DNA from: a virus
Reading direction: 5' to 3' (one strand)
Length of the DNA: 64,000 bases
Virus record (IMG/VR): IMGVR_UViG_3300045988_141640
Span: 1 to 64,000 of that record
This document shows positions 1-64,000 of the stretch, piece by piece. The position numbers were made by a program, and so were the translations under genes. Within the stretch, counting starts at the first letter, position 1. Each line of letters opens with the position of its first letter. The notes under the pieces were generated by a model. That model was not told where the DNA came from. It ran no database searches and was given only the letters and a program-made list of their open reading frames with translations.

Positions 1-140
1 ACAAACTAAACTCGGTATAGAGATATTTCCATTTATCCCTGTAACGGTATTTGTCGTTTGGGTATTGGCAACGGACACAATAATCCGTCTTATATAAAAC
101 CTCGTATATTACTCCCCTGTGTTCAAACAGTTCGTTCTCG

Positions 141-530
141 TCAAGGGTTCCTACTTCTACCTTCTTCATGACCTTGTACCAATTCTATTACAACATTTTC
201 GAGATTAACATACAAGTTTACTTTAGATACACTTCCATCTTTGTTTATCTTTTTAAACAATGGTTTGATATCGCACAGGTAACTGACATCATAACCCACA
301 ATATAGGCATACTGTTTTGTTTCAGGAACGGTGACACCTGTCAAATCATGCAAACTCGTATATACTGATGCAGGGGTGGTGATACAAACCTTGCTTCCGA
401 TAGGATACTTTATGTTGGATTTGATATACTCTTTTTTGAGTTTTACCATTTCATTATTCAATTCGTTTATCTTTGAATTGATAATTTCTTTCTTTGATTT
501 AAATTCTTCTTTAGTCATATACATATACAC
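141..530 (-). CDS. hypothetical early protein, 129 aa
   Basis: ORF track; protein-like Lys/Glu-rich sequence; first member of a tightly packed minus-strand block of small ORFs (141-4991); no motif recognised. Confidence 0.45.
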   Translation of the reverse strand: MYMYMTKEEFKSKKEIINSKINELNNEMVKLKKEYIKSNIKYPIGSKVCITTPASVYTSLHDLTGVTVPETKQYAYIVGYDVSYLCDIKPLFKKINKDGSVSKVNLYVNLENVVIELVQGHEEGRSRNP

Positions 531-656
531 ACATAATTAACATTCAGACAAAATCTGTAACACAATAAGCCATACAATGACAATCATCAATCGTCCAACA
601 TATTTCCACATATAGCTTTCATTATCATAGCAAAAACAATTCCAAAAAGCATAAAT

Positions 657-842
657 TCACTCCTTCCTAACATTATTGTCCACCCACCTCATTGCTCCCT
701 TTAACGCATCAGTTGTAGACCTGTAAAACATATATACAAAGAGAACCATCCGTTCACCTTTTATTATCCGGTACATGAAGTCTTTTTCTCCTGTGACCTC
801 TATTGTACAGCCTTTATAATATGCAACGTATTTTTTTCTCAT
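657..842 (-). CDS. hypothetical protein, 61 aa
   Basis: ORF track; co-oriented with neighbours; no motif. Confidence 0.35.
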   Translation of the reverse strand: MRKKYVAYYKGCTIEVTGEKDFMYRIIKGERMVLFVYMFYRSTTDALKGAMRWVDNNVRKE

Positions 843-858
843 ACGGCAAAGATATAGT

Positions 859-1107
859 TTATTGGTTTGCCAAAAACTTTTTATTAACTTTTATTAAGCG
901 TTTTTCCCATTCGTTCAGATCTACACCCGTCTTAATTTTCTCCATAACCGAATCTATATCAAAAGATTTACATTTTTCATACAGATCACTCATTGTCGTT
1001 CCTTGTATGATAACTCCGTTCTTTTCCCCGGAAAAATATCCGTCAACACTCTCTATCACATCCCATTTCCGCCCTTCCAGGATGGATTGTTTATTGTTCG
1101 TTCCCAT
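859..1107 (-). CDS. hypothetical protein, 82 aa
   Basis: ORF track; co-oriented; more protein-like than the overlapping plus-strand ORF 803-1168. Confidence 0.45.
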   Translation of the reverse strand: MGTNNKQSILEGRKWDVIESVDGYFSGEKNGVIIQGTTMSDLYEKCKSFDIDSVMEKIKTGVDLNEWEKRLIKVNKKFLANQ

Positions 1108-1537
1108 TATATTTAGCTATTATATTATTCATTTCATTGTTCTTGGCTTCCGTAAAACCTTAAATTAAAATTCGTTTCGGTAATAGTTCGCCAATCTTAT
1201 ACAGTTCTATGCTTGTAACCTCTTGTGTTTCTTTCAGTAAGTTAATTCCATCACTAAAGAAGTTTAGCAATCTTACATCCTTAAATGCGTTACACGGCTC
1301 AAGCATTACACTACGATTTTTTTTCGTTAATTTGAATGAAATAATTTGCTTTCATATTCTTTTGTTGTTTTAAGTTAGTAATTTGCTCCGCCCGTGGAAT
1401 TTGCACCACTTGCAAAGCGTTGAACCTTTGGCAGATAATTCGGCTTAAAAACCGTTATTTCCAGTCATTTCCTTCATACAGTCCACTACGAGCCACACGA
1501 TATCCATCAAAAAAACATAGTTCGTCCCTCCCTTTAA

Positions 1538-1750
1538 TTAAATGATACTTACAAGTTTTTCAAATGAATACACCCCACGAAGTTTGCCTAATTCTTCTTT
1601 ATGCCGTAATGTAACACGCCACGGGTAAATTATTTCATTTTCTGGATAACTTTCTTTATCCCCTTTGAACTCCATCAGTTTAACGCAATAGTTGTTGAAT
1701 AGTATTTGCGCCTGTCTGTCAGTAGCTAACAACTTGAATGTACTTTCCAT
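1538..1750 (-). CDS. hypothetical protein, 70 aa
   Basis: ORF track; co-oriented small early ORF. Confidence 0.4.
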   Translation of the reverse strand: MESTFKLLATDRQAQILFNNYCVKLMEFKGDKESYPENEIIYPWRVTLRHKEELGKLRGVYSFEKLVSII

Positions 1751-1966
1751 GTCTTTTTATTTTTAAGTTAATAAATAGTTCCCGGCGGCGGTGGCGATCC
1801 GCTTGTTGTTCTCCACGCCGGGATAGTTGGTTATTTAAATACATGATCAATGAATACCGTATTCGTTTGCCATTGCCCTCTATGTTTAAAAACAAAATAT
1901 CCGCGTATGGTTGCCGTTTCTTTCATTATCGCTCTGTTCGTTGTTCTCCATACCAGGCAATCCTAT

Positions 1967-2173
1967 TTATCTTAATTCCCTAAATGAAACCGTTTCAAAA
2001 TCGCTCTTAATGATCTCTATCTGTACAGGCTTAACAAATCGGTCCAATTCCTTGCGTATCTCTCTCATTTGTTCAAACGGTACGGTTACAATGTTCCCGG
2101 CAACTAACAAGTTGCGCAAAATGTTGTCTAATTCTTCGCGTTTCATATTATTGTATATTTTTGTAAAACTCAC
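1967..2173 (-). CDS. hypothetical protein, 68 aa
   Basis: ORF track; co-oriented small early ORF; charged helical composition. Confidence 0.4.
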   Translation of the reverse strand: MSFTKIYNNMKREELDNILRNLLVAGNIVTVPFEQMREIRKELDRFVKPVQIEIIKSDFETVSFRELR

Positions 2174-2251
2174 AATACAGGCCGTACAGGTCTATAATAT
2201 CTGAATCAGTTAGTATTCTCCTTAAAACTCTTATTACTCTAATTACTCTCA

Positions 2252-2692
2252 TTACTCGTTCAAATATGACTTGGGAAGCAAAGGGAAAACTCTTAACACT
2301 TCATCAAAACGCACGTTCCCAAACTTTTCGATATATACGGAAAAATAACGTTCATTCCGCCTACGATCAATAGTTATGCAGCTAGGTACGTCCTTTCGAT
2401 TTAACGTATTATAGTCGCTTGCGTGCTCTCTTACAAACTTAATCAATTCGGGCGTATCTAGGTACATTTTGATTATTTTTTGCGTCCTGGTGCCGTTATA
2501 ATACGCTCGTTTAACCTGTTTTTCGGGTAACTTGTGCCCGTCATAGCTTTTCCAAAACTTGATATTTTCCTTGATAAGATCCAATATATTAATACCTCTA
2601 CTAGCTTTAAATGTTCCTATCTTAATACTTTCATTTTCAAGGATAGGATATAATTCTTTTTGTAAGTTTTGTTTGTCCATAATACTATTCAT
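2252..2692 (-). CDS. hypothetical protein, 146 aa
   Basis: ORF track; start abuts the stop of 2693-3025 (no gap), suggesting an operon. Confidence 0.5.
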   Translation of the reverse strand: MNSIMDKQNLQKELYPILENESIKIGTFKASRGINILDLIKENIKFWKSYDGHKLPEKQVKRAYYNGTRTQKIIKMYLDTPELIKFVREHASDYNTLNRKDVPSCITIDRRRNERYFSVYIEKFGNVRFDEVLRVFPLLPKSYLNE

Positions 2693-3025
2693 TTAAAATA
2701 TCGTCAAGTTCGCCAATACGTCCACATTATATACGGGTAACTGTTTTGCGTATCTAGTACGACCGTCTAGGGGCGTTTCTTCAATGGTTATATCTAGTAG
2801 TTCGTGCATCGGTGTATTCCAGATAGATTTTTTTAGGGCTTCTATTTCCTTGTACCGTTCCGAACCTATATATATACCTTTTGGGCCGTGATATAATTGT
2901 TTAAAAAACGGGTGATCCTTGTGCCTGCATACGAAATGGTAGCTTATATACTTTACTGTTTTTGAAGCCGATTTACAAATATATTGACTACCTGTTTTGC
3001 TGTTTTTTACTATTACTTGTATCAT
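2693..3025 (-). CDS. hypothetical protein, 110 aa
   Basis: ORF track; directly abuts the downstream gene. Confidence 0.5.
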   Translation of the reverse strand: MIQVIVKNSKTGSQYICKSASKTVKYISYHFVCRHKDHPFFKQLYHGPKGIYIGSERYKEIEALKKSIWNTPMHELLDITIEETPLDGRTRYAKQLPVYNVDVLANLTIF

Positions 3026-3083
3026 AATGTTTTTGTTTTTATGGGTAATATATATCTTTCGTCACAGGGCTTTATTTTGCCCT

Positions 3084-3386
3084 CTATTGACGTTTTTGGA
3101 TGGAGTATTGCACACATTCAAGTATATATTTAGCGTGCTCCCGGGCCGCTTCCTGTTTTTCCTGTTTTGTGGGTGTTATCCCATCGTACTTGCGCAATAG
3201 TTTGGCAGCCTCTCTGACTATAGTTTTCACCGTGCTGCAATTTGCAAGGTATTCTAATTGTGGTTGTACACCCTTGTTTATTTTTTTAATTAGACAATCT
3301 TGCAGCCGTGATGTTATATTGTATATTTCGCTTGTATTACGTATATACATTGCAAGCAAATTAGGTATGTCGTTTCTTGTTTCCAT
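3084..3386 (-). CDS. hypothetical protein, 100 aa
   Basis: ORF track; helical, charged composition; preferred over the mirror plus-strand ORF 3100-3402 (Cys/Ser/Leu-rich). Confidence 0.5.
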   Translation of the reverse strand: METRNDIPNLLAMYIRNTSEIYNITSRLQDCLIKKINKGVQPQLEYLANCSTVKTIVREAAKLLRKYDGITPTKQEKQEAAREHAKYILECVQYSIQKRQ

Positions 3387-3655
3387 AATGTTACGTTTTT
3401 AAATTGTTATTGTTTGCTTTGGTTCTCTATGTAATCGGTTACCCGTATTGATAGGTACAGGCAACCTAATAGTATTAATGTTTCGATCATAGTTATTTAT
3501 TTTTGATTTTTCCAAACTCTATAATCATTATCACTATCAAAACACATATAACCGCCAAAAACCTTGGCAACATGTGCCGGGGTAAACGGGCAATTTTTAA
3601 TTGCCCGGTACCGTGTTTCAACTTGTGCAAAAAACGTTCTCATTGTTATTTTAAT

Positions 3656-3988
3656 TTAATTGTTTATTATTTTACTTAATTCACGTGCAAAACGCTTAAT
3701 CATTTTTTTGCGTTGACTAAAATCGTAATTATAATACAATTTTTCCCACCGTTCGCACACTTTGCGCGCATTTTTGTTTTTCGTCCCAAATGGTACATAT
3801 CCTGTGCAAATAGCTATATTATTATACGGTGCAGGTAATTCAAATATATCGGCGGCCCATCCTTCTACACGTTCGGTGTGTCCGACTTTTGTAAGGTAAT
3901 TTTGTATGTACTGTATTTCGCAATATCCTAATAATATTACATTTTCTTTGCCATAAATACGATATATTTCTTTCCTTGTTGTTTTCAT
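3656..3988 (-). CDS. hypothetical protein, 110 aa
   Basis: ORF track; co-oriented; no motif. Confidence 0.5.
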   Translation of the reverse strand: MKTTRKEIYRIYGKENVILLGYCEIQYIQNYLTKVGHTERVEGWAADIFELPAPYNNIAICTGYVPFGTKNKNARKVCERWEKLYYNYDFSQRKKMIKRFARELSKIINN

Positions 3989-4058
3989 AACTCAATTCCT
4001 TTAATTTACTGAAGATCTTTCGGTACAGGGGCTTATTTACCTCTGTATGCGCGTTTTA

Positions 4059-4418
4059 TTATTCTTCTTCTGTTTCCACTTCGTCCAACACTTCTGAAAT
4101 TGCTTGGCCTAACAGATAACAGCGTATTGTAGCGTCGCACTCTTCCGCACCATGTTCCAAGTAACTCATATCACACCCGAATTCCGTTAACGCTTCACTT
4201 AACAGATCCAAATTGTGGCACAGGTATTCCTCAGCCGTCCAAGTGTTAAAGGTATAAGATCCTGATGCGTTCCCTGTTACGCTATCACATGTAAACAGTG
4301 TATCATTAAGATCCTGTTCCACTTCGTCCCTATTTTCGGAAGTTACTACTATATTGTTTTCGTTGATATAGTTCAAAACATCCTCTTTAACCGCTTCCAA
4401 ATAATCGTATCTTTCCAT
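4059..4418 (-). CDS. strongly acidic small protein, 119 aa (possible DNA mimic)
   Basis: By my count 20 Glu + 10 Asp versus 1 Lys + 3 Arg; C-terminal EVETEEE tail. Confidence 0.55.
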   Translation of the reverse strand: MERYDYLEAVKEDVLNYINENNIVVTSENRDEVEQDLNDTLFTCDSVTGNASGSYTFNTWTAEEYLCHNLDLLSEALTEFGCDMSYLEHGAEECDATIRCYLLGQAISEVLDEVETEEE

Positions 4419-4595
4419 AATTGTAATATTTAATTGTTAATAATTATTTCCCGTTCTTTCTTGACAAAATTTCTAAAGTTACCGAAATTACGCTTAAATT
4501 CGACTATAGCTTGCTTCTTCGTTTTTCCATAATAGCAAAACCTTTGTCCATTATGGAATTCTACTGTTAACTTGTATTCTTTCATATCCTACTTA

Positions 4596-4991
4596 TTATC
4601 CAATTATATAAGGTTCTTTCATTGGAATATATTCCATTCCGTTAAGCTGGTAGATTGGTAGATATATTCTAAACCAACCGTTACCGGCATCATAAAACCC
4701 CTTGAAAACGAAATCAGAAGGGGAAGCATTACCAATTATTTCGAGCTCTCTATATCCGTATACGTTGCTTTCTCCGTTCTTCTTGATGAACTTCTTTAAC
4801 CAATTCAACCCCTGTATTCCTTGTTCCTCTGTTAATGGAATGCCGTAACCGTCTCCGATACTTTCCAACCAGTCGTAATTTATAACGTCTTGTTGCGCCT
4901 TGTTGGAGCGGTTTTTTAACACCTGCAACTGCTGTTTAGTGATTACACCGTTTTCTGTGATTTCTTTAAAAATTGTCTCATTTGTTTTCAT
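4596..4991 (-). CDS. hypothetical protein, 131 aa
   Basis: ORF track; last (promoter-proximal) gene of the minus-strand early block. Confidence 0.5.
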   Translation of the reverse strand: MKTNETIFKEITENGVITKQQLQVLKNRSNKAQQDVINYDWLESIGDGYGIPLTEEQGIQGLNWLKKFIKKNGESNVYGYRELEIIGNASPSDFVFKGFYDAGNGWFRIYLPIYQLNGMEYIPMKEPYIIG

Positions 4992-5429
4992 AATATATAA
5001 TGTTTTAAATTGTACTCTGTATTAATACGGGCTTGTAACCGTTACCAACCAATTATACCAATAAATCTAGAGATGGCAGCTACATTACAATATGCGCGTA
5101 TCGTATGTTTTTACGGCTTATATATACCGACCGTAACTAACGGACCAGTATTAAGGCTTATGTATAGGATACACACGCACATACATTATATTATATTAGG
5201 GATGTTAATCGCATATCGCACTAAGTTACTATCTCCATTATCAAGCAATACCCGCACCTCTGCATCGTGGCTAACAACACCGCTATTTATATTCCGCTTA
5301 TTCCCTGGTTTGCGGATCTGTACCACGCTCTCACCGTGGCAAGCTGTTTCAATACGTCAAATATCTCTTTGTCCTTCCGACACTGCAAACATACAGCGTT
5401 TTTGTTTAGGTTGTATATTTTGTTAACAT

Positions 5430-6740
5430 TCATTATAAATTAAGCCCGTTTTTAGCAAAATCAATACTGTTTATATACATATTTTAAATTAATATTGCAT
5501 AATATTAATAGATCAGACCGTGTAAGACCGTTTTAGCCTAATATTATGTTTAATTTCAAGATTTTTCAATGTTAATTTGTGTTAAATTTTGTTGTAAGTG
5601 TCTGATAATGAAGGAATTACGAAATCTTCGTAGAAGTAATTTGTAAAGATTTTTATTTGTAAAGATTTCGAAATTCGATTGTCGTAGAAAAAAATTCTTT
5701 TTTATTTACAAACGTTGAGAATCGCGGTATATAAACGTGCGTAATTGCCTGTAAATAAGTGCCATACCCCCTTTTATAGAGGCTTCGCTGCGGGTGTGTC
5801 GCTCCCGATAAATTTTTTTCTGAAAATTTTTTTCCCCCAAATTTTGCTCGGATGTCTGATTTTGCGTTTTGGTGGTGTATTTTCGGTAGTTTTCAACAAA
5901 ATTGGATAAATCTTTACATAAAAAGTTACGAAAATCGTAGGTTTTTTGGTGTATTTCGTAGGTATGGTTGCATTTTTTATGTCTTTTTTTGCGGTGTAAG
6001 TTATTGGTTTACAGTATTCTTCGTTGATTTCGTCGTTTTGATATGTATCTATACTAAATTACGTATGCAATTTTGGTGTCTGTATGCGTATGTGTCGTAT
6101 ATGTGATGTACGTGTATATGTATTGTAATAGAGCATATACGGTGTACGTGTATGTATATTTTGTATATATATATTACTTTTAACATTTAATATACAAATT
6201 AATAGAGAGTAAATTTTCAAAGATTTACGATTCAATTTTTTTTGACAAGGCTAAACAGCTTGTTTTAAGTAACTTATCCTCTAATTTGCGCGAGTTTTTT
6301 GACAAGTGTTGAAAAACGAAGAGTTTACGAAGTCTACGAAAAATCAACGAATTTCGTAGGTTTTTTACGAATTTTCCCGAATCAATTAGTTGCATATGCA
6401 ACTATCGGTGTTGAGATTTTTTATTTTATGTTAAATTAAGTCAATTTTACATTTCTTAACGTAGAAAATAATAAGTAGATAAAAAATTATAGTTAAATCA
6501 TTTTAACTAAAATGAGAAAAATTATTACAAAAGTAAAAAATAACAACAATCAATATTTTTTACTTTTCCTATTCAAATAATACTGTGGACGTGAAAGTAA
6601 AAAATCTTGTGTAAAGAAAGATAAACTATCTTCCTTGACACGTATTTGTTAATCACATAAACATTTGTAGTTAATTAATTTAACTACTAGTTTTCGTATT
6701 GTTTTTTTTCGCTATATTTGCAGGTAAAATCAAGTAAAAT
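5430..6740. promoter_or_regulatory. ORF-free AT-rich divergent control region / putative replication origin with iterons
   Basis: Lies between divergent gene blocks. I counted 8 copies of TACGAA/TTCGTA, including the palindrome TACGAAATCTTCGTA at 5618-5632. TCGTAGGTTTTTT occurs twice (5935-5947, 6354-6366), TTGTAAAGATTT twice 16 bp apart (5641-5652, 5657-5668), and TTTTTTGACAAG twice (6238-6249, 6295-6306). A TG/TA alternating tract spans about 6061-6180. Confidence 0.45.
6713..6720 (+). promoter_or_regulatory. Bacteroidota -7 promoter box TATATTTG
   Basis: Matches TAnnTTTG; 20 nt upstream of the ATG at 6741. Confidence 0.5.
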
Positions 6741-7742
6741 ATGGAAGAAGAAATAGAGATTAAACTTAGGTTGCCCGAATCAAGGCGTGTCGTATGCCTG
6801 TCCGATGCAATGCCCGACAGGGAGAGGTGGTTTAAGGGAATGAGGGTACAGACGCATCTTTTCGGGTGGGTTACGCTCGTCAACGTTGCGGACAGGCAGT
6901 GTTTCCTCAAACTTGACGAGCCGTTGAAGGACGGTACTAGGACGGTTCTTGTGTCGGAAGCGTCATTCATAAGACGCGTGCCCGTACCTTTAACTGCAAA
7001 GTCTATGGCTGCACAGGTCGCTGGTGTCAGCGTGGAGGGTGAGGTGCTGGAGTACGAGAGGAAGATGAAGAGAAAATGGGAGAAGGAGAGGAAGCATATA
7101 GCGGAGATATGTGCAAGATACGGGTATGTGCTCCCTTCCGAGTGGAAACGGTCGTTAAGGAGATTTGCTTCGTGGTGTGAGGGCCAGGTAAGGCAGTACG
7201 GTCATATCGTGGATGCCGACTATCTTATGCGGCATGACACGTCCGTTGTGGGCGGAAGGAGCGTGGATGATCTAAGGTTCGTGCCAGATGTGGATATGGT
7301 GGATGGGACCGGGGCGAACGGGAAGCCTTCCGCCGCTCGCGTTTCACGGTGCGCGCTCATGCCGGGAAGCATCGTCACCGCCATACGTAACGCAGGGAAC
7401 GAGATGGACAAGTCGGTGTCGTTGTGGCGGAACAGCTACTTCGTGAAGATGAGGCGTTTCGGGTACACGTTCAACACCTGCTGTGACGGGGCAAAGACAC
7501 GTGACGATGCGTTCACGTGGTTCAAGGACATCACCATACAGTACATGGCTGACCTTATAGAGTATTACGGGATAAGACGTGATTCCATCGTGTGCAGGAA
7601 ACTGGAGCACATCGCGGACGTTTACTCTTCCCTTGATGATATGGACGCACGCCCTGATATATCAACGGACGATTATGACCTGTATCCCGTTGTAATGTTC
7701 GGGAAGGTTGTGGACCGGGAGAAATCGGTAGAATCGGTATAG
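6741..7742 (+). CDS. hypothetical protein, 333 aa (first gene of replication module)
   Basis: ORF track; visibly G+C-richer than flanks; followed after 13 nt by the primase-helicase gene. Confidence 0.6.
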   Translation: MEEEIEIKLRLPESRRVVCLSDAMPDRERWFKGMRVQTHLFGWVTLVNVADRQCFLKLDEPLKDGTRTVLVSEASFIRRVPVPLTAKSMAAQVAGVSVEGEVLEYERKMKRKWEKERKHIAEICARYGYVLPSEWKRSLRRFASWCEGQVRQYGHIVDADYLMRHDTSVVGGRSVDDLRFVPDVDMVDGTGANGKPSAARVSRCALMPGSIVTAIRNAGNEMDKSVSLWRNSYFVKMRRFGYTFNTCCDGAKTRDDAFTWFKDITIQYMADLIEYYGIRRDSIVCRKLEHIADVYSSLDDMDARPDISTDDYDLYPVVMFGKVVDREKSVESV

Positions 7743-7755
7743 AAAGGAGGGGAAA

Positions 7756-9222
7756 ATGACTGTCGCTGAATCTGCAAAGGCTTCTTATGAATACATCCTT
7801 GATTCCGTTATGGGCAAGCTGGCGGACAAGGGTGGTGGTCGTGGCTTCCGTAAAGCAAGGGATGAAGGCGAGTGGAAGCGTTCCATATCCGCTATGGTCG
7901 AGATGGATATAGCTGATGCATGCAGGGAGTGCAATTTCAGACGCCACAGGAGCGGTTCCATCATGGCTTTTGACGGTAAGATATTCGTTCCCATGATGAA
8001 GGACGATCTGATGCGCCTGTGTATGGATTTGTGCCGCATAAACGGTCTTAGCGAACTGTACATGACCGATACGAGCGAGCGTTTCTACCGTACCATTGTG
8101 AAGAACGTGACGCATGAGATATTCAATCCCAAGCGTAACTTCATCACGTTTGACAATTGTGTCCTTGACACGGAAACGATGGAAACGTTTGATTTCTCCC
8201 CTATGATAGAATCGTGCATACGTATCAATATCAATTATGACCCGTTGGCGCGCAGCCCGTTGTGGGAGAAGTTTCTGGACGATGTGATCCCGGTGAAGGA
8301 CACACAGGATGCCTTGCAGGAGTTTGTGGGGTGTGCCTTTGTTGACAGGAAGAAGATCAAGATGGAGAAGATGTGTTACCTTCTCGGTTGTGGTAGTAAC
8401 GGTAAGTCGGTGTTCTTTGACGCTGTTGTCAACGCGCTAGGGAAGGATAATGTTTCTTATATGGAGATGGCTGACCTGTCGGGTGACAAGTCTACTTGCG
8501 AGTACAATATAGCTATGATAAACGGCAAACTGCTCAACTACGCCTCAGAGATGGGTGGGAAGGATGTGAGCGGTGGCAAGTATAAGAAGTTCATATCCGG
8601 TGAGCCTACTATGGCACGCCTTCCGTTCGGTGAGCCTTTCCTTGCCGACATGATGCCACCGTTTATGGCCAACCTTAACAAGATGCCTTCTGTTTCGGAC
8701 CAGACTTACGGTCATTTCAGACGCTCCCTTGTTATCCCGTTCTATCGTGTGTTCAAGGAATCGGAACAGGACAGGTCGCTTCCGTTGAAGCTGTCAAAGG
8801 AATCGGCAGCCATTATCAACTGGATAATAGAGGGTGCAAGACGGTTTGTGAAGAACAAGGGTGAATTTACGAGAAGTTATACGATAGAATCCGTTACGGA
8901 GAACGCAAGACGTGATTCCAACAGTGTCCTGTCGTATCTTTACGATTCGGGGTATGATGCTGATGGGGGAATTGAACTTGAGGCTATCCGTGACCGTGAT
9001 CTGTATGTGAAATACAGTGCATATTGTATTGACTGTGGTGTAAGACCTTACAGCAAGAGAAAGATGGTTGACATGATACGCCAGGAAGGCTATTCCGTCA
9101 CTTCCGCGTGGGATGAAAATAGGAACAGAATGTTCCAGATTGTCCTAAGACGGAAGTATAATCCTGACGAATACCTTCTGCAACAGGCTGATGATATAAT
9201 GAAGGAGGATTTGCCGTTCTAA
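7756..9222 (+). CDS. SF3 (D5/P4-type) primase-helicase NTPase
   Basis: Walker A in LLGCGSNGKSVFFDAV, preceded by the LQEFVGCAF context typical of the P4-family primase C-terminal / D5 NTPase domain. Confidence 0.8.
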   Translation: MTVAESAKASYEYILDSVMGKLADKGGGRGFRKARDEGEWKRSISAMVEMDIADACRECNFRRHRSGSIMAFDGKIFVPMMKDDLMRLCMDLCRINGLSELYMTDTSERFYRTIVKNVTHEIFNPKRNFITFDNCVLDTETMETFDFSPMIESCIRININYDPLARSPLWEKFLDDVIPVKDTQDALQEFVGCAFVDRKKIKMEKMCYLLGCGSNGKSVFFDAVVNALGKDNVSYMEMADLSGDKSTCEYNIAMINGKLLNYASEMGGKDVSGGKYKKFISGEPTMARLPFGEPFLADMMPPFMANLNKMPSVSDQTYGHFRRSLVIPFYRVFKESEQDRSLPLKLSKESAAIINWIIEGARRFVKNKGEFTRSYTIESVTENARRDSNSVLSYLYDSGYDADGGIELEAIRDRDLYVKYSAYCIDCGVRPYSKRKMVDMIRQEGYSVTSAWDENRNRMFQIVLRRKYNPDEYLLQQADDIMKEDLPF

Positions 9223-9271
9223 AGTGATGTTTTTTTTATAATAAATAAATGTCTTTTGAAAAAAAGTGTTT

Positions 9272-9307
9272 TATATTTGCTTTTATAATAAATAGTATGT
9301 ATATTTG
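9272..9307 (+). promoter_or_regulatory. two tandem -7 boxes TATATTTG (9272-9279, 9300-9307)
   Basis: Exact TAnnTTTG matches upstream of the ATG at 9333. Confidence 0.45.
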
Positions 9308-9332
9308 CATTGTATTTTAAAACACTTTTATT

Positions 9333-9968
9333 ATGAAAACAGAAGTTGAAATGAAAAGAATTCTTTTTGGGCATGAGATTTCCCAAAAAAGCAAAAGTGA
9401 ATTTTTGTCTGCTACCGATTTGGTTAAAGCTGGTAATGCTTGGAGGATTAATAATGGGTTTCCTGAATTTAATTTTTATCAGTGGCGGCAAAGCAATAAT
9501 ACAAGAGAGTTTATTGTAGAGTTAGAAAAAAAGTATGGTACTGCTATTATCAGTGGAAGGGGTAGAGGGCATCATACATGGATTCATCCTTTTTTATTCT
9601 TGGATTTGGCGTTGGCTATAAATCCAAAGTTAAAAGTTGAGGTGTATGAATGGTTATTCGACAAACTTCTTGAATATCGTAATGATAGCGGTGATTCATT
9701 TAAGGAAATGACTGGTGCGCTGTATAATAATTGTTCCAATAAAAGCCAGTTCTCAAAAGCTATGTCTTTATTGTGCACTATGATAAAAGAAGAATGTGGT
9801 ATAACAACAGATTGGCAACACGCAACAGAAGAACAGTTGTTGTATAGAGATAAGATTCATGAATATATATCTCTTATGTGTGACATTTTTAAATGGAATA
9901 ACAATGAAGCTGTCCGTATAGGTTTGTTGAAAGCTAAAAAATGGAAGGATAATAGGTTGTCTGTTTAA
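9333..9968 (+). CDS. KilA-N domain protein
   Basis: SATDLVKAG...NNTREFIVELEKKYG...HHTWIHPFLFLDLALAINPKLKVEVYEWL resembles the KilA-N DNA-binding domain core. Confidence 0.6.
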   Translation: MKTEVEMKRILFGHEISQKSKSEFLSATDLVKAGNAWRINNGFPEFNFYQWRQSNNTREFIVELEKKYGTAIISGRGRGHHTWIHPFLFLDLALAINPKLKVEVYEWLFDKLLEYRNDSGDSFKEMTGALYNNCSNKSQFSKAMSLLCTMIKEECGITTDWQHATEEQLLYRDKIHEYISLMCDIFKWNNNEAVRIGLLKAKKWKDNRLSV

Positions 9969-10027
9969 TATTGTTTAACCGTTATTTTTTTTGCCATGAC
10001 ATATTGTAGTAGTATAGATTAAGATAT

Positions 10028-10111
10028 TGCGCCTACCGAGTGGAGCTGCGGAAACGCCTCCGAAATAAACCCTATGGTTGATTTGACAGCTCGTAGTAGG
10101 CGCACTTTTTT
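10028..10111 (+). ncRNA. candidate structured RNA / long-stem terminator
   Basis: TGCGCCTAC (10028-10036) pairs with GTAGGCGCA (10096-10104). Nested CGAG/CTCG pairing and a GCG-GAAA-CGC tetraloop hairpin lie inside, and a T6 run follows. Confidence 0.3.
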
Positions 10112-10179
10112 ATTGTTATGAATGAACTGGTTTTTAAAGGTCATAATGACCAAGTTTTAACTAATAGTATATAATTGCC

Positions 10180-11127
10180 TCAATTTTCTTCAAATCCTAT
10201 AATCTTGTCTATGCCTTTGTCGAAGTCATCATTAGATTTACTTTTAACTTCATTAATATCCTCATTAAACTCTAACTCTAATTGAATAGGTTTAGCATTA
10301 TATTTCCTCTCAAACAGTTCATTAAATTCTGATTTGGATTTAGAAATAGACATTAATGTGGTAACTTCTATAATCTGTTTTTTCAGGTGTTCTCTACCTA
10401 TTTCTGGTGTTAATGATTGATGCCATTTGTATTTCCAATTTCCTTTATCCGTTTTTCCCGTTTTCTCCTTAATTTTGTCAACAACTCCATCAGATAATAA
10501 ATCATAAATATACTTAGTTGTTAATTTACCAATAAAAGATGGCTTGTTTTTAATGTATTTAGGTATAAAAGGTAGCCCCCATAATCTATACACTTCTCTA
10601 TAAAAATCATCTGTAAAGGTTAATTGCCATTTCAAAATTTCTTCAGAAATATAAGCACTAAGGATTTTTTGCAATTCAAAATGTTCTCGTTCATTTTGAT
10701 ACCCAGTAGCTTCATCAATAAGGGCAATTATACCAATCTTAGCAAATGAAGATAATAAAATTTCGCATTGATTAGCAACTATTTGTTGTCTTTCTGTCAT
10801 TTTGACTCCACTGCGCCTAGCTCTTAAAATAGCCTCACAAATATCGGTCAAAACAGTAGCCTCATAACCATTAATTCGCTGTTTACCTTTAAAGCATATA
10901 ATTGGATCAAAATGTGCCGCGTCTTTATTGCTGAAAATGAAAGGTTTAAGTATTGAATTTGATAGGAACTGTGGCAATTTTGTGCCGCTTATATTCCCAT
11001 CAACTACTTTTAATATTTCTTGCATTTTCCTTCCTGATAGAACTCTTGTCCCATCTTCTAATACATAACATGGCAATTTGTTTTCACCAAGATTTAAAGT
11101 TCCTTCGTATTTTATTTGATTATCCAT
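10180..11127 (-). CDS. P63C domain protein
   Basis: N-terminus GTLNLGENKLPCYVLEDGTRVLSGR and central IIALIDEATGYQNEREHFELQKIL resemble the phage Mx8 p63 C-terminal (P63C) family. Confidence 0.6.
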   Translation of the reverse strand: MDNQIKYEGTLNLGENKLPCYVLEDGTRVLSGRKMQEILKVVDGNISGTKLPQFLSNSILKPFIFSNKDAAHFDPIICFKGKQRINGYEATVLTDICEAILRARRSGVKMTERQQIVANQCEILLSSFAKIGIIALIDEATGYQNEREHFELQKILSAYISEEILKWQLTFTDDFYREVYRLWGLPFIPKYIKNKPSFIGKLTTKYIYDLLSDGVVDKIKEKTGKTDKGNWKYKWHQSLTPEIGREHLKKQIIEVTTLMSISKSKSEFNELFERKYNAKPIQLELEFNEDINEVKSKSNDDFDKGIDKIIGFEEN

Positions 11128-12073
11128 ATACTAATTCTTTGTAAGTTAATCTACATTCAATATTCTGCAAAAATAAATCAAATCTTTCTTTATCAGATAA
11201 AGAGCGAGTGTTAAAACGATACACACACTCGTCAATATAACGTTGCATGTGTTGTTTAGACCAATGGTAGTATATACCCATAATACTTCTTTTCACTAAA
11301 GCCCAAAATCCTTCGATGTGATTTGTTGTCAGATCACCACTACCATAAAATCCTGCTCCATGATTTACATTTCTATGGTTGTAGTAAATATTAGCCCCAT
11401 CACTATAATTCCATTCGTCTGTATAAAGATTACTACCTTCTTTCACGTAATTATGAATAACAGAGAAAAGGGTATTTGATTTTGTGTCAGAAACAACTTT
11501 AGCAATAACCCTACCATTACGTTGAATCATTCCGAATACAGGTATTTTATCTTTGAAACTTCTACCTTGACAAGCCTTTACTTTCTTGTCTGCATGACGA
11601 TTTTTATTCTTCCCACCAATAAAAGTTTCATCTACCTCAATAGTACCACTCAATTTACCACCATCACTGTCATTATTGTCATCTTCATTTGACTTATCGT
11701 TTTCTATACCTAAAGCCTTTCTGATTCTGTGAAGCATAAACCATGCAGTTTTCTGAGTTACCCCAATATCTTTACTTAATTGTATTGAAGATATACCTTT
11801 TTTGTGGGATAATACAAGCCATATAGCCATAAACCAATAAATTAAAGGTAGGGAGGTTTTATGAAAAATAAGTTTAGTCTTAACATTAAAGTATTTTCCA
11901 GTGTTTTTACAACGATATTTATTATCTTTGCATTTGTAGACTTTGGAAGTAGGATCAAAAGGGGAAACGACCTTTGCACCCCACCTTCTTTCTTCCAGAT
12001 AATCTATACAGTGCTGTTCTGTTGGGAAAGCATCTTGTAAATCTTTTAATGATTTGAATCTACTATTAAACAT
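11120..12073 (-). CDS. IS1595-family (ISXO2-like) transposase
   Basis: N-terminal zinc-ribbon region (HCIDYLEERRWG...KCKDNKYRCKNTGK), an HTH segment (ISSIQLSKDIGVTQKTAWFMLHRIRKAL) and a DDE core; overlaps the P63C gene by 8 nt. Confidence 0.85.
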   Translation of the reverse strand: MFNSRFKSLKDLQDAFPTEQHCIDYLEERRWGAKVVSPFDPTSKVYKCKDNKYRCKNTGKYFNVKTKLIFHKTSLPLIYWFMAIWLVLSHKKGISSIQLSKDIGVTQKTAWFMLHRIRKALGIENDKSNEDDNNDSDGGKLSGTIEVDETFIGGKNKNRHADKKVKACQGRSFKDKIPVFGMIQRNGRVIAKVVSDTKSNTLFSVIHNYVKEGSNLYTDEWNYSDGANIYYNHRNVNHGAGFYGSGDLTTNHIEGFWALVKRSIMGIYYHWSKQHMQRYIDECVYRFNTRSLSDKERFDLFLQNIECRLTYKELVYG

Positions 12074-12125
12074 AAGGCTTAGTTTTTAATTATGCCCCTA
12101 ATATAGTAACTTTTTACACAATATG

Positions 12126-12133
12126 CAAATATA
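12126..12133 (-). promoter_or_regulatory. -7 box TATATTTG for the transposase operon
   Basis: Reverse complement of CAAATATA; 53 nt upstream of the minus-strand ATG at 12073. Confidence 0.45.
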
Positions 12134-12333
12134 ATGCAGTGTTTTTACATAATTGGTGTAAATTAATATATAATTGCCAAAGTAAAAGGAGAATTTTATT
12201 CAATTGACGAAAATGAAATATTATCAATAATAAAAGAATACGGTTTCTCTACTTATTTAAAACCTTCTCGAGAATACAATAACGATTAAAGATTATTTAA
12301 CCGTTATTGTTTTTACCATATTGCTTTAATGTG

Positions 12334-12341
12334 TATTTTTG
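12334..12341 (+). promoter_or_regulatory. -7 box TATTTTTG
   Basis: TAnnTTTG match 20 nt upstream of the ATG at 12361. Confidence 0.45.
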
Positions 12342-12360
12342 CTGAAAAATTTTATTGTAT

Positions 12361-12957
12361 ATGGATAATAAAGAGATTGTATTATTTGATAGAAGTATTC
12401 GTATGACTTCTGATTGGTATGTATGTGTGTCTGATGCCCAGTGTGCGATAAATGAAGCTCGTAACAGGACTGGTTTGAAAAGGTATAATTTCAGCCAGTG
12501 GTTAAAGACGCTTTACGTAAGTGACATGGTTTGCAGTATTAATGAGAGCGGTAAGGATGCTTTTAAGGTTGAGTTTGACAATGATTCGGGTAAGATAGAG
12601 CAGTATTGTCATTTTGGTGTGTTTGTTAATATGATTTTGTCGGCAAGTCCTGTTAGTGGTGTGCTTGACGATGAGGATTGGTTTAATGATTACGTTTGTG
12701 ATGTATATTCCATTGACGGTCATGTTTATGAACACGCCAAGATACTTGCCGTTGGCGGTTTGTGGCGTTATACGACAAAGAATGCCAGGTTCAGTGATGA
12801 TATCCGTATGATGGATGATATCATGTATTCCGTTCCCGATGGTGACAAGGATGCCGTGTATAGCCTGTTCTTTGATTTGTTAGGTACGTTTTATTACAAT
12901 TGGGAGTTTGCGTTGCGTTATGCGAAGAAACTTCTTTTAGGGGATGTGGAGGAATGA
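12361..12957 (+). CDS. hypothetical protein, 198 aa
   Basis: ORF track (12355 is a TTG; the first ATG is at 12361). Confidence 0.5.
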   Translation: MDNKEIVLFDRSIRMTSDWYVCVSDAQCAINEARNRTGLKRYNFSQWLKTLYVSDMVCSINESGKDAFKVEFDNDSGKIEQYCHFGVFVNMILSASPVSGVLDDEDWFNDYVCDVYSIDGHVYEHAKILAVGGLWRYTTKNARFSDDIRMMDDIMYSVPDGDKDAVYSLFFDLLGTFYYNWEFALRYAKKLLLGDVEE

Positions 12958-13187
12958 TTATGAGGTGTTTTGTTCGTTTTGTCATGTTTCTCATATACGT
13001 TGACATTGTATTTGTTCTTCTTGTGTTTATGGTTCCTGCCGAAATGGTGTACCGATGGACGGATGGACGTAAGCCTGGAGGATATGTTTCATGCCTATCT
13101 GATTTTCTAGGATATCCTGACGGTTATCGTTATACGTTGAGCGATTTCTTTAGGGATATGAAACAGGGATGGCGCAATTTTAAGTAG
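12954..13187 (+). CDS. small membrane protein, 77 aa
   Basis: ATGA overlap with the upstream stop, preceded by GGAGGA; hydrophobic segment FVRFVMFLIYVDIVFVLLVFMV. Confidence 0.4.
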   Translation: MIMRCFVRFVMFLIYVDIVFVLLVFMVPAEMVYRWTDGRKPGGYVSCLSDFLGYPDGYRYTLSDFFRDMKQGWRNFK

Positions 13188-13188
13188 C

Positions 13189-14166
13189 ATGGGTTCCATT
13201 GATTATGAGTATATATTTGCCAATCTTGATACTGTGCTTGGGCTTCCTTTAAGGCGTAGGGGTAAGCGGTGGACGTTGCCTGCCAGGATAAATCTTGAGA
13301 GTCATAGCAGGAAGGATAAGCTGGTTTTCTATATGAACAAGTCGGGCAGTATTACCGTTACCGAGCAGGGCGGTGATTCTGTCAACCTGTTTGACTTTCT
13401 CGTGTCTTATCTTCCCGGTTGCAGTAGTGCTTCTGATGCTTTTAGGATTCTGTCAAGTCCTGACGGTTGCAGGATGAGTTTGAAGGATTTCTACGAGAGG
13501 GAGTATGATTCGGGTAGACAGGAATCAAGGTTTGTTGATATGAAGTATGTTGACAGGCTTAGCGATGCCGGGCATTGGAAGGGTAATAACCTGTACGAGT
13601 ACCTTTCAGGTGTTTTCGGTGTTGATTCCGTGAATGATGTGTTTTCAAGGTATAAGGTAGGATGTCTTGGAAAGGAATCCGCTGTGTTCTGGTATTCCGA
13701 CAAGGATGGTAACGTGTGCCATGACAACAGGATAAGATATGAGGTGAACGGGCACAGGAAGAAGGAATCCCATGCTTTTAGGAAGTTTACTACGGGCGAA
13801 GGGTTTACCTATCGCGGCTATTTTAAGCCTTTTTCTGGGGATTATTGTAACAACGCTATAACTTGTATGGTCGAATCGGAGAAGACCGCCCTGATAGCCT
13901 CTATGGCTTTCGGAAACGGTTTTATATGGACAGCTTGTGGCGGAATGAACCAGCTTGGAAATAAATTGCCAAAAAATGTTATTTTGTTCCCCGACTTTGA
14001 TAATAAAGCTATATCTTTGTGGGGTGACAAAGGACGTGTGGCGAGATGGTGGGAATACCCTAGCCTGTCTTTTGGATTGAAGCATAACGATGATATCGGA
14101 GATGCTGTTATTAATAATTTGAATAGTATTAACATTAAAGAATTTAGAGAATGGACATTGAAGTAG
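13189..14166 (+). CDS. Toprim-like protein, putative primase component
   Basis: MVESEKTALIA (conserved Glu) and ILFPDFDNKA (DxD) spaced as in Toprim domains; sits in the replication module. Confidence 0.45.
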   Translation: MGSIDYEYIFANLDTVLGLPLRRRGKRWTLPARINLESHSRKDKLVFYMNKSGSITVTEQGGDSVNLFDFLVSYLPGCSSASDAFRILSSPDGCRMSLKDFYEREYDSGRQESRFVDMKYVDRLSDAGHWKGNNLYEYLSGVFGVDSVNDVFSRYKVGCLGKESAVFWYSDKDGNVCHDNRIRYEVNGHRKKESHAFRKFTTGEGFTYRGYFKPFSGDYCNNAITCMVESEKTALIASMAFGNGFIWTACGGMNQLGNKLPKNVILFPDFDNKAISLWGDKGRVARWWEYPSLSFGLKHNDDIGDAVINNLNSINIKEFREWTLK

Positions 14167-14693
14167 GAATTGATTTTAAGGAAAATCTTCTTTCATTGCG
14201 TAATTATATCTCTTTGGGATTTAGTTGTGATGATATTGATTTCAAGAACGCGGCTATTGCTTCCATCGATAGAATGATGGAAGAAGTATTGGATGAGCAT
14301 GATGTGAATTTCTTTGACGCATTGCAGAATGTTATTGACAACCTTGATGAGATTAATACAGTAGATGATGTTCACGATATTTGCTGTGAATTTTATCATG
14401 TGATGGATGAGAACGAGCGTGTCATGCACCGTGAGTTCTTTGAAAAACTGAAAAAATATCGCGAAGGCAAGATTGAACGTATTGTTCCTTTGAAGGAAAA
14501 AGACTGCATTGTCATGGGTAATAAGTATGTTGAATTAGGTAGCGGCAAAGAGTGTGTCGTTGACAGTGTTATCCACATGCTTGCCGAGAATGACCGAATG
14601 ATCACAGATGCTGTTTTGTATGTAGACCATCTTGGTCAGCGAATAGCGTGCTCTATTGATGAGTTTAGGAAAAAGTTTGGGGTGAGGAAATAA
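14151..14693 (+). CDS. hypothetical acidic protein, 180 aa
   Basis: ORF track; overlaps the upstream gene by 16 nt. Confidence 0.5.
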   Translation: MDIEVGIDFKENLLSLRNYISLGFSCDDIDFKNAAIASIDRMMEEVLDEHDVNFFDALQNVIDNLDEINTVDDVHDICCEFYHVMDENERVMHREFFEKLKKYREGKIERIVPLKEKDCIVMGNKYVELGSGKECVVDSVIHMLAENDRMITDAVLYVDHLGQRIACSIDEFRKKFGVRK

Positions 14694-14701
14694 GGCATGT
14701 T

Positions 14702-14929
14702 ATGGCTAATAAAGGAGAAATAAGGATTGACGGTAAGGTGATGGGAAAGGATTACGGTAAGTATTTCTATTCTCCCCGTGGTAATATGTGGGCTGTAACC
14801 TTGTGTACGTATGACTGTGATGATGGTCGTATGTTTGAAAAAATAGAGTTGTATAGAACGAAGGATCAGGCTAGGGAAGCCGCATTTAGATTAAACACGG
14901 AGGAAAGAAGTCAACTACCCATAGGCTAA
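14702..14929 (+). CDS. hypothetical protein, 75 aa
   Basis: ORF track; co-oriented. Confidence 0.45.
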   Translation: MANKGEIRIDGKVMGKDYGKYFYSPRGNMWAVTLCTYDCDDGRMFEKIELYRTKDQAREAAFRLNTEERSQLPIG

Positions 14930-15025
14930 AAGTCCAAGTTGATTAGACTGAGCATTAGGATAGAATAGGAAACTTGATAGACAAAAGAAGAAGTATATTA
15001 ATTGAAAAACGAATACTAGTAAAAA

Positions 15026-15484
15026 ATGAATCAAGTAAAATTCGTAAAATTAAGACGGGATGCAGTTCTTCCCGAAAAAAAAACTGATGGTGCTGCCGGG
15101 TATGATTTGTATGTTCCTGACAACACGTTGATAAGAAAAGGTCGTAATCTGATTAAACTTGGTATAGCCATTCAGATGCCATCAAATATGAAGGCTATTA
15201 TCAAGCCGCGGAGTGGATTTTCCCTGAAAGGTATTATTGGCGTTGACGGGAAGTATCATGACGCAGATGTGTTGGATGGTGTTATTGATTGTGACTATAC
15301 TGGTTGTATCGGTGTTATAGTGAAGAGTTTTGAGAAAGAGCCTTTCTATATTGCTGCCAAGGAGCGAATTGCTCAGCTTCTTTTCAGTAATTATATTGAG
15401 GTTGAATTTGTTGAGGTTGAAAGCCTTGATTCAACGGATAGGGGCGATGGAGGTTTTGGTTCCACAAATAATTTAGGCAAATGA
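15026..15484 (+). CDS. dut: dUTP diphosphatase
   Basis: dUTPase motifs GAAGYDL, RSGFSLKG, GVIDCDYTG and C-terminal GDGGFGSTN. Confidence 0.9.
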   Translation: MNQVKFVKLRRDAVLPEKKTDGAAGYDLYVPDNTLIRKGRNLIKLGIAIQMPSNMKAIIKPRSGFSLKGIIGVDGKYHDADVLDGVIDCDYTGCIGVIVKSFEKEPFYIAAKERIAQLLFSNYIEVEFVEVESLDSTDRGDGGFGSTNNLGK

Positions 15485-15861
15485 GAAAGAAATTTTTATT
15501 ATTTTTTGCTATTTTTTCAATAGTATTATTGGGGTTGTGTAGTTGTTCCAATGATAAGGATGATGAATACAAGGATGCTATTATCGGTACATGGGAACTT
15601 GTTCAGGTAAAAGTGGATGGTAGATGGTATCCTATGATAAGACCTACTTACGCTAAGTTTAATCAGGATGGTACTTATGTAGGAAGGGGCTATTTTGGGA
15701 ATGGTTACGGTACTTATGATATATCTGGTAAAACCATTACATGTTATGTTGATGGATATGAGTACGTAAGATACGAGGTTGTTGAACTTATGTCCAATAC
15801 ATGTACGTTGAAGATGATGATGGGAGGTGACAGTATGGATATTAAATGTGAAAAAAGATGA
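15481..15861 (+). CDS. lipoprotein with lipocalin-like GTWEL motif
   Basis: Signal peptide plus lipobox (LLGLCSC), followed by acidic CSNDKDDEYKD; ATGA overlap with dut. Confidence 0.65.
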   Translation: MRKKFLLFFAIFSIVLLGLCSCSNDKDDEYKDAIIGTWELVQVKVDGRWYPMIRPTYAKFNQDGTYVGRGYFGNGYGTYDISGKTITCYVDGYEYVRYEVVELMSNTCTLKMMMGGDSMDIKCEKR

Positions 15862-16025
15862 AAACAAAAAAGATAAATAAGATTTACGACAAGGGTTATG
15901 ATAGTGTACTGAACAAGTATTTTATCTTAGCTATGTTTGTTGAGTTTGGTGAAACTAAGTATGACCGTATCTTCTTTTCTGATAAGAAGGATGCGGATAA
16001 CATAAAAGTTGGTGATTTGTTATGA
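15858..16025 (+). CDS. small hypothetical protein, 55 aa (below the ORF-track cutoff)
   Basis: My translation gives 56 codons with no internal stop; ATGA overlaps at both ends (15858-15861, 16022-16025) fit a translationally coupled chain. Confidence 0.4.
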   Translation: MKTKKINKIYDKGYDSVLNKYFILAMFVEFGETKYDRIFFSDKKDADNIKVGDLL

Positions 16026-16522
16026 TTGGAGTTACATTGAACAGCAGGGTGAAAATTATAAACCGTGATAAATACATTTCACTTCACGGTGAAGATTCTG
16101 TAAGCAAGTCAAATGTATTCGGTGAATTTGTCACTGTTAAATACTGTTTTGAGAATGGTGAAAAGTTTCTTTGTGTGGATGATCAGGGTAAAGAATATAT
16201 TCTTTTTTCGGATTGTATTGCTTATGTTGATCATGTTAAAGAGAGAAGCATCCTTGATGAAGCAAAGGATATCCGCAACAACAGCAGACAGTCTGACTAT
16301 GGTGATGCAGTAGTCAATTTTGAAAATATTTCCAAGATGGCTTCTTTGATTACGGGAAAGGAATTATCTCCTTATGACTGTGTTGCTGTACAGATAGCTG
16401 TAAAACTATGCAGACAGGGATTCCATAAAAAGCGTGACAATATGGTTGACTTGGCTGGCTACGCTGATATAATGCAATTGATTGTAGATAAGGAAAATGT
16501 GAGAAATGGGGAAAAATGCTGA
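16022..16522 (+). CDS. conserved phage protein, DUF6378-like C-terminal half
   Basis: RQSDYGDAVVNFENISKMA...DCVAVQIAVKLCRQ...DNMVDLAGYA matches my recollection of the DUF6378 pattern. Confidence 0.5.
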   Translation: MIGVTLNSRVKIINRDKYISLHGEDSVSKSNVFGEFVTVKYCFENGEKFLCVDDQGKEYILFSDCIAYVDHVKERSILDEAKDIRNNSRQSDYGDAVVNFENISKMASLITGKELSPYDCVAVQIAVKLCRQGFHKKRDNMVDLAGYADIMQLIVDKENVRNGEKC

Positions 16523-16781
16523 CAATGCTTTGATGTATCGGAGAGTTTTAGCGGCAAGCGGTCTTTCCGATACTGATGTTAACAGGAAAAGCAGAAAGCA
16601 TGATATTGTGATGAACCGTGCTCTTGTGTGCTGTGTCATGCGTGATATAGGTTTAAGTATGTCTGAAATTTCTGATTTTCTATGTATTGACAGGAGTAGC
16701 ATATACAATCTTTTAAAATATTCTTCTGAACTTGACGAGAAGGTAAGGGAGATAAAATCTAGGATGAAGGAGGAAAGATAA
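16506..16781 (+). CDS. small HTH protein (DnaA-C-like helix-turn-helix)
   Basis: RKHDIVMNRALVCCVMRDIGLSMSEISDFLCIDRSSIYNLL resembles the DnaA C-terminal DNA-binding pattern. Confidence 0.4.
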   Translation: MGKNADNALMYRRVLAASGLSDTDVNRKSRKHDIVMNRALVCCVMRDIGLSMSEISDFLCIDRSSIYNLLKYSSELDEKVREIKSRMKEER

Positions 16782-17467
16782 TGGGTTTGAATAAAGGATG
16801 GGGTAAACTTCCCCTTAGTAACAATCTTCTTATTGACGATGAAAAACAGAAGAAGATTGATATAGCAAAGCATATTGATGATGCGAATGAGATGGAGTTA
16901 TGGGCTGCGTCCGCTTATGTCATAGATACCAATCCTGTCTTGTTTTACAAGGCTACACACGTTGTTGACGAGGGTATGTCAGAGCGTTCTTTGCTTATGA
17001 AAGCCAAGCAATGGGTGAACTCTCCAAGGATAACACAGATTGTCAATTATGCCAAATCTTCCATGCTTGCTTCCGATTATGTGACACCATCCATGAGGCG
17101 TGTATTGGAAGGGGAGAATAAGGAAAAGACAAAGACTTTGATAAACAAGGATAACCTTGAATTTGAAGATGCGATAAGTCTTATAGAAAGTTTCCTAAAG
17201 CGTTCTGATATAGATACTGCTGATTTTAAGGATGTGAAAGGTGCACTTGATATGCTTGCAAAGTTCAAAGGTTGGCTTTCTGATGATGATGCTGGTGAGG
17301 ATTTCTATGACAAGACTACCATAGCGTTTTTCCCATACGATTGCGACAAGTGTGTACGTGCCAAGGCAGGGTTATGCAACAAGTGTGTATATCATCGTGA
17401 ATCAACAGGTGATCTTAGTGATGATGAACGTAAATGGATAAAGGAAAACGATACATGGAAAGGATAG
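16781..17467 (+). CDS. hypothetical protein with C-terminal CxxC...CxxC zinc ribbon, 228 aa
   Basis: YDCDKCVRAKAGLCNKCVYH near the C-terminus; start overlaps the upstream stop. Confidence 0.5.
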   Translation: MGLNKGWGKLPLSNNLLIDDEKQKKIDIAKHIDDANEMELWAASAYVIDTNPVLFYKATHVVDEGMSERSLLMKAKQWVNSPRITQIVNYAKSSMLASDYVTPSMRRVLEGENKEKTKTLINKDNLEFEDAISLIESFLKRSDIDTADFKDVKGALDMLAKFKGWLSDDDAGEDFYDKTTIAFFPYDCDKCVRAKAGLCNKCVYHRESTGDLSDDERKWIKENDTWKG

Positions 17468-17470
17468 TCT

Positions 17471-18067
17471 ATGTCTGTAAGGAAAACTACTAATTTGACG
17501 GTAAGAAATAAGGAAAGGGAAAGGCGTATAAAGGAAATAGAGGAAGAGGGAGTATTTGATTATTTCCATAAATTTACTCCTGTCCAGTTGTACAAGTACC
17601 TTTCGCCTCTATGTAGTATTGATGCGTTACGGGTGTTACGTTTGTGTGTATTATCCGCACAGAGGGGAGATAATATGATAACGTTGAAGTTTATAAGGAG
17701 GCAACTTAAATACAAGCCTAGGCGTTCTGTTTTTGATTCATTGATAAATGCCGGATTGATAATAGAACCAGTTCCTAATGTTTTTTCCTGTACGGTGAAG
17801 GTGAACGAGTATTCTCATATATTAAGCATGATGCGTATTGATGATAATGCTCCCGATGTCGTAGATGTGGATGATTTAAATTGTTATAAAGTTGTAGCAG
17901 AGGATAATATTAGTTACCGTGTCGTTAGCAAACGGGGAAGTGTTGTAAAGAGTTTCACTGACAAGAGTGAAGCAAGCAATTATCTTGACGAACTGTATTT
18001 CCCTAAAGGTGAGGATGGTGACGTGGAAGCATTGTCGAAAGAGGAAGAGGAAGAATTAACTGTGTAA
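17471..18067 (+). CDS. hypothetical protein, 198 aa
   Basis: ORF track; acidic C-terminus. Confidence 0.5.
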   Translation: MSVRKTTNLTVRNKERERRIKEIEEEGVFDYFHKFTPVQLYKYLSPLCSIDALRVLRLCVLSAQRGDNMITLKFIRRQLKYKPRRSVFDSLINAGLIIEPVPNVFSCTVKVNEYSHILSMMRIDDNAPDVVDVDDLNCYKVVAEDNISYRVVSKRGSVVKSFTDKSEASNYLDELYFPKGEDGDVEALSKEEEEELTV

Positions 18068-18183
18068 TTAACTATTTTTAGTATTGTTTTCTGTATTAGT
18101 TTATTTTTTAAGGCATTAAGAAACAAATAAACACCATTACAAAAATTTAACACATAATATTTCCCAATGTCATTATATAGTAT

Positions 18184-18191
18184 TACATTTG
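18184..18191 (+). promoter_or_regulatory. -7 box TACATTTG upstream of the solo TnpB
   Basis: TAnnTTTG match; followed by a folded about 60-nt segment (18199-18256, CAGGGA...TCCCTG outer stem). Confidence 0.45.
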
Positions 18192-18293
18192 CACCATACA
18201 GGGATAGGAACGGAGTAGCTACCTTCCGACAAGCTGAAGTCAGTACGGCTTCCCTGTTCTCCTTTTTACTGGCGAAACATAATACTGGCTAAT

Positions 18294-19508
18294 ATGCAAT
18301 TAGTTTATAAATTTGATATCAACCATTCTGACAGGCTTTGCTCTATCTGCCGTGTTACGAACAACCTGTACAACCAGGCGTTGTATATCATTCGTAACGA
18401 GTTGAAGGATAACGACAGGTGGCTGTTCTATCCCGACTTGGACAGGATAATGAAAAATGTCACCAACCTTGAAGGTACGGTAAATTACAGGCTTGTGAAA
18501 TCACACGTAGCCCAACAGACATTGCGCGTGCTTGATAAGGCAATGAAGGGATATGTCAAGGCAGTAAAGGATTGGGCGAAGAATCCGGAGAAGTATAACG
18601 GCAAGCCCGAACTGCCATGCTATCACAAACGGGGAGGGATGAGCAATGCTATATATACCAACCAGTCGTGCAAGATACATGACGGGTATATAATACTTGA
18701 CCGTGACTTGAAAATACCCGTTCCGCAATGGGAGAAGTACAAGGACAGAATCGAACGGTTCAAACAGGTTAGGATAATTCCAAAACGTACATACATGACC
18801 GTGGAGGTTGTATATGATTGTGTCTGTTCGGATAATGTCGGTACGGGTATGGCTTCGATAGACTTGGGTGTGAACAACCTTGCCACGCTGGTTTGCGGAT
18901 GCAATGCGCTGCTGTTTTCCGGCAAGGTTGTCAAGTCATACAACAGATGGTTTAACAAAACATTATCCATGCTGCAATCCATAAAGGACAGGCAGGGGAT
19001 AGAGAAACTGACAAACAGAATGAGAAAGATGTATGAGAAACGTGAACGGTTTATGAATGATGCGATGCACAAGACAAGCAGGCGTATTGTTGATTATCTT
19101 GTATCACACCATATAGGCACTCTTGCTGTAGGCTACAACAAAGGATGGAAGCAATCCGTCAATATGGGCGGAGTAAACAATCAGAAGTTTACATTCATCC
19201 CTTTTGCGAGGTTGAGAAGCTGCCTTAGATACAAGTGTGAGATTGCAGGTATCAACTATATCGAACATGAGGAAAGTTACACTAGCAAATGTGACGCTCT
19301 ATCTATGGAGGATATATGCAAGCATGATATCTATCTCGGTAAGCGTGTCAAGCGAGGACTGTTCAAGTCGGCAGTTGGAAAGGTTATCAATGCCGATGTC
19401 AACGGTGCGCTTAATATAGGTAGAAAAGTATTCGGTGATTCTTTTATGATAACTGATAGTGGGCGTTGGTATCGTCCCGAACGGATTAACGTTTTAAAAT
19501 GTGTGTAA
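18294..19508 (+). CDS. tnpB: TnpB-family RuvC nuclease (IS200/IS605 OrfB-like), zinc finger absent
   Basis: RuvC triad candidates SIDLGVNN, HEESYTSKC and INADVNGALNI. The segment between the second and third motifs lacks the CxxC...CxxC pairs present in the neighbouring TnpB. Confidence 0.8.
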   Translation: MQLVYKFDINHSDRLCSICRVTNNLYNQALYIIRNELKDNDRWLFYPDLDRIMKNVTNLEGTVNYRLVKSHVAQQTLRVLDKAMKGYVKAVKDWAKNPEKYNGKPELPCYHKRGGMSNAIYTNQSCKIHDGYIILDRDLKIPVPQWEKYKDRIERFKQVRIIPKRTYMTVEVVYDCVCSDNVGTGMASIDLGVNNLATLVCGCNALLFSGKVVKSYNRWFNKTLSMLQSIKDRQGIEKLTNRMRKMYEKRERFMNDAMHKTSRRIVDYLVSHHIGTLAVGYNKGWKQSVNMGGVNNQKFTFIPFARLRSCLRYKCEIAGINYIEHEESYTSKCDALSMEDICKHDIYLGKRVKRGLFKSAVGKVINADVNGALNIGRKVFGDSFMITDSGRWYRPERINVLKCV

Positions 19509-19538
19509 AAATTAACATTAATGCTTTACTTTTGTCGC

Positions 19539-19742
19539 ATGAGATGCCATTGCTATGATAAAGAACGGTATGATTATCTTGTCAACGAGATTTTAAAATG
19601 TGGCAAGATACTTAAAGAGAACACCACTAACGGTAAAGAAGTTAGTTGGAAGGTTTTCTGGATAAGGGTGGACGCTCACAAAAGAAGGCTGTCCGCAATG
19701 AGAGAATTGGATAAGATTAAGAAAGAAAAATATTCTACTTGA
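19539..19742 (+). CDS. small hypothetical protein (67 aa from the second ATG)
   Basis: ORF track 19521-19742; a TACTTTTG box at 19527-19534 overlaps the first ATG region, so the start is uncertain. Confidence 0.3.
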   Translation: MRCHCYDKERYDYLVNEILKCGKILKENTTNGKEVSWKVFWIRVDAHKRRLSAMRELDKIKKEKYST

Positions 19743-20014
19743 TTTAATTGGTAGGATTAGCCTAAGTCAAATTTATGACTACGTTAGAAATGAATGTATA
19801 GGAACGTTGAAATGTTTATCCAAGTTTCAACCTCTTCGGTCAGTGATTAAACAGCCTCCAAAGGGGAAGTGTTGCTGGCAAATAAAGGAAACCATTTCAT
19901 AACCTTGGCGATGGGTAACTTACGGGAGAAGTCCTGGGCAGCTCTATTTTAGCTGCCGTAATACTTAAAAATTAGAGATATACAATGGAATAACTTAATA
20001 ATTAAGCGAGAATT

Positions 20015-20034
20015 CCCCTGCCTTCAGGCAGGGG
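20015..20034. repeat. left-end subterminal hairpin CCCCTGCC-TTCA-GGCAGGGG
   Basis: Perfect 8-bp stem with a 4-nt loop; same GCC-TTYA-GGC apex as the right-end hairpin. Confidence 0.6.
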
Positions 20035-20050
20035 ATGATAGCGCTTTTGT

Positions 20051-20455
20051 TCATACATTCTTTTGGTTTTCTATATATTTTCTTACCGTTTCCTCGGATA
20101 TATGTCCAATAGATTCTACAAAATAGGATCGTGTCCATAGTGATGGTAATCGGCTACGCAGCCATGGAAACTCCTTTCTCAAACGAACCGAAGAATAACC
20201 CTTCAATTGATTTATTACAAAATGAATGGCGTATGTAGATTTGCTTCGTATAAAAAGGTGAACATGGTCAGGCATGACCTCCATGTTTTCCAGGATGATT
20301 CCCAGTTCGTCTGCTTTCTGCTGCAACAGAATTTTCAATCGTTCATCCACCCCGTTTAACAGTACTTTCCGCCTATACTTCGGACAAAATACAATGTGAT
20401 ATCCCAAATTGGAAACGCAATGTGTATTTGATATGTATCTTTTTGCTAAAGTCAT
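20051..20455 (-). CDS. tnpA: IS200/IS605 Y1 (HUH) transposase TnpA
   Basis: HUH motif in PDHVHLFI and catalytic Tyr context LWTRSYFVESIG; start taken at MTLAKRY (20455), downstream of the -7 box. Confidence 0.85.
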   Translation of the reverse strand: MTLAKRYISNTHCVSNLGYHIVFCPKYRRKVLLNGVDERLKILLQQKADELGIILENMEVMPDHVHLFIRSKSTYAIHFVINQLKGYSSVRLRKEFPWLRSRLPSLWTRSYFVESIGHISEETVRKYIENQKNV

Positions 20456-20476
20456 AAAAAAAGTTTTTTTCACTTG

Positions 20477-20504
20477 CAAATATAAGAATAATATTATATA
20501 TTTG
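20477..20504. promoter_or_regulatory. back-to-back -7 boxes TATATTTG (minus 20477-20484, plus 20497-20504)
   Basis: Exact TAnnTTTG on each strand, facing tnpA and tnpB respectively. Confidence 0.55.
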
Positions 20505-20529
20505 CAATACAATTAATAACAAATAATCT

Positions 20530-21720
20530 ATGCTGAGAGCCTACAAATATAGAATATATCCGACAGACGAACAGAAGGTTTTGCTTGCCAAGACCTTCGG
20601 CTGCTGTCGCTTTGTCTATAACTGGGCACTCAAGCTAAAGATTGAAGTATATGAACATGAGAAAAAGTCCGTATCATACAAGACTGTTCAGGATATTATG
20701 GTTAACGAATTGAAGAAAGATAAACAATGGCTTAACGAAGTAAATTCACAAGCCCTTCTTAATTCCATCCGCAATCTTGACACCGCCTTTAAGAACTTTT
20801 TCCGTGATACTCATGCAGTAGGCTTCCCTAAATTAAAAAGCAAAAAGGACAGGCAGAGTTTTCAGTGCCCCCAGCATTGTGTCGTGGATTTCGGCAAAGG
20901 AACAATCACCATACCGAAAGTAAAGGATATTCCTGCTGTGTTTCACCGTAAATTCAAGGGAATGGTCAAAACCGTCACCATCAGCATGACACCATCGAGA
21001 AAATACTTCGCTTCCGTATTGGTTGACACGGACATTGAAGAACTTCCGACAACACCGATACATGGCGATACGTGTTTGGGTATAGATTTGGGTATAAAAT
21101 CACTTGCCGTATGTTCTGACGGGAGAACGTTTGACAACCCGAAAAACCTGCGACGAAGCCTTGATCGTTTGAAACTACTTCAAAAGCGGTTGAGCCGCAA
21201 AAAGAAAGGTTCTGCCAACCGAAACAAGGCACGCATTCGCGTAGCTAGGTTGCATGAACATATTGCCAATTGCCGTAAGGATAACCTTCACAAAATCACC
21301 TATGCACTGACGCACGACAGCCAAGTGCGTACCATCTGCATGGAGGATTTGAACGTGAAAGGAATGATGCAAAACCACCACTTGGCACAGGCAGTAGGTG
21401 ACGCATCTTTCGGGATGTTTCTTACGCTGCTTAAATACAAATGCAGTTGGTATGGTGTGAACCTCATTCAGATAAACCGATTTGCCCCAAGCTCAAAGAC
21501 TTGCGGAAAATGCGGCTATGTGTATAAAGGATTGAAACTTAGCGATCGCAGTTGGATCTGCCCGGAATGTGGCACACACCATGACCGTGACTTCAATGCA
21601 GCTTGCAATATAAAGGAATTTGGCTTAAAATCCCTACCCACGGAGCGTGGGAAAGTTAAGCCTGTGGACTGTCCTAAAAAGCAATGGCAGGAAGAAGCAG
21701 GAAGAAGCTCATGCCTTTAG
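20530..21720 (+). CDS. tnpB: TnpB RNA-guided endonuclease family protein
   Basis: MLRAYKYRIYPT N-terminus; RuvC motifs GIDLGIK, CMEDLNVKGM and DRDFNAACNI; zinc finger CGKCG...CPECG. Confidence 0.9.
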   Translation: MLRAYKYRIYPTDEQKVLLAKTFGCCRFVYNWALKLKIEVYEHEKKSVSYKTVQDIMVNELKKDKQWLNEVNSQALLNSIRNLDTAFKNFFRDTHAVGFPKLKSKKDRQSFQCPQHCVVDFGKGTITIPKVKDIPAVFHRKFKGMVKTVTISMTPSRKYFASVLVDTDIEELPTTPIHGDTCLGIDLGIKSLAVCSDGRTFDNPKNLRRSLDRLKLLQKRLSRKKKGSANRNKARIRVARLHEHIANCRKDNLHKITYALTHDSQVRTICMEDLNVKGMMQNHHLAQAVGDASFGMFLTLLKYKCSWYGVNLIQINRFAPSSKTCGKCGYVYKGLKLSDRSWICPECGTHHDRDFNAACNIKEFGLKSLPTERGKVKPVDCPKKQWQEEAGRSSCL

Positions 21721-21727
21721 GCGTGAG
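21708..21727. repeat. right-end subterminal hairpin CTCATGCC-TTTA-GGCGTGAG
   Basis: 8-bp stem (one G-U) spanning the tnpB stop codon; resembles the left-end hairpin. Confidence 0.55.
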
Positions 21728-21811
21728 TAGCTCACTAAGCTGTTATTAATTTCCCGTAAATATGGGGGTTTTATTGTTGAAAAAAAATAATTATATAAAA
21801 AAATAAAAAAA

Positions 21812-22147
21812 ATGGATTTAGTATTAAATTGTAAAGTAAAGAAAGTAGGTCAGTTACAGACTGGTACAAGTAAGGCAGGTAATCCTTGGCAAAAGAGAAA
21901 TTTTCTCGTTGAGGAAATTGGTTCTATGTATGCCAAAGAAGTGTATTTCTATGTAATGGGCAACCTGTGTGATCTTCAATTGAAAGAGGGTGATACTATT
22001 ACTGCCCATCTTGAAATCAGAGCAAGAGAATACCAGGGAAAATATTACAATGAAGTTGGGTGCTTTAAGATAGATATGCCGCAACCAGCACAAGCACCAT
22101 CACCTGCACCTGTTCAGCCTGAAAGACGGGATGATTTGCCCTTTTAG
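21812..22147 (+). CDS. DUF3127 family protein (OB-fold-like, Bacteroidota-typical)
   Basis: GQLQTGTSKAGNPWQKRNFLVEE...HLEIRAREYQGKYYNEVGCFKI matches the DUF3127 pattern as I recall it. Confidence 0.7.
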   Translation: MDLVLNCKVKKVGQLQTGTSKAGNPWQKRNFLVEEIGSMYAKEVYFYVMGNLCDLQLKEGDTITAHLEIRAREYQGKYYNEVGCFKIDMPQPAQAPSPAPVQPERRDDLPF

Positions 22148-22211
22148 TATTGCAATGCTATCCGAAATGTGTGGTTTTTGCCTGTATTGATTAATTTCTT
22201 GTTTTTGTTTG

Positions 22212-22268
22212 CGGATGGAGGTTTATCTTTTTTGCCATATTTCGGGTTTTCCTCCATCCGATTTTTAT
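22212..22268 (+). terminator. intrinsic terminator-like hairpin
   Basis: CGGATGGAGG (22212-22221) pairs with CCTCCATCCG (22251-22260), followed by ATTTTTATT. Confidence 0.5.
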
Positions 22269-22278
22269 TCATTGAGTT

Positions 22279-22971
22279 ATGAGAAAAAAGATGATTAAAG
22301 GTAAATATCCGTTAGTTGATACATTTAATATTGTGTTGGGTAAGTTGTCTGTTTTAAAATCTATTTCTGAGCCTGTTACCTTTTGTAAAAAAGAGCTTAG
22401 ATTTTCTGAATTATATTATGATATTATTTTGTACGAAAGGTATATTAGAGAAACGATGTTAAAATTGACGAATTGGATTGAAGATATTGAAATATATAAA
22501 TCTGTTGGATATGACCACTCTGAATTTATTGCAATAAAGAAAAGGCAGTATATAGATCCATCTATTATTGATTCAGAAGATGATATTCCAATTTTTTCTT
22601 TTAAAAGCTGTTTTGTGTGTGAAGATTATAGGGATATTGTCTTGGATTGTTCTGATAGAGATATTATAAGTATGATTAACACTATCAGTGCAATGAGTAG
22701 GTTTGATATATGCTCTTTCTTTAATATTCCTTCATATAAGATAGATGAAAATGGTAATATGGTTGAGAGAAGTTTTGCTGACAGAGAGATGGATAAGGCT
22801 TCTGATAGTGTAATGTTTGATAATGTTTGTTCTACTATGCTTGATGTGAACAGGGAAATTCATTCTTTAGTTGATTATGTGAAAGGAATTGATGATAATG
22901 GTTTCACCGAATCTGTTGTACAAAAAATGGAAAACAGTGTTACTAGAGTTCTTAATTTGAAAATAGTGTAA
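22279..22971 (+). CDS. hypothetical protein, 230 aa
   Basis: ORF track; co-oriented. Confidence 0.5.
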   Translation: MRKKMIKGKYPLVDTFNIVLGKLSVLKSISEPVTFCKKELRFSELYYDIILYERYIRETMLKLTNWIEDIEIYKSVGYDHSEFIAIKKRQYIDPSIIDSEDDIPIFSFKSCFVCEDYRDIVLDCSDRDIISMINTISAMSRFDICSFFNIPSYKIDENGNMVERSFADREMDKASDSVMFDNVCSTMLDVNREIHSLVDYVKGIDDNGFTESVVQKMENSVTRVLNLKIV

Positions 22972-23255
22972 TGAGGAAAAAAAAACTTCTTGATAACCTA
23001 AGAGAATATCAATATTGGCGTAAAGGTGCTGATATTCCTATGATGTCACCATCCGAAGTCACTAGGATGATTGATTCCGCAATAACGGTGATAGAAAAGT
23101 CTGATACAAGCAAGGCGAATGCCGTGCTGTTTAAAAAAGAAGTGATAGACAAACTTCACATCACTGTCGGTGCTATGATTTTGGACGGATATGACGAGTT
23201 GGATTCATGTGTAAAGTATGTTAATGATTTAATACGTGAGTTAGATGAAAATTAA
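22971..23255 (+). CDS. hypothetical protein, 94 aa
   Basis: ORF track; start overlaps the upstream stop. Confidence 0.5.
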   Translation: MRKKKLLDNLREYQYWRKGADIPMMSPSEVTRMIDSAITVIEKSDTSKANAVLFKKEVIDKLHITVGAMILDGYDELDSCVKYVNDLIRELDEN

Positions 23256-23279
23256 TTTGTTTGTAAATGGAAATTTGGT

Positions 23280-23504
23280 GTGCGACCGAAGCAAAGCGAG
23301 GGAGCACAGGGGCAGTCTAGCTGCACAGGGGCAGTCGAAGTTATAACACTATGTGGTGGGGAACTTCCTAGTGATTATGACATTTCTGATGCTGTTATAA
23401 TTGATGGCGATATTCATTGTCGTAGTATCAGTTGTAATGGCATTGTTGTTTGTAAAGGTTCTTATACCGTTATAGAGGAAGGGGGTGATTATGGGTCATT
23501 CTAA
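23280..23504 (+). CDS. possible small protein, 74 aa (GTG start)
   Basis: ORF track only; non-ATG start; contains a GC-rich 14-bp direct repeat. Confidence 0.25.
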   Translation: MRPKQSEGAQGQSSCTGAVEVITLCGGELPSDYDISDAVIIDGDIHCRSISCNGIVVCKGSYTVIEEGGDYGSF

Positions 23505-24501
23505 CGGTAAAATCACCGCACCTGTAGGGTTGGATAGTGATGTATATCCTACCCTTGGTATAGGTCCTACTAGTGATGGTTATGATTTGGGGTATGCTTG
23601 TCTTAGCGAAAAAATTAATATGTGGAGTTATATAAAACCCAAAGAAGCGTCTAGCCCTTCATTTGACAACGCTAGTTTACCTGGTATAGTTTACGATTCT
23701 GTAAATAAGAAATTAGTATATGATAGACCTAAAACATGGGCTAGGCTTACTGATTTTGATGGATACGATCATGGGGCTAAACCTCTTACAATAGATAAAG
23801 ATATTCTAACTAATCCCGTAGACGCTACAAAGGCAACGTTTGTGCTTACAATTTCACCATATTGGGCTGATTCTAGGTATAATTGGGGTAAAATACTTGG
23901 GGGATTTACTTGGTCTAATATGAAAATAAAGGTGGAAGTATATAATCAATTAAAGAGGTTGGTGGATTCTGGAGTTTTCGTTGTAAGTAGTATTGATAGT
24001 ACAGGAAAAATTTCAATTACCCTTAATCGCAATAATCTCATATCTATGGGGGATACATATATTTATATTAAGGGTTATTTTTGTGATTACAGTGGAAATG
24101 TATTATGCTTAATCCCTACTACATCTGACGGATTTATTCGTAAGCCGATAGTGGTTACTCAAAGTCTTTCTATTACACTTGGAGATACAACAGCCAACGC
24201 TTCTGGATTCTCTGTTTACGGACAGTTGACAAATGGGTCTATTTCTTCTAAATGCAGATTAAACATTACAAATAATACTTCTAGTGATTACGTTGCTTCA
24301 TCCGGAAGACCATACGCTAGATATAGATGGAGAGCGAAAGATGGATCTTATACAGGTCAATGGTCAGGTAATATCTTGATGCCTTCGTGTACAAATATTC
24401 CTAAATCATTTACTCGTAATGATGTAGTTGATGCTGGAAATCCCCCGTCTTATGGTAATGTTACTCAATGGTATGTTGATTATCAAGTTATTATGTATTA
24501 A
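23485..24501 (+). CDS. hypothetical protein, 338 aa (possibly virion-associated)
   Basis: ORF track; Ser/Thr/Asn/Gly-rich beta-type composition. Confidence 0.5.
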   Translation: MIMGHSNGKITAPVGLDSDVYPTLGIGPTSDGYDLGYACLSEKINMWSYIKPKEASSPSFDNASLPGIVYDSVNKKLVYDRPKTWARLTDFDGYDHGAKPLTIDKDILTNPVDATKATFVLTISPYWADSRYNWGKILGGFTWSNMKIKVEVYNQLKRLVDSGVFVVSSIDSTGKISITLNRNNLISMGDTYIYIKGYFCDYSGNVLCLIPTTSDGFIRKPIVVTQSLSITLGDTTANASGFSVYGQLTNGSISSKCRLNITNNTSSDYVASSGRPYARYRWRAKDGSYTGQWSGNILMPSCTNIPKSFTRNDVVDAGNPPSYGNVTQWYVDYQVIMY

Positions 24502-25303
24502 ACACCGGATATAATATACACAAACAATGGGCATGGAACGGCAGCTTAGGTCTGTCTGTGTGTATTCTGTATTGCTCATCAATGCAGAACTGGCATGGAT
24601 TTTTAGACGTTACTGCTGTCCTCCATCCCTTGAAATTTGGAATGTTTTTCCATGAGTTGTAATTTGCTTCATTGAAAATACCTAGAATCATCTGTTGCTC
24701 TATAACATACAACTGGCTTATACCATTTGTGGCATATCCTCTCCCATAGTGTTTCTGTTTGCTTGGCGGAATAAATGATACGTTATATGGTGATGATATG
24801 TTATTCCATACCTTCTTTTGAACCTCATCTGTTATTTTTTCTATATTGTTCGTTTTTATTGACAGTAATGTATTGGCAAGATATACTTCAACAACAGCGC
24901 GGAATCTGTTTGTGTTTGTGTTTATTCTCTGCTTTGTTGTTTCTCCACCGTATGTCCTTTCCATATATTCCTTAATGCCGTTATCCGTCATTGAAATATA
25001 CTCCCATCCAAGATCATCGTTTAGTTCGAGTGACAGCTTATTGCTTTCCAATACATATTGGTATATGTCGTTATATATATTCTCACGGAACTTTTTGGTA
25101 AGTTCAAGCACTTTTTCTTTTTGACTATCCGGGAGTTTTGATATTGACTTGAACGATTTAGCCCCTGCCAAAAGGAATACGGCTAGAAGGTCTTTAGAAA
25201 ACTTCTCCGCACGTTCTTTGGTTGACGATTTGATACCGTTCGCAAGTCTTTTTACCTGGAAGTAATAGTCTGCAATCTTAGATATTTCTTCTTTGTTGAT
25301 CAT
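24491..25303 (-). CDS. head morphogenesis protein (SPP1 gp7 / Mu F-like)
   Basis: C-terminal CQFCIDEQ...PKLPFHAHCLCILYPV resembles the conserved ...C..C...P.HPNCRC end of this family. Confidence 0.55.
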   Translation of the reverse strand: MINKEEISKIADYYFQVKRLANGIKSSTKERAEKFSKDLLAVFLLAGAKSFKSISKLPDSQKEKVLELTKKFRENIYNDIYQYVLESNKLSLELNDDLGWEYISMTDNGIKEYMERTYGGETTKQRINTNTNRFRAVVEVYLANTLLSIKTNNIEKITDEVQKKVWNNISSPYNVSFIPPSKQKHYGRGYATNGISQLYVIEQQMILGIFNEANYNSWKNIPNFKGWRTAVTSKNPCQFCIDEQYRIHTDRPKLPFHAHCLCILYPVFNT

Positions 25304-25493
25304 TGGCTTCTACTCTTTCTGTTATACCGTTTGCTACCATGTTTATCATCAAACTCTTGAAATCGCTTTGACTGTACACCTTTTGCCCAATTGATGCTAG
25401 AGTTTGAAATATGACAATTTGATTCTCGTACAAAACCTTTTGGTTCTGTATGATAGCGTCAAGTTTCGATAATATTTCTCTTTCGTTGTCCAT
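25278..25493 (-). CDS. hypothetical protein, 71 aa
   Basis: ORF track 25278-25532; start moved to MDNEREIL because a TACCTTTG box lies within the longer ORF. Confidence 0.4.
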   Translation of the reverse strand: MDNEREILSKLDAIIQNQKVLYENQIVIFQTLASIGQKVYSQSDFKSLMINMVANGITERVEANDQQRRNI

Positions 25494-25738
25494 AGTGCAA
25501 AGGTATGTATTAGACTTCAATTTACCATACAAATTGTTTTATTTCATTGGGTGTTATTGTATATTTATATGTAATGTAACAAAAAAGGCAACAGTAAAGA
25601 TTCACATCTGCCTGCTGCCAAAGTAAAAACATCGTAATGGTTCATCTATTGTTATACAAAGAAACAAAAAATATGGTATTTTTGCAATAATAAAATGTAT
25701 AAATATTGTTAATTGTTTTGTAATGCCTACTTTTTTTG

Positions 25739-25746
25739 TACATTTG
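25739..25746 (+). promoter_or_regulatory. -7 box TACATTTG (a second box TATTTTTG lies at 25677-25684)
   Basis: TAnnTTTG match 25 nt upstream of the ATG at 25771. Confidence 0.5.
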
Positions 25747-25770
25747 CAATGTATCAATAAATAAAAAATT

Positions 25771-26199
25771 ATGGAACTATTAGTAGAAAGAAAATGGTGT
25801 AAGCCTGATTATACTATAGGGCGTTTGTATATTGATGGTGAGTTTTTCAGTAATACGCTTGAAGATCGAATCGTTGACGTGAATAAGAACGGAGTTTTTG
25901 ATGGGAACGAGAAGAAGGTTTATGCTGAATCTGCTATCCCTTACGGTAGATACCAGGTGATATACAACTGGTCCCCAAAATTCGGACGTAATATGCCAAG
26001 ATTGTTGAATGTTCCTCATTTTGAGGGTATTCTTTTTCATGCTGGGAATACAGCAAAGGATTCTGCCGGATGTATCCTTGTAGGCAACAATACATCAAAA
26101 GGAAGGCTTACCGAATCACGCTATACTTCTGACAAGTTGAACAAATTGATTGACAATTCGATAAAGCGTGGCGAACAGGTTTGGGTTACGATAAAGTGA
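25771..26199 (+). CDS. DUF5675-like protein, putative cell-wall peptidase/lysin
   Basis: TIGRLYIDGEFFSNTLED...AIPYGRY...FEGILFHAGNTAKDSAGCILVG; the H...S.GC motif resembles L,D-peptidase active sites. Confidence 0.55.
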   Translation: MELLVERKWCKPDYTIGRLYIDGEFFSNTLEDRIVDVNKNGVFDGNEKKVYAESAIPYGRYQVIYNWSPKFGRNMPRLLNVPHFEGILFHAGNTAKDSAGCILVGNNTSKGRLTESRYTSDKLNKLIDNSIKRGEQVWVTIK

Positions 26200-26275
26200 T
26201 CAATCTACGTTAAAGGAAATATAGGAGCGATATTTTTGTCGCTCCTTGCTTTATAGTAATAACAGATGTATAGTG

Positions 26276-27142
26276 CTATACTATTCTCGCTAATTTTCCA
26301 TCGGACGGTTTTCCGCCAAACAGGTGATTAATGTATGCAAGACCTTTTTGTGTGCATAGAACAACCATCACGACAAAACCTGGGTGATTCTCTCTTGGAA
26401 TAGGCTTTTCTTTCATCTCGAAATACCCAGCATCAATATACTTCTGTTTTGGCTCATTCCTGTTAGCAAAGAATACTCCTGCTTCACGAAGTTTCTTGAA
26501 CAAGGTATTTCGTCCGAATGGTAAGCCGAGTATCTTGGCAGTCTGTCCTATATCGCACTTGCCTTCCATTGCAAAGGCTTTGTCGGCGAAGTCCGCTTTG
26601 GGCTGAATTTTGGCAATCTTGGCATCTTTTTGTTCGATTTGCTTTTTCTGTTGCTCCGATTCAATGCGCAACCGTTCTTTCTCCTTTTCAGAAGCTACCA
26701 AAGCTTCCAAGGCTTCAAGATAGGTTTGCGGAGTTTGAGGTTGTACGGAGTAGCTGCCGGTGTTTACTACCGATGGGACGATTTCGTCAAAAATCCAATT
26801 TTCAAATTCATCCGCCCTTGGCATTTGGCTTTTAGCGGTCAAACGGTAGATGTTACCTTCACTGATAAACTTCATTTGTTGAATACCGCTATTTGTAGGG
26901 GTGTCACGTAGCGTTACGCCCTGTGATTTACAATGGTCTATGATAGCTTTTCTTGGATTTGCATACTGCAAAGAGGTGGCAATATCTGTTGCACAAAACC
27001 AACTTTTACCGTTTTCAACAAACATACGAACCTTTCCGAATAAAGGATGTTCATAAACCATAACTTCGCTCGTTTCGTGAGCTGACGCAATCTGTACGGT
27101 ACTATTATTCCCGTTCAAATAGATTTCATTTGGTTGTAGCAT
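26276..27142 (-). CDS. antirepressor (Bro-N domain plus KilAC/ANT C-terminal domain)
   Basis: N-terminal FGKVRMFVENGKSWFCATDIATSLQY (Bro-N); C-terminal IGQTAKILGLPFGRNTLFKKLREAGVF...YIDAGYFEMKE (KilAC). Confidence 0.75.
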   Translation of the reverse strand: MLQPNEIYLNGNNSTVQIASAHETSEVMVYEHPLFGKVRMFVENGKSWFCATDIATSLQYANPRKAIIDHCKSQGVTLRDTPTNSGIQQMKFISEGNIYRLTAKSQMPRADEFENWIFDEIVPSVVNTGSYSVQPQTPQTYLEALEALVASEKEKERLRIESEQQKKQIEQKDAKIAKIQPKADFADKAFAMEGKCDIGQTAKILGLPFGRNTLFKKLREAGVFFANRNEPKQKYIDAGYFEMKEKPIPRENHPGFVVMVVLCTQKGLAYINHLFGGKPSDGKLARIV

Positions 27143-27151
27143 GAAATGAAA

Positions 27152-27811
27152 TTATTTGTTATTAAATAAAAAAGCAGACAAATATCCTAGTTTGCTACAA
27201 CCTACCATTGCCATTGGGCGATGATACACGGATATTGTCTGCCTATATTTCAATATATAAGTTTCCTTACGGGCATAAAAAATCCCATTGGCATATTTAA
27301 TAGTAAGTTGTAGCACTGCAAAGGTACAACATTTTTTCAAACAAACAAATAATGAAAATATATTTTTCATTGTTATTTTCACACACATAATATCCATCTT
27401 TCGCTTGGAATTTTGCTGTTCAAGACACTTAATCTTTTCCTCCGCAATCTCTATACGTTTCTGTAGAATCTGCTGGGAGCGCATCAAGATGTAATCATCA
27501 TCCTTTAGTAGGGCTTCCCGTCTGTTGAACTCATTGATGAATCTTTCCTTAAACTCTCCGGCTTTTACCCCAGTGTAGCCCATGACAAGGAAACTAAAAC
27601 CGTCCTTTGTCATTTCATAAGCGGTCTGTTCTCGATTTCTACTATCGATGTAGGTAATAACGCCAAAATTGGCGGCATTAAAACTCGCTGAGCATGAAAG
27701 ACTTTCAATGTCTCTGACTACTTTACTATGTTCTTTCCCGAACACTTCCGCAACAAGTAACGAAGTAGTCACATCGTTGCCGTTGCTGTTTTGAAATACT
27801 AATTCTGCCAT
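27152..27811 (-). CDS. Rha-family phage regulatory protein (3' about 90 codons doubtful)
   Basis: VTTSLLVAEVFGKEHSKVVRDIESL...EMTKDGFSFLVMGYTG matches the Rha domain; start taken at MAELVF (27811). The C-terminal tail is Cys-rich and runs through a promoter box and a terminator hairpin. Confidence 0.65.
   Translation of the reverse strand: MAELVFQNSNGNDVTTSLLVAEVFGKEHSKVVRDIESLSCSASFNAANFGVITYIDSRNREQTAYEMTKDGFSFLVMGYTGVKAGEFKERFINEFNRREALLKDDDYILMRSQQILQKRIEIAEEKIKCLEQQNSKRKMDIMCVKITMKNIFSLFVCLKKCCTFAVLQLTIKYANGIFYARKETYILKYRQTISVYHRPMAMVGCSKLGYLSAFLFNNK
27168..27242 (-). terminator. strong hairpin plus U-run between the internal promoter and the antirepressor start
   Basis: GGATATTGTCTGC (27230-27242) pairs with GCAGACAAATATCC (27174-27187), giving a 13-bp stem with one bulge. 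An A6 run on the plus strand (27168-27173) gives a U-run on the minus-strand transcript. Confidence 0.5.
27319..27326 (-). promoter_or_regulatory. -7 box TACCTTTG inside the 3' part of the Rha ORF
   Basis: Reverse complement of CAAAGGTA; faces the antirepressor gene. Confidence 0.45.
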
Positions 27812-28010
27812 AATCTGTGAACATTTAAGATTATAAGAAATTATATGTGGCAACTTTATCAAAAAGAAAGCGGTTGCACTTTACGCTGTTCACAGATGGC
27901 GCATTCGCTACGAGAGCAAATACTATAATCTTACGTAAAGGCAACCGCCAATATCCAATAAGGGCATAAAAAAAACCCATGTATGCGGCTCGTGCCGCTA
28001 TTAAGTTTAG

Positions 28011-28065
28011 ACACCACAAAGTAAATAATAATTTTTGATATATAAAAACTTTGTGGTGTTTTTTT
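28011..28065. terminator. hairpin ACACCACAAAGT / ACTTTGTGGTGT with adjacent T6
   Basis: 12-bp perfect stem (28011-22 and 28048-59), immediately downstream of the minus-strand gene ending at 28066. Confidence 0.5.
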
Positions 28066-28341
28066 CTACATCAATCCAAGCACCATACCTACTGCTCCCC
28101 AAAATACATCTCTCCATTCGGGCACTCCTTGTCTAAGCCACTTATCGTAGACGATTTCTTTCCCTACAAGAATGAACAAGGTTAGTGCTATTGCTGTCCA
28201 TACGGAGAAAAACCATTGCGCCACGCTTACTACAAGTATTCCTGCAATGAGGTGTTCCATTCCGTCAACTCTCAAATTGTTAAGGAATATATAGTCTAAT
28301 GTCCTTCTTATTTTTCTTAGTAAGTTCGTAAATTTTCCCAT
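28066..28341 (-). CDS. small membrane protein, 91 aa
   Basis: Hydrophobic segments LIAGILVVSVAQWFFSVWTAIALTLFILVG and VFWGAVGMVLGLM; 3 nt downstream of the portal gene. Confidence 0.55.
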   Translation of the reverse strand: MGKFTNLLRKIRRTLDYIFLNNLRVDGMEHLIAGILVVSVAQWFFSVWTAIALTLFILVGKEIVYDKWLRQGVPEWRDVFWGAVGMVLGLM

Positions 28342-28344
28342 AGT

Positions 28345-29892
28345 TTAGCTGTTATCGTTGTTATCATTGTTTTCATTGTTTTCATTATTTTCATTATTTT
28401 CCTCTATCACCCTAGCTTCCATATCGTTTAATCTCCTGTCTTGTTCGTCCATTCTATCATCTTCGTTATTTGCTGAGAAATCGCTTTCTTCTCTTGCTGT
28501 CTGTAATGATATTATTCGGGAGTTCACAAGCTGAACGAGTGTATTGTTCCATTCAGAGAAGTCTATGTATGAGTATGGCTCTATGGTAGCGTTTATTCTT
28601 AGAGCGTTATAACCTGTTGCGTCACCTTCCATTACTCCTACATAGTATTTGAATATATTGGCCATGTCATTTATGGCTGTATTCATCATTTGTGCATCAC
28701 TTCTCGCCCATTCCATTTCCGGCTCATAATACATTGCCGTTGTTCCAGTAGGTCTGTCACCTGACGATGATTGCATTGGCGGAACGACACCGCTTCCGTC
28801 AAGTATTCCGTTGTATATGTTGTCTATTTCGGTGAATAGTGAATTTGAAGCGTCCATTTTACCCATGAACTGTGCATCATCTTCTGCTCCTACACGTAAA
28901 ATGGAAGTTCCTCCCAATCCGTTTCTTTGAATGTTTATTCTTCCGTTTGTCTTGATAAGTAGCATTTGGAATGCCTGTCGTGTGTTGTATTCTCCTATCA
29001 TGGACATTAAGAACTCGAAATCGTCTATCAAGTCCTGTACTGCCCCCCAAAATGGAAGTTCAAGACGTAGATATACTACAGGTATAAATCCCAGGTTATG
29101 GAATTGATGCAGTTGTATGATATTTCCGTTTTCGTCAATATCCGTTGCTATATCTCCGTTGGAATCAAGCGTGTAAAACTCATCTTTAGTCCATACATCG
29201 ACAAGTGTGTCTGTATGTTCTTCTCCGTCAGCCGATATGTATGTGGTTGTATATTCCCTTGCGAAAGCTATTCTTTCCCCTCTTCTGTTTTTATGTTCAT
29301 ACAGTATATCTCCTTTTGAGTAGCTGAAAGACCTGTATTTTATCTCGTCCTTATCCTTATATATATATATGGCAGCATCCCCTACCTTTCCGGCTTCGCT
29401 TATAAGTTCAAACTTGGCTGTTTCCATGAGAGAATCAGTCCAGTATTCCTTGTATGTTGTCAGCTTATCCCTGTTCTGCTGGTTTGACGCGCTTTTCTTT
29501 ATCTGGAATTTAAGAGGATTGGTACATAGGTGTGATACCCTTTTCTTGTGTATCATCCTTTGAAGAGGAAATGCTCGTCTTTGCAGTACATAGGGAGTTG
29601 ATGCCAATTTCTTTTTTCTTTTCTGAGCACCTACATTCGCGCTTTCATCATCCGATGATGTGGCATCCTCGTCTGACGGGATACTGTCTTTCCAGTCGGG
29701 TCTGTTGTGTATATAATGCCCTGATGTATCCCATTGCGCTAGGAAATCATCTTGTGACATATATTTGTATATCAAAGTGGAGCGTCTTGGTTTTTTCTTT
29801 GTTCCTCCACCTCTTCCATCGTCACATCTTGACGGAAGTGCCACTTTGAACGGTTCTTTTCGTAATAAAACGTCTAATTTTAAAATTTCCAT
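28345..29892 (-). CDS. putative portal protein, 515 aa
   Basis: Size and position 6 nt downstream of TerL; C-terminal Asn/Glu/Asp repeat tail. Confidence 0.55.
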   Translation of the reverse strand: MEILKLDVLLRKEPFKVALPSRCDDGRGGGTKKKPRRSTLIYKYMSQDDFLAQWDTSGHYIHNRPDWKDSIPSDEDATSSDDESANVGAQKRKKKLASTPYVLQRRAFPLQRMIHKKRVSHLCTNPLKFQIKKSASNQQNRDKLTTYKEYWTDSLMETAKFELISEAGKVGDAAIYIYKDKDEIKYRSFSYSKGDILYEHKNRRGERIAFAREYTTTYISADGEEHTDTLVDVWTKDEFYTLDSNGDIATDIDENGNIIQLHQFHNLGFIPVVYLRLELPFWGAVQDLIDDFEFLMSMIGEYNTRQAFQMLLIKTNGRINIQRNGLGGTSILRVGAEDDAQFMGKMDASNSLFTEIDNIYNGILDGSGVVPPMQSSSGDRPTGTTAMYYEPEMEWARSDAQMMNTAINDMANIFKYYVGVMEGDATGYNALRINATIEPYSYIDFSEWNNTLVQLVNSRIISLQTAREESDFSANNEDDRMDEQDRRLNDMEARVIEENNENNENNENNDNNDNS

Positions 29893-29898
29893 AGGTAA

Positions 29899-31614
29899 TT
29901 ATAAATATTTTAATTCATCCATTATATCGTTAGGTATGTCAATCATTACATCGCATATATCAAAATATGTCCTGTATAAAAATGTTCCTTCTATCAAGTC
30001 GGGTGAGCATCCTACAATCTTTTTTGCTTCCTGCTTTTTCAGAAGTCTTAGTTTCCCGTTTTCCCTTTCCACGTCACGTCTTATTGCTCTTCTCTGGTCC
30101 ATCAACGCTTCCCGTATTGTTTTGTTTACATACGGTTTGTCGAGAAGTTCCGGGTTTATGCTGAATCCGCAATATCCTAAGTTTGTTCCTTTTATACGTG
30201 TTACCATTTCATCTGCAAGCTGTGCCCTTAGATCGAAATAGAATCTTACAGGTTGATCATCCTTGCTTTTGTCTAGTCTTTTCGGAACACCTCTAAGTAT
30301 TGCCAGGCTTTCGGGAAATGCGTCACGGAATGTCGGTGCTCCAAGACCGTCAAATGCCAGTCTGTTTTCACCGATTCCCCATTTCCGTAGATTGTTTCTT
30401 ACCCATCGGTTCAAATCCCTAGGCTTTAATGTGTTTGACCATTCTAGGTCTTGTAAGTGATGTCCTATGAAGTGCCCCATTACACAAACGTCACCAAGAC
30501 CGTATGCTATATCCAGTGTAGCACATTCAAAGTAATCGTCAAACACAGGCTGAGATGAGAACATTTCCTCCATTTCGTCACGGGTTATCCACTCGTTTCC
30601 CCCTTTTATCAGCTTCCATGAACCTAATGCGTTTATGGATACTTCCTGTGCTGTTCCTCCAAGGTTTTTCTGATAGTCTGGATTGGAAGCCATAAGTATC
30701 TTGTTATCTTCCAGCCCGGAAGCTATAAAGGTTATGCTCTTGATGTATCTTTTACAGTTTGTTTCGTCAATTTTGGTATTTTTACCGAATCTTGCGATGA
30801 TATAATCTTTTGCCTGAGCAAATACTTCTTGTGGGCTGTCACCCCATGCTGTTTCATGTATAGTATCTCCATATTGAAAGAAATATCTTACCTTTCCCGA
30901 TCTTTCTGGAATTGCTATTCCGTCATCGTCCACCCACCATGATACCAGTGCTCTCCAGAAATCGCTGTACGGGTTTGGATTGCACGCGCCTATAAGGCTT
31001 GTTCTTAGTCCTGATGATGAACGCAATACCGTTTGAAGGTAGTTTATGATAGGTTCTGTTGCCTGTGAGCACTCGTCTATCGCTACTTTGACAACGTTAC
31101 CACCTTGTTGTCTGTCCTTAAATTCGTTTACGCCTTTTTCTCCCGACAAGCAGGCATCACCGAAATAATCATATCGTATTTCACCTCCTGCGTCAAGTCT
31201 TGAAAGGCGTTTTGAATCAATATACTCACCATAAGGTTCAACCATCTTTGAAACCACTTTAAGAATACCGTCCGCTTTTTCTGCGGATGTCTTGTCCTTA
31301 CGGAAAACAAGTGCGGAAAATGACGGGTGGTTGCATGAACTCAGTATATCCATTCCAAGGCATACGGATTTTCCTCCCCCACGATTTCCGTGCAGTATCT
31401 TTATCCCTGCCCTGTTCCTTAGAAATGCCTCCTGTGAACCTTTCTGTGGGGCAAGCATATTTACCTTGTACCCCTTGCTTCTTCTGTCCTCTATATATCT
31501 TTGGACGAAATCAAGGCTTTTATATGGTATAATTCCTCTTTTGCCATATCGTTTCAGCGATTTGACAACATCCTTAGTCTTTAATCCTCGGTATTTTAAG
31601 TCAATTTCTTCCAT
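29899..31614 (-). CDS. terL: terminase large subunit
   Basis: Walker A in HGNRGGGKSVCLG; size and C-terminal nuclease-like half. Start moved to MEEIDLKY (31614), 18 nt downstream of the -7 box at 31633-31640. Confidence 0.8.
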   Translation of the reverse strand: MEEIDLKYRGLKTKDVVKSLKRYGKRGIIPYKSLDFVQRYIEDRRSKGYKVNMLAPQKGSQEAFLRNRAGIKILHGNRGGGKSVCLGMDILSSCNHPSFSALVFRKDKTSAEKADGILKVVSKMVEPYGEYIDSKRLSRLDAGGEIRYDYFGDACLSGEKGVNEFKDRQQGGNVVKVAIDECSQATEPIINYLQTVLRSSSGLRTSLIGACNPNPYSDFWRALVSWWVDDDGIAIPERSGKVRYFFQYGDTIHETAWGDSPQEVFAQAKDYIIARFGKNTKIDETNCKRYIKSITFIASGLEDNKILMASNPDYQKNLGGTAQEVSINALGSWKLIKGGNEWITRDEMEEMFSSQPVFDDYFECATLDIAYGLGDVCVMGHFIGHHLQDLEWSNTLKPRDLNRWVRNNLRKWGIGENRLAFDGLGAPTFRDAFPESLAILRGVPKRLDKSKDDQPVRFYFDLRAQLADEMVTRIKGTNLGYCGFSINPELLDKPYVNKTIREALMDQRRAIRRDVERENGKLRLLKKQEAKKIVGCSPDLIEGTFLYRTYFDICDVMIDIPNDIMDELKYL

Positions 31615-31632
31615 CTTTCTGTATGTATTTTG

Positions 31633-31690
31633 CAAATATAATGTTTTTTTAAATATTTTTTTGCTTATACACATTTTTTAACTACATTTG
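31633..31690. promoter_or_regulatory. divergent -7 boxes (minus TATATTTG 31633-31640; plus TACATTTG 31683-31690)
   Basis: Exact TAnnTTTG matches between divergent terL and the scaffold-like gene. Confidence 0.5.
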
Positions 31691-31758
31691 CATCGGTAAG
31701 AGGTACTTACTGTGCGCAAAGGTCTTGTGCATGAATCACATAAAAAAATAAATAGTAT

Positions 31759-32526
31759 ATGGATGAAAATGTAAAAGTCATTTTTGAAGGTATCAAGAAT
31801 GCGTTGGGAGAAAGTAGCTCCGTTATTACAGATCGTACAATCGAACAGACAATTAATGAGTTCTCAGCGTTCGCACCGCAGGAAAATGCGGAAAAGTTCT
31901 GGAATGAAAGTGTTGTGAATCATTTAAAGAATACTGTGGCAGGTCAGGTAAGAGCGTTTGCGTCTGATAAGCGCAAAGAGTGGGATACAATCAAGGAACA
32001 GGAAATATCCAACTTGAAAAAGGAATGGGAAAAATCACATCCTGCACCACAACCGACACCAGCACCGCAACCACAACCTACACCGACACCAGCACCCGAA
32101 CCGAAACCGTTTGAGTTGCCCGATGATGTTAAGGCTAAACTTGAAGAGTTTGAAAAGTTCAAGAAAGAGTTTGAAGCTAAAGAGCAGGAGGAAAAGCAGA
32201 AGCAGATTGTAACTGAAAAGCGCAAGAAGCTGTCTGATTTGATTAAACGCCCGGAAGCGGGTATGCCTAACGAGTTGTTGCGCAACATCATTTTTGAGAA
32301 CATTCAGATTTCGCCCGAAGAGGAAGATACAAGCATTCTTCTGAAAATACAGGGAAAGTACAATGAAACATGTACTAAATACACAAAGGATGGCATTAAT
32401 CCTTTCATCTCTGACAAGGGTGGTTCTAGCGATGTAAAGTCATTCATAGATAGAAAGAGAGAAGAAGATAAGGCTAACAAGGAAAACAACATTGTCAGCC
32501 GATATTACAGTAAAATTAACAAATAG
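31759..32526 (+). CDS. putative scaffolding protein
   Basis: Highly charged coiled-coil composition with a PAPQPTPAPQPQPTPTPAPEPKP linker; lies upstream of the capsid genes. Confidence 0.4.
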   Translation: MDENVKVIFEGIKNALGESSSVITDRTIEQTINEFSAFAPQENAEKFWNESVVNHLKNTVAGQVRAFASDKRKEWDTIKEQEISNLKKEWEKSHPAPQPTPAPQPQPTPTPAPEPKPFELPDDVKAKLEEFEKFKKEFEAKEQEEKQKQIVTEKRKKLSDLIKRPEAGMPNELLRNIIFENIQISPEEEDTSILLKIQGKYNETCTKYTKDGINPFISDKGGSSDVKSFIDRKREEDKANKENNIVSRYYSKINK

Positions 32527-32537
32527 TTTTTTTAATT

Positions 32538-33197
32538 ATGAAAGCAGGAGTTCTTGCAACAAGTTATAGTAAGATTGGTGGCGCAAGACATATCTTTTCT
32601 AATGATACGTCTTTGCACGTACTGTTGGTAGGATGTAACGTTCCAGTAGAACGTATGCCTACAGTTGGGAACAAACTTCCGGCTGGCACTATGATTAAAT
32701 GTGATTCCTCAAAGCAGAATGGCGGTGACATTCACTATTCATTCAGAATGTACGAGAAATCGGATTCTAGTGCTACGGTAAAAGTTGAAAAAATCATGGG
32801 TAATACAGTTGCCAAGGTTGGCATGGTTGTCGGTAAAGCACCTACTACTGCCTCAGGTACTACAACTGGCTTTACCATTAACGCTATTGATTCGTCTCAT
32901 GACGAATATGACATCCTTACATTGTCCGAGGATGCAGGTAAATTGGAATTGACCGATATTTTGGTTGAAGTTACACAGGTTGGTACTAGCGCAAAATTCA
33001 AGGTTATTCCTAATGCTATCCTGCCTTATGATGTTGACACCATTCCAGGTGCCACTCTCTATCCTTTCAACGGTGCATGGATGGTGACAAGTGAGATTTT
33101 GGAAAAACGCATTCCGCCCGTAGCTTCGGCAATCAAAAAGGCGATGAAGGATGATGAATCATATCCTTGCGTTTTCCGTTACACATTGTATAACTAA
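32538..33197 (+). CDS. putative auxiliary/decoration capsid protein, 219 aa
   Basis: Position immediately upstream of the putative major capsid gene; beta-rich composition. Confidence 0.35.
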   Translation: MKAGVLATSYSKIGGARHIFSNDTSLHVLLVGCNVPVERMPTVGNKLPAGTMIKCDSSKQNGGDIHYSFRMYEKSDSSATVKVEKIMGNTVAKVGMVVGKAPTTASGTTTGFTINAIDSSHDEYDILTLSEDAGKLELTDILVEVTQVGTSAKFKVIPNAILPYDVDTIPGATLYPFNGAWMVTSEILEKRIPPVASAIKKAMKDDESYPCVFRYTLYN

Positions 33198-33214
33198 TTA
33201 AATTTTTTCGTTTT

Positions 33215-34342
33215 ATGCAAAGATCGACATTTAGTTTCTATGATTGGCATTTTTCCGGGGAGATGCAGGAACTTATGGATTATGCCAATCAGAAATTTGA
33301 TAACGAAAACTGGAGAAGCTACGGAGATTGGGATGTTCCTCAGATGAGCAAATCATGGAACGTGATGGTTGACGAATACACACAGGCTACCCGTCCTGTA
33401 ATGCTGGCTCCTTTGGCTGAAAAGCCTATCATGGATACTACGGGATTTGAATGGTATTCTGGCCGTATTCCGAAGATGGGTCACGCCATTCAGTTTATGG
33501 AAACCGATATTCAGGAGTTCTATGAACTTGACATTCCGCAAGGCGCATTGCTTGACAAGATCCGTGAGAAATGGTACACAAAGATGGAAGCGTGTATCCA
33601 AGGTTTCCATACCGAGTTGAACTGCATGACTTATCAGGCTCTTTCTACAGGTATGCTTAACTATACAGCTAGTGGTACCAACTCAATCCCTGTTCAGATT
33701 GACTATCGTGTTCCTGCAAAACACAAGTTGAAAGCGTTGAAGCAGAAATGGTTTAACGATACAGACTGGACACCGAACGAGAATGCAGATCCTATTAAAG
33801 ACCTTCAAAGAATGTGTAAGATTGCCGACAATGACGGTGTACCATACGACCACTTTGAAATGTCCAAGGATTTGTATGACAACTTCCTGATGCACCCGAA
33901 AGTGACAGCAGCAGTACAGGCTCGTCTTGTTCCTGCCGCAGCATCTACTACAATCTATCCTATGAACAATCAGGAGATTGTTGATGTGCTGATGAAGGTG
34001 TTCTCTATTCCTGTGATTATTCCTGTTGATGAAAAATCAAAATGGAACAAACTTGGTGTGATTGAGGAAGCCAAACCGTCTTTTGAAAAGAACACCGTTG
34101 TTCTTGTTCAGAGCGGTCAGTTCTTCCGTATCAAGAACTCACCGTCAATGTATTTGCAGGATACCAACCCGGCTGTACGTATTTCTTCTTTGGAAGGCGG
34201 ACGTATCGCGTTCTTGCATCAGTATTCTTCCGAACCGTATGCGGAGAAGAGTTCAGGTGAGTTGTGGGCATGTCCTGTGATGAAGAATCCGAACAACCTT
34301 ATCATTATGAAGGTTGACGAACAGTCAAATACGGGATTGTAA
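33215..34342 (+). CDS. putative major capsid protein, 375 aa
   Basis: Size and position after the scaffold/decoration-like genes; no diagnostic motif. Confidence 0.5.
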   Translation: MQRSTFSFYDWHFSGEMQELMDYANQKFDNENWRSYGDWDVPQMSKSWNVMVDEYTQATRPVMLAPLAEKPIMDTTGFEWYSGRIPKMGHAIQFMETDIQEFYELDIPQGALLDKIREKWYTKMEACIQGFHTELNCMTYQALSTGMLNYTASGTNSIPVQIDYRVPAKHKLKALKQKWFNDTDWTPNENADPIKDLQRMCKIADNDGVPYDHFEMSKDLYDNFLMHPKVTAAVQARLVPAAASTTIYPMNNQEIVDVLMKVFSIPVIIPVDEKSKWNKLGVIEEAKPSFEKNTVVLVQSGQFFRIKNSPSMYLQDTNPAVRISSLEGGRIAFLHQYSSEPYAEKSSGELWACPVMKNPNNLIIMKVDEQSNTGL

Positions 34343-34353
34343 AAAGTTGAACC

Positions 34354-34950
34354 ATGAAGGTCATTATTGATATAAATGGCGAAGGCACAGCAAAGGGCGC
34401 AGGGGAGTATTTCATTGGAGATACTCTCACGCTCCAAGCTATTCCCGAAGAAAGTGTAGAGTTCGGATACTGGCTTATTGCCGACAATGAAACATTAAAG
34501 CCGGAGGATAGAATGAAAGTTTCGGATAATCCGTTCACTATTCAAGTTACCCCTCAGATAACAGCAAAGGGTAACATGAAGGTGGAAGCATATTTCTATA
34601 TGTCTATGCGTGAATATCTGAAAGCACAGATTGACTATGAGTTGAAAAACACATCGTATATCAGTGTTGCCCAGAAATGGGGATTCCGTTTGTCTGATGA
34701 CAGCCGTGAAACGTCTGAGATGAAGAAGGATTTGGCTTATGCTGACTTGTTGCTCATTGTTTGCACTGCCCCTTCAACGATACAGGGAAAGACGAAGAAA
34801 GCCGGGAACTGGTCAATTACCGACACAAGCAAGACTATTTCTATCAATGACAAGAAAAGATTGGAACAACGCGCAAAGGATTTATACGCCAAATGGGGTT
34901 TGAATTTGGATGTTGGAACTGATGTTGAAATAACTAGATTAAGATGGTAG
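34354..34950 (+). CDS. hypothetical structural-module protein, 198 aa
   Basis: ORF track; synteny (head-tail connector region). Confidence 0.45.
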   Translation: MKVIIDINGEGTAKGAGEYFIGDTLTLQAIPEESVEFGYWLIADNETLKPEDRMKVSDNPFTIQVTPQITAKGNMKVEAYFYMSMREYLKAQIDYELKNTSYISVAQKWGFRLSDDSRETSEMKKDLAYADLLLIVCTAPSTIQGKTKKAGNWSITDTSKTISINDKKRLEQRAKDLYAKWGLNLDVGTDVEITRLRW

Positions 34951-34951
34951 T

Positions 34952-35305
34952 ATGGGAAAGAGTATTTTAGGTGAGGATATGTTTCCTGATATGGTGAGAA
35001 TTTATCAGAACAAGAACAGTTCGGATAAATATCATACCACCCCGTATTGGGAGATGATATACGAAGGAAGGGCAAACATACAGGAAAAGGATACTGGTTC
35101 GGAAACGAATGATGTTGATAAATCCGAATATGCCGCCTACCTAGAAGATAACGATGTAACCATACCTTCCGGGTGTCTGTTGGATTGGCAGAATTTCAAC
35201 CATCCGTTTTCGGACAACAGCAATAGTTGGCGTGAGATAAAGAAACCTCCATTTAACAATATGGAATTTGGTACGGTGATATACTTTAACCAAATAGAAA
35301 ACTAG
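34952..35305 (+). CDS. hypothetical head-tail connector-region protein, 117 aa
   Basis: ORF track; tight packing. Confidence 0.45.
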   Translation: MGKSILGEDMFPDMVRIYQNKNSSDKYHTTPYWEMIYEGRANIQEKDTGSETNDVDKSEYAAYLEDNDVTIPSGCLLDWQNFNHPFSDNSNSWREIKKPPFNNMEFGTVIYFNQIEN

Positions 35306-35311
35306 AATACT

Positions 35312-35686
35312 ATGACAATCAATTGGACGGAAATAATACTTGCTTTGTTGGGTACAAATGGCATAACCCTTCTAACTTCAATATTACTGTTTAAGCAGAA
35401 GAAGGAAAAGATGGAAACTGAAATTGATTCTTCTACCTTGGACAATCTTGAAAAAGGGTTTGCTATTCAGGGTGCTCAGTTGAAAAAGGCACAGGAAGAA
35501 ATATTGAGTTATCAGCAATCTCTTCATGATGCTTATCAGAAGATACAGGAGCTTTATAATGAGATGAACAAAATCAAAAACGAGTTGAAATGCGCAAAAG
35601 ATGATCGAGATTCATTAAAAAAGCAGATTGATAAACTGAGTAAACCAGTAACAAGAAAGACAAGTACAAAAAATGCAGGCAAATAA
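35312..35686 (+). CDS. N-terminal transmembrane plus coiled-coil protein, 124 aa
   Basis: TM segment IILALLGTNGITLLTSILLF followed by a Gln/Lys/Glu-rich coiled coil. Confidence 0.5.
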   Translation: MTINWTEIILALLGTNGITLLTSILLFKQKKEKMETEIDSSTLDNLEKGFAIQGAQLKKAQEEILSYQQSLHDAYQKIQELYNEMNKIKNELKCAKDDRDSLKKQIDKLSKPVTRKTSTKNAGK

Positions 35687-36176
35687 CAACGATAAAGTAT
35701 TGAAAGAGTTTGGTAGTAATGTCCAGCTTGCTTTGGATGCTTCTATCATGCAGTTCATGGAAGATATCGCCACGAATATCATGGATGATATAAAAGACAT
35801 AGAGGGATTTACCAATCAGACTTTCAATCTTGAAGATAGTTATGGCTGTGGCATTTATAAAGATGGGGTCCTAAAGAAGATTGTGTGGGCAAATGCAACG
35901 AAAGTTGCAAATGAACCTAGGAAACGTAACAATGTAGAATATTGGGGGCGTGAACTTGCCGAAGATTTCTTCAACAGTTACAAGTCTGATAGGTCCGGAA
36001 GATACGAACTAGTTGTAGCTGCTGTCATGTTTTATGGGAAGTATTTGGAGAATTACCATTTATTGAATGTTCTTACAGATTCTTGGCTTAAAACAAAAAC
36101 AGATTTAAACGGAGGTAAATATACTGTAGTTTTTAAAAAAATTGCAGCTAATATGTTGAACAAATATTTTAAGTGA
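35673..36176 (+). CDS. hypothetical structural-module protein, 167 aa
   Basis: ORF track; overlaps the upstream gene by 14 nt. Confidence 0.45.
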   Translation: MQANNNDKVLKEFGSNVQLALDASIMQFMEDIATNIMDDIKDIEGFTNQTFNLEDSYGCGIYKDGVLKKIVWANATKVANEPRKRNNVEYWGRELAEDFFNSYKSDRSGRYELVVAAVMFYGKYLENYHLLNVLTDSWLKTKTDLNGGKYTVVFKKIAANMLNKYFK

Positions 36177-36181
36177 GGTAA

Positions 36182-36595
36182 ATGGGGTACTTTAATCCTT
36201 CAACGATAAATACAACCTTGTACAATATTGTATTGGACGAGAATATTGCTGATGATGTATATAAAGTACAGCGTCCTGCAAATGTTGATGATAAGGTAAC
36301 GAGTTTTATTGTCGTAAACAATAATACTAGGATTGTAAGCAACACTGAAAATGGTCCTTATGGACATTTTGGGAAGGGCGAAACAATGGCTACGGTTACT
36401 TTGTTTGTTAGAGCATTACCAGGTAATATTTATCCGTCAATTATGGATGCGTTAAGTGAGAAGATTGTGAACTTATTTCCTCAAAAGGCTGTGCAGCTTC
36501 ATTTTAAAATATTTAATGTTTTACCACCAATGTTTGATGGTGTCGGATTTTATTATACATCCGTTCTGTTAAACGTTGATATTTATAAAGATTAG
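36182..36595 (+). CDS. hypothetical structural-module protein, 137 aa
   Basis: ORF track; synteny. Confidence 0.45.
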   Translation: MGYFNPSTINTTLYNIVLDENIADDVYKVQRPANVDDKVTSFIVVNNNTRIVSNTENGPYGHFGKGETMATVTLFVRALPGNIYPSIMDALSEKIVNLFPQKAVQLHFKIFNVLPPMFDGVGFYYTSVLLNVDIYKD

Positions 36596-36599
36596 CCGC

Positions 36600-37292
36600 A
36601 TGGGAACCGTAAGAAAAAAGAGTGAAAACGCATCAATAGATACGTTTTCGACATATAGTAATAACCTTTTAAATTTAGAAAATAGAATGGCACGAGTAAA
36701 TTTAGACACCAGCCCTGCTTACTTGAACGGGCAGTCGGCTGCTTTAACTTTTGATCCTATTGAAATTACCGATTCGACTCAATATTCATCATTTTTGAAT
36801 CCAAAAATCCTGCCTAATATTGAGTCTGGTACTACAGAATCCGCAGGAACGGACGCTGACACTTCTGAAACCAAGAATGAACAGGGTGCTACTGTGTTCC
36901 AGAACATCACACCTGGTACTATGGCATTCACGTTTACAGGTATGTCTACCTCTAAGGCTGCATTTGCATTCTTTACTACTGGTAATACAACTCCTGAATT
37001 GAATTTGGATTCTCTGACTGACACACAAGACGCTTTCGGAAAAGGTGCTACTCAAAAATTGAAAGCATTTGGGGCAAGTGCGTTTAAACAGTTTGTACGT
37101 CCTATCGGTATTATCAACGGTACTGGTGACCGTATGATCTTCTTCCCGAAGGCATCATGGGCTGTCAGCTTCACAGGTGCTCCAAGTAACGCAGGATACC
37201 TTGGATTCTCCGTTACAGTGACAGCATTGGAAGTTAACACTCGGTATTTGAAAACCATGATGGTTCTCGAACTTGACAATTCGGCTGAATGA
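36600..37292 (+). CDS. putative major tail (tube) protein
   Basis: Position upstream of the chaperone pair and tape measure; followed by a strong terminator; start taken at MGTVRKK. Confidence 0.45.
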   Translation: MGTVRKKSENASIDTFSTYSNNLLNLENRMARVNLDTSPAYLNGQSAALTFDPIEITDSTQYSSFLNPKILPNIESGTTESAGTDADTSETKNEQGATVFQNITPGTMAFTFTGMSTSKAAFAFFTTGNTTPELNLDSLTDTQDAFGKGATQKLKAFGASAFKQFVRPIGIINGTGDRMIFFPKASWAVSFTGAPSNAGYLGFSVTVTALEVNTRYLKTMMVLELDNSAE

Positions 37293-37315
37293 GGTATATG
37301 GGGTGATGAATTATT

Positions 37316-37347
37316 AGCCGGGCGTTTTGTCCGGCTTTTATTGTTTT
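37316..37347 (+). terminator. intrinsic terminator
   Basis: AGCCGGGC-GTTTT-GTCCGGCT stem-loop followed by TTTATTGTTTTTT. Confidence 0.7.
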
Positions 37348-37384
37348 TTAACTGATTGTGTTTGATTTTTGTTAACCTTTGTTG

Positions 37385-37392
37385 TATTTTTG
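37385..37392 (+). promoter_or_regulatory. -7 box TATTTTTG
   Basis: TAnnTTTG match 18 nt upstream of the ATG at 37410. Confidence 0.5.
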
Positions 37393-37409
37393 CTGTAAAA
37401 AATAACACC

Positions 37410-37922
37410 ATGACAGATAAAGAATTGTCTGATAAATTAAAGCAAAAGGCTATAAGTCTTGGAGCTTGCGAAAAAGGATTGAACGAATGGGGTAACCTAG
37501 ATAAATATGAATTATGCGAGATGTATATTAGATACATTGATTTCTGCCTGCTTAACAGATACCCGTCAAATGAAATAATCAAGAAGGAGTTTGCAGGATT
37601 TAGGGAGAAGTTTAATGTATTCGTTGATGATACAAACCTGTTCATAAGCAATCCTAAATGGTCTATATTTAATGGAGCTTGTGATTGTGTTGTCACCTAT
37701 AATGACTATGGTATAGGAGAAATGTATGTCAAGGATAACAGTCATGTAAATATTGTTGCACTTGATAATAGCATAGTATATATTACATTGCTTGATAACG
37801 CTAGTATTGAAATAATATCATCGGAATATACGAAAGTGTTCGTTTCTACAAATACACCTGAAAACATATCAAAAGTGGATGTAAAAGGTAAATTAACAGT
37901 AAAACCATTTAAGCTAGATTAA
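37410..37922 (+). CDS. hypothetical protein, 170 aa
   Basis: ORF track 37356-37922; start moved to MTDKELSD, downstream of the promoter box. Confidence 0.5.
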   Translation: MTDKELSDKLKQKAISLGACEKGLNEWGNLDKYELCEMYIRYIDFCLLNRYPSNEIIKKEFAGFREKFNVFVDDTNLFISNPKWSIFNGACDCVVTYNDYGIGEMYVKDNSHVNIVALDNSIVYITLLDNASIEIISSEYTKVFVSTNTPENISKVDVKGKLTVKPFKLD

Positions 37923-37928
37923 TAACAC

Positions 37929-38468
37929 ATGGGACTATTTAACTGGAAACAGCCTGATTTAGACGATCAGATAAAAATGCAGAAGTTTGCCACTCATAAA
38001 TATAAAGAAGTTATGGTTGGTAACAAGAAATTTAAAATACGCGGTCTTCGTTTGGGAGCATACGATTATATTGTGGATAAACTGCTGATTCGTGATATTA
38101 TCAATCCAGATACAGCAAAGAAAGAAATGATTGCAATAATGAAAAATGATGCGTCTATTCCATACAAAGTTGCTGCGGCAGGAGTATTGAACAACTATTG
38201 GTTTTTTGAAATCATTCCTTTTGCAAGACGTATATATGCTTGGTGGTTAAGCAGGCATTATGACCATAAGGAACTCACTCCGTTGATAGAAGCCATCGTG
38301 GAGGGGGCTAATGTAAGTGATTTTTTTACAAATACAATCCGTTTAGCGTTCTTGATAGATACGACAGCGACATTAAGCAAGAAGGATGCCATGAAATTAT
38401 CTCTCGATGCAAAATCGGCTCACGAGGATCTATCCAAAAAGATTTCCCCCAATTCAGAGGAGATTTAA
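37929..38468 (+). CDS. putative tail assembly chaperone (G-like)
   Basis: Position between the tube and tape-measure genes; contains a T7 slippery run at 38321-38327, where the -1 frame opens. Confidence 0.45.
   Translation: MGLFNWKQPDLDDQIKMQKFATHKYKEVMVGNKKFKIRGLRLGAYDYIVDKLLIRDIINPDTAKKEMIAIMKNDASIPYKVAAAGVLNNYWFFEIIPFARRIYAWWLSRHYDHKELTPLIEAIVEGANVSDFFTNTIRLAFLIDTTATLSKKDAMKLSLDAKSAHEDLSKKISPNSEEI
38321..38327 (+). promoter_or_regulatory. candidate -1 programmed frameshift slippery heptamer T TTT TTT
   Basis: Zero frame reads GAT TTT TTT ACA. The -1 frame has a TGA at 38318-38320 and is then open to 38728. Confidence 0.4.
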
Positions 38469-38482
38469 GGCTATTCGGAGGT

Positions 38483-38728
38483 TTGGTAGTAATTAAGGAT
38501 TGGGCTTTATTATGGAAATATTCATGGAGTTATATACAAGCTGTTATAATTGATCAACCTAAACTTGATTACCATTTTGAAGAAAAGATGAAGTTATACA
38601 AGGCTTCTCTTACAGATGATTTATACGAGAAAGCTAACATGAATGCAAGTGGTTTTATAGGTAGATTCAAAGAGTATAAACCTAAAGAAGAACATCCTGA
38701 TATATTATTAAAAGACGTTTTGCGATGA
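38483..38728 (+). CDS. -1 frame extension ORF (GT-like C-terminal part); unlikely to be independently initiated
   Basis: The track start is a TTG; no ATG in roughly the first 30 codons; the frame is -1 relative to 37929-38468 and open from 38321. Confidence 0.4.
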   Translation: MVVIKDWALLWKYSWSYIQAVIIDQPKLDYHFEEKMKLYKASLTDDLYEKANMNASGFIGRFKEYKPKEEHPDILLKDVLR

Positions 38729-39120
38729 TAACAAAATATGATCCTAAAATATATCCCCTTAAACTGTATGTTGCAGTGGGGGATGATCAATGGGGAAAAA
38801 TATATAGAAAATTCACCAAACTTAATCATGACCCGATAGATACATCCAAAGATGAAATTAAGAGCTGTAATGGCATGACTATTTTTGTAAGGGAAAAAAG
38901 TACAAACCATTTAGGTGTACTTATTTGTTTATCCAACGATGGTATAGGGGTGAGAACTGTTGCTCATGAATCTGTTCATTATGTTTGTAATGTATTTGGG
39001 TATTGTGATATTTCTATGGGATATGAAAATGGGCAGGATGAGCACTTTGCATACCTTTTAGGTTGGTGTGTTGAATGCGTAATGGATAGTGTTGCGAAAT
39101 ATTTAAAAAAAAAGCATTAA
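38725..39120 (+). CDS. small HExxH-motif protein, putative metallopeptidase, 131 aa
   Basis: VAHESVHYV motif with a downstream acidic DEHFAY; ATGA overlap with the preceding ORF. Confidence 0.45.
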   Translation: MITKYDPKIYPLKLYVAVGDDQWGKIYRKFTKLNHDPIDTSKDEIKSCNGMTIFVREKSTNHLGVLICLSNDGIGVRTVAHESVHYVCNVFGYCDISMGYENGQDEHFAYLLGWCVECVMDSVAKYLKKKH

Positions 39121-39159
39121 GGGACAAATTGACACAGATAAATAAAATAAGTCCGAAAG

Positions 39160-39642
39160 TTACACGAACTTTCGGACTATTTTGTAACCTGAAAACAATA
39201 TGAAACCGATACCTATGTATCCAAGACTTATCAGTATTTTTTGCCATTTTGACAATTCCTTTTCCACCTCTACTTCTACTTCTACAATTTTTTCTACGGT
39301 TATTATCGAATCTTTTGTTACCACCGTTTCTTTTTCCAAAGATGGAATACTGTCTTGTAAAAAGTTCGTCTTGTTCTTTAAACTATGAAAAAGTCTACCA
39401 TCTGCCATTATTTTAGCGTCTGATATGGCTAATGATGTTTCAAGATGTGAACTGTCTTCAAACGTTACTTGTTGTGTATGCTCTACAGGAAGGGTGATTA
39501 TTTTTGATTGCCATACTATTCTTTCTGTCACTGTCGTGTTGTGGTCTACTATAGTTGTATTTGTCGAAGAGGGAAGTAGCTTGCGTGAGCAAGAACACGA
39601 CAGTAACAAAAAAAATAGCAATATAGAAAACGGCTTATTCAT
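39160..39642 (-). CDS. lipoprotein with C-terminal transmembrane anchor (unimolecular-spanin-like architecture)
   Basis: Signal peptide plus lipobox FFLLLSCSCS; C-terminal TM ILISLGYIGIGFILFSGY; the only minus-strand gene in the tail module. Confidence 0.6.
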   Translation of the reverse strand: MNKPFSILLFFLLLSCSCSRKLLPSSTNTTIVDHNTTVTERIVWQSKIITLPVEHTQQVTFEDSSHLETSLAISDAKIMADGRLFHSLKNKTNFLQDSIPSLEKETVVTKDSIITVEKIVEVEVEVEKELSKWQKILISLGYIGIGFILFSGYKIVRKFV

Positions 39643-39933
39643 AAATTTACTAGTATTCGCTTTTCAATTATATTGTTTTTCCACAGGTAATTATATACGT
39701 TTATACACGTACATATTGACGTTTCACCGTCCCGACTACTGTCGACCACTCCACGTCCCCAACCCCTTCTACCAAGGGTGATACTAATTTAGTTTAATAG
39801 TATTTAATTAGTTATAAATGCCATAATACATTTATCTTTTTGCAAAGATAACATAATCGTTTTTATCCACAATTTTTAATATGTTAAAAAATACTAATGG
39901 GTTTTTGTTTGTTGTAAATCATGCTCTTGTGCT

Positions 39934-39950
39934 TATTTTTGCTATTTTTG
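39934..39950 (+). promoter_or_regulatory. two -7 boxes TATTTTTG (39934-39941, 39943-39950)
   Basis: TAnnTTTG matches upstream of the tape-measure ATG at 39973. Confidence 0.45.
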
Positions 39951-39972
39951 CAATAATTAAAAAACAATAACT

Positions 39973-42900
39973 ATGGCTGATGTTGATTTAGGAGCATTAA
40001 AGTTTAAGATTGGGCTAGATGATTCCGGTCTTGACAAACAGATAAAGGATATACAGAAGAAGTTGCAGGACACCTTTAACCAGGAGATGTCCTTCAAGCC
40101 TATGTTGACCGATATAGGCAAAATGAATGACGAACTTAGCGAGGTTGTAGATAAGATAAACAAAGCGAATGAAAACGCGTCCAAGGTAGGGAAAGGTAAG
40201 TCAAACAAGAAAATGGATATACTTGTTCAGATGGAAGAGTTGTCAAACAAGATTGTCGAAGCGACAAGGGAGTATGACAAGCTGGAAAAGACTTACCGTA
40301 ACCTAGGCAATGCAGGCGGAGATAAGGGGATGGCTACAAGAAAAGCCAATCTTGAAAGTCAGAAGAAAGCGATAGATGATCTTGTGGCTGAATTGAACAG
40401 ATTGAAAACGGCATATTCCCTTACTGCTAACAGTGCGCCCAAATTGTCCATTTCCGATGAGAGAGAACTTAATCTTCTACGCCAGCAATACGAGATGGAG
40501 ATTGCACGGACAAAGGAGATGGATAGACAAGCATCAAAGCAGGAACAGGCGAATAAGAAGATGCAGCAGACCAATCAGAAGTATCTACAATACCTTTCTG
40601 GTCAGTCTGGACTTGCCCTTGGTATGCCAGAGGGAAGTGCTGAGGACTTGAACAGGAAGATTGCCGCTATACAGAAACGCCTTGAACTATTGAATAAATT
40701 TAAGGTTGAAGTTCCTTTAAACAGCAATCAGATAACAAAGGCTGACGCTCTTATTCAGAAATTGCAAGGCAGATTGGAGAAGTTGCAATCATCTTTAAGA
40801 AAAACATCAACGAATGAATTGTTGAGCATCAATCCTACGTCTATCAATCAGGCTAACAATCTTATTTCTGAATTAACGAACAGGCGTAATGCGCTTAATA
40901 CGACTGACGCAAACTATAACCGTACCCTTACTCTTCTCAACAGGAAGATACAGGAACACAACAAGTTTGTAAACGAAGCTACATCCTATGGAACAAAGAT
41001 GCAGCAGACCAATCAGAAAAATGCCGCAAGTTCAAAGGAATTTACCGAGGAACTGACAAAGCAGAGCAGAATGATGCGTGAGTTTGTCAATACGATAAAG
41101 ACTTATGCCGGATTCTACTTTTTCAGAGATATGTTTCAGGAACTTGTTTCCATTCGTGGGGAGTTCGAGCTGCAACAGGTATCTTTACGTGCCATTATAC
41201 AGGATGCAAGACGGGCTGACCAGATATTCAGTCAGATTAAGGGGCTTGCTGTAATATCTCCTTTCCAGTTCAGTGATTTGGTTGGATATACCAAACAGCT
41301 TGCAGCATTCCAGATACCTGTCAATGAATTGTACGGTACAATGAAAAGCCTTGCGGACGTTTCCGCAGGTCTTGGTGTTGATATGGGGCGTATTATTCTA
41401 GCTTATGGACAGATAAGAAGCGCAGGTGTGTTAAGGGGACAGGAATTACGTCAGTTGACAGAAGCTGGTATTCCTGCATTGGACGCATTAAGAAAAAAAC
41501 TGGAAGAAGTAAGAGGCGTGGCTCAAACTACTGATGATGTGTTCAACGCCATATCAACACGTCAGATTCCTTTCGAGTATATTCGGGAGATGTTTACCAC
41601 AATGACGGAAGATGGTGGTATGTTCTACAAGATGCAGGAAATACAAGCTGCATCTTTGAAAGGTATGGTAAGTAACCTTGCCGATTCATACAAGATTATG
41701 ATGAATGACATAGGCGAGGCGAATGATTCCGTTCTGAAAGGAATTGTTGGAAGCATAACCGATGCGATGAACAACTGGAGATATTTCTCCAAAGCAATAG
41801 AGGGTGTTGCTGTAGGATATGCCGCATTGAAAGGATTGCAGTTGGCTAGAACAGCCATGCTAGGAAAAGAAGTTGTCGCAACAACTAATGCTATTAAGGC
41901 TGAGAAATTACGGGAAGCCCAGTTGCTTAAACAGGCTGCAATGTACAGAACGCTCACTACTGCCGAGAGGTGGAAGATAGCGACAGCGTCAAAACTGTCT
42001 GCCGTAGAGATAGTTGCTGCCGTTAATTCGGGAAAGATGTCGGCAGAGATGGCTAAACGTATTCTTGCCACCAATATGTTGACACAGGCTGAACGTCACC
42101 TTCTTGTCACCGAACTAAAACTGACAGGTGCGGAAGCTGCAAGAATGTTGTCTATGACAAAAACGACAATGTTGATGAATAGATTTAAACTGGCAACATT
42201 CGGTTTGACAAATTCATTGAAAACATTGTGGCTTACGATAAAGGCTAATCCTCTTATGACAATACTTACCGTTGCAGGGCTTGTAGCGGAAGCGTTTCAT
42301 ATTATGTCTGCACGTTCGGAAGAGTTCAATCAGAAGATAAAGGACAGTGCAAAGTCTTTCCGCGAATCATACAGTGACTTGCAAAAAGACCTTGACAAGA
42401 TAAACTTCGACAAACTCACCCCGGAAAACCTTGAACAGCTTGATACGAAACAGTTGCAGTCGTATGAGGAAACACTGACTGGAATATTGTCTAAATATGG
42501 CAATATGGGGCAGTATATAATACAGAACAGCAAGAAGATAGATGATCAGAAATCACGTGTGGAATATTTGCAAAAGTCAGCATCGGAACTAGAGCAAGTT
42601 TATAAACGTGCTGCCGAAAATGCGGATATATTGTTCAAGGCAGACAAGGCAACATCTACAGGCGTATTTGGTGATTCATTCTCCGATATGCTTAAAGATT
42701 ATGAGAAATCGTCTGTAAAACTAACTTCGGCAAGTAAGGATATAGAAGAGTTTCGTGGGCAGATAGTACAGGCATCCAAGGAAATTATAAATATGGGTAA
42801 GGGTACTAAGGAATGGAGAAACGAACTTACCGAACTGATAAACAAAGGGGCTTCGGCAGCTACTATTGTCGAGAAGATACGTTCTTTGGCTGAAACGTCA

Positions 42901-45900
42901 GGGGATGCGAGAACATTTGAAATATTCAAGAACAAAACCCATTTTGATAGTGAGGAATTGTTGAAGGAATATGAGAAGTTGAGGATGGGTATAATGGGTG
43001 AAACTGAAGAACTTGAAAAATCATTTAATGTTTTTGCAAACAGCCTTGATAAAGAATTGAAAAAAGTATTTGCTGGTATTGACCCAAATAAATTAAATGA
43101 TGCTCAAAAGGACTTTATAAGGATTCAATCTGAAAATTTTGCCACAACTAGCGAACTTGGGGAGAATGCTAAAAAATTGTTTAATGAATTTATTGACAAA
43201 AAATATGCTGTTAAAATAGAACTTGACGATAAGGAAGCACAAGAAGGATTGACGGGATGGAAAAAATCTCTTGACGAAATTACAGGGCATAAATGGACTA
43301 TTGCTATAAAGGCTGCCGATGTGAAATCTATGGAGGATTACTTTAAATCGGTAAAACAGGAATATAAGGACGCCAAAAGTTCAATAGAAAATTTACAGCG
43401 TACCATTGATATGTATGTTAGCCAAGGAAAGGTTAAGAAACTTGGAGATGAGTATCAAATTACAGGCATTGTAAGCCCTTATGAAGCCGAGCAAGTACAA
43501 CAGACGGTATATGAGATTAACGCTGCCAATGAAGCGATGTCGAAAGCTACAGGAACAGCAAAACAATTTAATCTTGAACTAGAAAAACAGAAGAAGGAAG
43601 CACAAAAAAGAGATCCTCTTGCTGACCTTTGGAAAAACAGGTTGTCATTGCTTGAATCCGCCTATTCCAAGTTCAAGGATTTGAGCATTAACATAGGAAA
43701 AGAGGAAGCTAAAAAGCAGATTGAAGCCATATATGGTTCACAGGCGTTAAAACTTGGTGTAGACCTTGTATATGACAAACAGGCTATTGTTGACAATTAT
43801 AACAAGGCAGCAAAGGAATTGGAAACACGAGTTCCACAGGATGCTGTTAAAAATGCAAGGAAAGCAGCCGAATTGTCCTCTGAAATTTATGTTAATGCAG
43901 CCAAGAATGTAATGAAAAGAATTACGGATGAGTTTGACAGATACAGGAACAAGTATGACTTTTACAGTGACATACTTGGGATAACGGGTGATTCCGAACT
44001 TGCCTTAGACCTTGCGGTTCAGTTTAGTGGTGACACATCCACTATGGCTGAAAGTTTTGCGGCAGGTATATATAATAATCTGCAATCCGCATTGGCAGGA
44101 ATGAATCTTGACCTTGGCGTTTCTGTTGTGCCCGACACCTCTTCATTTACCTCAATGAACCAGTATATCAATCAGATACAGGAGGCAATTAAGGGGAATA
44201 AGAATATCGGAGAAGATCAGAAAGAGGTTATACAAGGAATGATTGACGCATGGAAAGGCTACTTTGGTGAGATGGCAAAGCAATATGCTAATGACCTTGA
44301 AAAATACGGTGACTACTATACTCAGGTTGATATCATCAGAGAGAAGTACCGTAAAAAGATTGAAGGAGCAAAGGGGATGGAAAACGCATCCTTAATTTCC
44401 GCATTGCAGAAAAGCGAAGAGATGGACTTGTTCAAGCTGACCACAGACTATCAGAACTTCTTCGGTGCTGTTGAAGCGATGTCTATGGAAGCTGCAAATA
44501 CCGTTGCCGACAAGGTAAGGGAAATGCTCAACAGTGCATTTAGATCTGGTGCTATCAGCGCAAAGGAATACATGAAAGAACTTGAACGCGTGGACAAGCA
44601 GATAGAGAAGATGATGAAGAACAACCAGTCTGACTTTCAGACGTACATGAAGGAAGGTCTTGACGGTCTGTACAACAAGCGTTATGATGCAGGAAAGTCA
44701 AAGATGATGGCAGGCATGAATGATATGCAACAGGCTATGGCTGACATAGAAAATGCTTCCAAGGCATACGAGGACGCGATGAAGAACGGTGATGAAGAAG
44801 CTGCCAATGCCGCTTTGAGTGCCAAGTCGGAAGCCGAATCAAGATACAAGAGCGGACAGGAAGCTGTCAAGACTGGTAAAGGAATGATGGCTGCCGCACA
44901 AAACGCTTTGCAGACGGTAAATCTTATCGACTTTATCATAACCAACATATACAATGCCATAAGGGCTATACAGCAGATAATTTCATCCGTGTCCAACCTT
45001 ATGGATTCTATGGGTAAGGATACCGATAGCGGTTTCATGCGTGAGATGAACCAGTTCTCGGAAGTTATGGGTGTTATGAATGAGGGTGTGAAGAAATCAT
45101 GGGATTCATTCAAAAGTGGTGATTTATTTGGTGCTATAGGGTCAGCTATATCAATGCCACTTGACGTTATCGCAACGTTTAACAGGCAACATGACAAAAG
45201 GCTTCAAAAGCATATAGAAAACTTACAGTTTGAAGCTAAAAAACTGACCAATATCTATAATATGCTCGAAAAAGAATTTGATCACATTATAGACCCGGAA
45301 AGACTTGATGAGGTGACATCCCAACAGGTATCCAACCTAAAAGAACAGTTGCAGATTCAAAAGGATATTCTTGCTTCCGAACAAAAAAAGAAAGATCCTG
45401 ACAGGGAAAAAGTAGAAGAATACAAACAGACCATAAAGGAATTAGAGTACGAAATAAGATATTATTCAGAAACACTTGCAAGTGAATTGTACAGCATTGA
45501 CTTGAAAGGCTGGGCTAGTCAGATAGGTGACGCTCTTGTCGAAGCATGGCTGAAAGGGGAAGATGCTGCAAAGGCTTATAAGGACACTGTGGCAGACGTT
45601 ATGAGAGATGTTGTTAAGAGTTGGGTACAGCAACAATACATAGAAAAGGCAATGCAACAGGTACAGACCACATTGTTCGGAGCAGACGGCAAAGGTGGTA
45701 TGTTTGCGGATAACAAGATAGATAAGGATGAACTTATAATACTAGGAAATGTAATGGGTTCATTGGAATCAGCCTTTGCGGAAGCCGGAGGTGTAGTCAA
45801 TGAGATAAACAACGCCCTTGGTGGTATGCTTACTGAAACGGAGGAAAATGCGGAAGGTCTGTCCAATGCCATTGCAGGAGTTGACGAGAATACATTTAAT

Positions 45901-46152
45901 CAAGCGTTGGGGTATCTTAACGGGATGAGATACGAAATGGTTGTACAAAGCGATCTTCTCCGTCAGTTGGTATCGTTAAACGGTGGTTCGGCAGGAACGG
46001 GAGGAACGAACATGACAGCCATACAGCAGTCACAGCTTGAAGTTCTCACCCAGCAGCTTGCCGCAACTATGGCGATAAAGACAGCACTCCTAAGTGTCGT
46101 TTCCATTGCCCCAAGGTCAGGCGGAAATGCGATAAAAGTTATAATTGACTAA
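39973..46152 (+). CDS. tail tape measure protein, 2059 aa
   Basis: Very long Ala/Lys/Glu/Gln-rich coiled-coil protein with central hydrophobic segments, in the canonical position after the chaperone genes. Confidence 0.85.
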   Translation: MADVDLGALKFKIGLDDSGLDKQIKDIQKKLQDTFNQEMSFKPMLTDIGKMNDELSEVVDKINKANENASKVGKGKSNKKMDILVQMEELSNKIVEATREYDKLEKTYRNLGNAGGDKGMATRKANLESQKKAIDDLVAELNRLKTAYSLTANSAPKLSISDERELNLLRQQYEMEIARTKEMDRQASKQEQANKKMQQTNQKYLQYLSGQSGLALGMPEGSAEDLNRKIAAIQKRLELLNKFKVEVPLNSNQITKADALIQKLQGRLEKLQSSLRKTSTNELLSINPTSINQANNLISELTNRRNALNTTDANYNRTLTLLNRKIQEHNKFVNEATSYGTKMQQTNQKNAASSKEFTEELTKQSRMMREFVNTIKTYAGFYFFRDMFQELVSIRGEFELQQVSLRAIIQDARRADQIFSQIKGLAVISPFQFSDLVGYTKQLAAFQIPVNELYGTMKSLADVSAGLGVDMGRIILAYGQIRSAGVLRGQELRQLTEAGIPALDALRKKLEEVRGVAQTTDDVFNAISTRQIPFEYIREMFTTMTEDGGMFYKMQEIQAASLKGMVSNLADSYKIMMNDIGEANDSVLKGIVGSITDAMNNWRYFSKAIEGVAVGYAALKGLQLARTAMLGKEVVATTNAIKAEKLREAQLLKQAAMYRTLTTAERWKIATASKLSAVEIVAAVNSGKMSAEMAKRILATNMLTQAERHLLVTELKLTGAEAARMLSMTKTTMLMNRFKLATFGLTNSLKTLWLTIKANPLMTILTVAGLVAEAFHIMSARSEEFNQKIKDSAKSFRESYSDLQKDLDKINFDKLTPENLEQLDTKQLQSYEETLTGILSKYGNMGQYIIQNSKKIDDQKSRVEYLQKSASELEQVYKRAAENADILFKADKATSTGVFGDSFSDMLKDYEKSSVKLTSASKDIEEFRGQIVQASKEIINMGKGTKEWRNELTELINKGASAATIVEKIRSLAETSGDARTFEIFKNKTHFDSEELLKEYEKLRMGIMGETEELEKSFNVFANSLDKELKKVFAGIDPNKLNDAQKDFIRIQSENFATTSELGENAKKLFNEFIDKKYAVKIELDDKEAQEGLTGWKKSLDEITGHKWTIAIKAADVKSMEDYFKSVKQEYKDAKSSIENLQRTIDMYVSQGKVKKLGDEYQITGIVSPYEAEQVQQTVYEINAANEAMSKATGTAKQFNLELEKQKKEAQKRDPLADLWKNRLSLLESAYSKFKDLSINIGKEEAKKQIEAIYGSQALKLGVDLVYDKQAIVDNYNKAAKELETRVPQDAVKNARKAAELSSEIYVNAAKNVMKRITDEFDRYRNKYDFYSDILGITGDSELALDLAVQFSGDTSTMAESFAAGIYNNLQSALAGMNLDLGVSVVPDTSSFTSMNQYINQIQEAIKGNKNIGEDQKEVIQGMIDAWKGYFGEMAKQYANDLEKYGDYYTQVDIIREKYRKKIEGAKGMENASLISALQKSEEMDLFKLTTDYQNFFGAVEAMSMEAANTVADKVREMLNSAFRSGAISAKEYMKELERVDKQIEKMMKNNQSDFQTYMKEGLDGLYNKRYDAGKSKMMAGMNDMQQAMADIENASKAYEDAMKNGDEEAANAALSAKSEAESRYKSGQEAVKTGKGMMAAAQNALQTVNLIDFIITNIYNAIRAIQQIISSVSNLMDSMGKDTDSGFMREMNQFSEVMGVMNEGVKKSWDSFKSGDLFGAIGSAISMPLDVIATFNRQHDKRLQKHIENLQFEAKKLTNIYNMLEKEFDHIIDPERLDEVTSQQVSNLKEQLQIQKDILASEQKKKDPDREKVEEYKQTIKELEYEIRYYSETLASELYSIDLKGWASQIGDALVEAWLKGEDAAKAYKDTVADVMRDVVKSWVQQQYIEKAMQQVQTTLFGADGKGGMFADNKIDKDELIILGNVMGSLESAFAEAGGVVNEINNALGGMLTETEENAEGLSNAIAGVDENTFNQALGYLNGMRYEMVVQSDLLRQLVSLNGGSAGTGGTNMTAIQQSQLEVLTQQLAATMAIKTALLSVVSIAPRSGGNAIKVIID

Positions 46153-46156
46153 AACA

Positions 46157-46190
46157 AACGCCCTGCTAGCTTCACAGTTGGCAGGGCGTT
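46157..46190. terminator. hairpin between the convergent tape-measure gene and tRNA
   Basis: AACGCCCTGC (46157-66) pairs with GCAGGGCGTT (46181-90). Confidence 0.5.
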
Positions 46191-46225
46191 CCAGTTTGAT
46201 TATGAACAAAAAATCCAATCACTTG

Positions 46226-46297
46226 AGGTGCTTAGCGGAATCGAACCGCTGTTGTCGGTTTTGCAGACCGTTGACTAAACCACTCATCCAAAGCACC
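46226..46297 (-). tRNA. tRNA-Cys: tRNA-Cys (anticodon GCA)
   Basis: Hand fold of the reverse complement: acceptor GGTGCTT/AAGCACC, T arm AGCGG-TTCGATT-CCGCT, anticodon loop CTGCAAA, D loop with GG. A -7 box TATATTTG lies at 46308-46315 on the same strand. Confidence 0.8.
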
Positions 46298-46351
46298 AAT
46301 TTTTATGCAAATATAGAAAAATAATTTTTAAATTTACATAAACTTTAAAAC

Positions 46352-46368
46352 TATTTTTGCTATCTTTG
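46352..46368 (+). promoter_or_regulatory. -7 boxes TATTTTTG (46352-59) and TATCTTTG (46361-68)
   Basis: TAnnTTTG matches upstream of the ATG at 46391. Confidence 0.45.
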
Positions 46369-46390
46369 CACTAATAAACAATGTACACGA

Positions 46391-46888
46391 ATGGCTATAG
46401 CTAAATATTTTATAAAGAAAGGAAGCGATACGGCAAAGGATTTGTATGCCACATACAGGCTGTATATACTTGAAAGCAAGGGATTATGGGATTTGCCGAC
46501 AAGAAAGGAAGCCTATGCCGAAAAATGGTATGACAAGAACGGTCAGAAGGTGTACGAACCTGTCACGCCTGTTTACCAGCCAACGGAAGGAAGCATAACA
46601 TTTGCCGCTTTGGGAGATGTGGAAACGGTAAAGACGAATATCCGTTCGTTCTATTCATATATAACCAATGTGATACCTGCCACTCCCGGTACGCCATACG
46701 GTTCATCCTCTTTCTCTATATGGAATGATGTATGGGGAGAATCGGCAAAGCAGGTGATAAGATGCACGGGTTTTGAAACAGGTGCAAAGATGAGTTATCA
46801 GGACGTTCAGGACTTGCAGAACCCGGACCGACTTGTGTCCGCCTATACATTTTCGTTAAATTTCAGTATTGACCAACCAACTCTTTAA
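46391..46888 (+). CDS. putative distal tail protein, 165 aa
   Basis: Position directly after the tape-measure gene. Confidence 0.35.
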   Translation: MAIAKYFIKKGSDTAKDLYATYRLYILESKGLWDLPTRKEAYAEKWYDKNGQKVYEPVTPVYQPTEGSITFAALGDVETVKTNIRSFYSYITNVIPATPGTPYGSSSFSIWNDVWGESAKQVIRCTGFETGAKMSYQDVQDLQNPDRLVSAYTFSLNFSIDQPTL

Positions 46889-46894
46889 AGACCA

Positions 46895-49800
46895 ATGATT
46901 TTACAGATTAAAAGAGGAAATAAGGTTATTGCGGAGAGTGCTGATTTCTCATACAGCCCGTCTTTGCAGGAAGTGAGAAAATTGACTTGTGAAGTCGTTT
47001 CCGTTGTTCCGATAGAGTTCAAGGCATACAACTCAAAGAGTGAATCGGAATACGATACAGTCGTATATAACGGTAATACATTCATCCTGTACCAAGCCCC
47101 ATCGGGAGATAATCTTAACGAAGCAGGAAAATACAAATACTCCCTTCTGTTTTACGGTAAGGAGGTGCTTTTGCAGAATGTGGCATTTCTTGACATAGTA
47201 AGCGGAACAGGTGGGGAAATAAATAAGATAAGATACACTCATGGCGGTCTGTTCCAGTTCTGGGGTGATGCAAAACAGCTTGCCGCACGTATAGAAGCAA
47301 ATATAGAATCTTACAATGCGTCATTGGGTGCAGGATATACAGGCATTGGCACATGGACGCTCAACGTGGATGCGGAAGGCGAACTGACGGAGGATATGAT
47401 TGATATAACCGATGGGACCAACCTGTTTGAAGCATTGAAGAACTTCTATGACAAGTTTTATCTCAATTATTACTTCTCAACGACAGCGAACGGTGGGATA
47501 ATAACCATTACGGACAAGACAAGACCGTCCGTAAACTGGACATTCAAGCAGGGTGACGGTGGGGGTGCTGTAAAAGTTTCCTCTTCCGTAGATACAAGCA
47601 CACCTGTCATAACCCGAATCATACCACAAGGTGGAAGCAGGAACGTTCCTCCCGAATACAAGAAAGACGCTAAGCCTGCCGATGAATCACGCTATTGCCC
47701 GTACATCCTTCTTCCGAATGATTCTGACAGGAATATAAGATATTATATTGACAGCGAATACGGATTGAAGAACTATGGTGTGAGAGGAAAAACCATATCA
47801 AACACGTTCAGTGGGATATACCCTTCCATCAGAGGGAAAAAACTTGGCGATCTGTACCCGTCAGGACTTCCAGAATGGGATACATACAAGGCGGATGGAG
47901 AACCAGACCCTCAATCGGGTAAGGTGGCAGGTGAGGGTGCTAGCGCATCTACACGGATAGACAAGATTATCGGTTCTACTCCTATAAAGAGTGATGATAG
48001 TGACAGTTTCTTCATTTATATGACCTCTCCCGGATTCAACCTAGGGTACAAAGTATATGAGGACGGTGATTCATCCGACAAGATAAACGACAATGTGCAG
48101 CCCCAGTACAAACCCCATGCTATGTTTGACAAGTACAGGGATTTCGAGAGTTTTGATATATATGGTACAAGGGCATATTATGACCAGCCTGTAAAGGTTA
48201 CTGCCACATTCTCCGGGAAGATGCTTTTCAGTATATTACCTATAGGAAGTGATGCTGTAGGGAAAAAGGTGAAGATTAACCTACGTATGGTTTTAAACCG
48301 TGTATTGGGTCAGGCTTCTCCATTGAAAGAGGTTGTTATCGGAGAGGAAGGTGCTACTGGTATGCTTGAAATACCTTACGACAAGACCTCTCTTGTAGGA
48401 TATATAGAAAAAGGTCAGAATACGACAGTCACCATACGTGTTGAGTTCACGTTTGATTCTGATATCCCTGCCGAAAGCTGTAAGATAGGCTTTAGTGAGG
48501 AAATGACATGCAACATACATTTCGGTAATCAGGACGGTTCACAGGACAGGTTCTATTATAAATACGCTTCTGTAACGGACGCGGTGTTCAGTATGCGTAC
48601 AGGAACTTATACAGGCACGGAATTTAAGATAAACAAAAACGGTATTATTCCTCTTTACGGTGAGGTGAACGGTGATACGGGGGAAACGGAAGAGGATGTT
48701 GCCATGTTTAATAAGGGGGCACGATATAAAATATCATGTTACAGAACAGATAGCGACAATGCCAAACTTCCCCTTTACACAGATGGTAAATCTCCTTCAA
48801 TTGCGGCAGGAACGGAATTTGTCATTCTGAATATCGTCATGCCCGAATCTTATGTGACAATGGCTGAGAACACGCTTGAAAAGGCGGCTCTTGACTACCT
48901 GTCAAGATATGACCATGAGAACCGAACCGTTTCACTTGACATATCTAGCGGATTTGTCGCAGAGCATCCTAACCTTTTCATTGACTTCATAGAAGGAAAT
49001 ATGCTAAAGGTAAGGGATGATGGAATAGGCGTGTTCGATTTCTCTGATAACGGTCAGATAGTGGATATGCAGTTGCAGATACAGTCTTTGGAAATTAAAT
49101 ATTCCAAGGATAATATGTTCCCGTCATATTCATGCACCATTGCAAGAAGAAAGATACTGTCTTTCTATGAACGGTTGGCACAGGAAAATCAAACGGCTTC
49201 AACGCAGAATACGACAAATATAACATTGGGTGGAAGTGGTACGGGAAGCGGAACGGGAAGCGGCGGTGGAAGTAGCAATATAACCAATGCCGATCATGCT
49301 AAATCCGCATACACACTAGACGATGATACCCCTGTGCTTAATTGGTTTTTGTCAGCACTGAATGACGATGAAGCGGAAGGTATAATCAATTTTCTTAAAG
49401 GTCTTAAGATATCCGGGAATCTGATAAACCGCATTGTGAAGCAGGGTGACAGGGATGTTACCTACACCGATGAAGACGTGATGAGCGCATTACGTGTAAT
49501 GGTTGAGATAGAGAACAGTGTGGAGAAGATGAAAGAGATATTCTTGCGGAAGGACGTGGCGGATTCCACTAAGTTCCTTCTCAGCATGTTTGCCGGTGCT
49601 GTTTTCGGGAAGAATGGTTTTGCAAGCGGCTTGACCGGATTCGGAGCCAAGATATTCGATACAGGGCATGGAGAGTTTGAGAGCATGTTTATCCGCCGGT
49701 TCCTTGAAGTTCCCGAATTAAGATACAATCGTGTGATGGTCACGCTGGGCGACAAGTGGCGTGCGCCCGGAGCTGGTATTATAGAAACAGTAGATACAGG

Positions 49801-52699
49801 AACCAAAACATGTACACTTAAACTGGAAGATGGTGAGATCGGAGCTGTCGCAGTAGGTGATATCTGTATGGGTATCTATCATAACATCACTGGGAATGCT
49901 ACGGAGGATTATGACGATGGAAAGGGCAACAGGCGTTTTGCCGGATTCTGTACGGTCTATTTCACAATCACGGAAGTCACAGGTGAAAGAAACGAAACAT
50001 TCAAATACCAGTTGCGTCCTACATCTTCATCGTGGTCTTCTTCTTTCGATCCATTTGAAATGATGACATTCGTTGCATATGGTAACTTTACCAATGCAGG
50101 CCGTCAGACCTCAGTCTACGAAACAAGGACTTACACCCGTATGTTGTGGAAGCAGAATACATGGGAGATCTCCGCTGCCAATGTTGCCCTGCAATATGGA
50201 GACCTTTCTAATCTGAATATATTCGGATTGAACATGGATGGTTACTCCATGTATCTGAATAATATATATATGACAGGTATTATCAAGCAGATAAAGCCGG
50301 ACGGAACACCTGTACAGACTTTGAATTTCCGTGAGGAAGGATATATACCTGGCGTACATTACGATTACTACGACAGCTTGTCTTATAACGGAAGCATGTG
50401 GGCGTGTATCAATGAGGATGGTTCGTCTGCTGCACCGGGATCTAACGGCGATTGGCTGGAGATTGCTTCTAAAGGTGATACGGGAGCACCGGGGGCACCG
50501 GGAAAGGACGGTGTGAGCGTGACCAATAGCGGTCCGTGGTATTCCGGCTTGGTTGTTCCCAAAATGAGTATCGTTACAATGGGAGGAAGTTCGTTTCTTT
50601 CTAAGGTATCCACTACCAATCCTCCCTTGTGGTGCTGGACAGACAATGCCGGTAATCGGTTTACTTTCAATGATGGTGGCTATTGCTTGACGGGTGAGAT
50701 AAATACCGATGAATATGAACTTTTGGTTCAAAGCGGAAAGGACGGAAGAGATGGTACCAGTTATGAGAGGGTATTCATCCATACTACAACAGAGAGTAAA
50801 CCTGCCACTCCTTCCACGTCACAGACAGACGATTATGTGCCTTCCGGCTGGCATGATGATCCTGTAGGTGTTTCCAGCTCTCTGCCTTATGAGTGGATCA
50901 GTGAGAGGGAGAAGAAAAACGGTATATGGAGTAAATTCAGTGCTCCTGCCCTTTGGGCGAAGTACGGATTTGATGGTGCTGACGGTGCTGAGGGCGTAGC
51001 CGGAACGAGCATCATTTGGAAAGGTGATTTTTCCTCCGCTCCTTCCAATCCTCAGAACGGGTGGGCATACAAGAATACCACTGATAAGAAATCATATGTA
51101 TATCAGGATGGACAGTGGTATCAGATGACTATTGACGGAATTGATGGGAAGAACGGAAAAGACGGATTGAGTATTGTATGGAAAGGAGATCTCCAAACAC
51201 CTCCTTCTAATCCTCAGACCAACTGGGCATACCGGGATACCAATAATGGTCGTGTATATATATGGAACGGAACAGCATGGGCATTGATGGTTGTGGACGG
51301 ATCGGACGGTGCTGATGGTGCAGCCGGTTCTGACGGATTGAGCGTGTTTATAACTTATAATGACAGCACTTCCCAACCTTCTGTACCTACCGGGAACGGT
51401 ACTACTGGAGGATGGCATACAAATGCGACAAGTACAGCCATATGGATGTCACAGAAGGTTGCTGCGTCCGCATCTGACGGAGCATGGGGTACACCGATAA
51501 AAATCAAAGGTGACAAGGGTGATGATGGTGAAAAGGGGGACAAAGGAGATAAGGGAGATAAGGGAGATAAGGGAGATAAGGGAGATCAGGGCGTACAAGG
51601 AATACAGGGCTGTATCATACGGGATTCCGAATGGACAACCGGGGTAACGTACAGAAATGACGAAGCCCTTACAAGCGGCACGCGGTATATTGATATCGTA
51701 ATGGTGAGAAACAATAGTGCGGTGGACGGATGGGATGTTTATAAGTGTATTAAAACACATACATCTTCGTCTTCTATAACCTATACTAACACTACCTACT
51801 GGACGGAATTAAGTAATGTTGGTCCCATCTATACCAGTCTTATTATTGCCAAGAACGCCAGTCTTGATTTCGTCCAAGGGAATGAACTGATAATAAAGGA
51901 TTCGAATAATAATGTCGTAGCCGGTCTTACAGGAGGAAGCAGCAAGGAAGCCGGTACGACACCTGTAAGGATATGGGCTGGCGGTGGTGTTCCGGGCAGT
52001 GCTCCGTTCCGGGTGGATCAGGAAGGGAATCTTGTTGCAACGAAGGCAAATATCACGGGGACAATAACTGCCACAGGTGGAAATATTGGCGGTTTCAATA
52101 TTTCCACCTCAAGTATGGAATCGGTTTCCGGGAATAATGCCATGCTCCTTTCCGCCAACTTGGTAAGATTTACCGGAAGTTATTCAAGCGTGTTTATTGG
52201 AGCGGATACTTTTCCTTCATCTAGTGGGGGGGCAATATTATGCCCATCCCGTATTTCGGTTAATAGGAATATAACGAATACGGCGTATGGCAATGTGGGC
52301 ATGTATTTTGACATACAAGGTTCCCATGCTTATGATGATAATGATTTTCAGTATACCGGGAATCATGCGTTGTATATCGTCAAGGGGGACATCTGTGGGT
52401 TTAGGCTCAGATTGCGCAGAATAAGCAAGAGCACAACTTTGTCAGTGATGGATAGTGTTATCATGGCTGTAACGTCCGGTATTACGCTGACTGTTCCGTC
52501 CACTGCGGAAGACGGGCAGTTCTACTGGATAAGAAACGTTTCTGGTGGTAATGTGACCATAGCCGGAACAAATCTTGTCGGCTGGAATTCCGGGGAGGTC
52601 AGCACTTCGATAGGTTTGTCCAAGTCAAAGGCGGCAGCAATGTATTATGACAAGCATAATAACAAGTGGTTTATGAACTGGATTGATTGTTGGAATTAA
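46895..52699 (+). CDS. giant tail tip / host-specificity fibre protein with collagen-like repeats, 1934 aa
   Basis: Position after the tape-measure and Dit-like genes. Contains G-X-Y runs (GDTGAPGAPGKDG; GDKGDDGEKGDKGDKGDKGDKGDKGDQGVQGIQG), duplicated about 55-aa WKGD...W.Y modules and a GGSGTGSGTGSGGGSS linker. Confidence 0.65.
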   Translation: MILQIKRGNKVIAESADFSYSPSLQEVRKLTCEVVSVVPIEFKAYNSKSESEYDTVVYNGNTFILYQAPSGDNLNEAGKYKYSLLFYGKEVLLQNVAFLDIVSGTGGEINKIRYTHGGLFQFWGDAKQLAARIEANIESYNASLGAGYTGIGTWTLNVDAEGELTEDMIDITDGTNLFEALKNFYDKFYLNYYFSTTANGGIITITDKTRPSVNWTFKQGDGGGAVKVSSSVDTSTPVITRIIPQGGSRNVPPEYKKDAKPADESRYCPYILLPNDSDRNIRYYIDSEYGLKNYGVRGKTISNTFSGIYPSIRGKKLGDLYPSGLPEWDTYKADGEPDPQSGKVAGEGASASTRIDKIIGSTPIKSDDSDSFFIYMTSPGFNLGYKVYEDGDSSDKINDNVQPQYKPHAMFDKYRDFESFDIYGTRAYYDQPVKVTATFSGKMLFSILPIGSDAVGKKVKINLRMVLNRVLGQASPLKEVVIGEEGATGMLEIPYDKTSLVGYIEKGQNTTVTIRVEFTFDSDIPAESCKIGFSEEMTCNIHFGNQDGSQDRFYYKYASVTDAVFSMRTGTYTGTEFKINKNGIIPLYGEVNGDTGETEEDVAMFNKGARYKISCYRTDSDNAKLPLYTDGKSPSIAAGTEFVILNIVMPESYVTMAENTLEKAALDYLSRYDHENRTVSLDISSGFVAEHPNLFIDFIEGNMLKVRDDGIGVFDFSDNGQIVDMQLQIQSLEIKYSKDNMFPSYSCTIARRKILSFYERLAQENQTASTQNTTNITLGGSGTGSGTGSGGGSSNITNADHAKSAYTLDDDTPVLNWFLSALNDDEAEGIINFLKGLKISGNLINRIVKQGDRDVTYTDEDVMSALRVMVEIENSVEKMKEIFLRKDVADSTKFLLSMFAGAVFGKNGFASGLTGFGAKIFDTGHGEFESMFIRRFLEVPELRYNRVMVTLGDKWRAPGAGIIETVDTGTKTCTLKLEDGEIGAVAVGDICMGIYHNITGNATEDYDDGKGNRRFAGFCTVYFTITEVTGERNETFKYQLRPTSSSWSSSFDPFEMMTFVAYGNFTNAGRQTSVYETRTYTRMLWKQNTWEISAANVALQYGDLSNLNIFGLNMDGYSMYLNNIYMTGIIKQIKPDGTPVQTLNFREEGYIPGVHYDYYDSLSYNGSMWACINEDGSSAAPGSNGDWLEIASKGDTGAPGAPGKDGVSVTNSGPWYSGLVVPKMSIVTMGGSSFLSKVSTTNPPLWCWTDNAGNRFTFNDGGYCLTGEINTDEYELLVQSGKDGRDGTSYERVFIHTTTESKPATPSTSQTDDYVPSGWHDDPVGVSSSLPYEWISEREKKNGIWSKFSAPALWAKYGFDGADGAEGVAGTSIIWKGDFSSAPSNPQNGWAYKNTTDKKSYVYQDGQWYQMTIDGIDGKNGKDGLSIVWKGDLQTPPSNPQTNWAYRDTNNGRVYIWNGTAWALMVVDGSDGADGAAGSDGLSVFITYNDSTSQPSVPTGNGTTGGWHTNATSTAIWMSQKVAASASDGAWGTPIKIKGDKGDDGEKGDKGDKGDKGDKGDKGDQGVQGIQGCIIRDSEWTTGVTYRNDEALTSGTRYIDIVMVRNNSAVDGWDVYKCIKTHTSSSSITYTNTTYWTELSNVGPIYTSLIIAKNASLDFVQGNELIIKDSNNNVVAGLTGGSSKEAGTTPVRIWAGGGVPGSAPFRVDQEGNLVATKANITGTITATGGNIGGFNISTSSMESVSGNNAMLLSANLVRFTGSYSSVFIGADTFPSSSGGAILCPSRISVNRNITNTAYGNVGMYFDIQGSHAYDDNDFQYTGNHALYIVKGDICGFRLRLRRISKSTTLSVMDSVIMAVTSGITLTVPSTAEDGQFYWIRNVSGGNVTIAGTNLVGWNSGEVSTSIGLSKSKAAAMYYDKHNNKWFMNWIDCWN
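51545..51589 (+). repeat. 9-bp tandem repeat (GGAGATAAG x4 plus GGAGATCAG) encoding GDK collagen triplets
   Basis: Read directly from the sequence. Confidence 0.85.
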
Positions 52700-52710
52700 A
52701 AATATAAATT

Positions 52711-52992
52711 ATGAAAATAGATTTTACAAAATTTCCTTGTTACACAGGGATAAAGAAGGATATCAGAGTTGAGATGGATATTGCGGAGTCATTGGCTAAT
52801 GCCATATACACAAATGTTCCGGGCATAGCCGCCAGTTCTTTGGCTCATAAGATTTACTCTGGCAAGGGAGAAGTAGATTACGATGAACGGGAAATACGAA
52901 TTATACGTGATTGTACACCGTTATTTTCTGGAGTTTATGCGGATTCCATAAACGATTATTTGGACACAAAAGAAAAGGAGGAACAAGGATGA
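52711..52992 (+). CDS. hypothetical tail-module protein, 93 aa
   Basis: ORF track. Confidence 0.45.
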   Translation: MKIDFTKFPCYTGIKKDIRVEMDIAESLANAIYTNVPGIAASSLAHKIYSGKGEVDYDEREIRIIRDCTPLFSGVYADSINDYLDTKEKEEQG

Positions 52993-53618
52993 TATTACAA
53001 GCAGGTTATGATTGTTATCTGACACAGGCCGAGGATATGCCTCTGTCGGAACGAAGATTTGAAAATCAGGTAGTAATAAACAGCCCTGAGGATGTGGCTG
53101 TGTGGAAAGAGATCACATCGAAACAGAAGGAGCAGATGATTGCCGAAGCATCATTTATTGATGTGGCGGCTATAGACGTTGAAGCACTTGGCCGTGTGAA
53201 TACGCTGCTCAATGATATTGCGGCAAACATCAACAATGCCGGACTTACTGTAGAGGAAGCATTGGCGAAGAAAGAGTACTTCCCCGCATGGGAGGATCTG
53301 ATAGGTACAGAGGTTGATGTGTCGTTCCGGTTCCGTTACGATGGTACACTCTATGAGGTTATACAGAAACATACACCGCAGGAGGACTGGAAGCCGGGAA
53401 CGGGTACGGAATCCTTGTACAAGGTTGTGCAGATAGAGCACTCCGGCACACTGGATGATCCTATACCTTGGGTACATAACATGGTGCTGGAAGAAGGCAA
53501 GTATTACACCGATAAGGAGGTTCTTTATCTCTGTATCCGTGACAGCGGAATAGGCATGGCATTTGACTTGGGAAATATTGTTTCGGGCGGATATGTTCAA
53601 GTAGTAATAAATAATTAA
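52989..53618 (+). CDS. hypothetical tail-module protein, 209 aa
   Basis: ORF track 52911-53618; start moved to the ATGA overlap at 52989 (MILQAGYD). Confidence 0.45.
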   Translation: MILQAGYDCYLTQAEDMPLSERRFENQVVINSPEDVAVWKEITSKQKEQMIAEASFIDVAAIDVEALGRVNTLLNDIAANINNAGLTVEEALAKKEYFPAWEDLIGTEVDVSFRFRYDGTLYEVIQKHTPQEDWKPGTGTESLYKVVQIEHSGTLDDPIPWVHNMVLEEGKYYTDKEVLYLCIRDSGIGMAFDLGNIVSGGYVQVVINN

Positions 53619-53630
53619 AAAAATACGATT

Positions 53631-54020
53631 ATGGCAGACAAAAAATTAAATCAAGTATCGCAGTTGACGGATTTTGATTATGCGTTGGTTGTAAAAGGGG
53701 ATGACGTGGCAAAAGTTACAAAACAGCAGCTAGCTACAATACTGGGAGGACTGATGAATAGTTTGAAGCTGTTCCCGTTCATGAATAAAGGGAGATTAAC
53801 AGGAACAGATGACTTAAATAATGTATTAACATCAGGAATCTATGAAATTAGTGCCCCTACAACAGGGGTACTAAATGGGAAAGATATTCAATACGGAATC
53901 TTAATAGTATTCTCAGCAGGACAAAGAATACAGTTATTAGGTAATGGCTTATACGGAAATGCATATTTTAGGACAGGTAGAGATAATGGAACATGGTATG
54001 ATTGGGTATCTATATATTGA
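53631..54020 (+). CDS. small tail-fibre / receptor-binding protein: constant N-terminus (aa 1-37) plus currently expressed shufflon cassette A
   Basis: Fibre-like N-terminus KLNQVSQLTDFDYALVVKGDDVAKVTKQQLATI; crossover motif at codons 38-42 (LGGLM). Confidence 0.65.
   Translation: MADKKLNQVSQLTDFDYALVVKGDDVAKVTKQQLATILGGLMNSLKLFPFMNKGRLTGTDDLNNVLTSGIYEISAPTTGVLNGKDIQYGILIVFSAGQRIQLLGNGLYGNAYFRTGRDNGTWYDWVSIY
53742..53755 (+). repeat. shufflon crossover site S1 CTGGGAGGACTGAT
   Basis: First of seven copies of CTGGGRGRACT; lies inside the expressed gene. Confidence 0.7.
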
Positions 54021-54044
54021 CATAAAATCTATTCGAAACGAGAG

Positions 54045-54058
54045 CTGGGAGGACTGAT
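54045..54058 (+). repeat. shufflon site S2 CTGGGAGGACTGAT (direct orientation)
   Basis: Identical 14 nt to S1; in frame with cassette B. Confidence 0.7.
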
Positions 54059-54335
54059 TCCTACCGCAAGTAATAAAAATAAAGGTTTAGTTGCTCCTGA
54101 TATGTTCTCATTTACAAGGGATGCCGTAACAGACGCTAATGGTTGTAGTGTATTCGGTAGTTACAAGTTGTCCCCCGGAGTCTTGAATGCCCCTGATGGA
54201 ATTAAATATGGTGATGTGTTATTCGCCGTTCCATGGGATACAAACACAATACACCAATTTATATATACGATTAGCGGAGGTACGTATAGAAGGGTTGGAG
54301 GAAAAGAAAATTGGAGTGAATGGGTAAAAGATTGA
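54059..54335 (+). other. silent C-terminal cassette B (92 codons after LGGL)
   Basis: Reads LGGL-IPTASNKNKGLVAPDMFSF...; same frame as the active gene but separated from it by its stop codon. Confidence 0.6.
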
Positions 54336-54386
54336 CAAGAAAAAGTGGTATTTCCACGAACTGGGGGAATTCTTGGGTATAAAAAA

Positions 54387-54417
54387 CGGGTGGTCCGGTA
54401 CAAGCCGGTTCCACCCG
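54387..54417. terminator. bidirectional hairpin between convergent cassettes B and C
   Basis: CGGGTGG-T-CCGG...CCGG-TT-CCACCCG. Confidence 0.5.
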
Positions 54418-54427
54418 ATACGACAAA

Positions 54428-54695
54428 TCACTTATAATACGCTAATAGCCTATAATGAAGTTTTCGGCTAGTATTAGAATGAAAAGTTACACCATTTGAA
54501 CTAAACTCTATAGATAAGCTGGTTGATTTTTCACCTGCAATAATCTTACTTCTATCAGTATAAATATTGTCCGAAACTGTTAGGATGAAGCCGGAGATTG
54601 CATAATTATCATAAAACGCATATATGCCTTCTCGCAACTTCATGTTTACATCAACATCAGGCTTTAAATCAATTGTTCCAACTGAAGAAACCTCT
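54428..54695 (-). other. silent inverted cassette C (89 codons after LGGL)
   Basis: In frame with S3; the track M is a TTG; no ATG near the 5' end. Confidence 0.6.
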
Positions 54696-54709
54696 AGAAG
54701 TCCCCCCAG
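54696..54709 (-). repeat. shufflon site S3 (CTGGGGGGACTTCT on the minus strand)
   Basis: Inverted copy of the core. Confidence 0.65.
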
Positions 54710-54757
54710 TCCGCAGAGTGGGAGAAATTTTGTTGCAAATCTTTCCAATAAAATTGT

Positions 54758-55022
54758 CTATTGTTTAAGCATAAACTCCTTAAATATTCCCCATCCGTTA
54801 TAAAAACGCCTAAAGCCAACGCTATCGAAACCAATAGTATATACAATTTGTACGATATATCCAGCTGCGTCATTGTAAACAATCATAATGGAATAGTCCG
54901 GAACAACATTAATATTTCCACTCCCAAACAAACGATATATTCCATTTTCTTTAGTATTGTTTACTTCATCGTTTGTTTTGCAGGTCCCTTTTGACATGAA
55001 CGGGAACAATTTTAAATTCCCC
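54758..55022 (-). other. silent inverted cassette D (88 codons; closest homologue of cassette A)
   Basis: MGNLKLFPFMSKG versus MNSLKLFPFMNKG in cassette A. Confidence 0.65.
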
Positions 55023-55036
55023 ATCAGTCCCCCCAG
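55023..55036 (-). repeat. shufflon site S4 (CTGGGGGGACTGAT on the minus strand)
   Basis: 13 of 14 nt identical to S1. Confidence 0.7.
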
Positions 55037-55050
55037 AAGTAAAAAATAGT

Positions 55051-55303
55051 TTACTTGTGCGCAATATTCCTTACTCTGACAGATTCTTCTCCTAATAAAG
55101 CTGTTGCATACAATTTACTTTCTTGTACTCTATACTTGATTCGATAGTCTTTTTCTCCTAATATAAATGAATTATCGTAATTGATTACGACTAAACTTGA
55201 CACGGAATCTAAATAGGAATTTGAAACGTAATAAACACCAGTACCATTTGCTATTAGTGTTTCTTCTCCTTTTGCTAAAGTGAAAGAACTATAGGTATTT
55301 CCT
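55051..55303 (-). other. silent inverted cassette E (84 codons; no start codon, absent from the ORF track)
   Basis: My translation: LGGL-IGNTYSSFTLAKGEETLIANGTGVYYVS...RVRNIAHK-stop. Confidence 0.6.
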
Positions 55304-55317
55304 ATCAGTCCCCCCAG
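55304..55317 (-). repeat. shufflon site S5 (CTGGGGGGACTGAT on the minus strand)
   Basis: Identical to S4. Confidence 0.7.
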
Positions 55318-55342
55318 ATCGCCAACAGGCAGAAATTCTTGT

Positions 55343-55700
55343 TTAAATTCCTACCTGTGTTAGTGTGCTGATATCTATATTTACCTTGGTTGCTGAAATG
55401 GTATTATTCATCGGTATACGGTTAGCAAAACATACTACAGCGTAGCCCCATCCTGCTACATAGACATAATAGTTATCATCATCATCTTTATACATTTTTA
55501 TTGATAACGGTCCAGAATTATGAGTAATACATAAATTATTACCATAACCATGTCCGCAGATAATAGAGTAGTCATCAGCTATTGCTGAATTACCTTCACC
55601 AACAATCTTAACAATCAAATTTTTATTTCTCGTAAAATCAATCCTATATAAAGCCGGAGAGTCTGTGTTTGCTGATAGATTTATATAGTTTCCATTTTGC
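55343..55700 (-). other. silent inverted cassette F (119 codons)
   Basis: In frame with S6; the track M is a TTG. Confidence 0.6.
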
Positions 55701-55714
55701 AGAAGTCCTCCCAG
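55701..55714 (-). repeat. shufflon site S6 (CTGGGAGGACTTCT on the minus strand)
   Basis: Inverted copy; shares the GGACTTCT end with S3. Confidence 0.65.
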
Positions 55715-55733
55715 AAGGATTTTGCTAATCTTC

Positions 55734-56046
55734 TTAAGGCAATAAATTTTGATAAGCAATTAAAAAAGGAACCCTGCTTCCTTCAACTCCTTCAATTTTG
55801 GAAGTCATAATAGTAGTATAGTCATTTTCAAAAGTGAAAGTAAATAATGTTCCATCAACATATTCTTTATACCCTCCAATATATTTTATATTTTTAGTTG
55901 CTGGAGATATTACAGCTATTGATGGATATAAATTATAATATTGACTACATATCACCAATATGCCATTTGCTTTTATTCTTTTTGATTCACCTTTATGTAA
56001 CGAAAATGATTCACTAGTAAAACCATTGATAATATTATTTATCTTT
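55734..56046 (-). other. inverted cassette G (104 codons; has its own ATG two codons upstream of the site)
   Basis: MLLGELLKINNIINGF... Confidence 0.55.
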
Positions 56047-56060
56047 AACAGTTCTCCCAG
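56047..56060 (-). repeat. shufflon site S7, degenerate (CTGGGAGAACTGTT on the minus strand)
   Basis: Most divergent copy; encodes LGEL. Confidence 0.5.
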
Positions 56061-56129
56061 AAGCATTTTTTGTGGTTTATTTTGTAAATACAGAAGATTT
56101 TTTTTTAACTTTAAAACAAAAAGTTGAAT

Positions 56130-57368
56130 ATGTTAGAGAAGATCAGATACCGTTTGGTTTATAACCGACAAAACAAGTTAAATCGACAAGGGACAGCCCT
56201 AGTCCAAATAGAAGCCTATTTGAATCAGAGAAAGGTATATTTTAAAACCAATGTTTATCTAAAGCCGGAGTGTTGGAGTAAGGATGGCGCTCAAGTAATT
56301 AACCATCCGCAATCGAATGAGCTTAACGCAATGCTATACGAGAAGATACTGGAGTTGCAGGCTATAGAACTTAGCTACTGGAAAAGAGGGCTTGAATCAA
56401 ACCTTTCCACGTTAAAGGAGGCTGTAAAAAAGGGAATTAAACCAGTTGTGTCGTTTTTAAAATTTGCAATACAAGCGATAGAGAATTCTGATAGAAAACC
56501 GGGAACCAAGGATAACATGCTGGGCACGGTAGCCACTTTGAAGGAATTTCGGAACGTGATAGAGTTCACAGACATCAATTATACGTTTCTAAAGGAGTTT
56601 GACGCATTTCTTCGCAATAAGGGATTGAAGGTAAACACGGTAGGGAAACACATGAGAATACTTCGTACCTTGGTCAACGAAGCAATAAATGAAGGTTATA
56701 TATTACAGGAGGCATACCCTTTCCGTAAGTTCAAGATCAAGAAAGAGAAGAAGGAGCATAACTTCCTGATGCCCGCAGACTTGGAGAAGCTGGAGAATCT
56801 TGAACTGCCGGACAGGAAGAACAACAGTCGGCACATACTGGACGCATTTCTCTTCTGCTGCTATTGCGGATTGAGATTCTCTGATTTCAAGCAATTGACT
56901 TATAAAAATCTCGTAACAGTTGACGGAAAGGAATGGCTGGTCCTAAACAGCGTCAAAACAGGTGTGAAACTCAATATTCCGCTATATCTGCTGTTTAACG
57001 GGAAGGCTCTGGGTATAATGCGGAAGTACGACAGCATCGAACAACTGGCTGCATTAGGTTGCAATTCGGACACCAATCGGACGTTGCAGAAATTGGGAAG
57101 GATGGCGCGTATCAGCAAGAAATTTACCTACCATACAAGTCGTCATACTTGTGCTACTCTGTTGGTTCACCAAGGCGTTCCGATAACCACCGTCCAAAAA
57201 CTCTTGGGGCATACATCGGTCAAGACAACAGAGATATATTCCGAGGTGTTTGATGAAACGATTATCAAGGATCTGACAAGGGCTAACCAGAAGTATTCTA
57301 AAAGTAGAAATGTAAAACAAAATCAAATAAAATCTCAAAAATACCCGGAAAAATACCTCAGGCAGTAG
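56130..57368 (+). CDS. int: tyrosine recombinase / integrase (IntDOT-like, with N-terminal arm-binding domain)
   Basis: Arg box CGLRFSD, HTSRHTCATLL (HxxR) and LLGHTSVKTTEIYSEV (catalytic Tyr); first ATG at 56130 (track start 56124 is a TTG). Confidence 0.85.
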   Translation: MLEKIRYRLVYNRQNKLNRQGTALVQIEAYLNQRKVYFKTNVYLKPECWSKDGAQVINHPQSNELNAMLYEKILELQAIELSYWKRGLESNLSTLKEAVKKGIKPVVSFLKFAIQAIENSDRKPGTKDNMLGTVATLKEFRNVIEFTDINYTFLKEFDAFLRNKGLKVNTVGKHMRILRTLVNEAINEGYILQEAYPFRKFKIKKEKKEHNFLMPADLEKLENLELPDRKNNSRHILDAFLFCCYCGLRFSDFKQLTYKNLVTVDGKEWLVLNSVKTGVKLNIPLYLLFNGKALGIMRKYDSIEQLAALGCNSDTNRTLQKLGRMARISKKFTYHTSRHTCATLLVHQGVPITTVQKLLGHTSVKTTEIYSEVFDETIIKDLTRANQKYSKSRNVKQNQIKSQKYPEKYLRQ

Positions 57369-57611
57369 AAATCTATAGAGGCTATCTGTTTTATACTTGT
57401 TTTTCCGACTTCAATATATTTATATTCTATTTGTAAATAAAAATGTAAATAATTTACCTTTATTTTTCTATAAATATTTCTTACTGTTCTAGAATTTTTC
57501 CTTATTGTGCTAGAAGTAAAAAATATTGCATTAATAGCAATTTGGTAAGCCTTAACAGTGCGGCATATAAGGGAAGTACATTGCTTCTTTCTATGAGTCC
57601 AGGGTTATAAG

Positions 57612-57655
57612 AACAATCCTCCCCCCCTTACCGTTTATCAGTAAGGGGGATTGTT
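57612..57655. terminator. strong hairpin downstream of the minus-strand gene 57655-57972
   Basis: AACAATCC...CCCCCTTAC pairs with GTAAGGGGGATTGTT. Confidence 0.55.
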
Positions 57656-57972
57656 TATTTCGTTTTCATTAGTTTTTCCTCAAACTCCGCAATGATACAG
57701 TCTGCATCACCGCCATGCACCCAATTATCTAATACGGAAGAGAGAACTTCTGTTGCTTTTTCAACCGAAACATTATCTGTTACTTTGCCACGACACTTAA
57801 ATTCAGTATTTATCACTTCTGATTCAGAAGCTAAACTAATCCAACATAGACACGCGATTCCAAATTCATCCTGACATAAATCACGTAACGAACATTTTGA
57901 ACAATCTTTATGTTTCGTTTCCTTCAATTCATGTAGCACTCCGTCTATTATTATTCCGTTCTTTACTTCCAT
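57655..57972 (-). CDS. hypothetical Cys-rich protein, 105 aa
   Basis: ORF track 57655-58032; start moved to MEVKNG, preceded by AAGGAG. Confidence 0.45.
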   Translation of the reverse strand: MEVKNGIIIDGVLHELKETKHKDCSKCSLRDLCQDEFGIACLCWISLASESEVINTEFKCRGKVTDNVSVEKATEVLSSVLDNWVHGGDADCIIAEFEEKLMKTK

Positions 57973-58063
57973 ATTCAATCTCCTTTCGTTCCAAAATAAA
58001 TAGCACCAAGTATGACAAACGAGCATCCGCAAAGGAATGCAAATATATGACTAACTATCGGGT

Positions 58064-58888
58064 TCATTTTATTCCTTTAAAAATATGACTAATAACATCT
58101 ACTGTCCATCCGTTTCCTAACAGCCCCATGCCTATATGTGGCTGTACCGACTTGGTGTATCCTTCGGGTACGGTCTGTAATCTTTCCGCTTCCGTAATAT
58201 TGGGTGTTCTGAAACCTTTTTCGGAATTACAGTCAGGTGAGTTGAATATCAACGGTGTAAGTGATTTTTTATATCTTCTCAACAGTGATTCGGGGTTCTT
58301 GGCAAACCTGTTCCATGATTCAAGCATACACCATGACTTTTTCTTCTCAACATATCCATCAGTGATGATGTCCTTGAACAGTATTCCCTTGTCCTTCCAT
58401 GCAGGTATTTCCCAGTTGCACCAGTAGTATCTTGCTCTCATTTGTGCGGAAAAATCGGAGCTGTTGATATACACATAGTCTACTCCAAGATGTGACGAAA
58501 TCAAATCAGCCCAATCGGATTTCATCTTCACATTTTCAAGCAGAAACTTTATATTAGGATTGAACTGTCTGATATGGTTCAATATGTTGACATATTCAAA
58601 GAATAATCCCGAACGCTCGCCATCGAAGTTCAGTTTCTCTTTCCCTAACTGTGAAAAATCCTGGCATGGTGTTCCACCAATAAGTAAATCAATATCTTCC
58701 CACTGTATATCCCATTTATTCCAGTTCCTAATATCCCCTAATTCAATTATATCGGGATAATTATCCAGTGCAACTTTGATAGACGGTTCGTTTATTTCGC
58801 TTGCGTAATACTTGTCTACCTTTATGCCTGCTCTTTCCAGTGCAATACGTCCGCAAGCTATCCCGTCACATAAACTCAATACGTTCAT
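58064..58888 (-). CDS. DNA (cytosine-5)-methyltransferase, short form (274 aa)
   Basis: Motif I LSLCDGIACG, motif IV GGTPCQDFS, motif VI LLENV, motif VIII SAQMRAR, motif X GNGWTV. Confidence 0.85.
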   Translation of the reverse strand: MNVLSLCDGIACGRIALERAGIKVDKYYASEINEPSIKVALDNYPDIIELGDIRNWNKWDIQWEDIDLLIGGTPCQDFSQLGKEKLNFDGERSGLFFEYVNILNHIRQFNPNIKFLLENVKMKSDWADLISSHLGVDYVYINSSDFSAQMRARYYWCNWEIPAWKDKGILFKDIITDGYVEKKKSWCMLESWNRFAKNPESLLRRYKKSLTPLIFNSPDCNSEKGFRTPNITEAERLQTVPEGYTKSVQPHIGMGLLGNGWTVDVISHIFKGIK

Positions 58889-58966
58889 AGATATGTTTTT
58901 TTTTAATTTTCAGCAAATATACGACATAAAACCGTATGCAACCAATACGTTTAACTATTTTTTAAT

Positions 58967-58974
58967 TATCTTTG
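58967..58974 (+). promoter_or_regulatory. -7 box TATCTTTG (the divergent partner TATATTTG lies on the minus strand at 58914-58921)
   Basis: TAnnTTTG matches facing 58998 (+) and 58888 (-). Confidence 0.5.
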
Positions 58975-58997
58975 CGATAATAGATAAAATTCATAAT

Positions 58998-59249
58998 ATG
59001 CAGTTTTCCATAGTACCAAAAATAGATGCCGAGATTATGTTTTCGGAAGATGATCTGTCCGTTTTCAGACAATCGACAGACGGTCTGTATTATATGATCC
59101 ATACCGAGAAGGTCATGGAAGTGATGCCTATGACGTTGCCGGATGACGAAACGGAACACCCTTTCCCTTACGACACATACGACACGGGCACAAGAGAGTT
59201 TGAGAAGCTGCTTTTATCTGATGAGTGGGCTAAAACAGACGTGATATGA
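58998..59249 (+). CDS. hypothetical acidic protein, 83 aa
   Basis: ORF track 58812-59249; start moved to MQFSIV, downstream of the promoter box. Confidence 0.45.
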   Translation: MQFSIVPKIDAEIMFSEDDLSVFRQSTDGLYYMIHTEKVMEVMPMTLPDDETEHPFPYDTYDTGTREFEKLLLSDEWAKTDVI

Positions 59250-60979
59250 GAAAGATAGGTTTTTTTAACATAGGAAGGCTTGGACTTGTAAAATCGGCAG
59301 GTACAGGAAAAACCGATATAAACAAGGTGATAGAAAAATGGATACCAAAACACATGGTGTTCTGGTACGATATGTCAAAGCCTGTGGATACATATATTCC
59401 TAGCGTTACCTATGCAAATCCTTTTGTTAATGATGGTGGAAAATTAACTTATGATAATGCTATAAATAAGTGTATAATAACCCATACACCTACAAATAAC
59501 AATAATATTGCATTTTGGCAAATAATTGTAAAACCGTTACAATATGTAGAATCTTATAAAATACGTGTAACAGGATTGCCAACAGGTTTCACCATTAAAG
59601 GAAGGCTTGGATATGATATTCAGATAACATCTGATGGAGAATATGACATACCTGAATACAGGAACAGTAGCACAACAAGCTCATCTTATCCTGGATTTTA
59701 TTTGGCAGGCGATAATGTGAATGATGTGGATTGTAATATTGTGGTAGAAGAAATACCTACAAAACAATCCGTTCCCACAAACGAGATACTAAAAGCCAAT
59801 CCATACCTGCAAGACCATAGCGGAAACAACAGGCCGCTGAAACTTAACAATTTCCTGTTCGCTGCAATGAGCGGTGTGGGTGGGTATGACATTTCTAGCA
59901 CCAATATTCTACCCGATAGAGCAAATGCTACTGTTACGGATAACAGGGTTATACATATTACTAAGAAACTATCCACCACAGATAACATGGTAAACATAGT
60001 TCCGTCAAATTCCAATCCTACACATAGATTTAAGGTTACAGGACTTTCTGATGGTAGGCAGGTTAGTTTGGTAAACAGAAATGGCGGATTTTATACTTTT
60101 GACAACGGGGAACATGAAGTTACATTGACTTATCCCGAAGGAACCACTTCATTGTATAACGCCATAGGAGTTACAGGGGATATAGGAGATATGGACGTAA
60201 CAATAGAGTTCCTGCCTAAATATCCCAACGCCCTAGTGACAGACGGAGTGGATGATTACGGTGTTGTGGAGAACTTGCAGCAGGGCGTTAAGGTGTTGTT
60301 TGTAACTATCAATCCGTTTGTTGATGGAAAGTTTATCTATGACCAAAGACTGAATACTACTGAACCTTGGCTGTTTGCCGTATTCAATGACAAAGGTAGT
60401 ATTGCTTATAATAGTAGGAACTCAAACGGCAAGACCTATATTGATGGAACACTGAATGAATCTACAATAGTTTCCGCTTTATTAAACAAAAAGCAAATAA
60501 TCACCATAGTAAACAATGATGTGACAGGTGATAAAACTAAAACTCCTGTATTCTTTAGCAATACTGACCATGATAGCGGATGGATTAGTTCAGCTTTCTA
60601 CAACTCCTTCGGGTTCGATTCCGTCCCCACCAAACAGAATGACGGATTCACCGAGCAGGATTTGATTGACTACTATATACCGAAGGCTATCGTAACGATA
60701 ACGGTGGTGGACGTATCAGGCTCACCCATACAGGATGCAACGGTCACGGTGGAAGGTATACAGTACAAAACATTGTCTGACGGTACGGTAAAAGTACGGG
60801 GTATGGCAAATAGCACAATGTCGCTGTCTGTAAAGAAAGACGGGTATATGCCGTTTTCTGACAACTCGTGGAAGTTTGCCGATTCAAGGATAACGCTAGA
60901 GGTGCTTAGGAATACCGTAATTACCGAAAATGGATACAGCATATTGCTTGAAAACGATGGTTTAATATTAACGGAATAA
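59246..60979 (+). CDS. tail-fibre-like protein with a C-terminal carboxypeptidase-regulatory-like beta-sandwich, 577 aa
   Basis: ITVVDVSGSPIQDATVTVEGIQYKTLSDGTVKV pattern; ATGA overlap with the upstream gene; lies upstream of the DGR target. Confidence 0.4.
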   Translation: MRKIGFFNIGRLGLVKSAGTGKTDINKVIEKWIPKHMVFWYDMSKPVDTYIPSVTYANPFVNDGGKLTYDNAINKCIITHTPTNNNNIAFWQIIVKPLQYVESYKIRVTGLPTGFTIKGRLGYDIQITSDGEYDIPEYRNSSTTSSSYPGFYLAGDNVNDVDCNIVVEEIPTKQSVPTNEILKANPYLQDHSGNNRPLKLNNFLFAAMSGVGGYDISSTNILPDRANATVTDNRVIHITKKLSTTDNMVNIVPSNSNPTHRFKVTGLSDGRQVSLVNRNGGFYTFDNGEHEVTLTYPEGTTSLYNAIGVTGDIGDMDVTIEFLPKYPNALVTDGVDDYGVVENLQQGVKVLFVTINPFVDGKFIYDQRLNTTEPWLFAVFNDKGSIAYNSRNSNGKTYIDGTLNESTIVSALLNKKQIITIVNNDVTGDKTKTPVFFSNTDHDSGWISSAFYNSFGFDSVPTKQNDGFTEQDLIDYYIPKAIVTITVVDVSGSPIQDATVTVEGIQYKTLSDGTVKVRGMANSTMSLSVKKDGYMPFSDNSWKFADSRITLEVLRNTVITENGYSILLENDGLILTE

Positions 60980-60983
60980 TATA

Positions 60984-63011
60984 ATGGAAGATAATCTTAA
61001 AATTTCACAGATGCCTCCCGTTGAAACCGCTACGGGAGAAGAGATGATACCATGTGTGACGGGAAGCCCTAAACAGAACAAATCCGTCACGGTGTCCAAG
61101 ATAAGACAGGGTATGGTAAAGGACGAAAGCTATGTGCATACCGACAACAACTTTACTACCCAGTTAAAAACCAAACTTGACGGGATACAGGAAGGCGCAC
61201 AGAAGAATACTGTCATAGGCGTGAAAGGTAATGCCGAACAGTCTTACAGGACGGGTAATGTAAATATAACGAAAGACAATATAGGTCTGTCAAAGGTGGA
61301 CAATACGTCCGATGCGGAAAAGCCCGTATCCACCGCGCAGAAAGCAGCCATAGACAAGAAGGTAGACAAGGTGGACGGCAAGGCGTTATCCACAAACGAC
61401 TTTACCAATGACTACAAAACCCTTCTCGAACAGATAAAGATGCAGCAGGGGAACATATATGGAGTGGAGATGAGAAGAGGGCAGGCAGACCCAGCCTTTC
61501 AGACATGGATAGGAAAGGAAGAGTTCAAGACATCACATCCTATCCTCAACTCTTTCCGTGCGGCAAAGGTAAAGGACGGTAAGGTAGTAGGATTCCTTGA
61601 CCAGACCAATTTCTTCAAAATGGCTGACGGTAGCCCGTCAAATATTGTTATTGACGGAACTGATGTAACAGATGACGGAAGTGACATCATGCTTGTAAAC
61701 ACCAAGCCTTTCTGGATAATCAACGGAGGAACGGATGATACATACGAAAGAAGGCTCGTCAGTGACGCTCCGTTTACATACGGTGGCGATACGGCCATAG
61801 AGATAAAACCGTTCGGAATGAGTATCGGTTACTCCACGATAAAGGATGGGAAGCAGAGATCTATTTTTGACAACACGGTAAAAGGAACAACATCAGCAGG
61901 AAATCTAGGCGTGAACATAATGGAAGGAAATGGATGGCCTACGACAAACGTGTCACGTTTTGATTACGAGAAATACGCTAGGGCAAAGAACCAGGACATC
62001 ACAAAGAACTATCCTTACGCCAATGCGTTCGCCCTTGACCTTGAAGTATGGTGCACGCTTCTGTTCATTAAGTTCAGAACAAAAGACCTGCACGCACAGT
62101 CTGTTTGCGGAAAAGGAATATCATCCAACGATTCAGCCCCCGATGCGTCAAGCTGGGGGAAAATGACAGGCGTCAGATTCAAGAAGGCGGACGGTCAGAC
62201 CTATGTGTATTACAATATGAACGGGCAAGGATTTAAAGCGTCCGAAACAGGAACGACTTACAATTTCTCCCAACTCATAAACAATTACCATCCTTGCATG
62301 AAGATGTTTGAAGCACAGCTTGCCATGTCATACGCAAAAGAACACAGTGTTGCGCCTGATACCGAGTTTGTATATGAAAATACAAAATACAAATATTATA
62401 ATTTTCAAGGTCATAACGGATTGGCTGACGGGGAAATGTCAGGTATCGTAGCCAAGTTTGTCAATGCAACTGTAACTAGCGGATGGAGTATTCCTGACAA
62501 TGCGGCAGTTACAAACCGTGAAATAGAGATATGCTTCACACAGCCTATCATTCGCGGACGTATTGCCGGGTGGGGAGATATATGGATGTGGTACAGTGGG
62601 ATAGATTGTGTCATGCACGATTCTACATCCATAGACATCTATCAGACCTATGACGTGAACAATCTGACTACGGACAATGTAGCCACAGAAAAGAATCCTG
62701 GGGAATCTTACGGTTTTGAGAATACATATGAATTTGTCGGTTCTATGGCTAGAGGTGAAGGATATATAACGAAGAACTTTAAGAACTCTCTTATTGGAGA
62801 GGTCAAGGGAAGCAATCTTCACACGGGGGAATGCCATTACAACTGGTTTATGGGAAATGCAGGTTCGGGTAAGATTGGAAGGTGTGGTGTTTACTTTGGT
62901 GGGTCGAACGGCGACTCTTGTTCTCTGCGGCTTGGTTGTGCGTACTATGCCCCTGAAACTGCGGACACGAGCATCGGTGGCGGCTTTCGTTGTTCAATAA
63001 CCCAAGCCTAA
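60984..63011 (+). CDS. DGR target protein: tail-fibre-like, with a C-terminal variable region
   Basis: Fibre-like N-terminus; the C-terminal ...VYFGGSNGDSCSLRLGCAYYAPETADTSIGGGFRC carries the VR. Confidence 0.8.
   Translation: MEDNLKISQMPPVETATGEEMIPCVTGSPKQNKSVTVSKIRQGMVKDESYVHTDNNFTTQLKTKLDGIQEGAQKNTVIGVKGNAEQSYRTGNVNITKDNIGLSKVDNTSDAEKPVSTAQKAAIDKKVDKVDGKALSTNDFTNDYKTLLEQIKMQQGNIYGVEMRRGQADPAFQTWIGKEEFKTSHPILNSFRAAKVKDGKVVGFLDQTNFFKMADGSPSNIVIDGTDVTDDGSDIMLVNTKPFWIINGGTDDTYERRLVSDAPFTYGGDTAIEIKPFGMSIGYSTIKDGKQRSIFDNTVKGTTSAGNLGVNIMEGNGWPTTNVSRFDYEKYARAKNQDITKNYPYANAFALDLEVWCTLLFIKFRTKDLHAQSVCGKGISSNDSAPDASSWGKMTGVRFKKADGQTYVYYNMNGQGFKASETGTTYNFSQLINNYHPCMKMFEAQLAMSYAKEHSVAPDTEFVYENTKYKYYNFQGHNGLADGEMSGIVAKFVNATVTSGWSIPDNAAVTNREIEICFTQPIIRGRIAGWGDIWMWYSGIDCVMHDSTSIDIYQTYDVNNLTTDNVATEKNPGESYGFENTYEFVGSMARGEGYITKNFKNSLIGEVKGSNLHTGECHYNWFMGNAGSGKIGRCGVYFGGSNGDSCSLRLGCAYYAPETADTSIGGGFRCSITQA
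62884..62990 (+). repeat. DGR variable repeat (VR)
   Basis: Aligns with the TR at 63163-63272: 14 substitutions, all at TR adenines, plus one 3-nt gap. Confidence 0.85.
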
Positions 63012-63031
63012 TTTTTCACAAAGTGAAAAAT
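63011..63031 (+). other. perfect 9-bp hairpin ATTTTTCAC-AAA-GTGAAAAAT immediately 3' of VR and the stop codon
   Basis: Read directly; the position is analogous to the homing-enhancing hairpin/cruciform described for the Bordetella phage DGR. Confidence 0.5.
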
Positions 63032-63068
63032 CCCATTCCCAAAACTTGCAAAATATATTAATTATGTT

Positions 63069-63076
63069 TAAGTTTG
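63069..63076 (+). promoter_or_regulatory. -7 box TAAGTTTG upstream of the TR
   Basis: TAnnTTTG match 87 nt upstream of the TR start. Confidence 0.4.
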
Positions 63077-63162
63077 CATAATAAAAATCTAACCAAATGC
63101 GTCAGCAAAGTGAAATAAGTCTGTCAAAGGCGGTTAGTTGAAAAAAGGCGGTCTGTAGAATG

Positions 63163-63272
63163 GTGGTGTTTACTTTGGTGGTAAGTCGAACAACGACAAT
63201 TGTTCTCTGCGGAATGGTTATGCGAACAATGCCCCTGAAACTGCGAACACGAACATCGGTGGCAGCTAACGT
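63163..63272 (+). repeat. DGR template repeat (TR)
   Basis: 110 nt; AAC/AAT-rich at the positions that differ from the VR. Confidence 0.85.
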
Positions 63273-63430
63273 GCTAAAAAAATTACTGCTATACAGAAGC
63301 CTCGTCAGGAAGATGAAAAATGTCAAGACAACCCATTGTTTGAGGATGGGAACTTATTAGTACATTTACAGTTGTAGGTATATGGAAAGTTAGTTATCTT
63401 TGGCTCAACGGACAAAGAAAAGCACGTAAG

Positions 63431-64000
63431 ATGAAAAGATTGAATAATATTTTTGAAACGATAGGCAGTGTAGATAATATTATCTCTGCTGCTGAAAAGG
63501 CAAAGAAAGGAAAGAGGAATCACAGGGGTGTGAGGGATTATGAGAAACATAAGGATGAATATCATCAGAATGTTTATCAGATGCTCAAAGACAAATCATA
63601 CCATGTAAGCAAGTATGAGGTGATAGAAAAAGTGACTGATGCAGGAAAGGTAAGGGAGATACACAAACTCCCGTTTTACCCGGACAGGATTATCCAGCAC
63701 AGCCTTTTGATACCCATGATGGACAGATGGACGAAAAGCCTTACACTTGATTCATATAACTGTCTGCCTAAAAGGGGAATTACAAGTAAGGTAAAAAAGC
63801 ATTCCCTTGTGAGAAAGATGAAACGGACATTACTTGAAATGGACAAAAACGGAAAAATATACGTTTTGAAAATGGATATTAAGAAGTTTTATCCGTCCGT
63901 AAGGCACAGTGTTTATAAGAAGGCATACAGCAAAGATTTGAAAGACAGGGATGCGTTATGGCTTATGAATACGCTTAATTATAGCAATAAAGGTCTGGCT
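63431..64000 (+). CDS. DGR reverse transcriptase (5' part; runs off the window)
   Basis: My translation is open for 190 codons: MKRLNNIFETIGSVDNIISAAEKAKKGKR...KVREIHKLPFYPDRIIQHSLL...VLKMDIKKFYPSV, with RT motifs 1-3. It lies directly downstream of the TR and has a -7 box TATCTTTG at 63395-63402. Confidence 0.85.
   Translation, partial: MKRLNNIFETIGSVDNIISAAEKAKKGKRNHRGVRDYEKHKDEYHQNVYQMLKDKSYHVSKYEVIEKVTDAGKVREIHKLPFYPDRIIQHSLLIPMMDRWTKSLTLDSYNCLPKRGITSKVKKHSLVRKMKRTLLEMDKNGKIYVLKMDIKKFYPSVRHSVYKKAYSKDLKDRDALWLMNTLNYSNKGLA

Follow-up and report, generated by a model that had tools for sequence, protein, structure and literature searches.

Diversity-generating retroelements (DGRs) carry two repeats of about 100–150 nt, a coding variable repeat (VR) and a non-coding template repeat (TR), which differ almost only at TR adenines. 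Near the end of the 64,000-nt stretch of viral DNA analysed here (positions 1 to 64,000 of IMG/VR record IMGVR_UViG_3300045988_141640; the window), such a pair is found at the 3′ end of a tail-fibre-like gene and upstream of an incomplete reverse transcriptase (RT) gene. The locus raises the question of whether these parts make up a DGR, whether such an element still acts in this genome, and by what mechanism.

Local alignment placed the VR at 62884–62990 (107 nt) and the TR at 63163–63272 (110 nt, with 29 adenines), both on the + strand, and aligned 107 nt with one 3-nt gap, in agreement with a preliminary description made from the sequence. The 14 mismatches (VR positions 62910, 62911, 62916, 62917, 62931, 62932, 62938, 62943, 62946, 62964, 62971, 62982, 62986 and 62987) all fall at TR adenines, as that description had stated, and its list of codon changes was reproduced exactly; given 27 adenines among the 107 aligned bases, P = 1.6e-10. 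The diversified adenine-derived sites extend over approximately 62893–62973 of the VR. When the window was searched with the TR pattern in which A was replaced by N, the VR and TR were the sole matches (shuffles expect 0), and a scan of the non-A positions gave 62/62 for the VR and TR and at most 30/62 elsewhere. Neither a remote second VR nor a third copy of the repeat was found within the 64-kb window. Read in the VR frame, the TR gives GVYFGGKSNNDNCSLRNGYANNAPETANTNIGGS*R, rich in AAC and AAT and with a stop codon.

Related loci were taken from IMG/VR by RT similarity and not by the repeat, yielding 59 loci with 55 distinct TR/VR pairs; the compared contigs are consensus assemblies from different samples. 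Over the 55 pairs, the VR was mismatched at 754 of 1406 TR A sites (53.6%) and at 22 of 4085 non-A sites (0.54%), and 40 pairs had no non-A mismatch at all. Mismatches at non-A positions in relatives, which the preliminary description had named as evidence against its own reading, are thus rare. The A-site figure is close to the 52% misincorporation reported for bRT-Avd in vitro (PMC7826257). The 59 loci contained 15 TR variants, seven of them in at least two loci, and the VRs were of 55 different kinds. At non-A bases that distinguish TR alleles, the base in the VR was that of its own TR in 157 of 158 cases; information flows from TR to VR. The layout and A-specific VR/TR pairs recur in eleven relatives that are more diverged, with RT identity as low as 29%.

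The RT gene starts at 63431, 158 nt past the TR end, and is cut by the window end after codon 190 of 429 (63431–64000, +). It contains the motifs KVREI, DRIIQHSL and LKMDIKKFYPSV, as previously described, and matches the PHROG 1423 reverse transcriptase (8.5e-38). Residues 1–190 are identical at 188 of 190 positions to the full-length 429-aa RT of a related locus, L006; as the gene is cut at residue 190, we infer the intact enzyme of this genome from its relatives, 57 of which keep the full 429-aa ORF at 93–100% identity. Past the window end, where an absence of DGR motifs would have counted against the preliminary description, the RT of the relatives has IGNPDAQ (IGSLTSQ in the Bordetella phage RT, bRT) and a catalytic FADD, and the full-length protein matches RVT_1. 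The DGR RT signature is [I/V/L]GxxxSQ together with a YxDD catalytic motif. With A for S in the signature (IGxxxAQ instead of IGxxxSQ), the motifs read in the relatives place the adjacent RT in the DGR clade. The closest PDB sequence is bRT (8ub7_A, E 5.7e-21; group II intron RTs, 1e-5), which is also the best fold match (TM 0.83 on target, E 5.4e-19). In the sequence alignment with 8ub7_A, bRT R74 and I181, which favour adenine mutagenesis (PMC7826257), align to identical residues in the window-lineage RT. The best phage-database matches are RTs of crAss-like phages, including LMMB, at 33–38% identity.

These results bear on another possible origin of the repeats, in which the 3′ end of the gene was duplicated, or two copies of it underwent gene conversion, without mutagenic retrohoming, and the neighbouring RT is that of a retron or group II intron and has nothing to do with them. 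Many relatives' RTs are named 'retron-type RT' in databases, and the only NCBIfam RT matches are to a group II intron RT and a retron RT, but these matches are weak (38 bits where the cut-off is 300, and 19.5 where it is 235), and bRT is by both sequence and fold far nearer to this RT than are the RTs of introns or retrons. An Rfam search of 62700–64000 gave no RNA family, whether of group II introns, of retrons or otherwise, its one match being a chance lncRNA (E 0.63). A decaying non-coding copy should, moreover, change at every base and from one relative to another, whereas here the non-coding TR is the conserved copy and the coding VR is approximately 100-fold more variable at A sites than elsewhere. 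We consider plain duplication to be exceedingly improbable.

The boundary of transfer in DGRs is marked by an IMH at the VR 3′ end and a non-identical IMH* at the TR 3′ end. Here the VR ends in a G/C-rich, undiversified segment, TCGGTGGCGGCTTTCGT (62974–62990, +), and the TR in TCGGTGGCAGCTAACGT (63257–63272, +). The final 10 nt read CGGCTTTCGT in 51 of 55 VRs and CAGCTAACGT in 53 of 55 TRs, and the distinction between the two 3′ ends is also kept in relatives with 43–69% RT identity; from their sequences, these ends would correspond to IMH and IMH*. Three of the 14 mismatches (62982, 62986 and 62987; AGC>GGC and TAA>TTT) are identical in 51 of 55 VRs from relatives, and therefore belong to an IMH/IMH*-type boundary and are not products of mutagenesis, as the preliminary description had taken them to be.

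An inverted repeat, ATTTTTCAC-AAA-GTGAAAAAT, runs from the stop codon of the gene (63011–63031, +), approximately 20 nt past the VR. It has a 9-bp A/T-rich stem and a 3-nt loop, with a DNA fold of -6.2 kcal/mol (z = -3.1). A downstream hairpin is needed in BPP-1 (PMC3240598), and the inverted repeat is a candidate DNA hairpin or cruciform for target recognition. It could instead be merely the transcription terminator of the target gene, with no role in retrohoming: it begins at the stop codon, and its A/T-rich stem and 3-nt loop put it outside the published hairpin consensus, the phage DGR hairpins described so far having G/C-rich 7–10-bp stems and GRNA 4-nt loops (PMC3240598). However, no T-run follows the repeat and an intrinsic terminator would be expected to have a stronger stem, while its distance from the end of the VR/TR homology is among those reported for hairpins of DGRs (4–34 bp). 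Across 58 loci the stem does not vary, and the loop is GAA in most relatives, AAA in the window and inverted TTC in three loci; inversion of the loop over an unchanged stem is expected of a palindrome extruding in DNA. The L017 locus also retains the hairpin, despite a different lower stem. A terminator without other function therefore seems to us rather unlikely, and we continue to treat the repeat as a putative DGR hairpin.

The template RNA probably extends beyond the TR on both sides. Bacteroidota promoters have the consensus TTTG / TAnnTTTG. A possible promoter of this type for a TR–RT transcript, TTG followed after 20 nt by TAAGTTTG (63046–63076, +), can be read in the VR–TR gap. The 5′ flank of the template RNA (63085–63162, +) is conserved, being near-identical in the window, L006 and L015 and largely kept in L017, which has a target protein of 61% identity; cDNA synthesis in BPP-1 needs RNA upstream of the TR (bioRxiv 10.1101/2023.10.23.563531). 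Between TR and RT lies a structured spacer RNA of 158 nt (63273–63430, +). RNAalifold on 8 divergent DGRs gave helices at 63303–63306/63312–63315, 63332–63337/63345–63350, 63351–63358/63388–63395 and 63363–63369/63378–63384 (all +), with 90% of alignment cells paired and compensatory changes in 15 of 24 pairs. None of 500 shuffles reached this covariation, and slid controls gave 3–5 pairs. A duplex between the TR 3′ end (GCUAAC) and spacer GUUAGU, which came from a first RNAalifold run on five sequences, was dropped as unsupported, because with eight more divergent sequences that segment pairs with AACUUAUU and shows covariation. An alternative priming duplex, invariant among the sequences, is possible between TR ACGUG and the conserved spacer motif CA(C/A)ACGG.

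The VR is not a plain full-length copy of the present TR, as it is 3 nt shorter. The TR has an extra TAA (63182–63184) relative to GGTGG^GTCG in the VR, where the gap falls between 62902 and 62903 (+), and the VR therefore carries a one-codon deletion, which had not been mentioned previously. A Logan contig terminates at 62902, at the start of the diversified stretch, which, like the one-site VR difference from L001 given below, hints indirectly at VR heterogeneity. At the deletion site most relatives have a full-length VR, reading TGG, TAG, TTG or TAA. The deletion in the window is common to L001 and L010/L032, and the VR of L019 has another 3-nt deletion, adjoining AAC.

Such a deletion might mean that full replacement of the VR has become impossible. 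Together with an RT that is visible to residue 190 only, and could be broken past the window, it would fit a decayed DGR, dead in this genome, of which the VR/TR pattern is a fossil; DGR remnants are many (Wu et al.), and cassettes are incomplete in 66 of 91 crAss genus I genomes (PMC7290462). Against decay stand the conservation of the full-length RT ORF in related contigs and the near-identity to them of the visible part, and the TR, IMH, hairpin and spacer are intact. L010/L032 have the same deletion but a different VR, including a change at an A site upstream of the deletion. L001, a near-clonal contig from another sample, differs from the window at 2 of 7430 nt, one of which is VR 62967, a TR-A site. 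We judge it very unlikely that the element has decayed, and the DGR would still be active in the genome of the window.

The target gene (60984–63011, +) encodes 675 aa, and the VR specifies residues 634–669, ...GVYFGGSNGDSCSLRLGCAYYAPETADTSIGGGFRCSITQA, confirming that it covers the last 35 or so residues of the protein. PHROG tail-fibre and minor-tail families match at aa 71–158. The variable residues of DGR targets lie C-terminally, in a C-type-lectin (or Ig-like) fold. The AF2 model is confident over aa 160–675, and its best PDB fold match is TaqVP of Thermus aquaticus (PDB 5vf4; Foldseek prob 0.99, E 3e-3, TM 0.42 on target), a DGR variable protein of C-type-lectin fold that likewise has its VR at the C-terminus, but is bacterial and not a phage fibre, and has 10–11% sequence identity to the target. 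Mtd is a weak fold match, and among the viral models of BFVD the target matches tail fibre and tail collar fibre proteins that are crAss-like. Searches of the target protein against Pfam and NCBIfam gave nothing useful, and a profile of 37 homologues gave only noise against PDB sequences; support for a C-type lectin is therefore structural. The one Foldseek match, with its modest scores, points with moderate confidence to a C-type-lectin-like C-terminus, so that the tail-fibre-like protein with a C-type-lectin tip of the preliminary description is supported, though less strongly. More than 1000 homologues have hypervariable C-termini on a fixed scaffold, GVxFGGxSxxxxCSLRxGxAxxAPxxAxxxxGGGFRC, and one 90%-identity cluster contains 6131 distinct sequences. 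Directly upstream lies an ORF of 577 aa (59246–60979, +), with a weak match to a CarboxypepD_reg-like domain; a homologue of 573–577 aa precedes the target gene in the lineage of the window and in a 71%-identity relative. From its position, it is probably a tail or fibre component.

We are therefore highly confident that the locus is a DGR of the order target(VR)-TR-RT, without Avd, in an uncultured human-gut phage, as A-specific divergence, RT motifs and bRT as the closest solved protein all support. Its mechanism is proposed to be as follows. A transcript, probably starting at the promoter in the VR–TR gap, would comprise the conserved 5′ flank, the 110-nt TR and the structured spacer of ~158 nt, and the spacer RNA may prime in cis. 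The downstream RT would reverse-copy the TR to cDNA with misincorporation at about half of the template adenines, and in the 675-aa tail-fibre-like gene this cDNA would replace the 3′-terminal VR. On the 3′ side, transfer would stop at the fixed G/C-rich IMH-like boundary, beside the DNA hairpin. Approximately 24 adenine sites in AAC/AAT-type codons would be rewritten, recoding about 15 residues on the fixed scaffold of the C-terminal C-type-lectin-like tip and presumably altering receptor specificity.

The host phage is an uncultured, temperate, long-tailed phage of the human gut of ~95 kb. Related contigs are ~90–99 kb long, and dozens of IMG/VR contigs of 50–99 kb carry the lineage. Its genes include a 2059-aa tape-measure protein and an integrase, and its terminase is ~31–33% identical to those of LoVEphage-like Bacteroides phages; it is not crAss-like. 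The cassette has no megablast match among INPHARED phages, and the phage is therefore neither Hankyphage nor an isolate already deposited. GTDB representative genomes, scanned with the exact pattern, also gave no match, and named no lysogen or host. The preliminary description had expected the interest of the locus to lie mainly in its context; this expectation does not hold, as the context is a ~95-kb temperate, long-tailed gut phage with a cassette layout already described.

The cassette resembles the DGR of BPP-1 (mtd-avd-TR-brt) in being phage-borne, in having its VR 3′-terminal in a tail-fibre gene with the TR downstream, and in its adenine-specific divergence of ~50% per A site. In both, the 3′ boundary is fixed and of the IMH/IMH* type, the VR is followed by an inverted repeat, and structured RNA lies between TR and RT; bRT is the closest solved homologue of the window RT, with R74 and I181 conserved. 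It differs from BPP-1 in having no avd, in an RT of 429 aa instead of 328 aa with an extra C-terminal domain, in the RT signature and the hairpin type given above, and in a 675-aa target with no sequence similarity and a weak fold match to Mtd. By gene order, target-VR(IMH)-TR(IMH*)-RT with no accessory gene, it is like A1/lineage 3 of Wu et al. 2018 (PMC5758913, PMC7290462). DGRs of crAss-like phages are similar in their hosts, gut Bacteroidales phages, in the predicted tail (collar) fibre fold of the target and in their RTs, and a member of the target family sits in a crAss-like contig. The RT of crAssphage LMMB has been assigned to lineage 3 (PMC7290462); there, however, IMH and IMH* are reported to be identical, whereas the window lineage has three fixed differences, and the tape-measure, integrase and terminase set its phage apart from the crAss-like group.

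The csAssE-Sib DGR (OR575929, annotated VR/IMH/TR/IMH*/RT) has the same layout, a distantly homologous target (27% identity over aa 270–674) and an RT that shares the C-terminal extension (31% identity along its whole length), but belongs to another phage, of 151 kb, and has the RT motif IGTPTSP and different IMH sequences. Hankyphage of Bacteroides (PMC6199706), the 'widespread Bacteroides phage' of the preliminary description, is also a temperate gut phage whose DGR acts on a C-terminal C-type-lectin region of a large structural protein. Its DNA has no similarity to the window cassette. Hankyphage is Mu-like and transposable and has a genome of 43 kb, its target is 2200 aa long, and a small ORF with the pI and molecular weight of Avd adjoins its RT; the window phage shares none of these features.

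The RT lineage has a C-terminal domain of ~120 aa, which is beta-rich, in the order three strands, a helix and two strands, and by this order resembles an OB-like fold. A profile of the domain had no match among PDB sequences and Pfam, and Bacteroidota RT relatives of 317–330 aa are without it. Avd (or HRDC, MSL or CH1) is present in about 70% of DGRs and is not defining for all; to our knowledge, Avd is essential in the only DGR studied biochemically. The ORFs on either side of the cassette, upstream in the window and over 5 kb downstream in relatives, gave no match to Avd or any other known accessory gene, in keeping with architecture A1 (PMC5758913). A small acidic ORF follows the RT. It is unlikely to be an Avd substitute, because in a crAss-like contig a homologue of it comes after the target gene, and the genes called there within 7 kb on each side have no RT match.

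The locus is a new and well-supported case of a system already known, and an ordinary one. It offers a clean, population-supported case of a phage DGR acting on a putative receptor-binding tip, in a phage lineage common in the human gut, as the dozens of IMG/VR contigs and the size of the target cluster indicate. The DGR itself would be expected by specialists, gut Bacteroidales phages being rich in DGRs and the Avd-less target-TR-RT layout being catalogued. The aspects that may be worth more work are mechanistic, namely how Avd-less DGRs build a priming-competent ribonucleoprotein, and the locus provides three handles: the spacer RNA with its covariation, the RT C-terminal domain, which is conserved but belongs to no assigned family, and naturally occurring TR alleles by which transfer from TR to VR can be followed. 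As a tentative suggestion, the RT may belong to a clade of Avd-less phage DGRs with a ribonucleoprotein solution unlike that of BPP-1. Together, the RT C-terminal domain and the four-helix spacer RNA could assume the RNA-positioning role of Avd in BPP-1, and another partner might be the small acidic protein encoded alongside the target gene.

Local alignment paired the variable repeat (VR, 62884-62990), at the 3′ end of the 675-aa target ORF (60984-63011; C-terminal end ...GVYFGGSNGDSCSLRLGCAYYAPETADTSIGGGFRCSITQA), with a non-coding template repeat (TR, 63163-63272) 282 nt downstream. The two differ by 14 mismatches, and the TR carries A at 14 of 14 (P = 1.6e-10, with 27 A among the 107 aligned positions). 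The VR/TR pair reported in the preliminary description, with all substitutions at TR adenines, was thereby confirmed and its list of codon changes reproduced. When every A of the TR was changed to N, the pattern matched at two sites and no others in the 64-kb window, against none expected. A scan of the window scoring only non-A positions found no third VR/TR copy, and there is therefore one target within the window. Translated in the frame of the VR, the TR reads GVYFGGKSNNDNCSLRNGYANNAPETANTNIGGS*R; its abundance of AAC and AAT codons and the presence of a stop are as expected of a non-coding template.

No match to the cassette was found by megablast among deposited phage genomes, nor to the A-to-N pattern among GTDB representative genomes; relatives in IMG/VR were many. 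A first collection was obtained by scanning IMG/VR with the A-to-N pattern and comprised nine contigs. Of the 29 adenines of the TR, some 24 are truly diversified, and two were constant across the eleven VRs of this first sample. Because this sample is biased by the pattern itself, a second collection was made with the RT protein, yielding 57 further loci with RT identities of 93-100% on contigs of up to 99 kb. Mismatches were counted over 59 loci, comprising 55 distinct TR/VR pairs. TR adenines were mismatched in the VR in 754 of 1406 comparisons (53.6%) and non-A bases in 22 of 4085 (0.54%), with no non-A mismatches in 40 of the 55 pairs; non-A mismatches in relatives, which the preliminary description had named as a ground for refutation, were thus rare. 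Opposite TR adenines the VRs had G 313 times, T 246 times and C 195 times, and kept A 652 times. The mismatch frequency is close to the 52% misincorporation seen in vitro with bRT-Avd, the RT and accessory protein of Bordetella phage BPP-1 (PMC7826257). Several TR alleles differing at non-A bases are present in the lineage (for example ...GGTAATTTGAACCATGATCCTTCG... and ...GGTTATGCGAACAATGCCCCTGAA...), and at such positions the VR had the base of its own TR in 157 of 158 cases, as TR-to-VR transfer predicts. The A-specific divergence in 55 pairs, this transfer of alleles and a bRT-like RT together support the original interpretation of the element as a diversity-generating retroelement (DGR).

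The window and L001, a contig from another sample, differ at 2 of 7430 nt, one of which is a TR-A site in the VR (62967). The nearest 90%-identity cluster of the target holds 6131 distinct sequences, and >100 target homologues share the fixed scaffold GVxFGGxSxxxxCSLRxGxAxxAPxxAxxxxGGGFRC, variable at x. At one related locus, L070 (IMGVR_UViG_3300045988_135317), the VR upstream of the RT equals its own TR at every adenine, yet has a VR-type 3′ end; this VR results either from homing without mutagenesis or from an assembly chimera of TR and VR. The VRs of two other loci, L053 and L061, are without mutations in their 5′ third. Contig L003 (Logan ERR1578642), also from another sample, ends at window position 62902, where the diversified part of the VR begins, and L001 ends at 63429, just past the TR. 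Such ends are what VR heterogeneity within a sample, or the repeat itself, would produce.

Of the 55 VRs, 51 ended in the 10 nt CGGCTTTCGT; of the 55 TRs, 53 ended in CAGCTAACGT. The difference between GGC TTY CGT (Gly-Phe-Arg) in the VR and AGC TWA CGT in the TR was kept where RT identity is merely 43-69%. The last three of the 14 substitutions (AGC to GGC and TAA to TTT), which had been counted as diversification, are correctly positioned but fixed in relatives, and are not diversification. IMH and IMH* are the fixed, G/C-rich 3′ limits of transfer, different in recipient and donor (Wu et al., PMC5758913). A fixed end difference kept in diverged relatives points to the same behaviour, and from their sequences the VR and TR 3′ ends appear to act as an IMH/IMH* pair.

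An inverted repeat, ATTTTTCAC-AAA-GTGAAAAAT (63011-63031), begins at the stop codon of the target. Its DNA fold was calculated at -6.2 kcal/mol (z = -3.1), and the hairpin stem was without variation in 58 related loci. The loop was GAA in most loci, AAA in the window type and TTC (inverted) in three, the stem being unchanged (window and L019-L077). Extruding palindromes are prone to such loop inversions, and the TTC loops suggest flipping of the loop in an extruded palindrome. At L017, a locus whose target is 61% identical, the hairpin is kept with a C-GAA-G apex and a different lower stem. BPP-1 requires a structure of this kind just 3′ of the VR (PMC3240598); published phage DGR hairpins have G/C-rich stems and GRNA tetraloops, whereas the 63011-63031 hairpin has neither. 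The repeat could instead be a plain terminator, a reading that we consider rather improbable; the candidate hairpin is likely to have a role in retrohoming.

The TR exceeds the VR by 3 nt, TAA at 63182-63184, which the VR lacks between positions 62902 and 62903; the preliminary description had not noted this. In most relatives the VR is of full length here, with TGG, TAG, TTG or TAA opposite this TAA; the three bases are missing in the window, L001 and L010/L032, and L019 has another 3-nt deletion, adjoining AAC. L010/L032 have the deletion in common with the window, yet differ from it at many A sites, including one upstream of the gap. Hence it either survived subsequent homing events, whose 5′ crossovers fell on both sides, or originated repeatedly. 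After the change of AA to GG the sequence at the deletion is TGGTGGTGGG, a slippage-prone run. VR/TR length differences occur in 7% of DGRs, mostly adjoining AAC, and Wu et al. ascribe such indels to RT slippage (PMC5758913). The deletion is a minor variant and no argument against function.

The RT ORF extends from 63431 to the window end at 64000 (190 codons; PHROG reverse-transcriptase family, 8.5e-38). In relatives the full-length RT is a 429-aa ORF (contig L006, 3851-5140), which is identical to the window RT at 188 of 190 residues and passes Pfam RVT_1. The top PDB sequence match was bRT (8ub7_A, E 5.7e-21), with group II intron and retron-type RTs next at ~1e-5, and an AF2 model (pLDDT 93) of P0121, a 99%-identical homologue of 416 aa, also had 8ub7_A as its top fold match (E 5.4e-19, TM 0.83 on target). 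The best matches in phage databases were RTs of crAss-like phages, at 33-38% identity. Residues R74 and I181 of bRT, which promote adenine misincorporation (PMC7826257), are conserved in the RT alignment, where they fall in KVREI of the window and in IGNPDAQ of the full-length relatives, the latter against IGSLTSQ in bRT. The catalytic motif is FADD, and in the signature [I/V/L]GxxxSQ the S is replaced by A. It had been allowed that the RT might lack DGR motifs past the window; IGNPDAQ and FADD are both present in the 429-aa relatives. The C-terminal domain (residues ~300-429; L006 4750-5140, beyond the window) comprises ~120 aa, predicted in the AF2 model to form three strands, a helix and two strands, and had no match in Pfam or among PDB sequences. 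This extension is kept in the phage RTs of the clade, down to that of phage csAssE-Sib (31% identity, full length); RT relatives of 317-330 aa in Bacteroidota genomes are without it.

Both ~78 nt 5′ of the TR and the 158-nt spacer between TR and RT (63273-63430) are conserved in relatives. The spacer was aligned for eight DGRs, with RTs from near-identical down to 43% identical and all with A-specific VR/TR pairs. RNAalifold predicted four helices (63303-63306/63312-63315, 63332-63337/63345-63350, 63351-63358/63388-63395 and 63363-63369/63378-63384), with 90% of cells paired and compensatory changes in 15 of 24 pairs; 0 of 500 shuffles reached this value, and slid controls gave 3-5 compensatory pairs. 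The spacer RNA matched no Rfam family, and no priming duplex was identified in the spacer and TR. In BPP-1, TR-flanking RNA wraps bRT-Avd and positions the TR:spacer duplex for cis-priming, and the survey of conserved RNA elements took in DGRs with Avd (bioRxiv 10.1101/2023.10.23.563531). The spacer RNA is therefore a plausible functional counterpart of the BPP-1 RNA in an Avd-less clade. A TTG...TAAGTTTG motif at 63046-63076 fits the Bacteroidota promoter consensus and is a putative promoter. TTTG...TAnnTTTGCA motifs, which resemble Bacteroidota promoters, recur upstream of large genes (39934-39978, 46352-46396 and 11906-11941). These recurring motifs fit a Bacteroidales host.

PHROG tail-fibre and minor-tail families matched residues 71-158 of the target, and its AF2 model was confident over residues 160-675 and poor in the N-terminal 155. 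The top PDB match of the model was TaqVP (prob 0.99, E 3e-3), a DGR variable protein with a C-type-lectin fold; Mtd variants matched at non-significant scores only. These results lend moderate support to the earlier assignment of a tail-fibre-like protein with a C-type-lectin tip. Among predicted viral structures, the top match was a fragment of a 'receptor binding complex', 96% identical, in an entry for an uncultured gut myovirus, followed by tail fibre and tail collar fibre proteins of crAss-like phages; the contig of a 49%-identical homologue also carries a crAss capsid gene. DGRs in gut Bacteroidales phages make repeated use of the fibre family of which the target is a member.

The window is phage DNA. 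It encodes a primase/helicase (7756-9222), antirepressor-like genes, a large terminase (29899-31674, minus strand), a major head protein (33215-34342), a 2059-aa tape-measure protein, a 1934-aa fibre, a tRNA-Cys (GCA; 46225-46297, minus strand) between the genes of these last two proteins, a tyrosine integrase (56124-57368) and a C5 cytosine methyltransferase (58064-58888, minus strand), after which come a 577-aa ORF, the target, TR and RT. With the terminases of LoVEphage-like Bacteroides and Phocaeicola phages the terminase shares only 31-33% identity, and the samples were human gut. The integrase and methyltransferase lie in a ~5-kb island (54000-58900) separating the 1934-aa fibre gene from the block of 577-aa ORF, target and DGR. 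A 71%-identity relative has two methyltransferases at the island's position, where the gene calls for the displayed 7 kb preceding the target gene include no integrase, and keeps the order 573-aa ORF, target, TR, RT and three small ORFs. The preliminary description saw the interest mainly in the context; we saw nothing unusual in the phage gene context. Elsewhere, two TnpB-like genes (OrfB_IS605 plus Cas12f-like TNB domain) lie ~1 kb apart (18294-19508 and 20530-21720, plus strand), and an IS1595-family transposase gene is at 11120-12073 (minus strand); in L006 an IS1595 transposase lies ~3 kb downstream of the DGR. Inside the 1934-aa fibre gene (50972-51345) are short direct repeats of GAYGGT type and a pair of 88-nt repeats with 70% identity, which suggest collagen-like or repeated fibre modules.

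The cassette order is target-TR-RT, and no Avd or other catalogued accessory protein was found among the flanking ORFs, upstream in the window and downstream in relatives. Architecture A1, which has no accessory genes, makes up 29% of DGRs, avd is absent from lineage 3, and in ~20% of DGR RTs the C-terminus is extended by as much as 150 aa in which no motif is recognisable; the accessory-free layout, RT extension and VR/TR length difference of the window lineage all match DGRs in that study (PMC5758913). CrAssphage LMMB has an identical layout without avd (PMC7290462), and csAssE-Sib, with a distant target homologue, already has VR, IMH, TR, IMH* and RT annotated in identical order. The DGR thus has a layout already on record, and the gut phage lineage that carries it is common, though undescribed.

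A small acidic protein (101-118 aa, pI 4.6-5.6), with no Pfam or PHROG family, is conserved beside the cassette (L006 5144-5500, just past the window end; L015 10621-10977; L017 4350-4694; L095 4299-4649; L097 2338-2664; L098 2252-2578; L018 8953-9258). Its ORF follows the RT in the window lineage and lies between target and TR in two other lineages. In a crAss-like contig it comes directly after the target homologue, with no RT match among genes called in 7 kb to either side. The protein seems to travel with the fibre gene rather than the RT, perhaps as a chaperone or partner.

The strength of the population evidence from natural relatives, the fixed, apparent IMH/IMH* pair the covarying predicted spacer RNA and the unassigned C-terminal RT domain go beyond what is routine for a DGR; with this domain, the clade could be of use as a model of DGRs that work independently of Avd.
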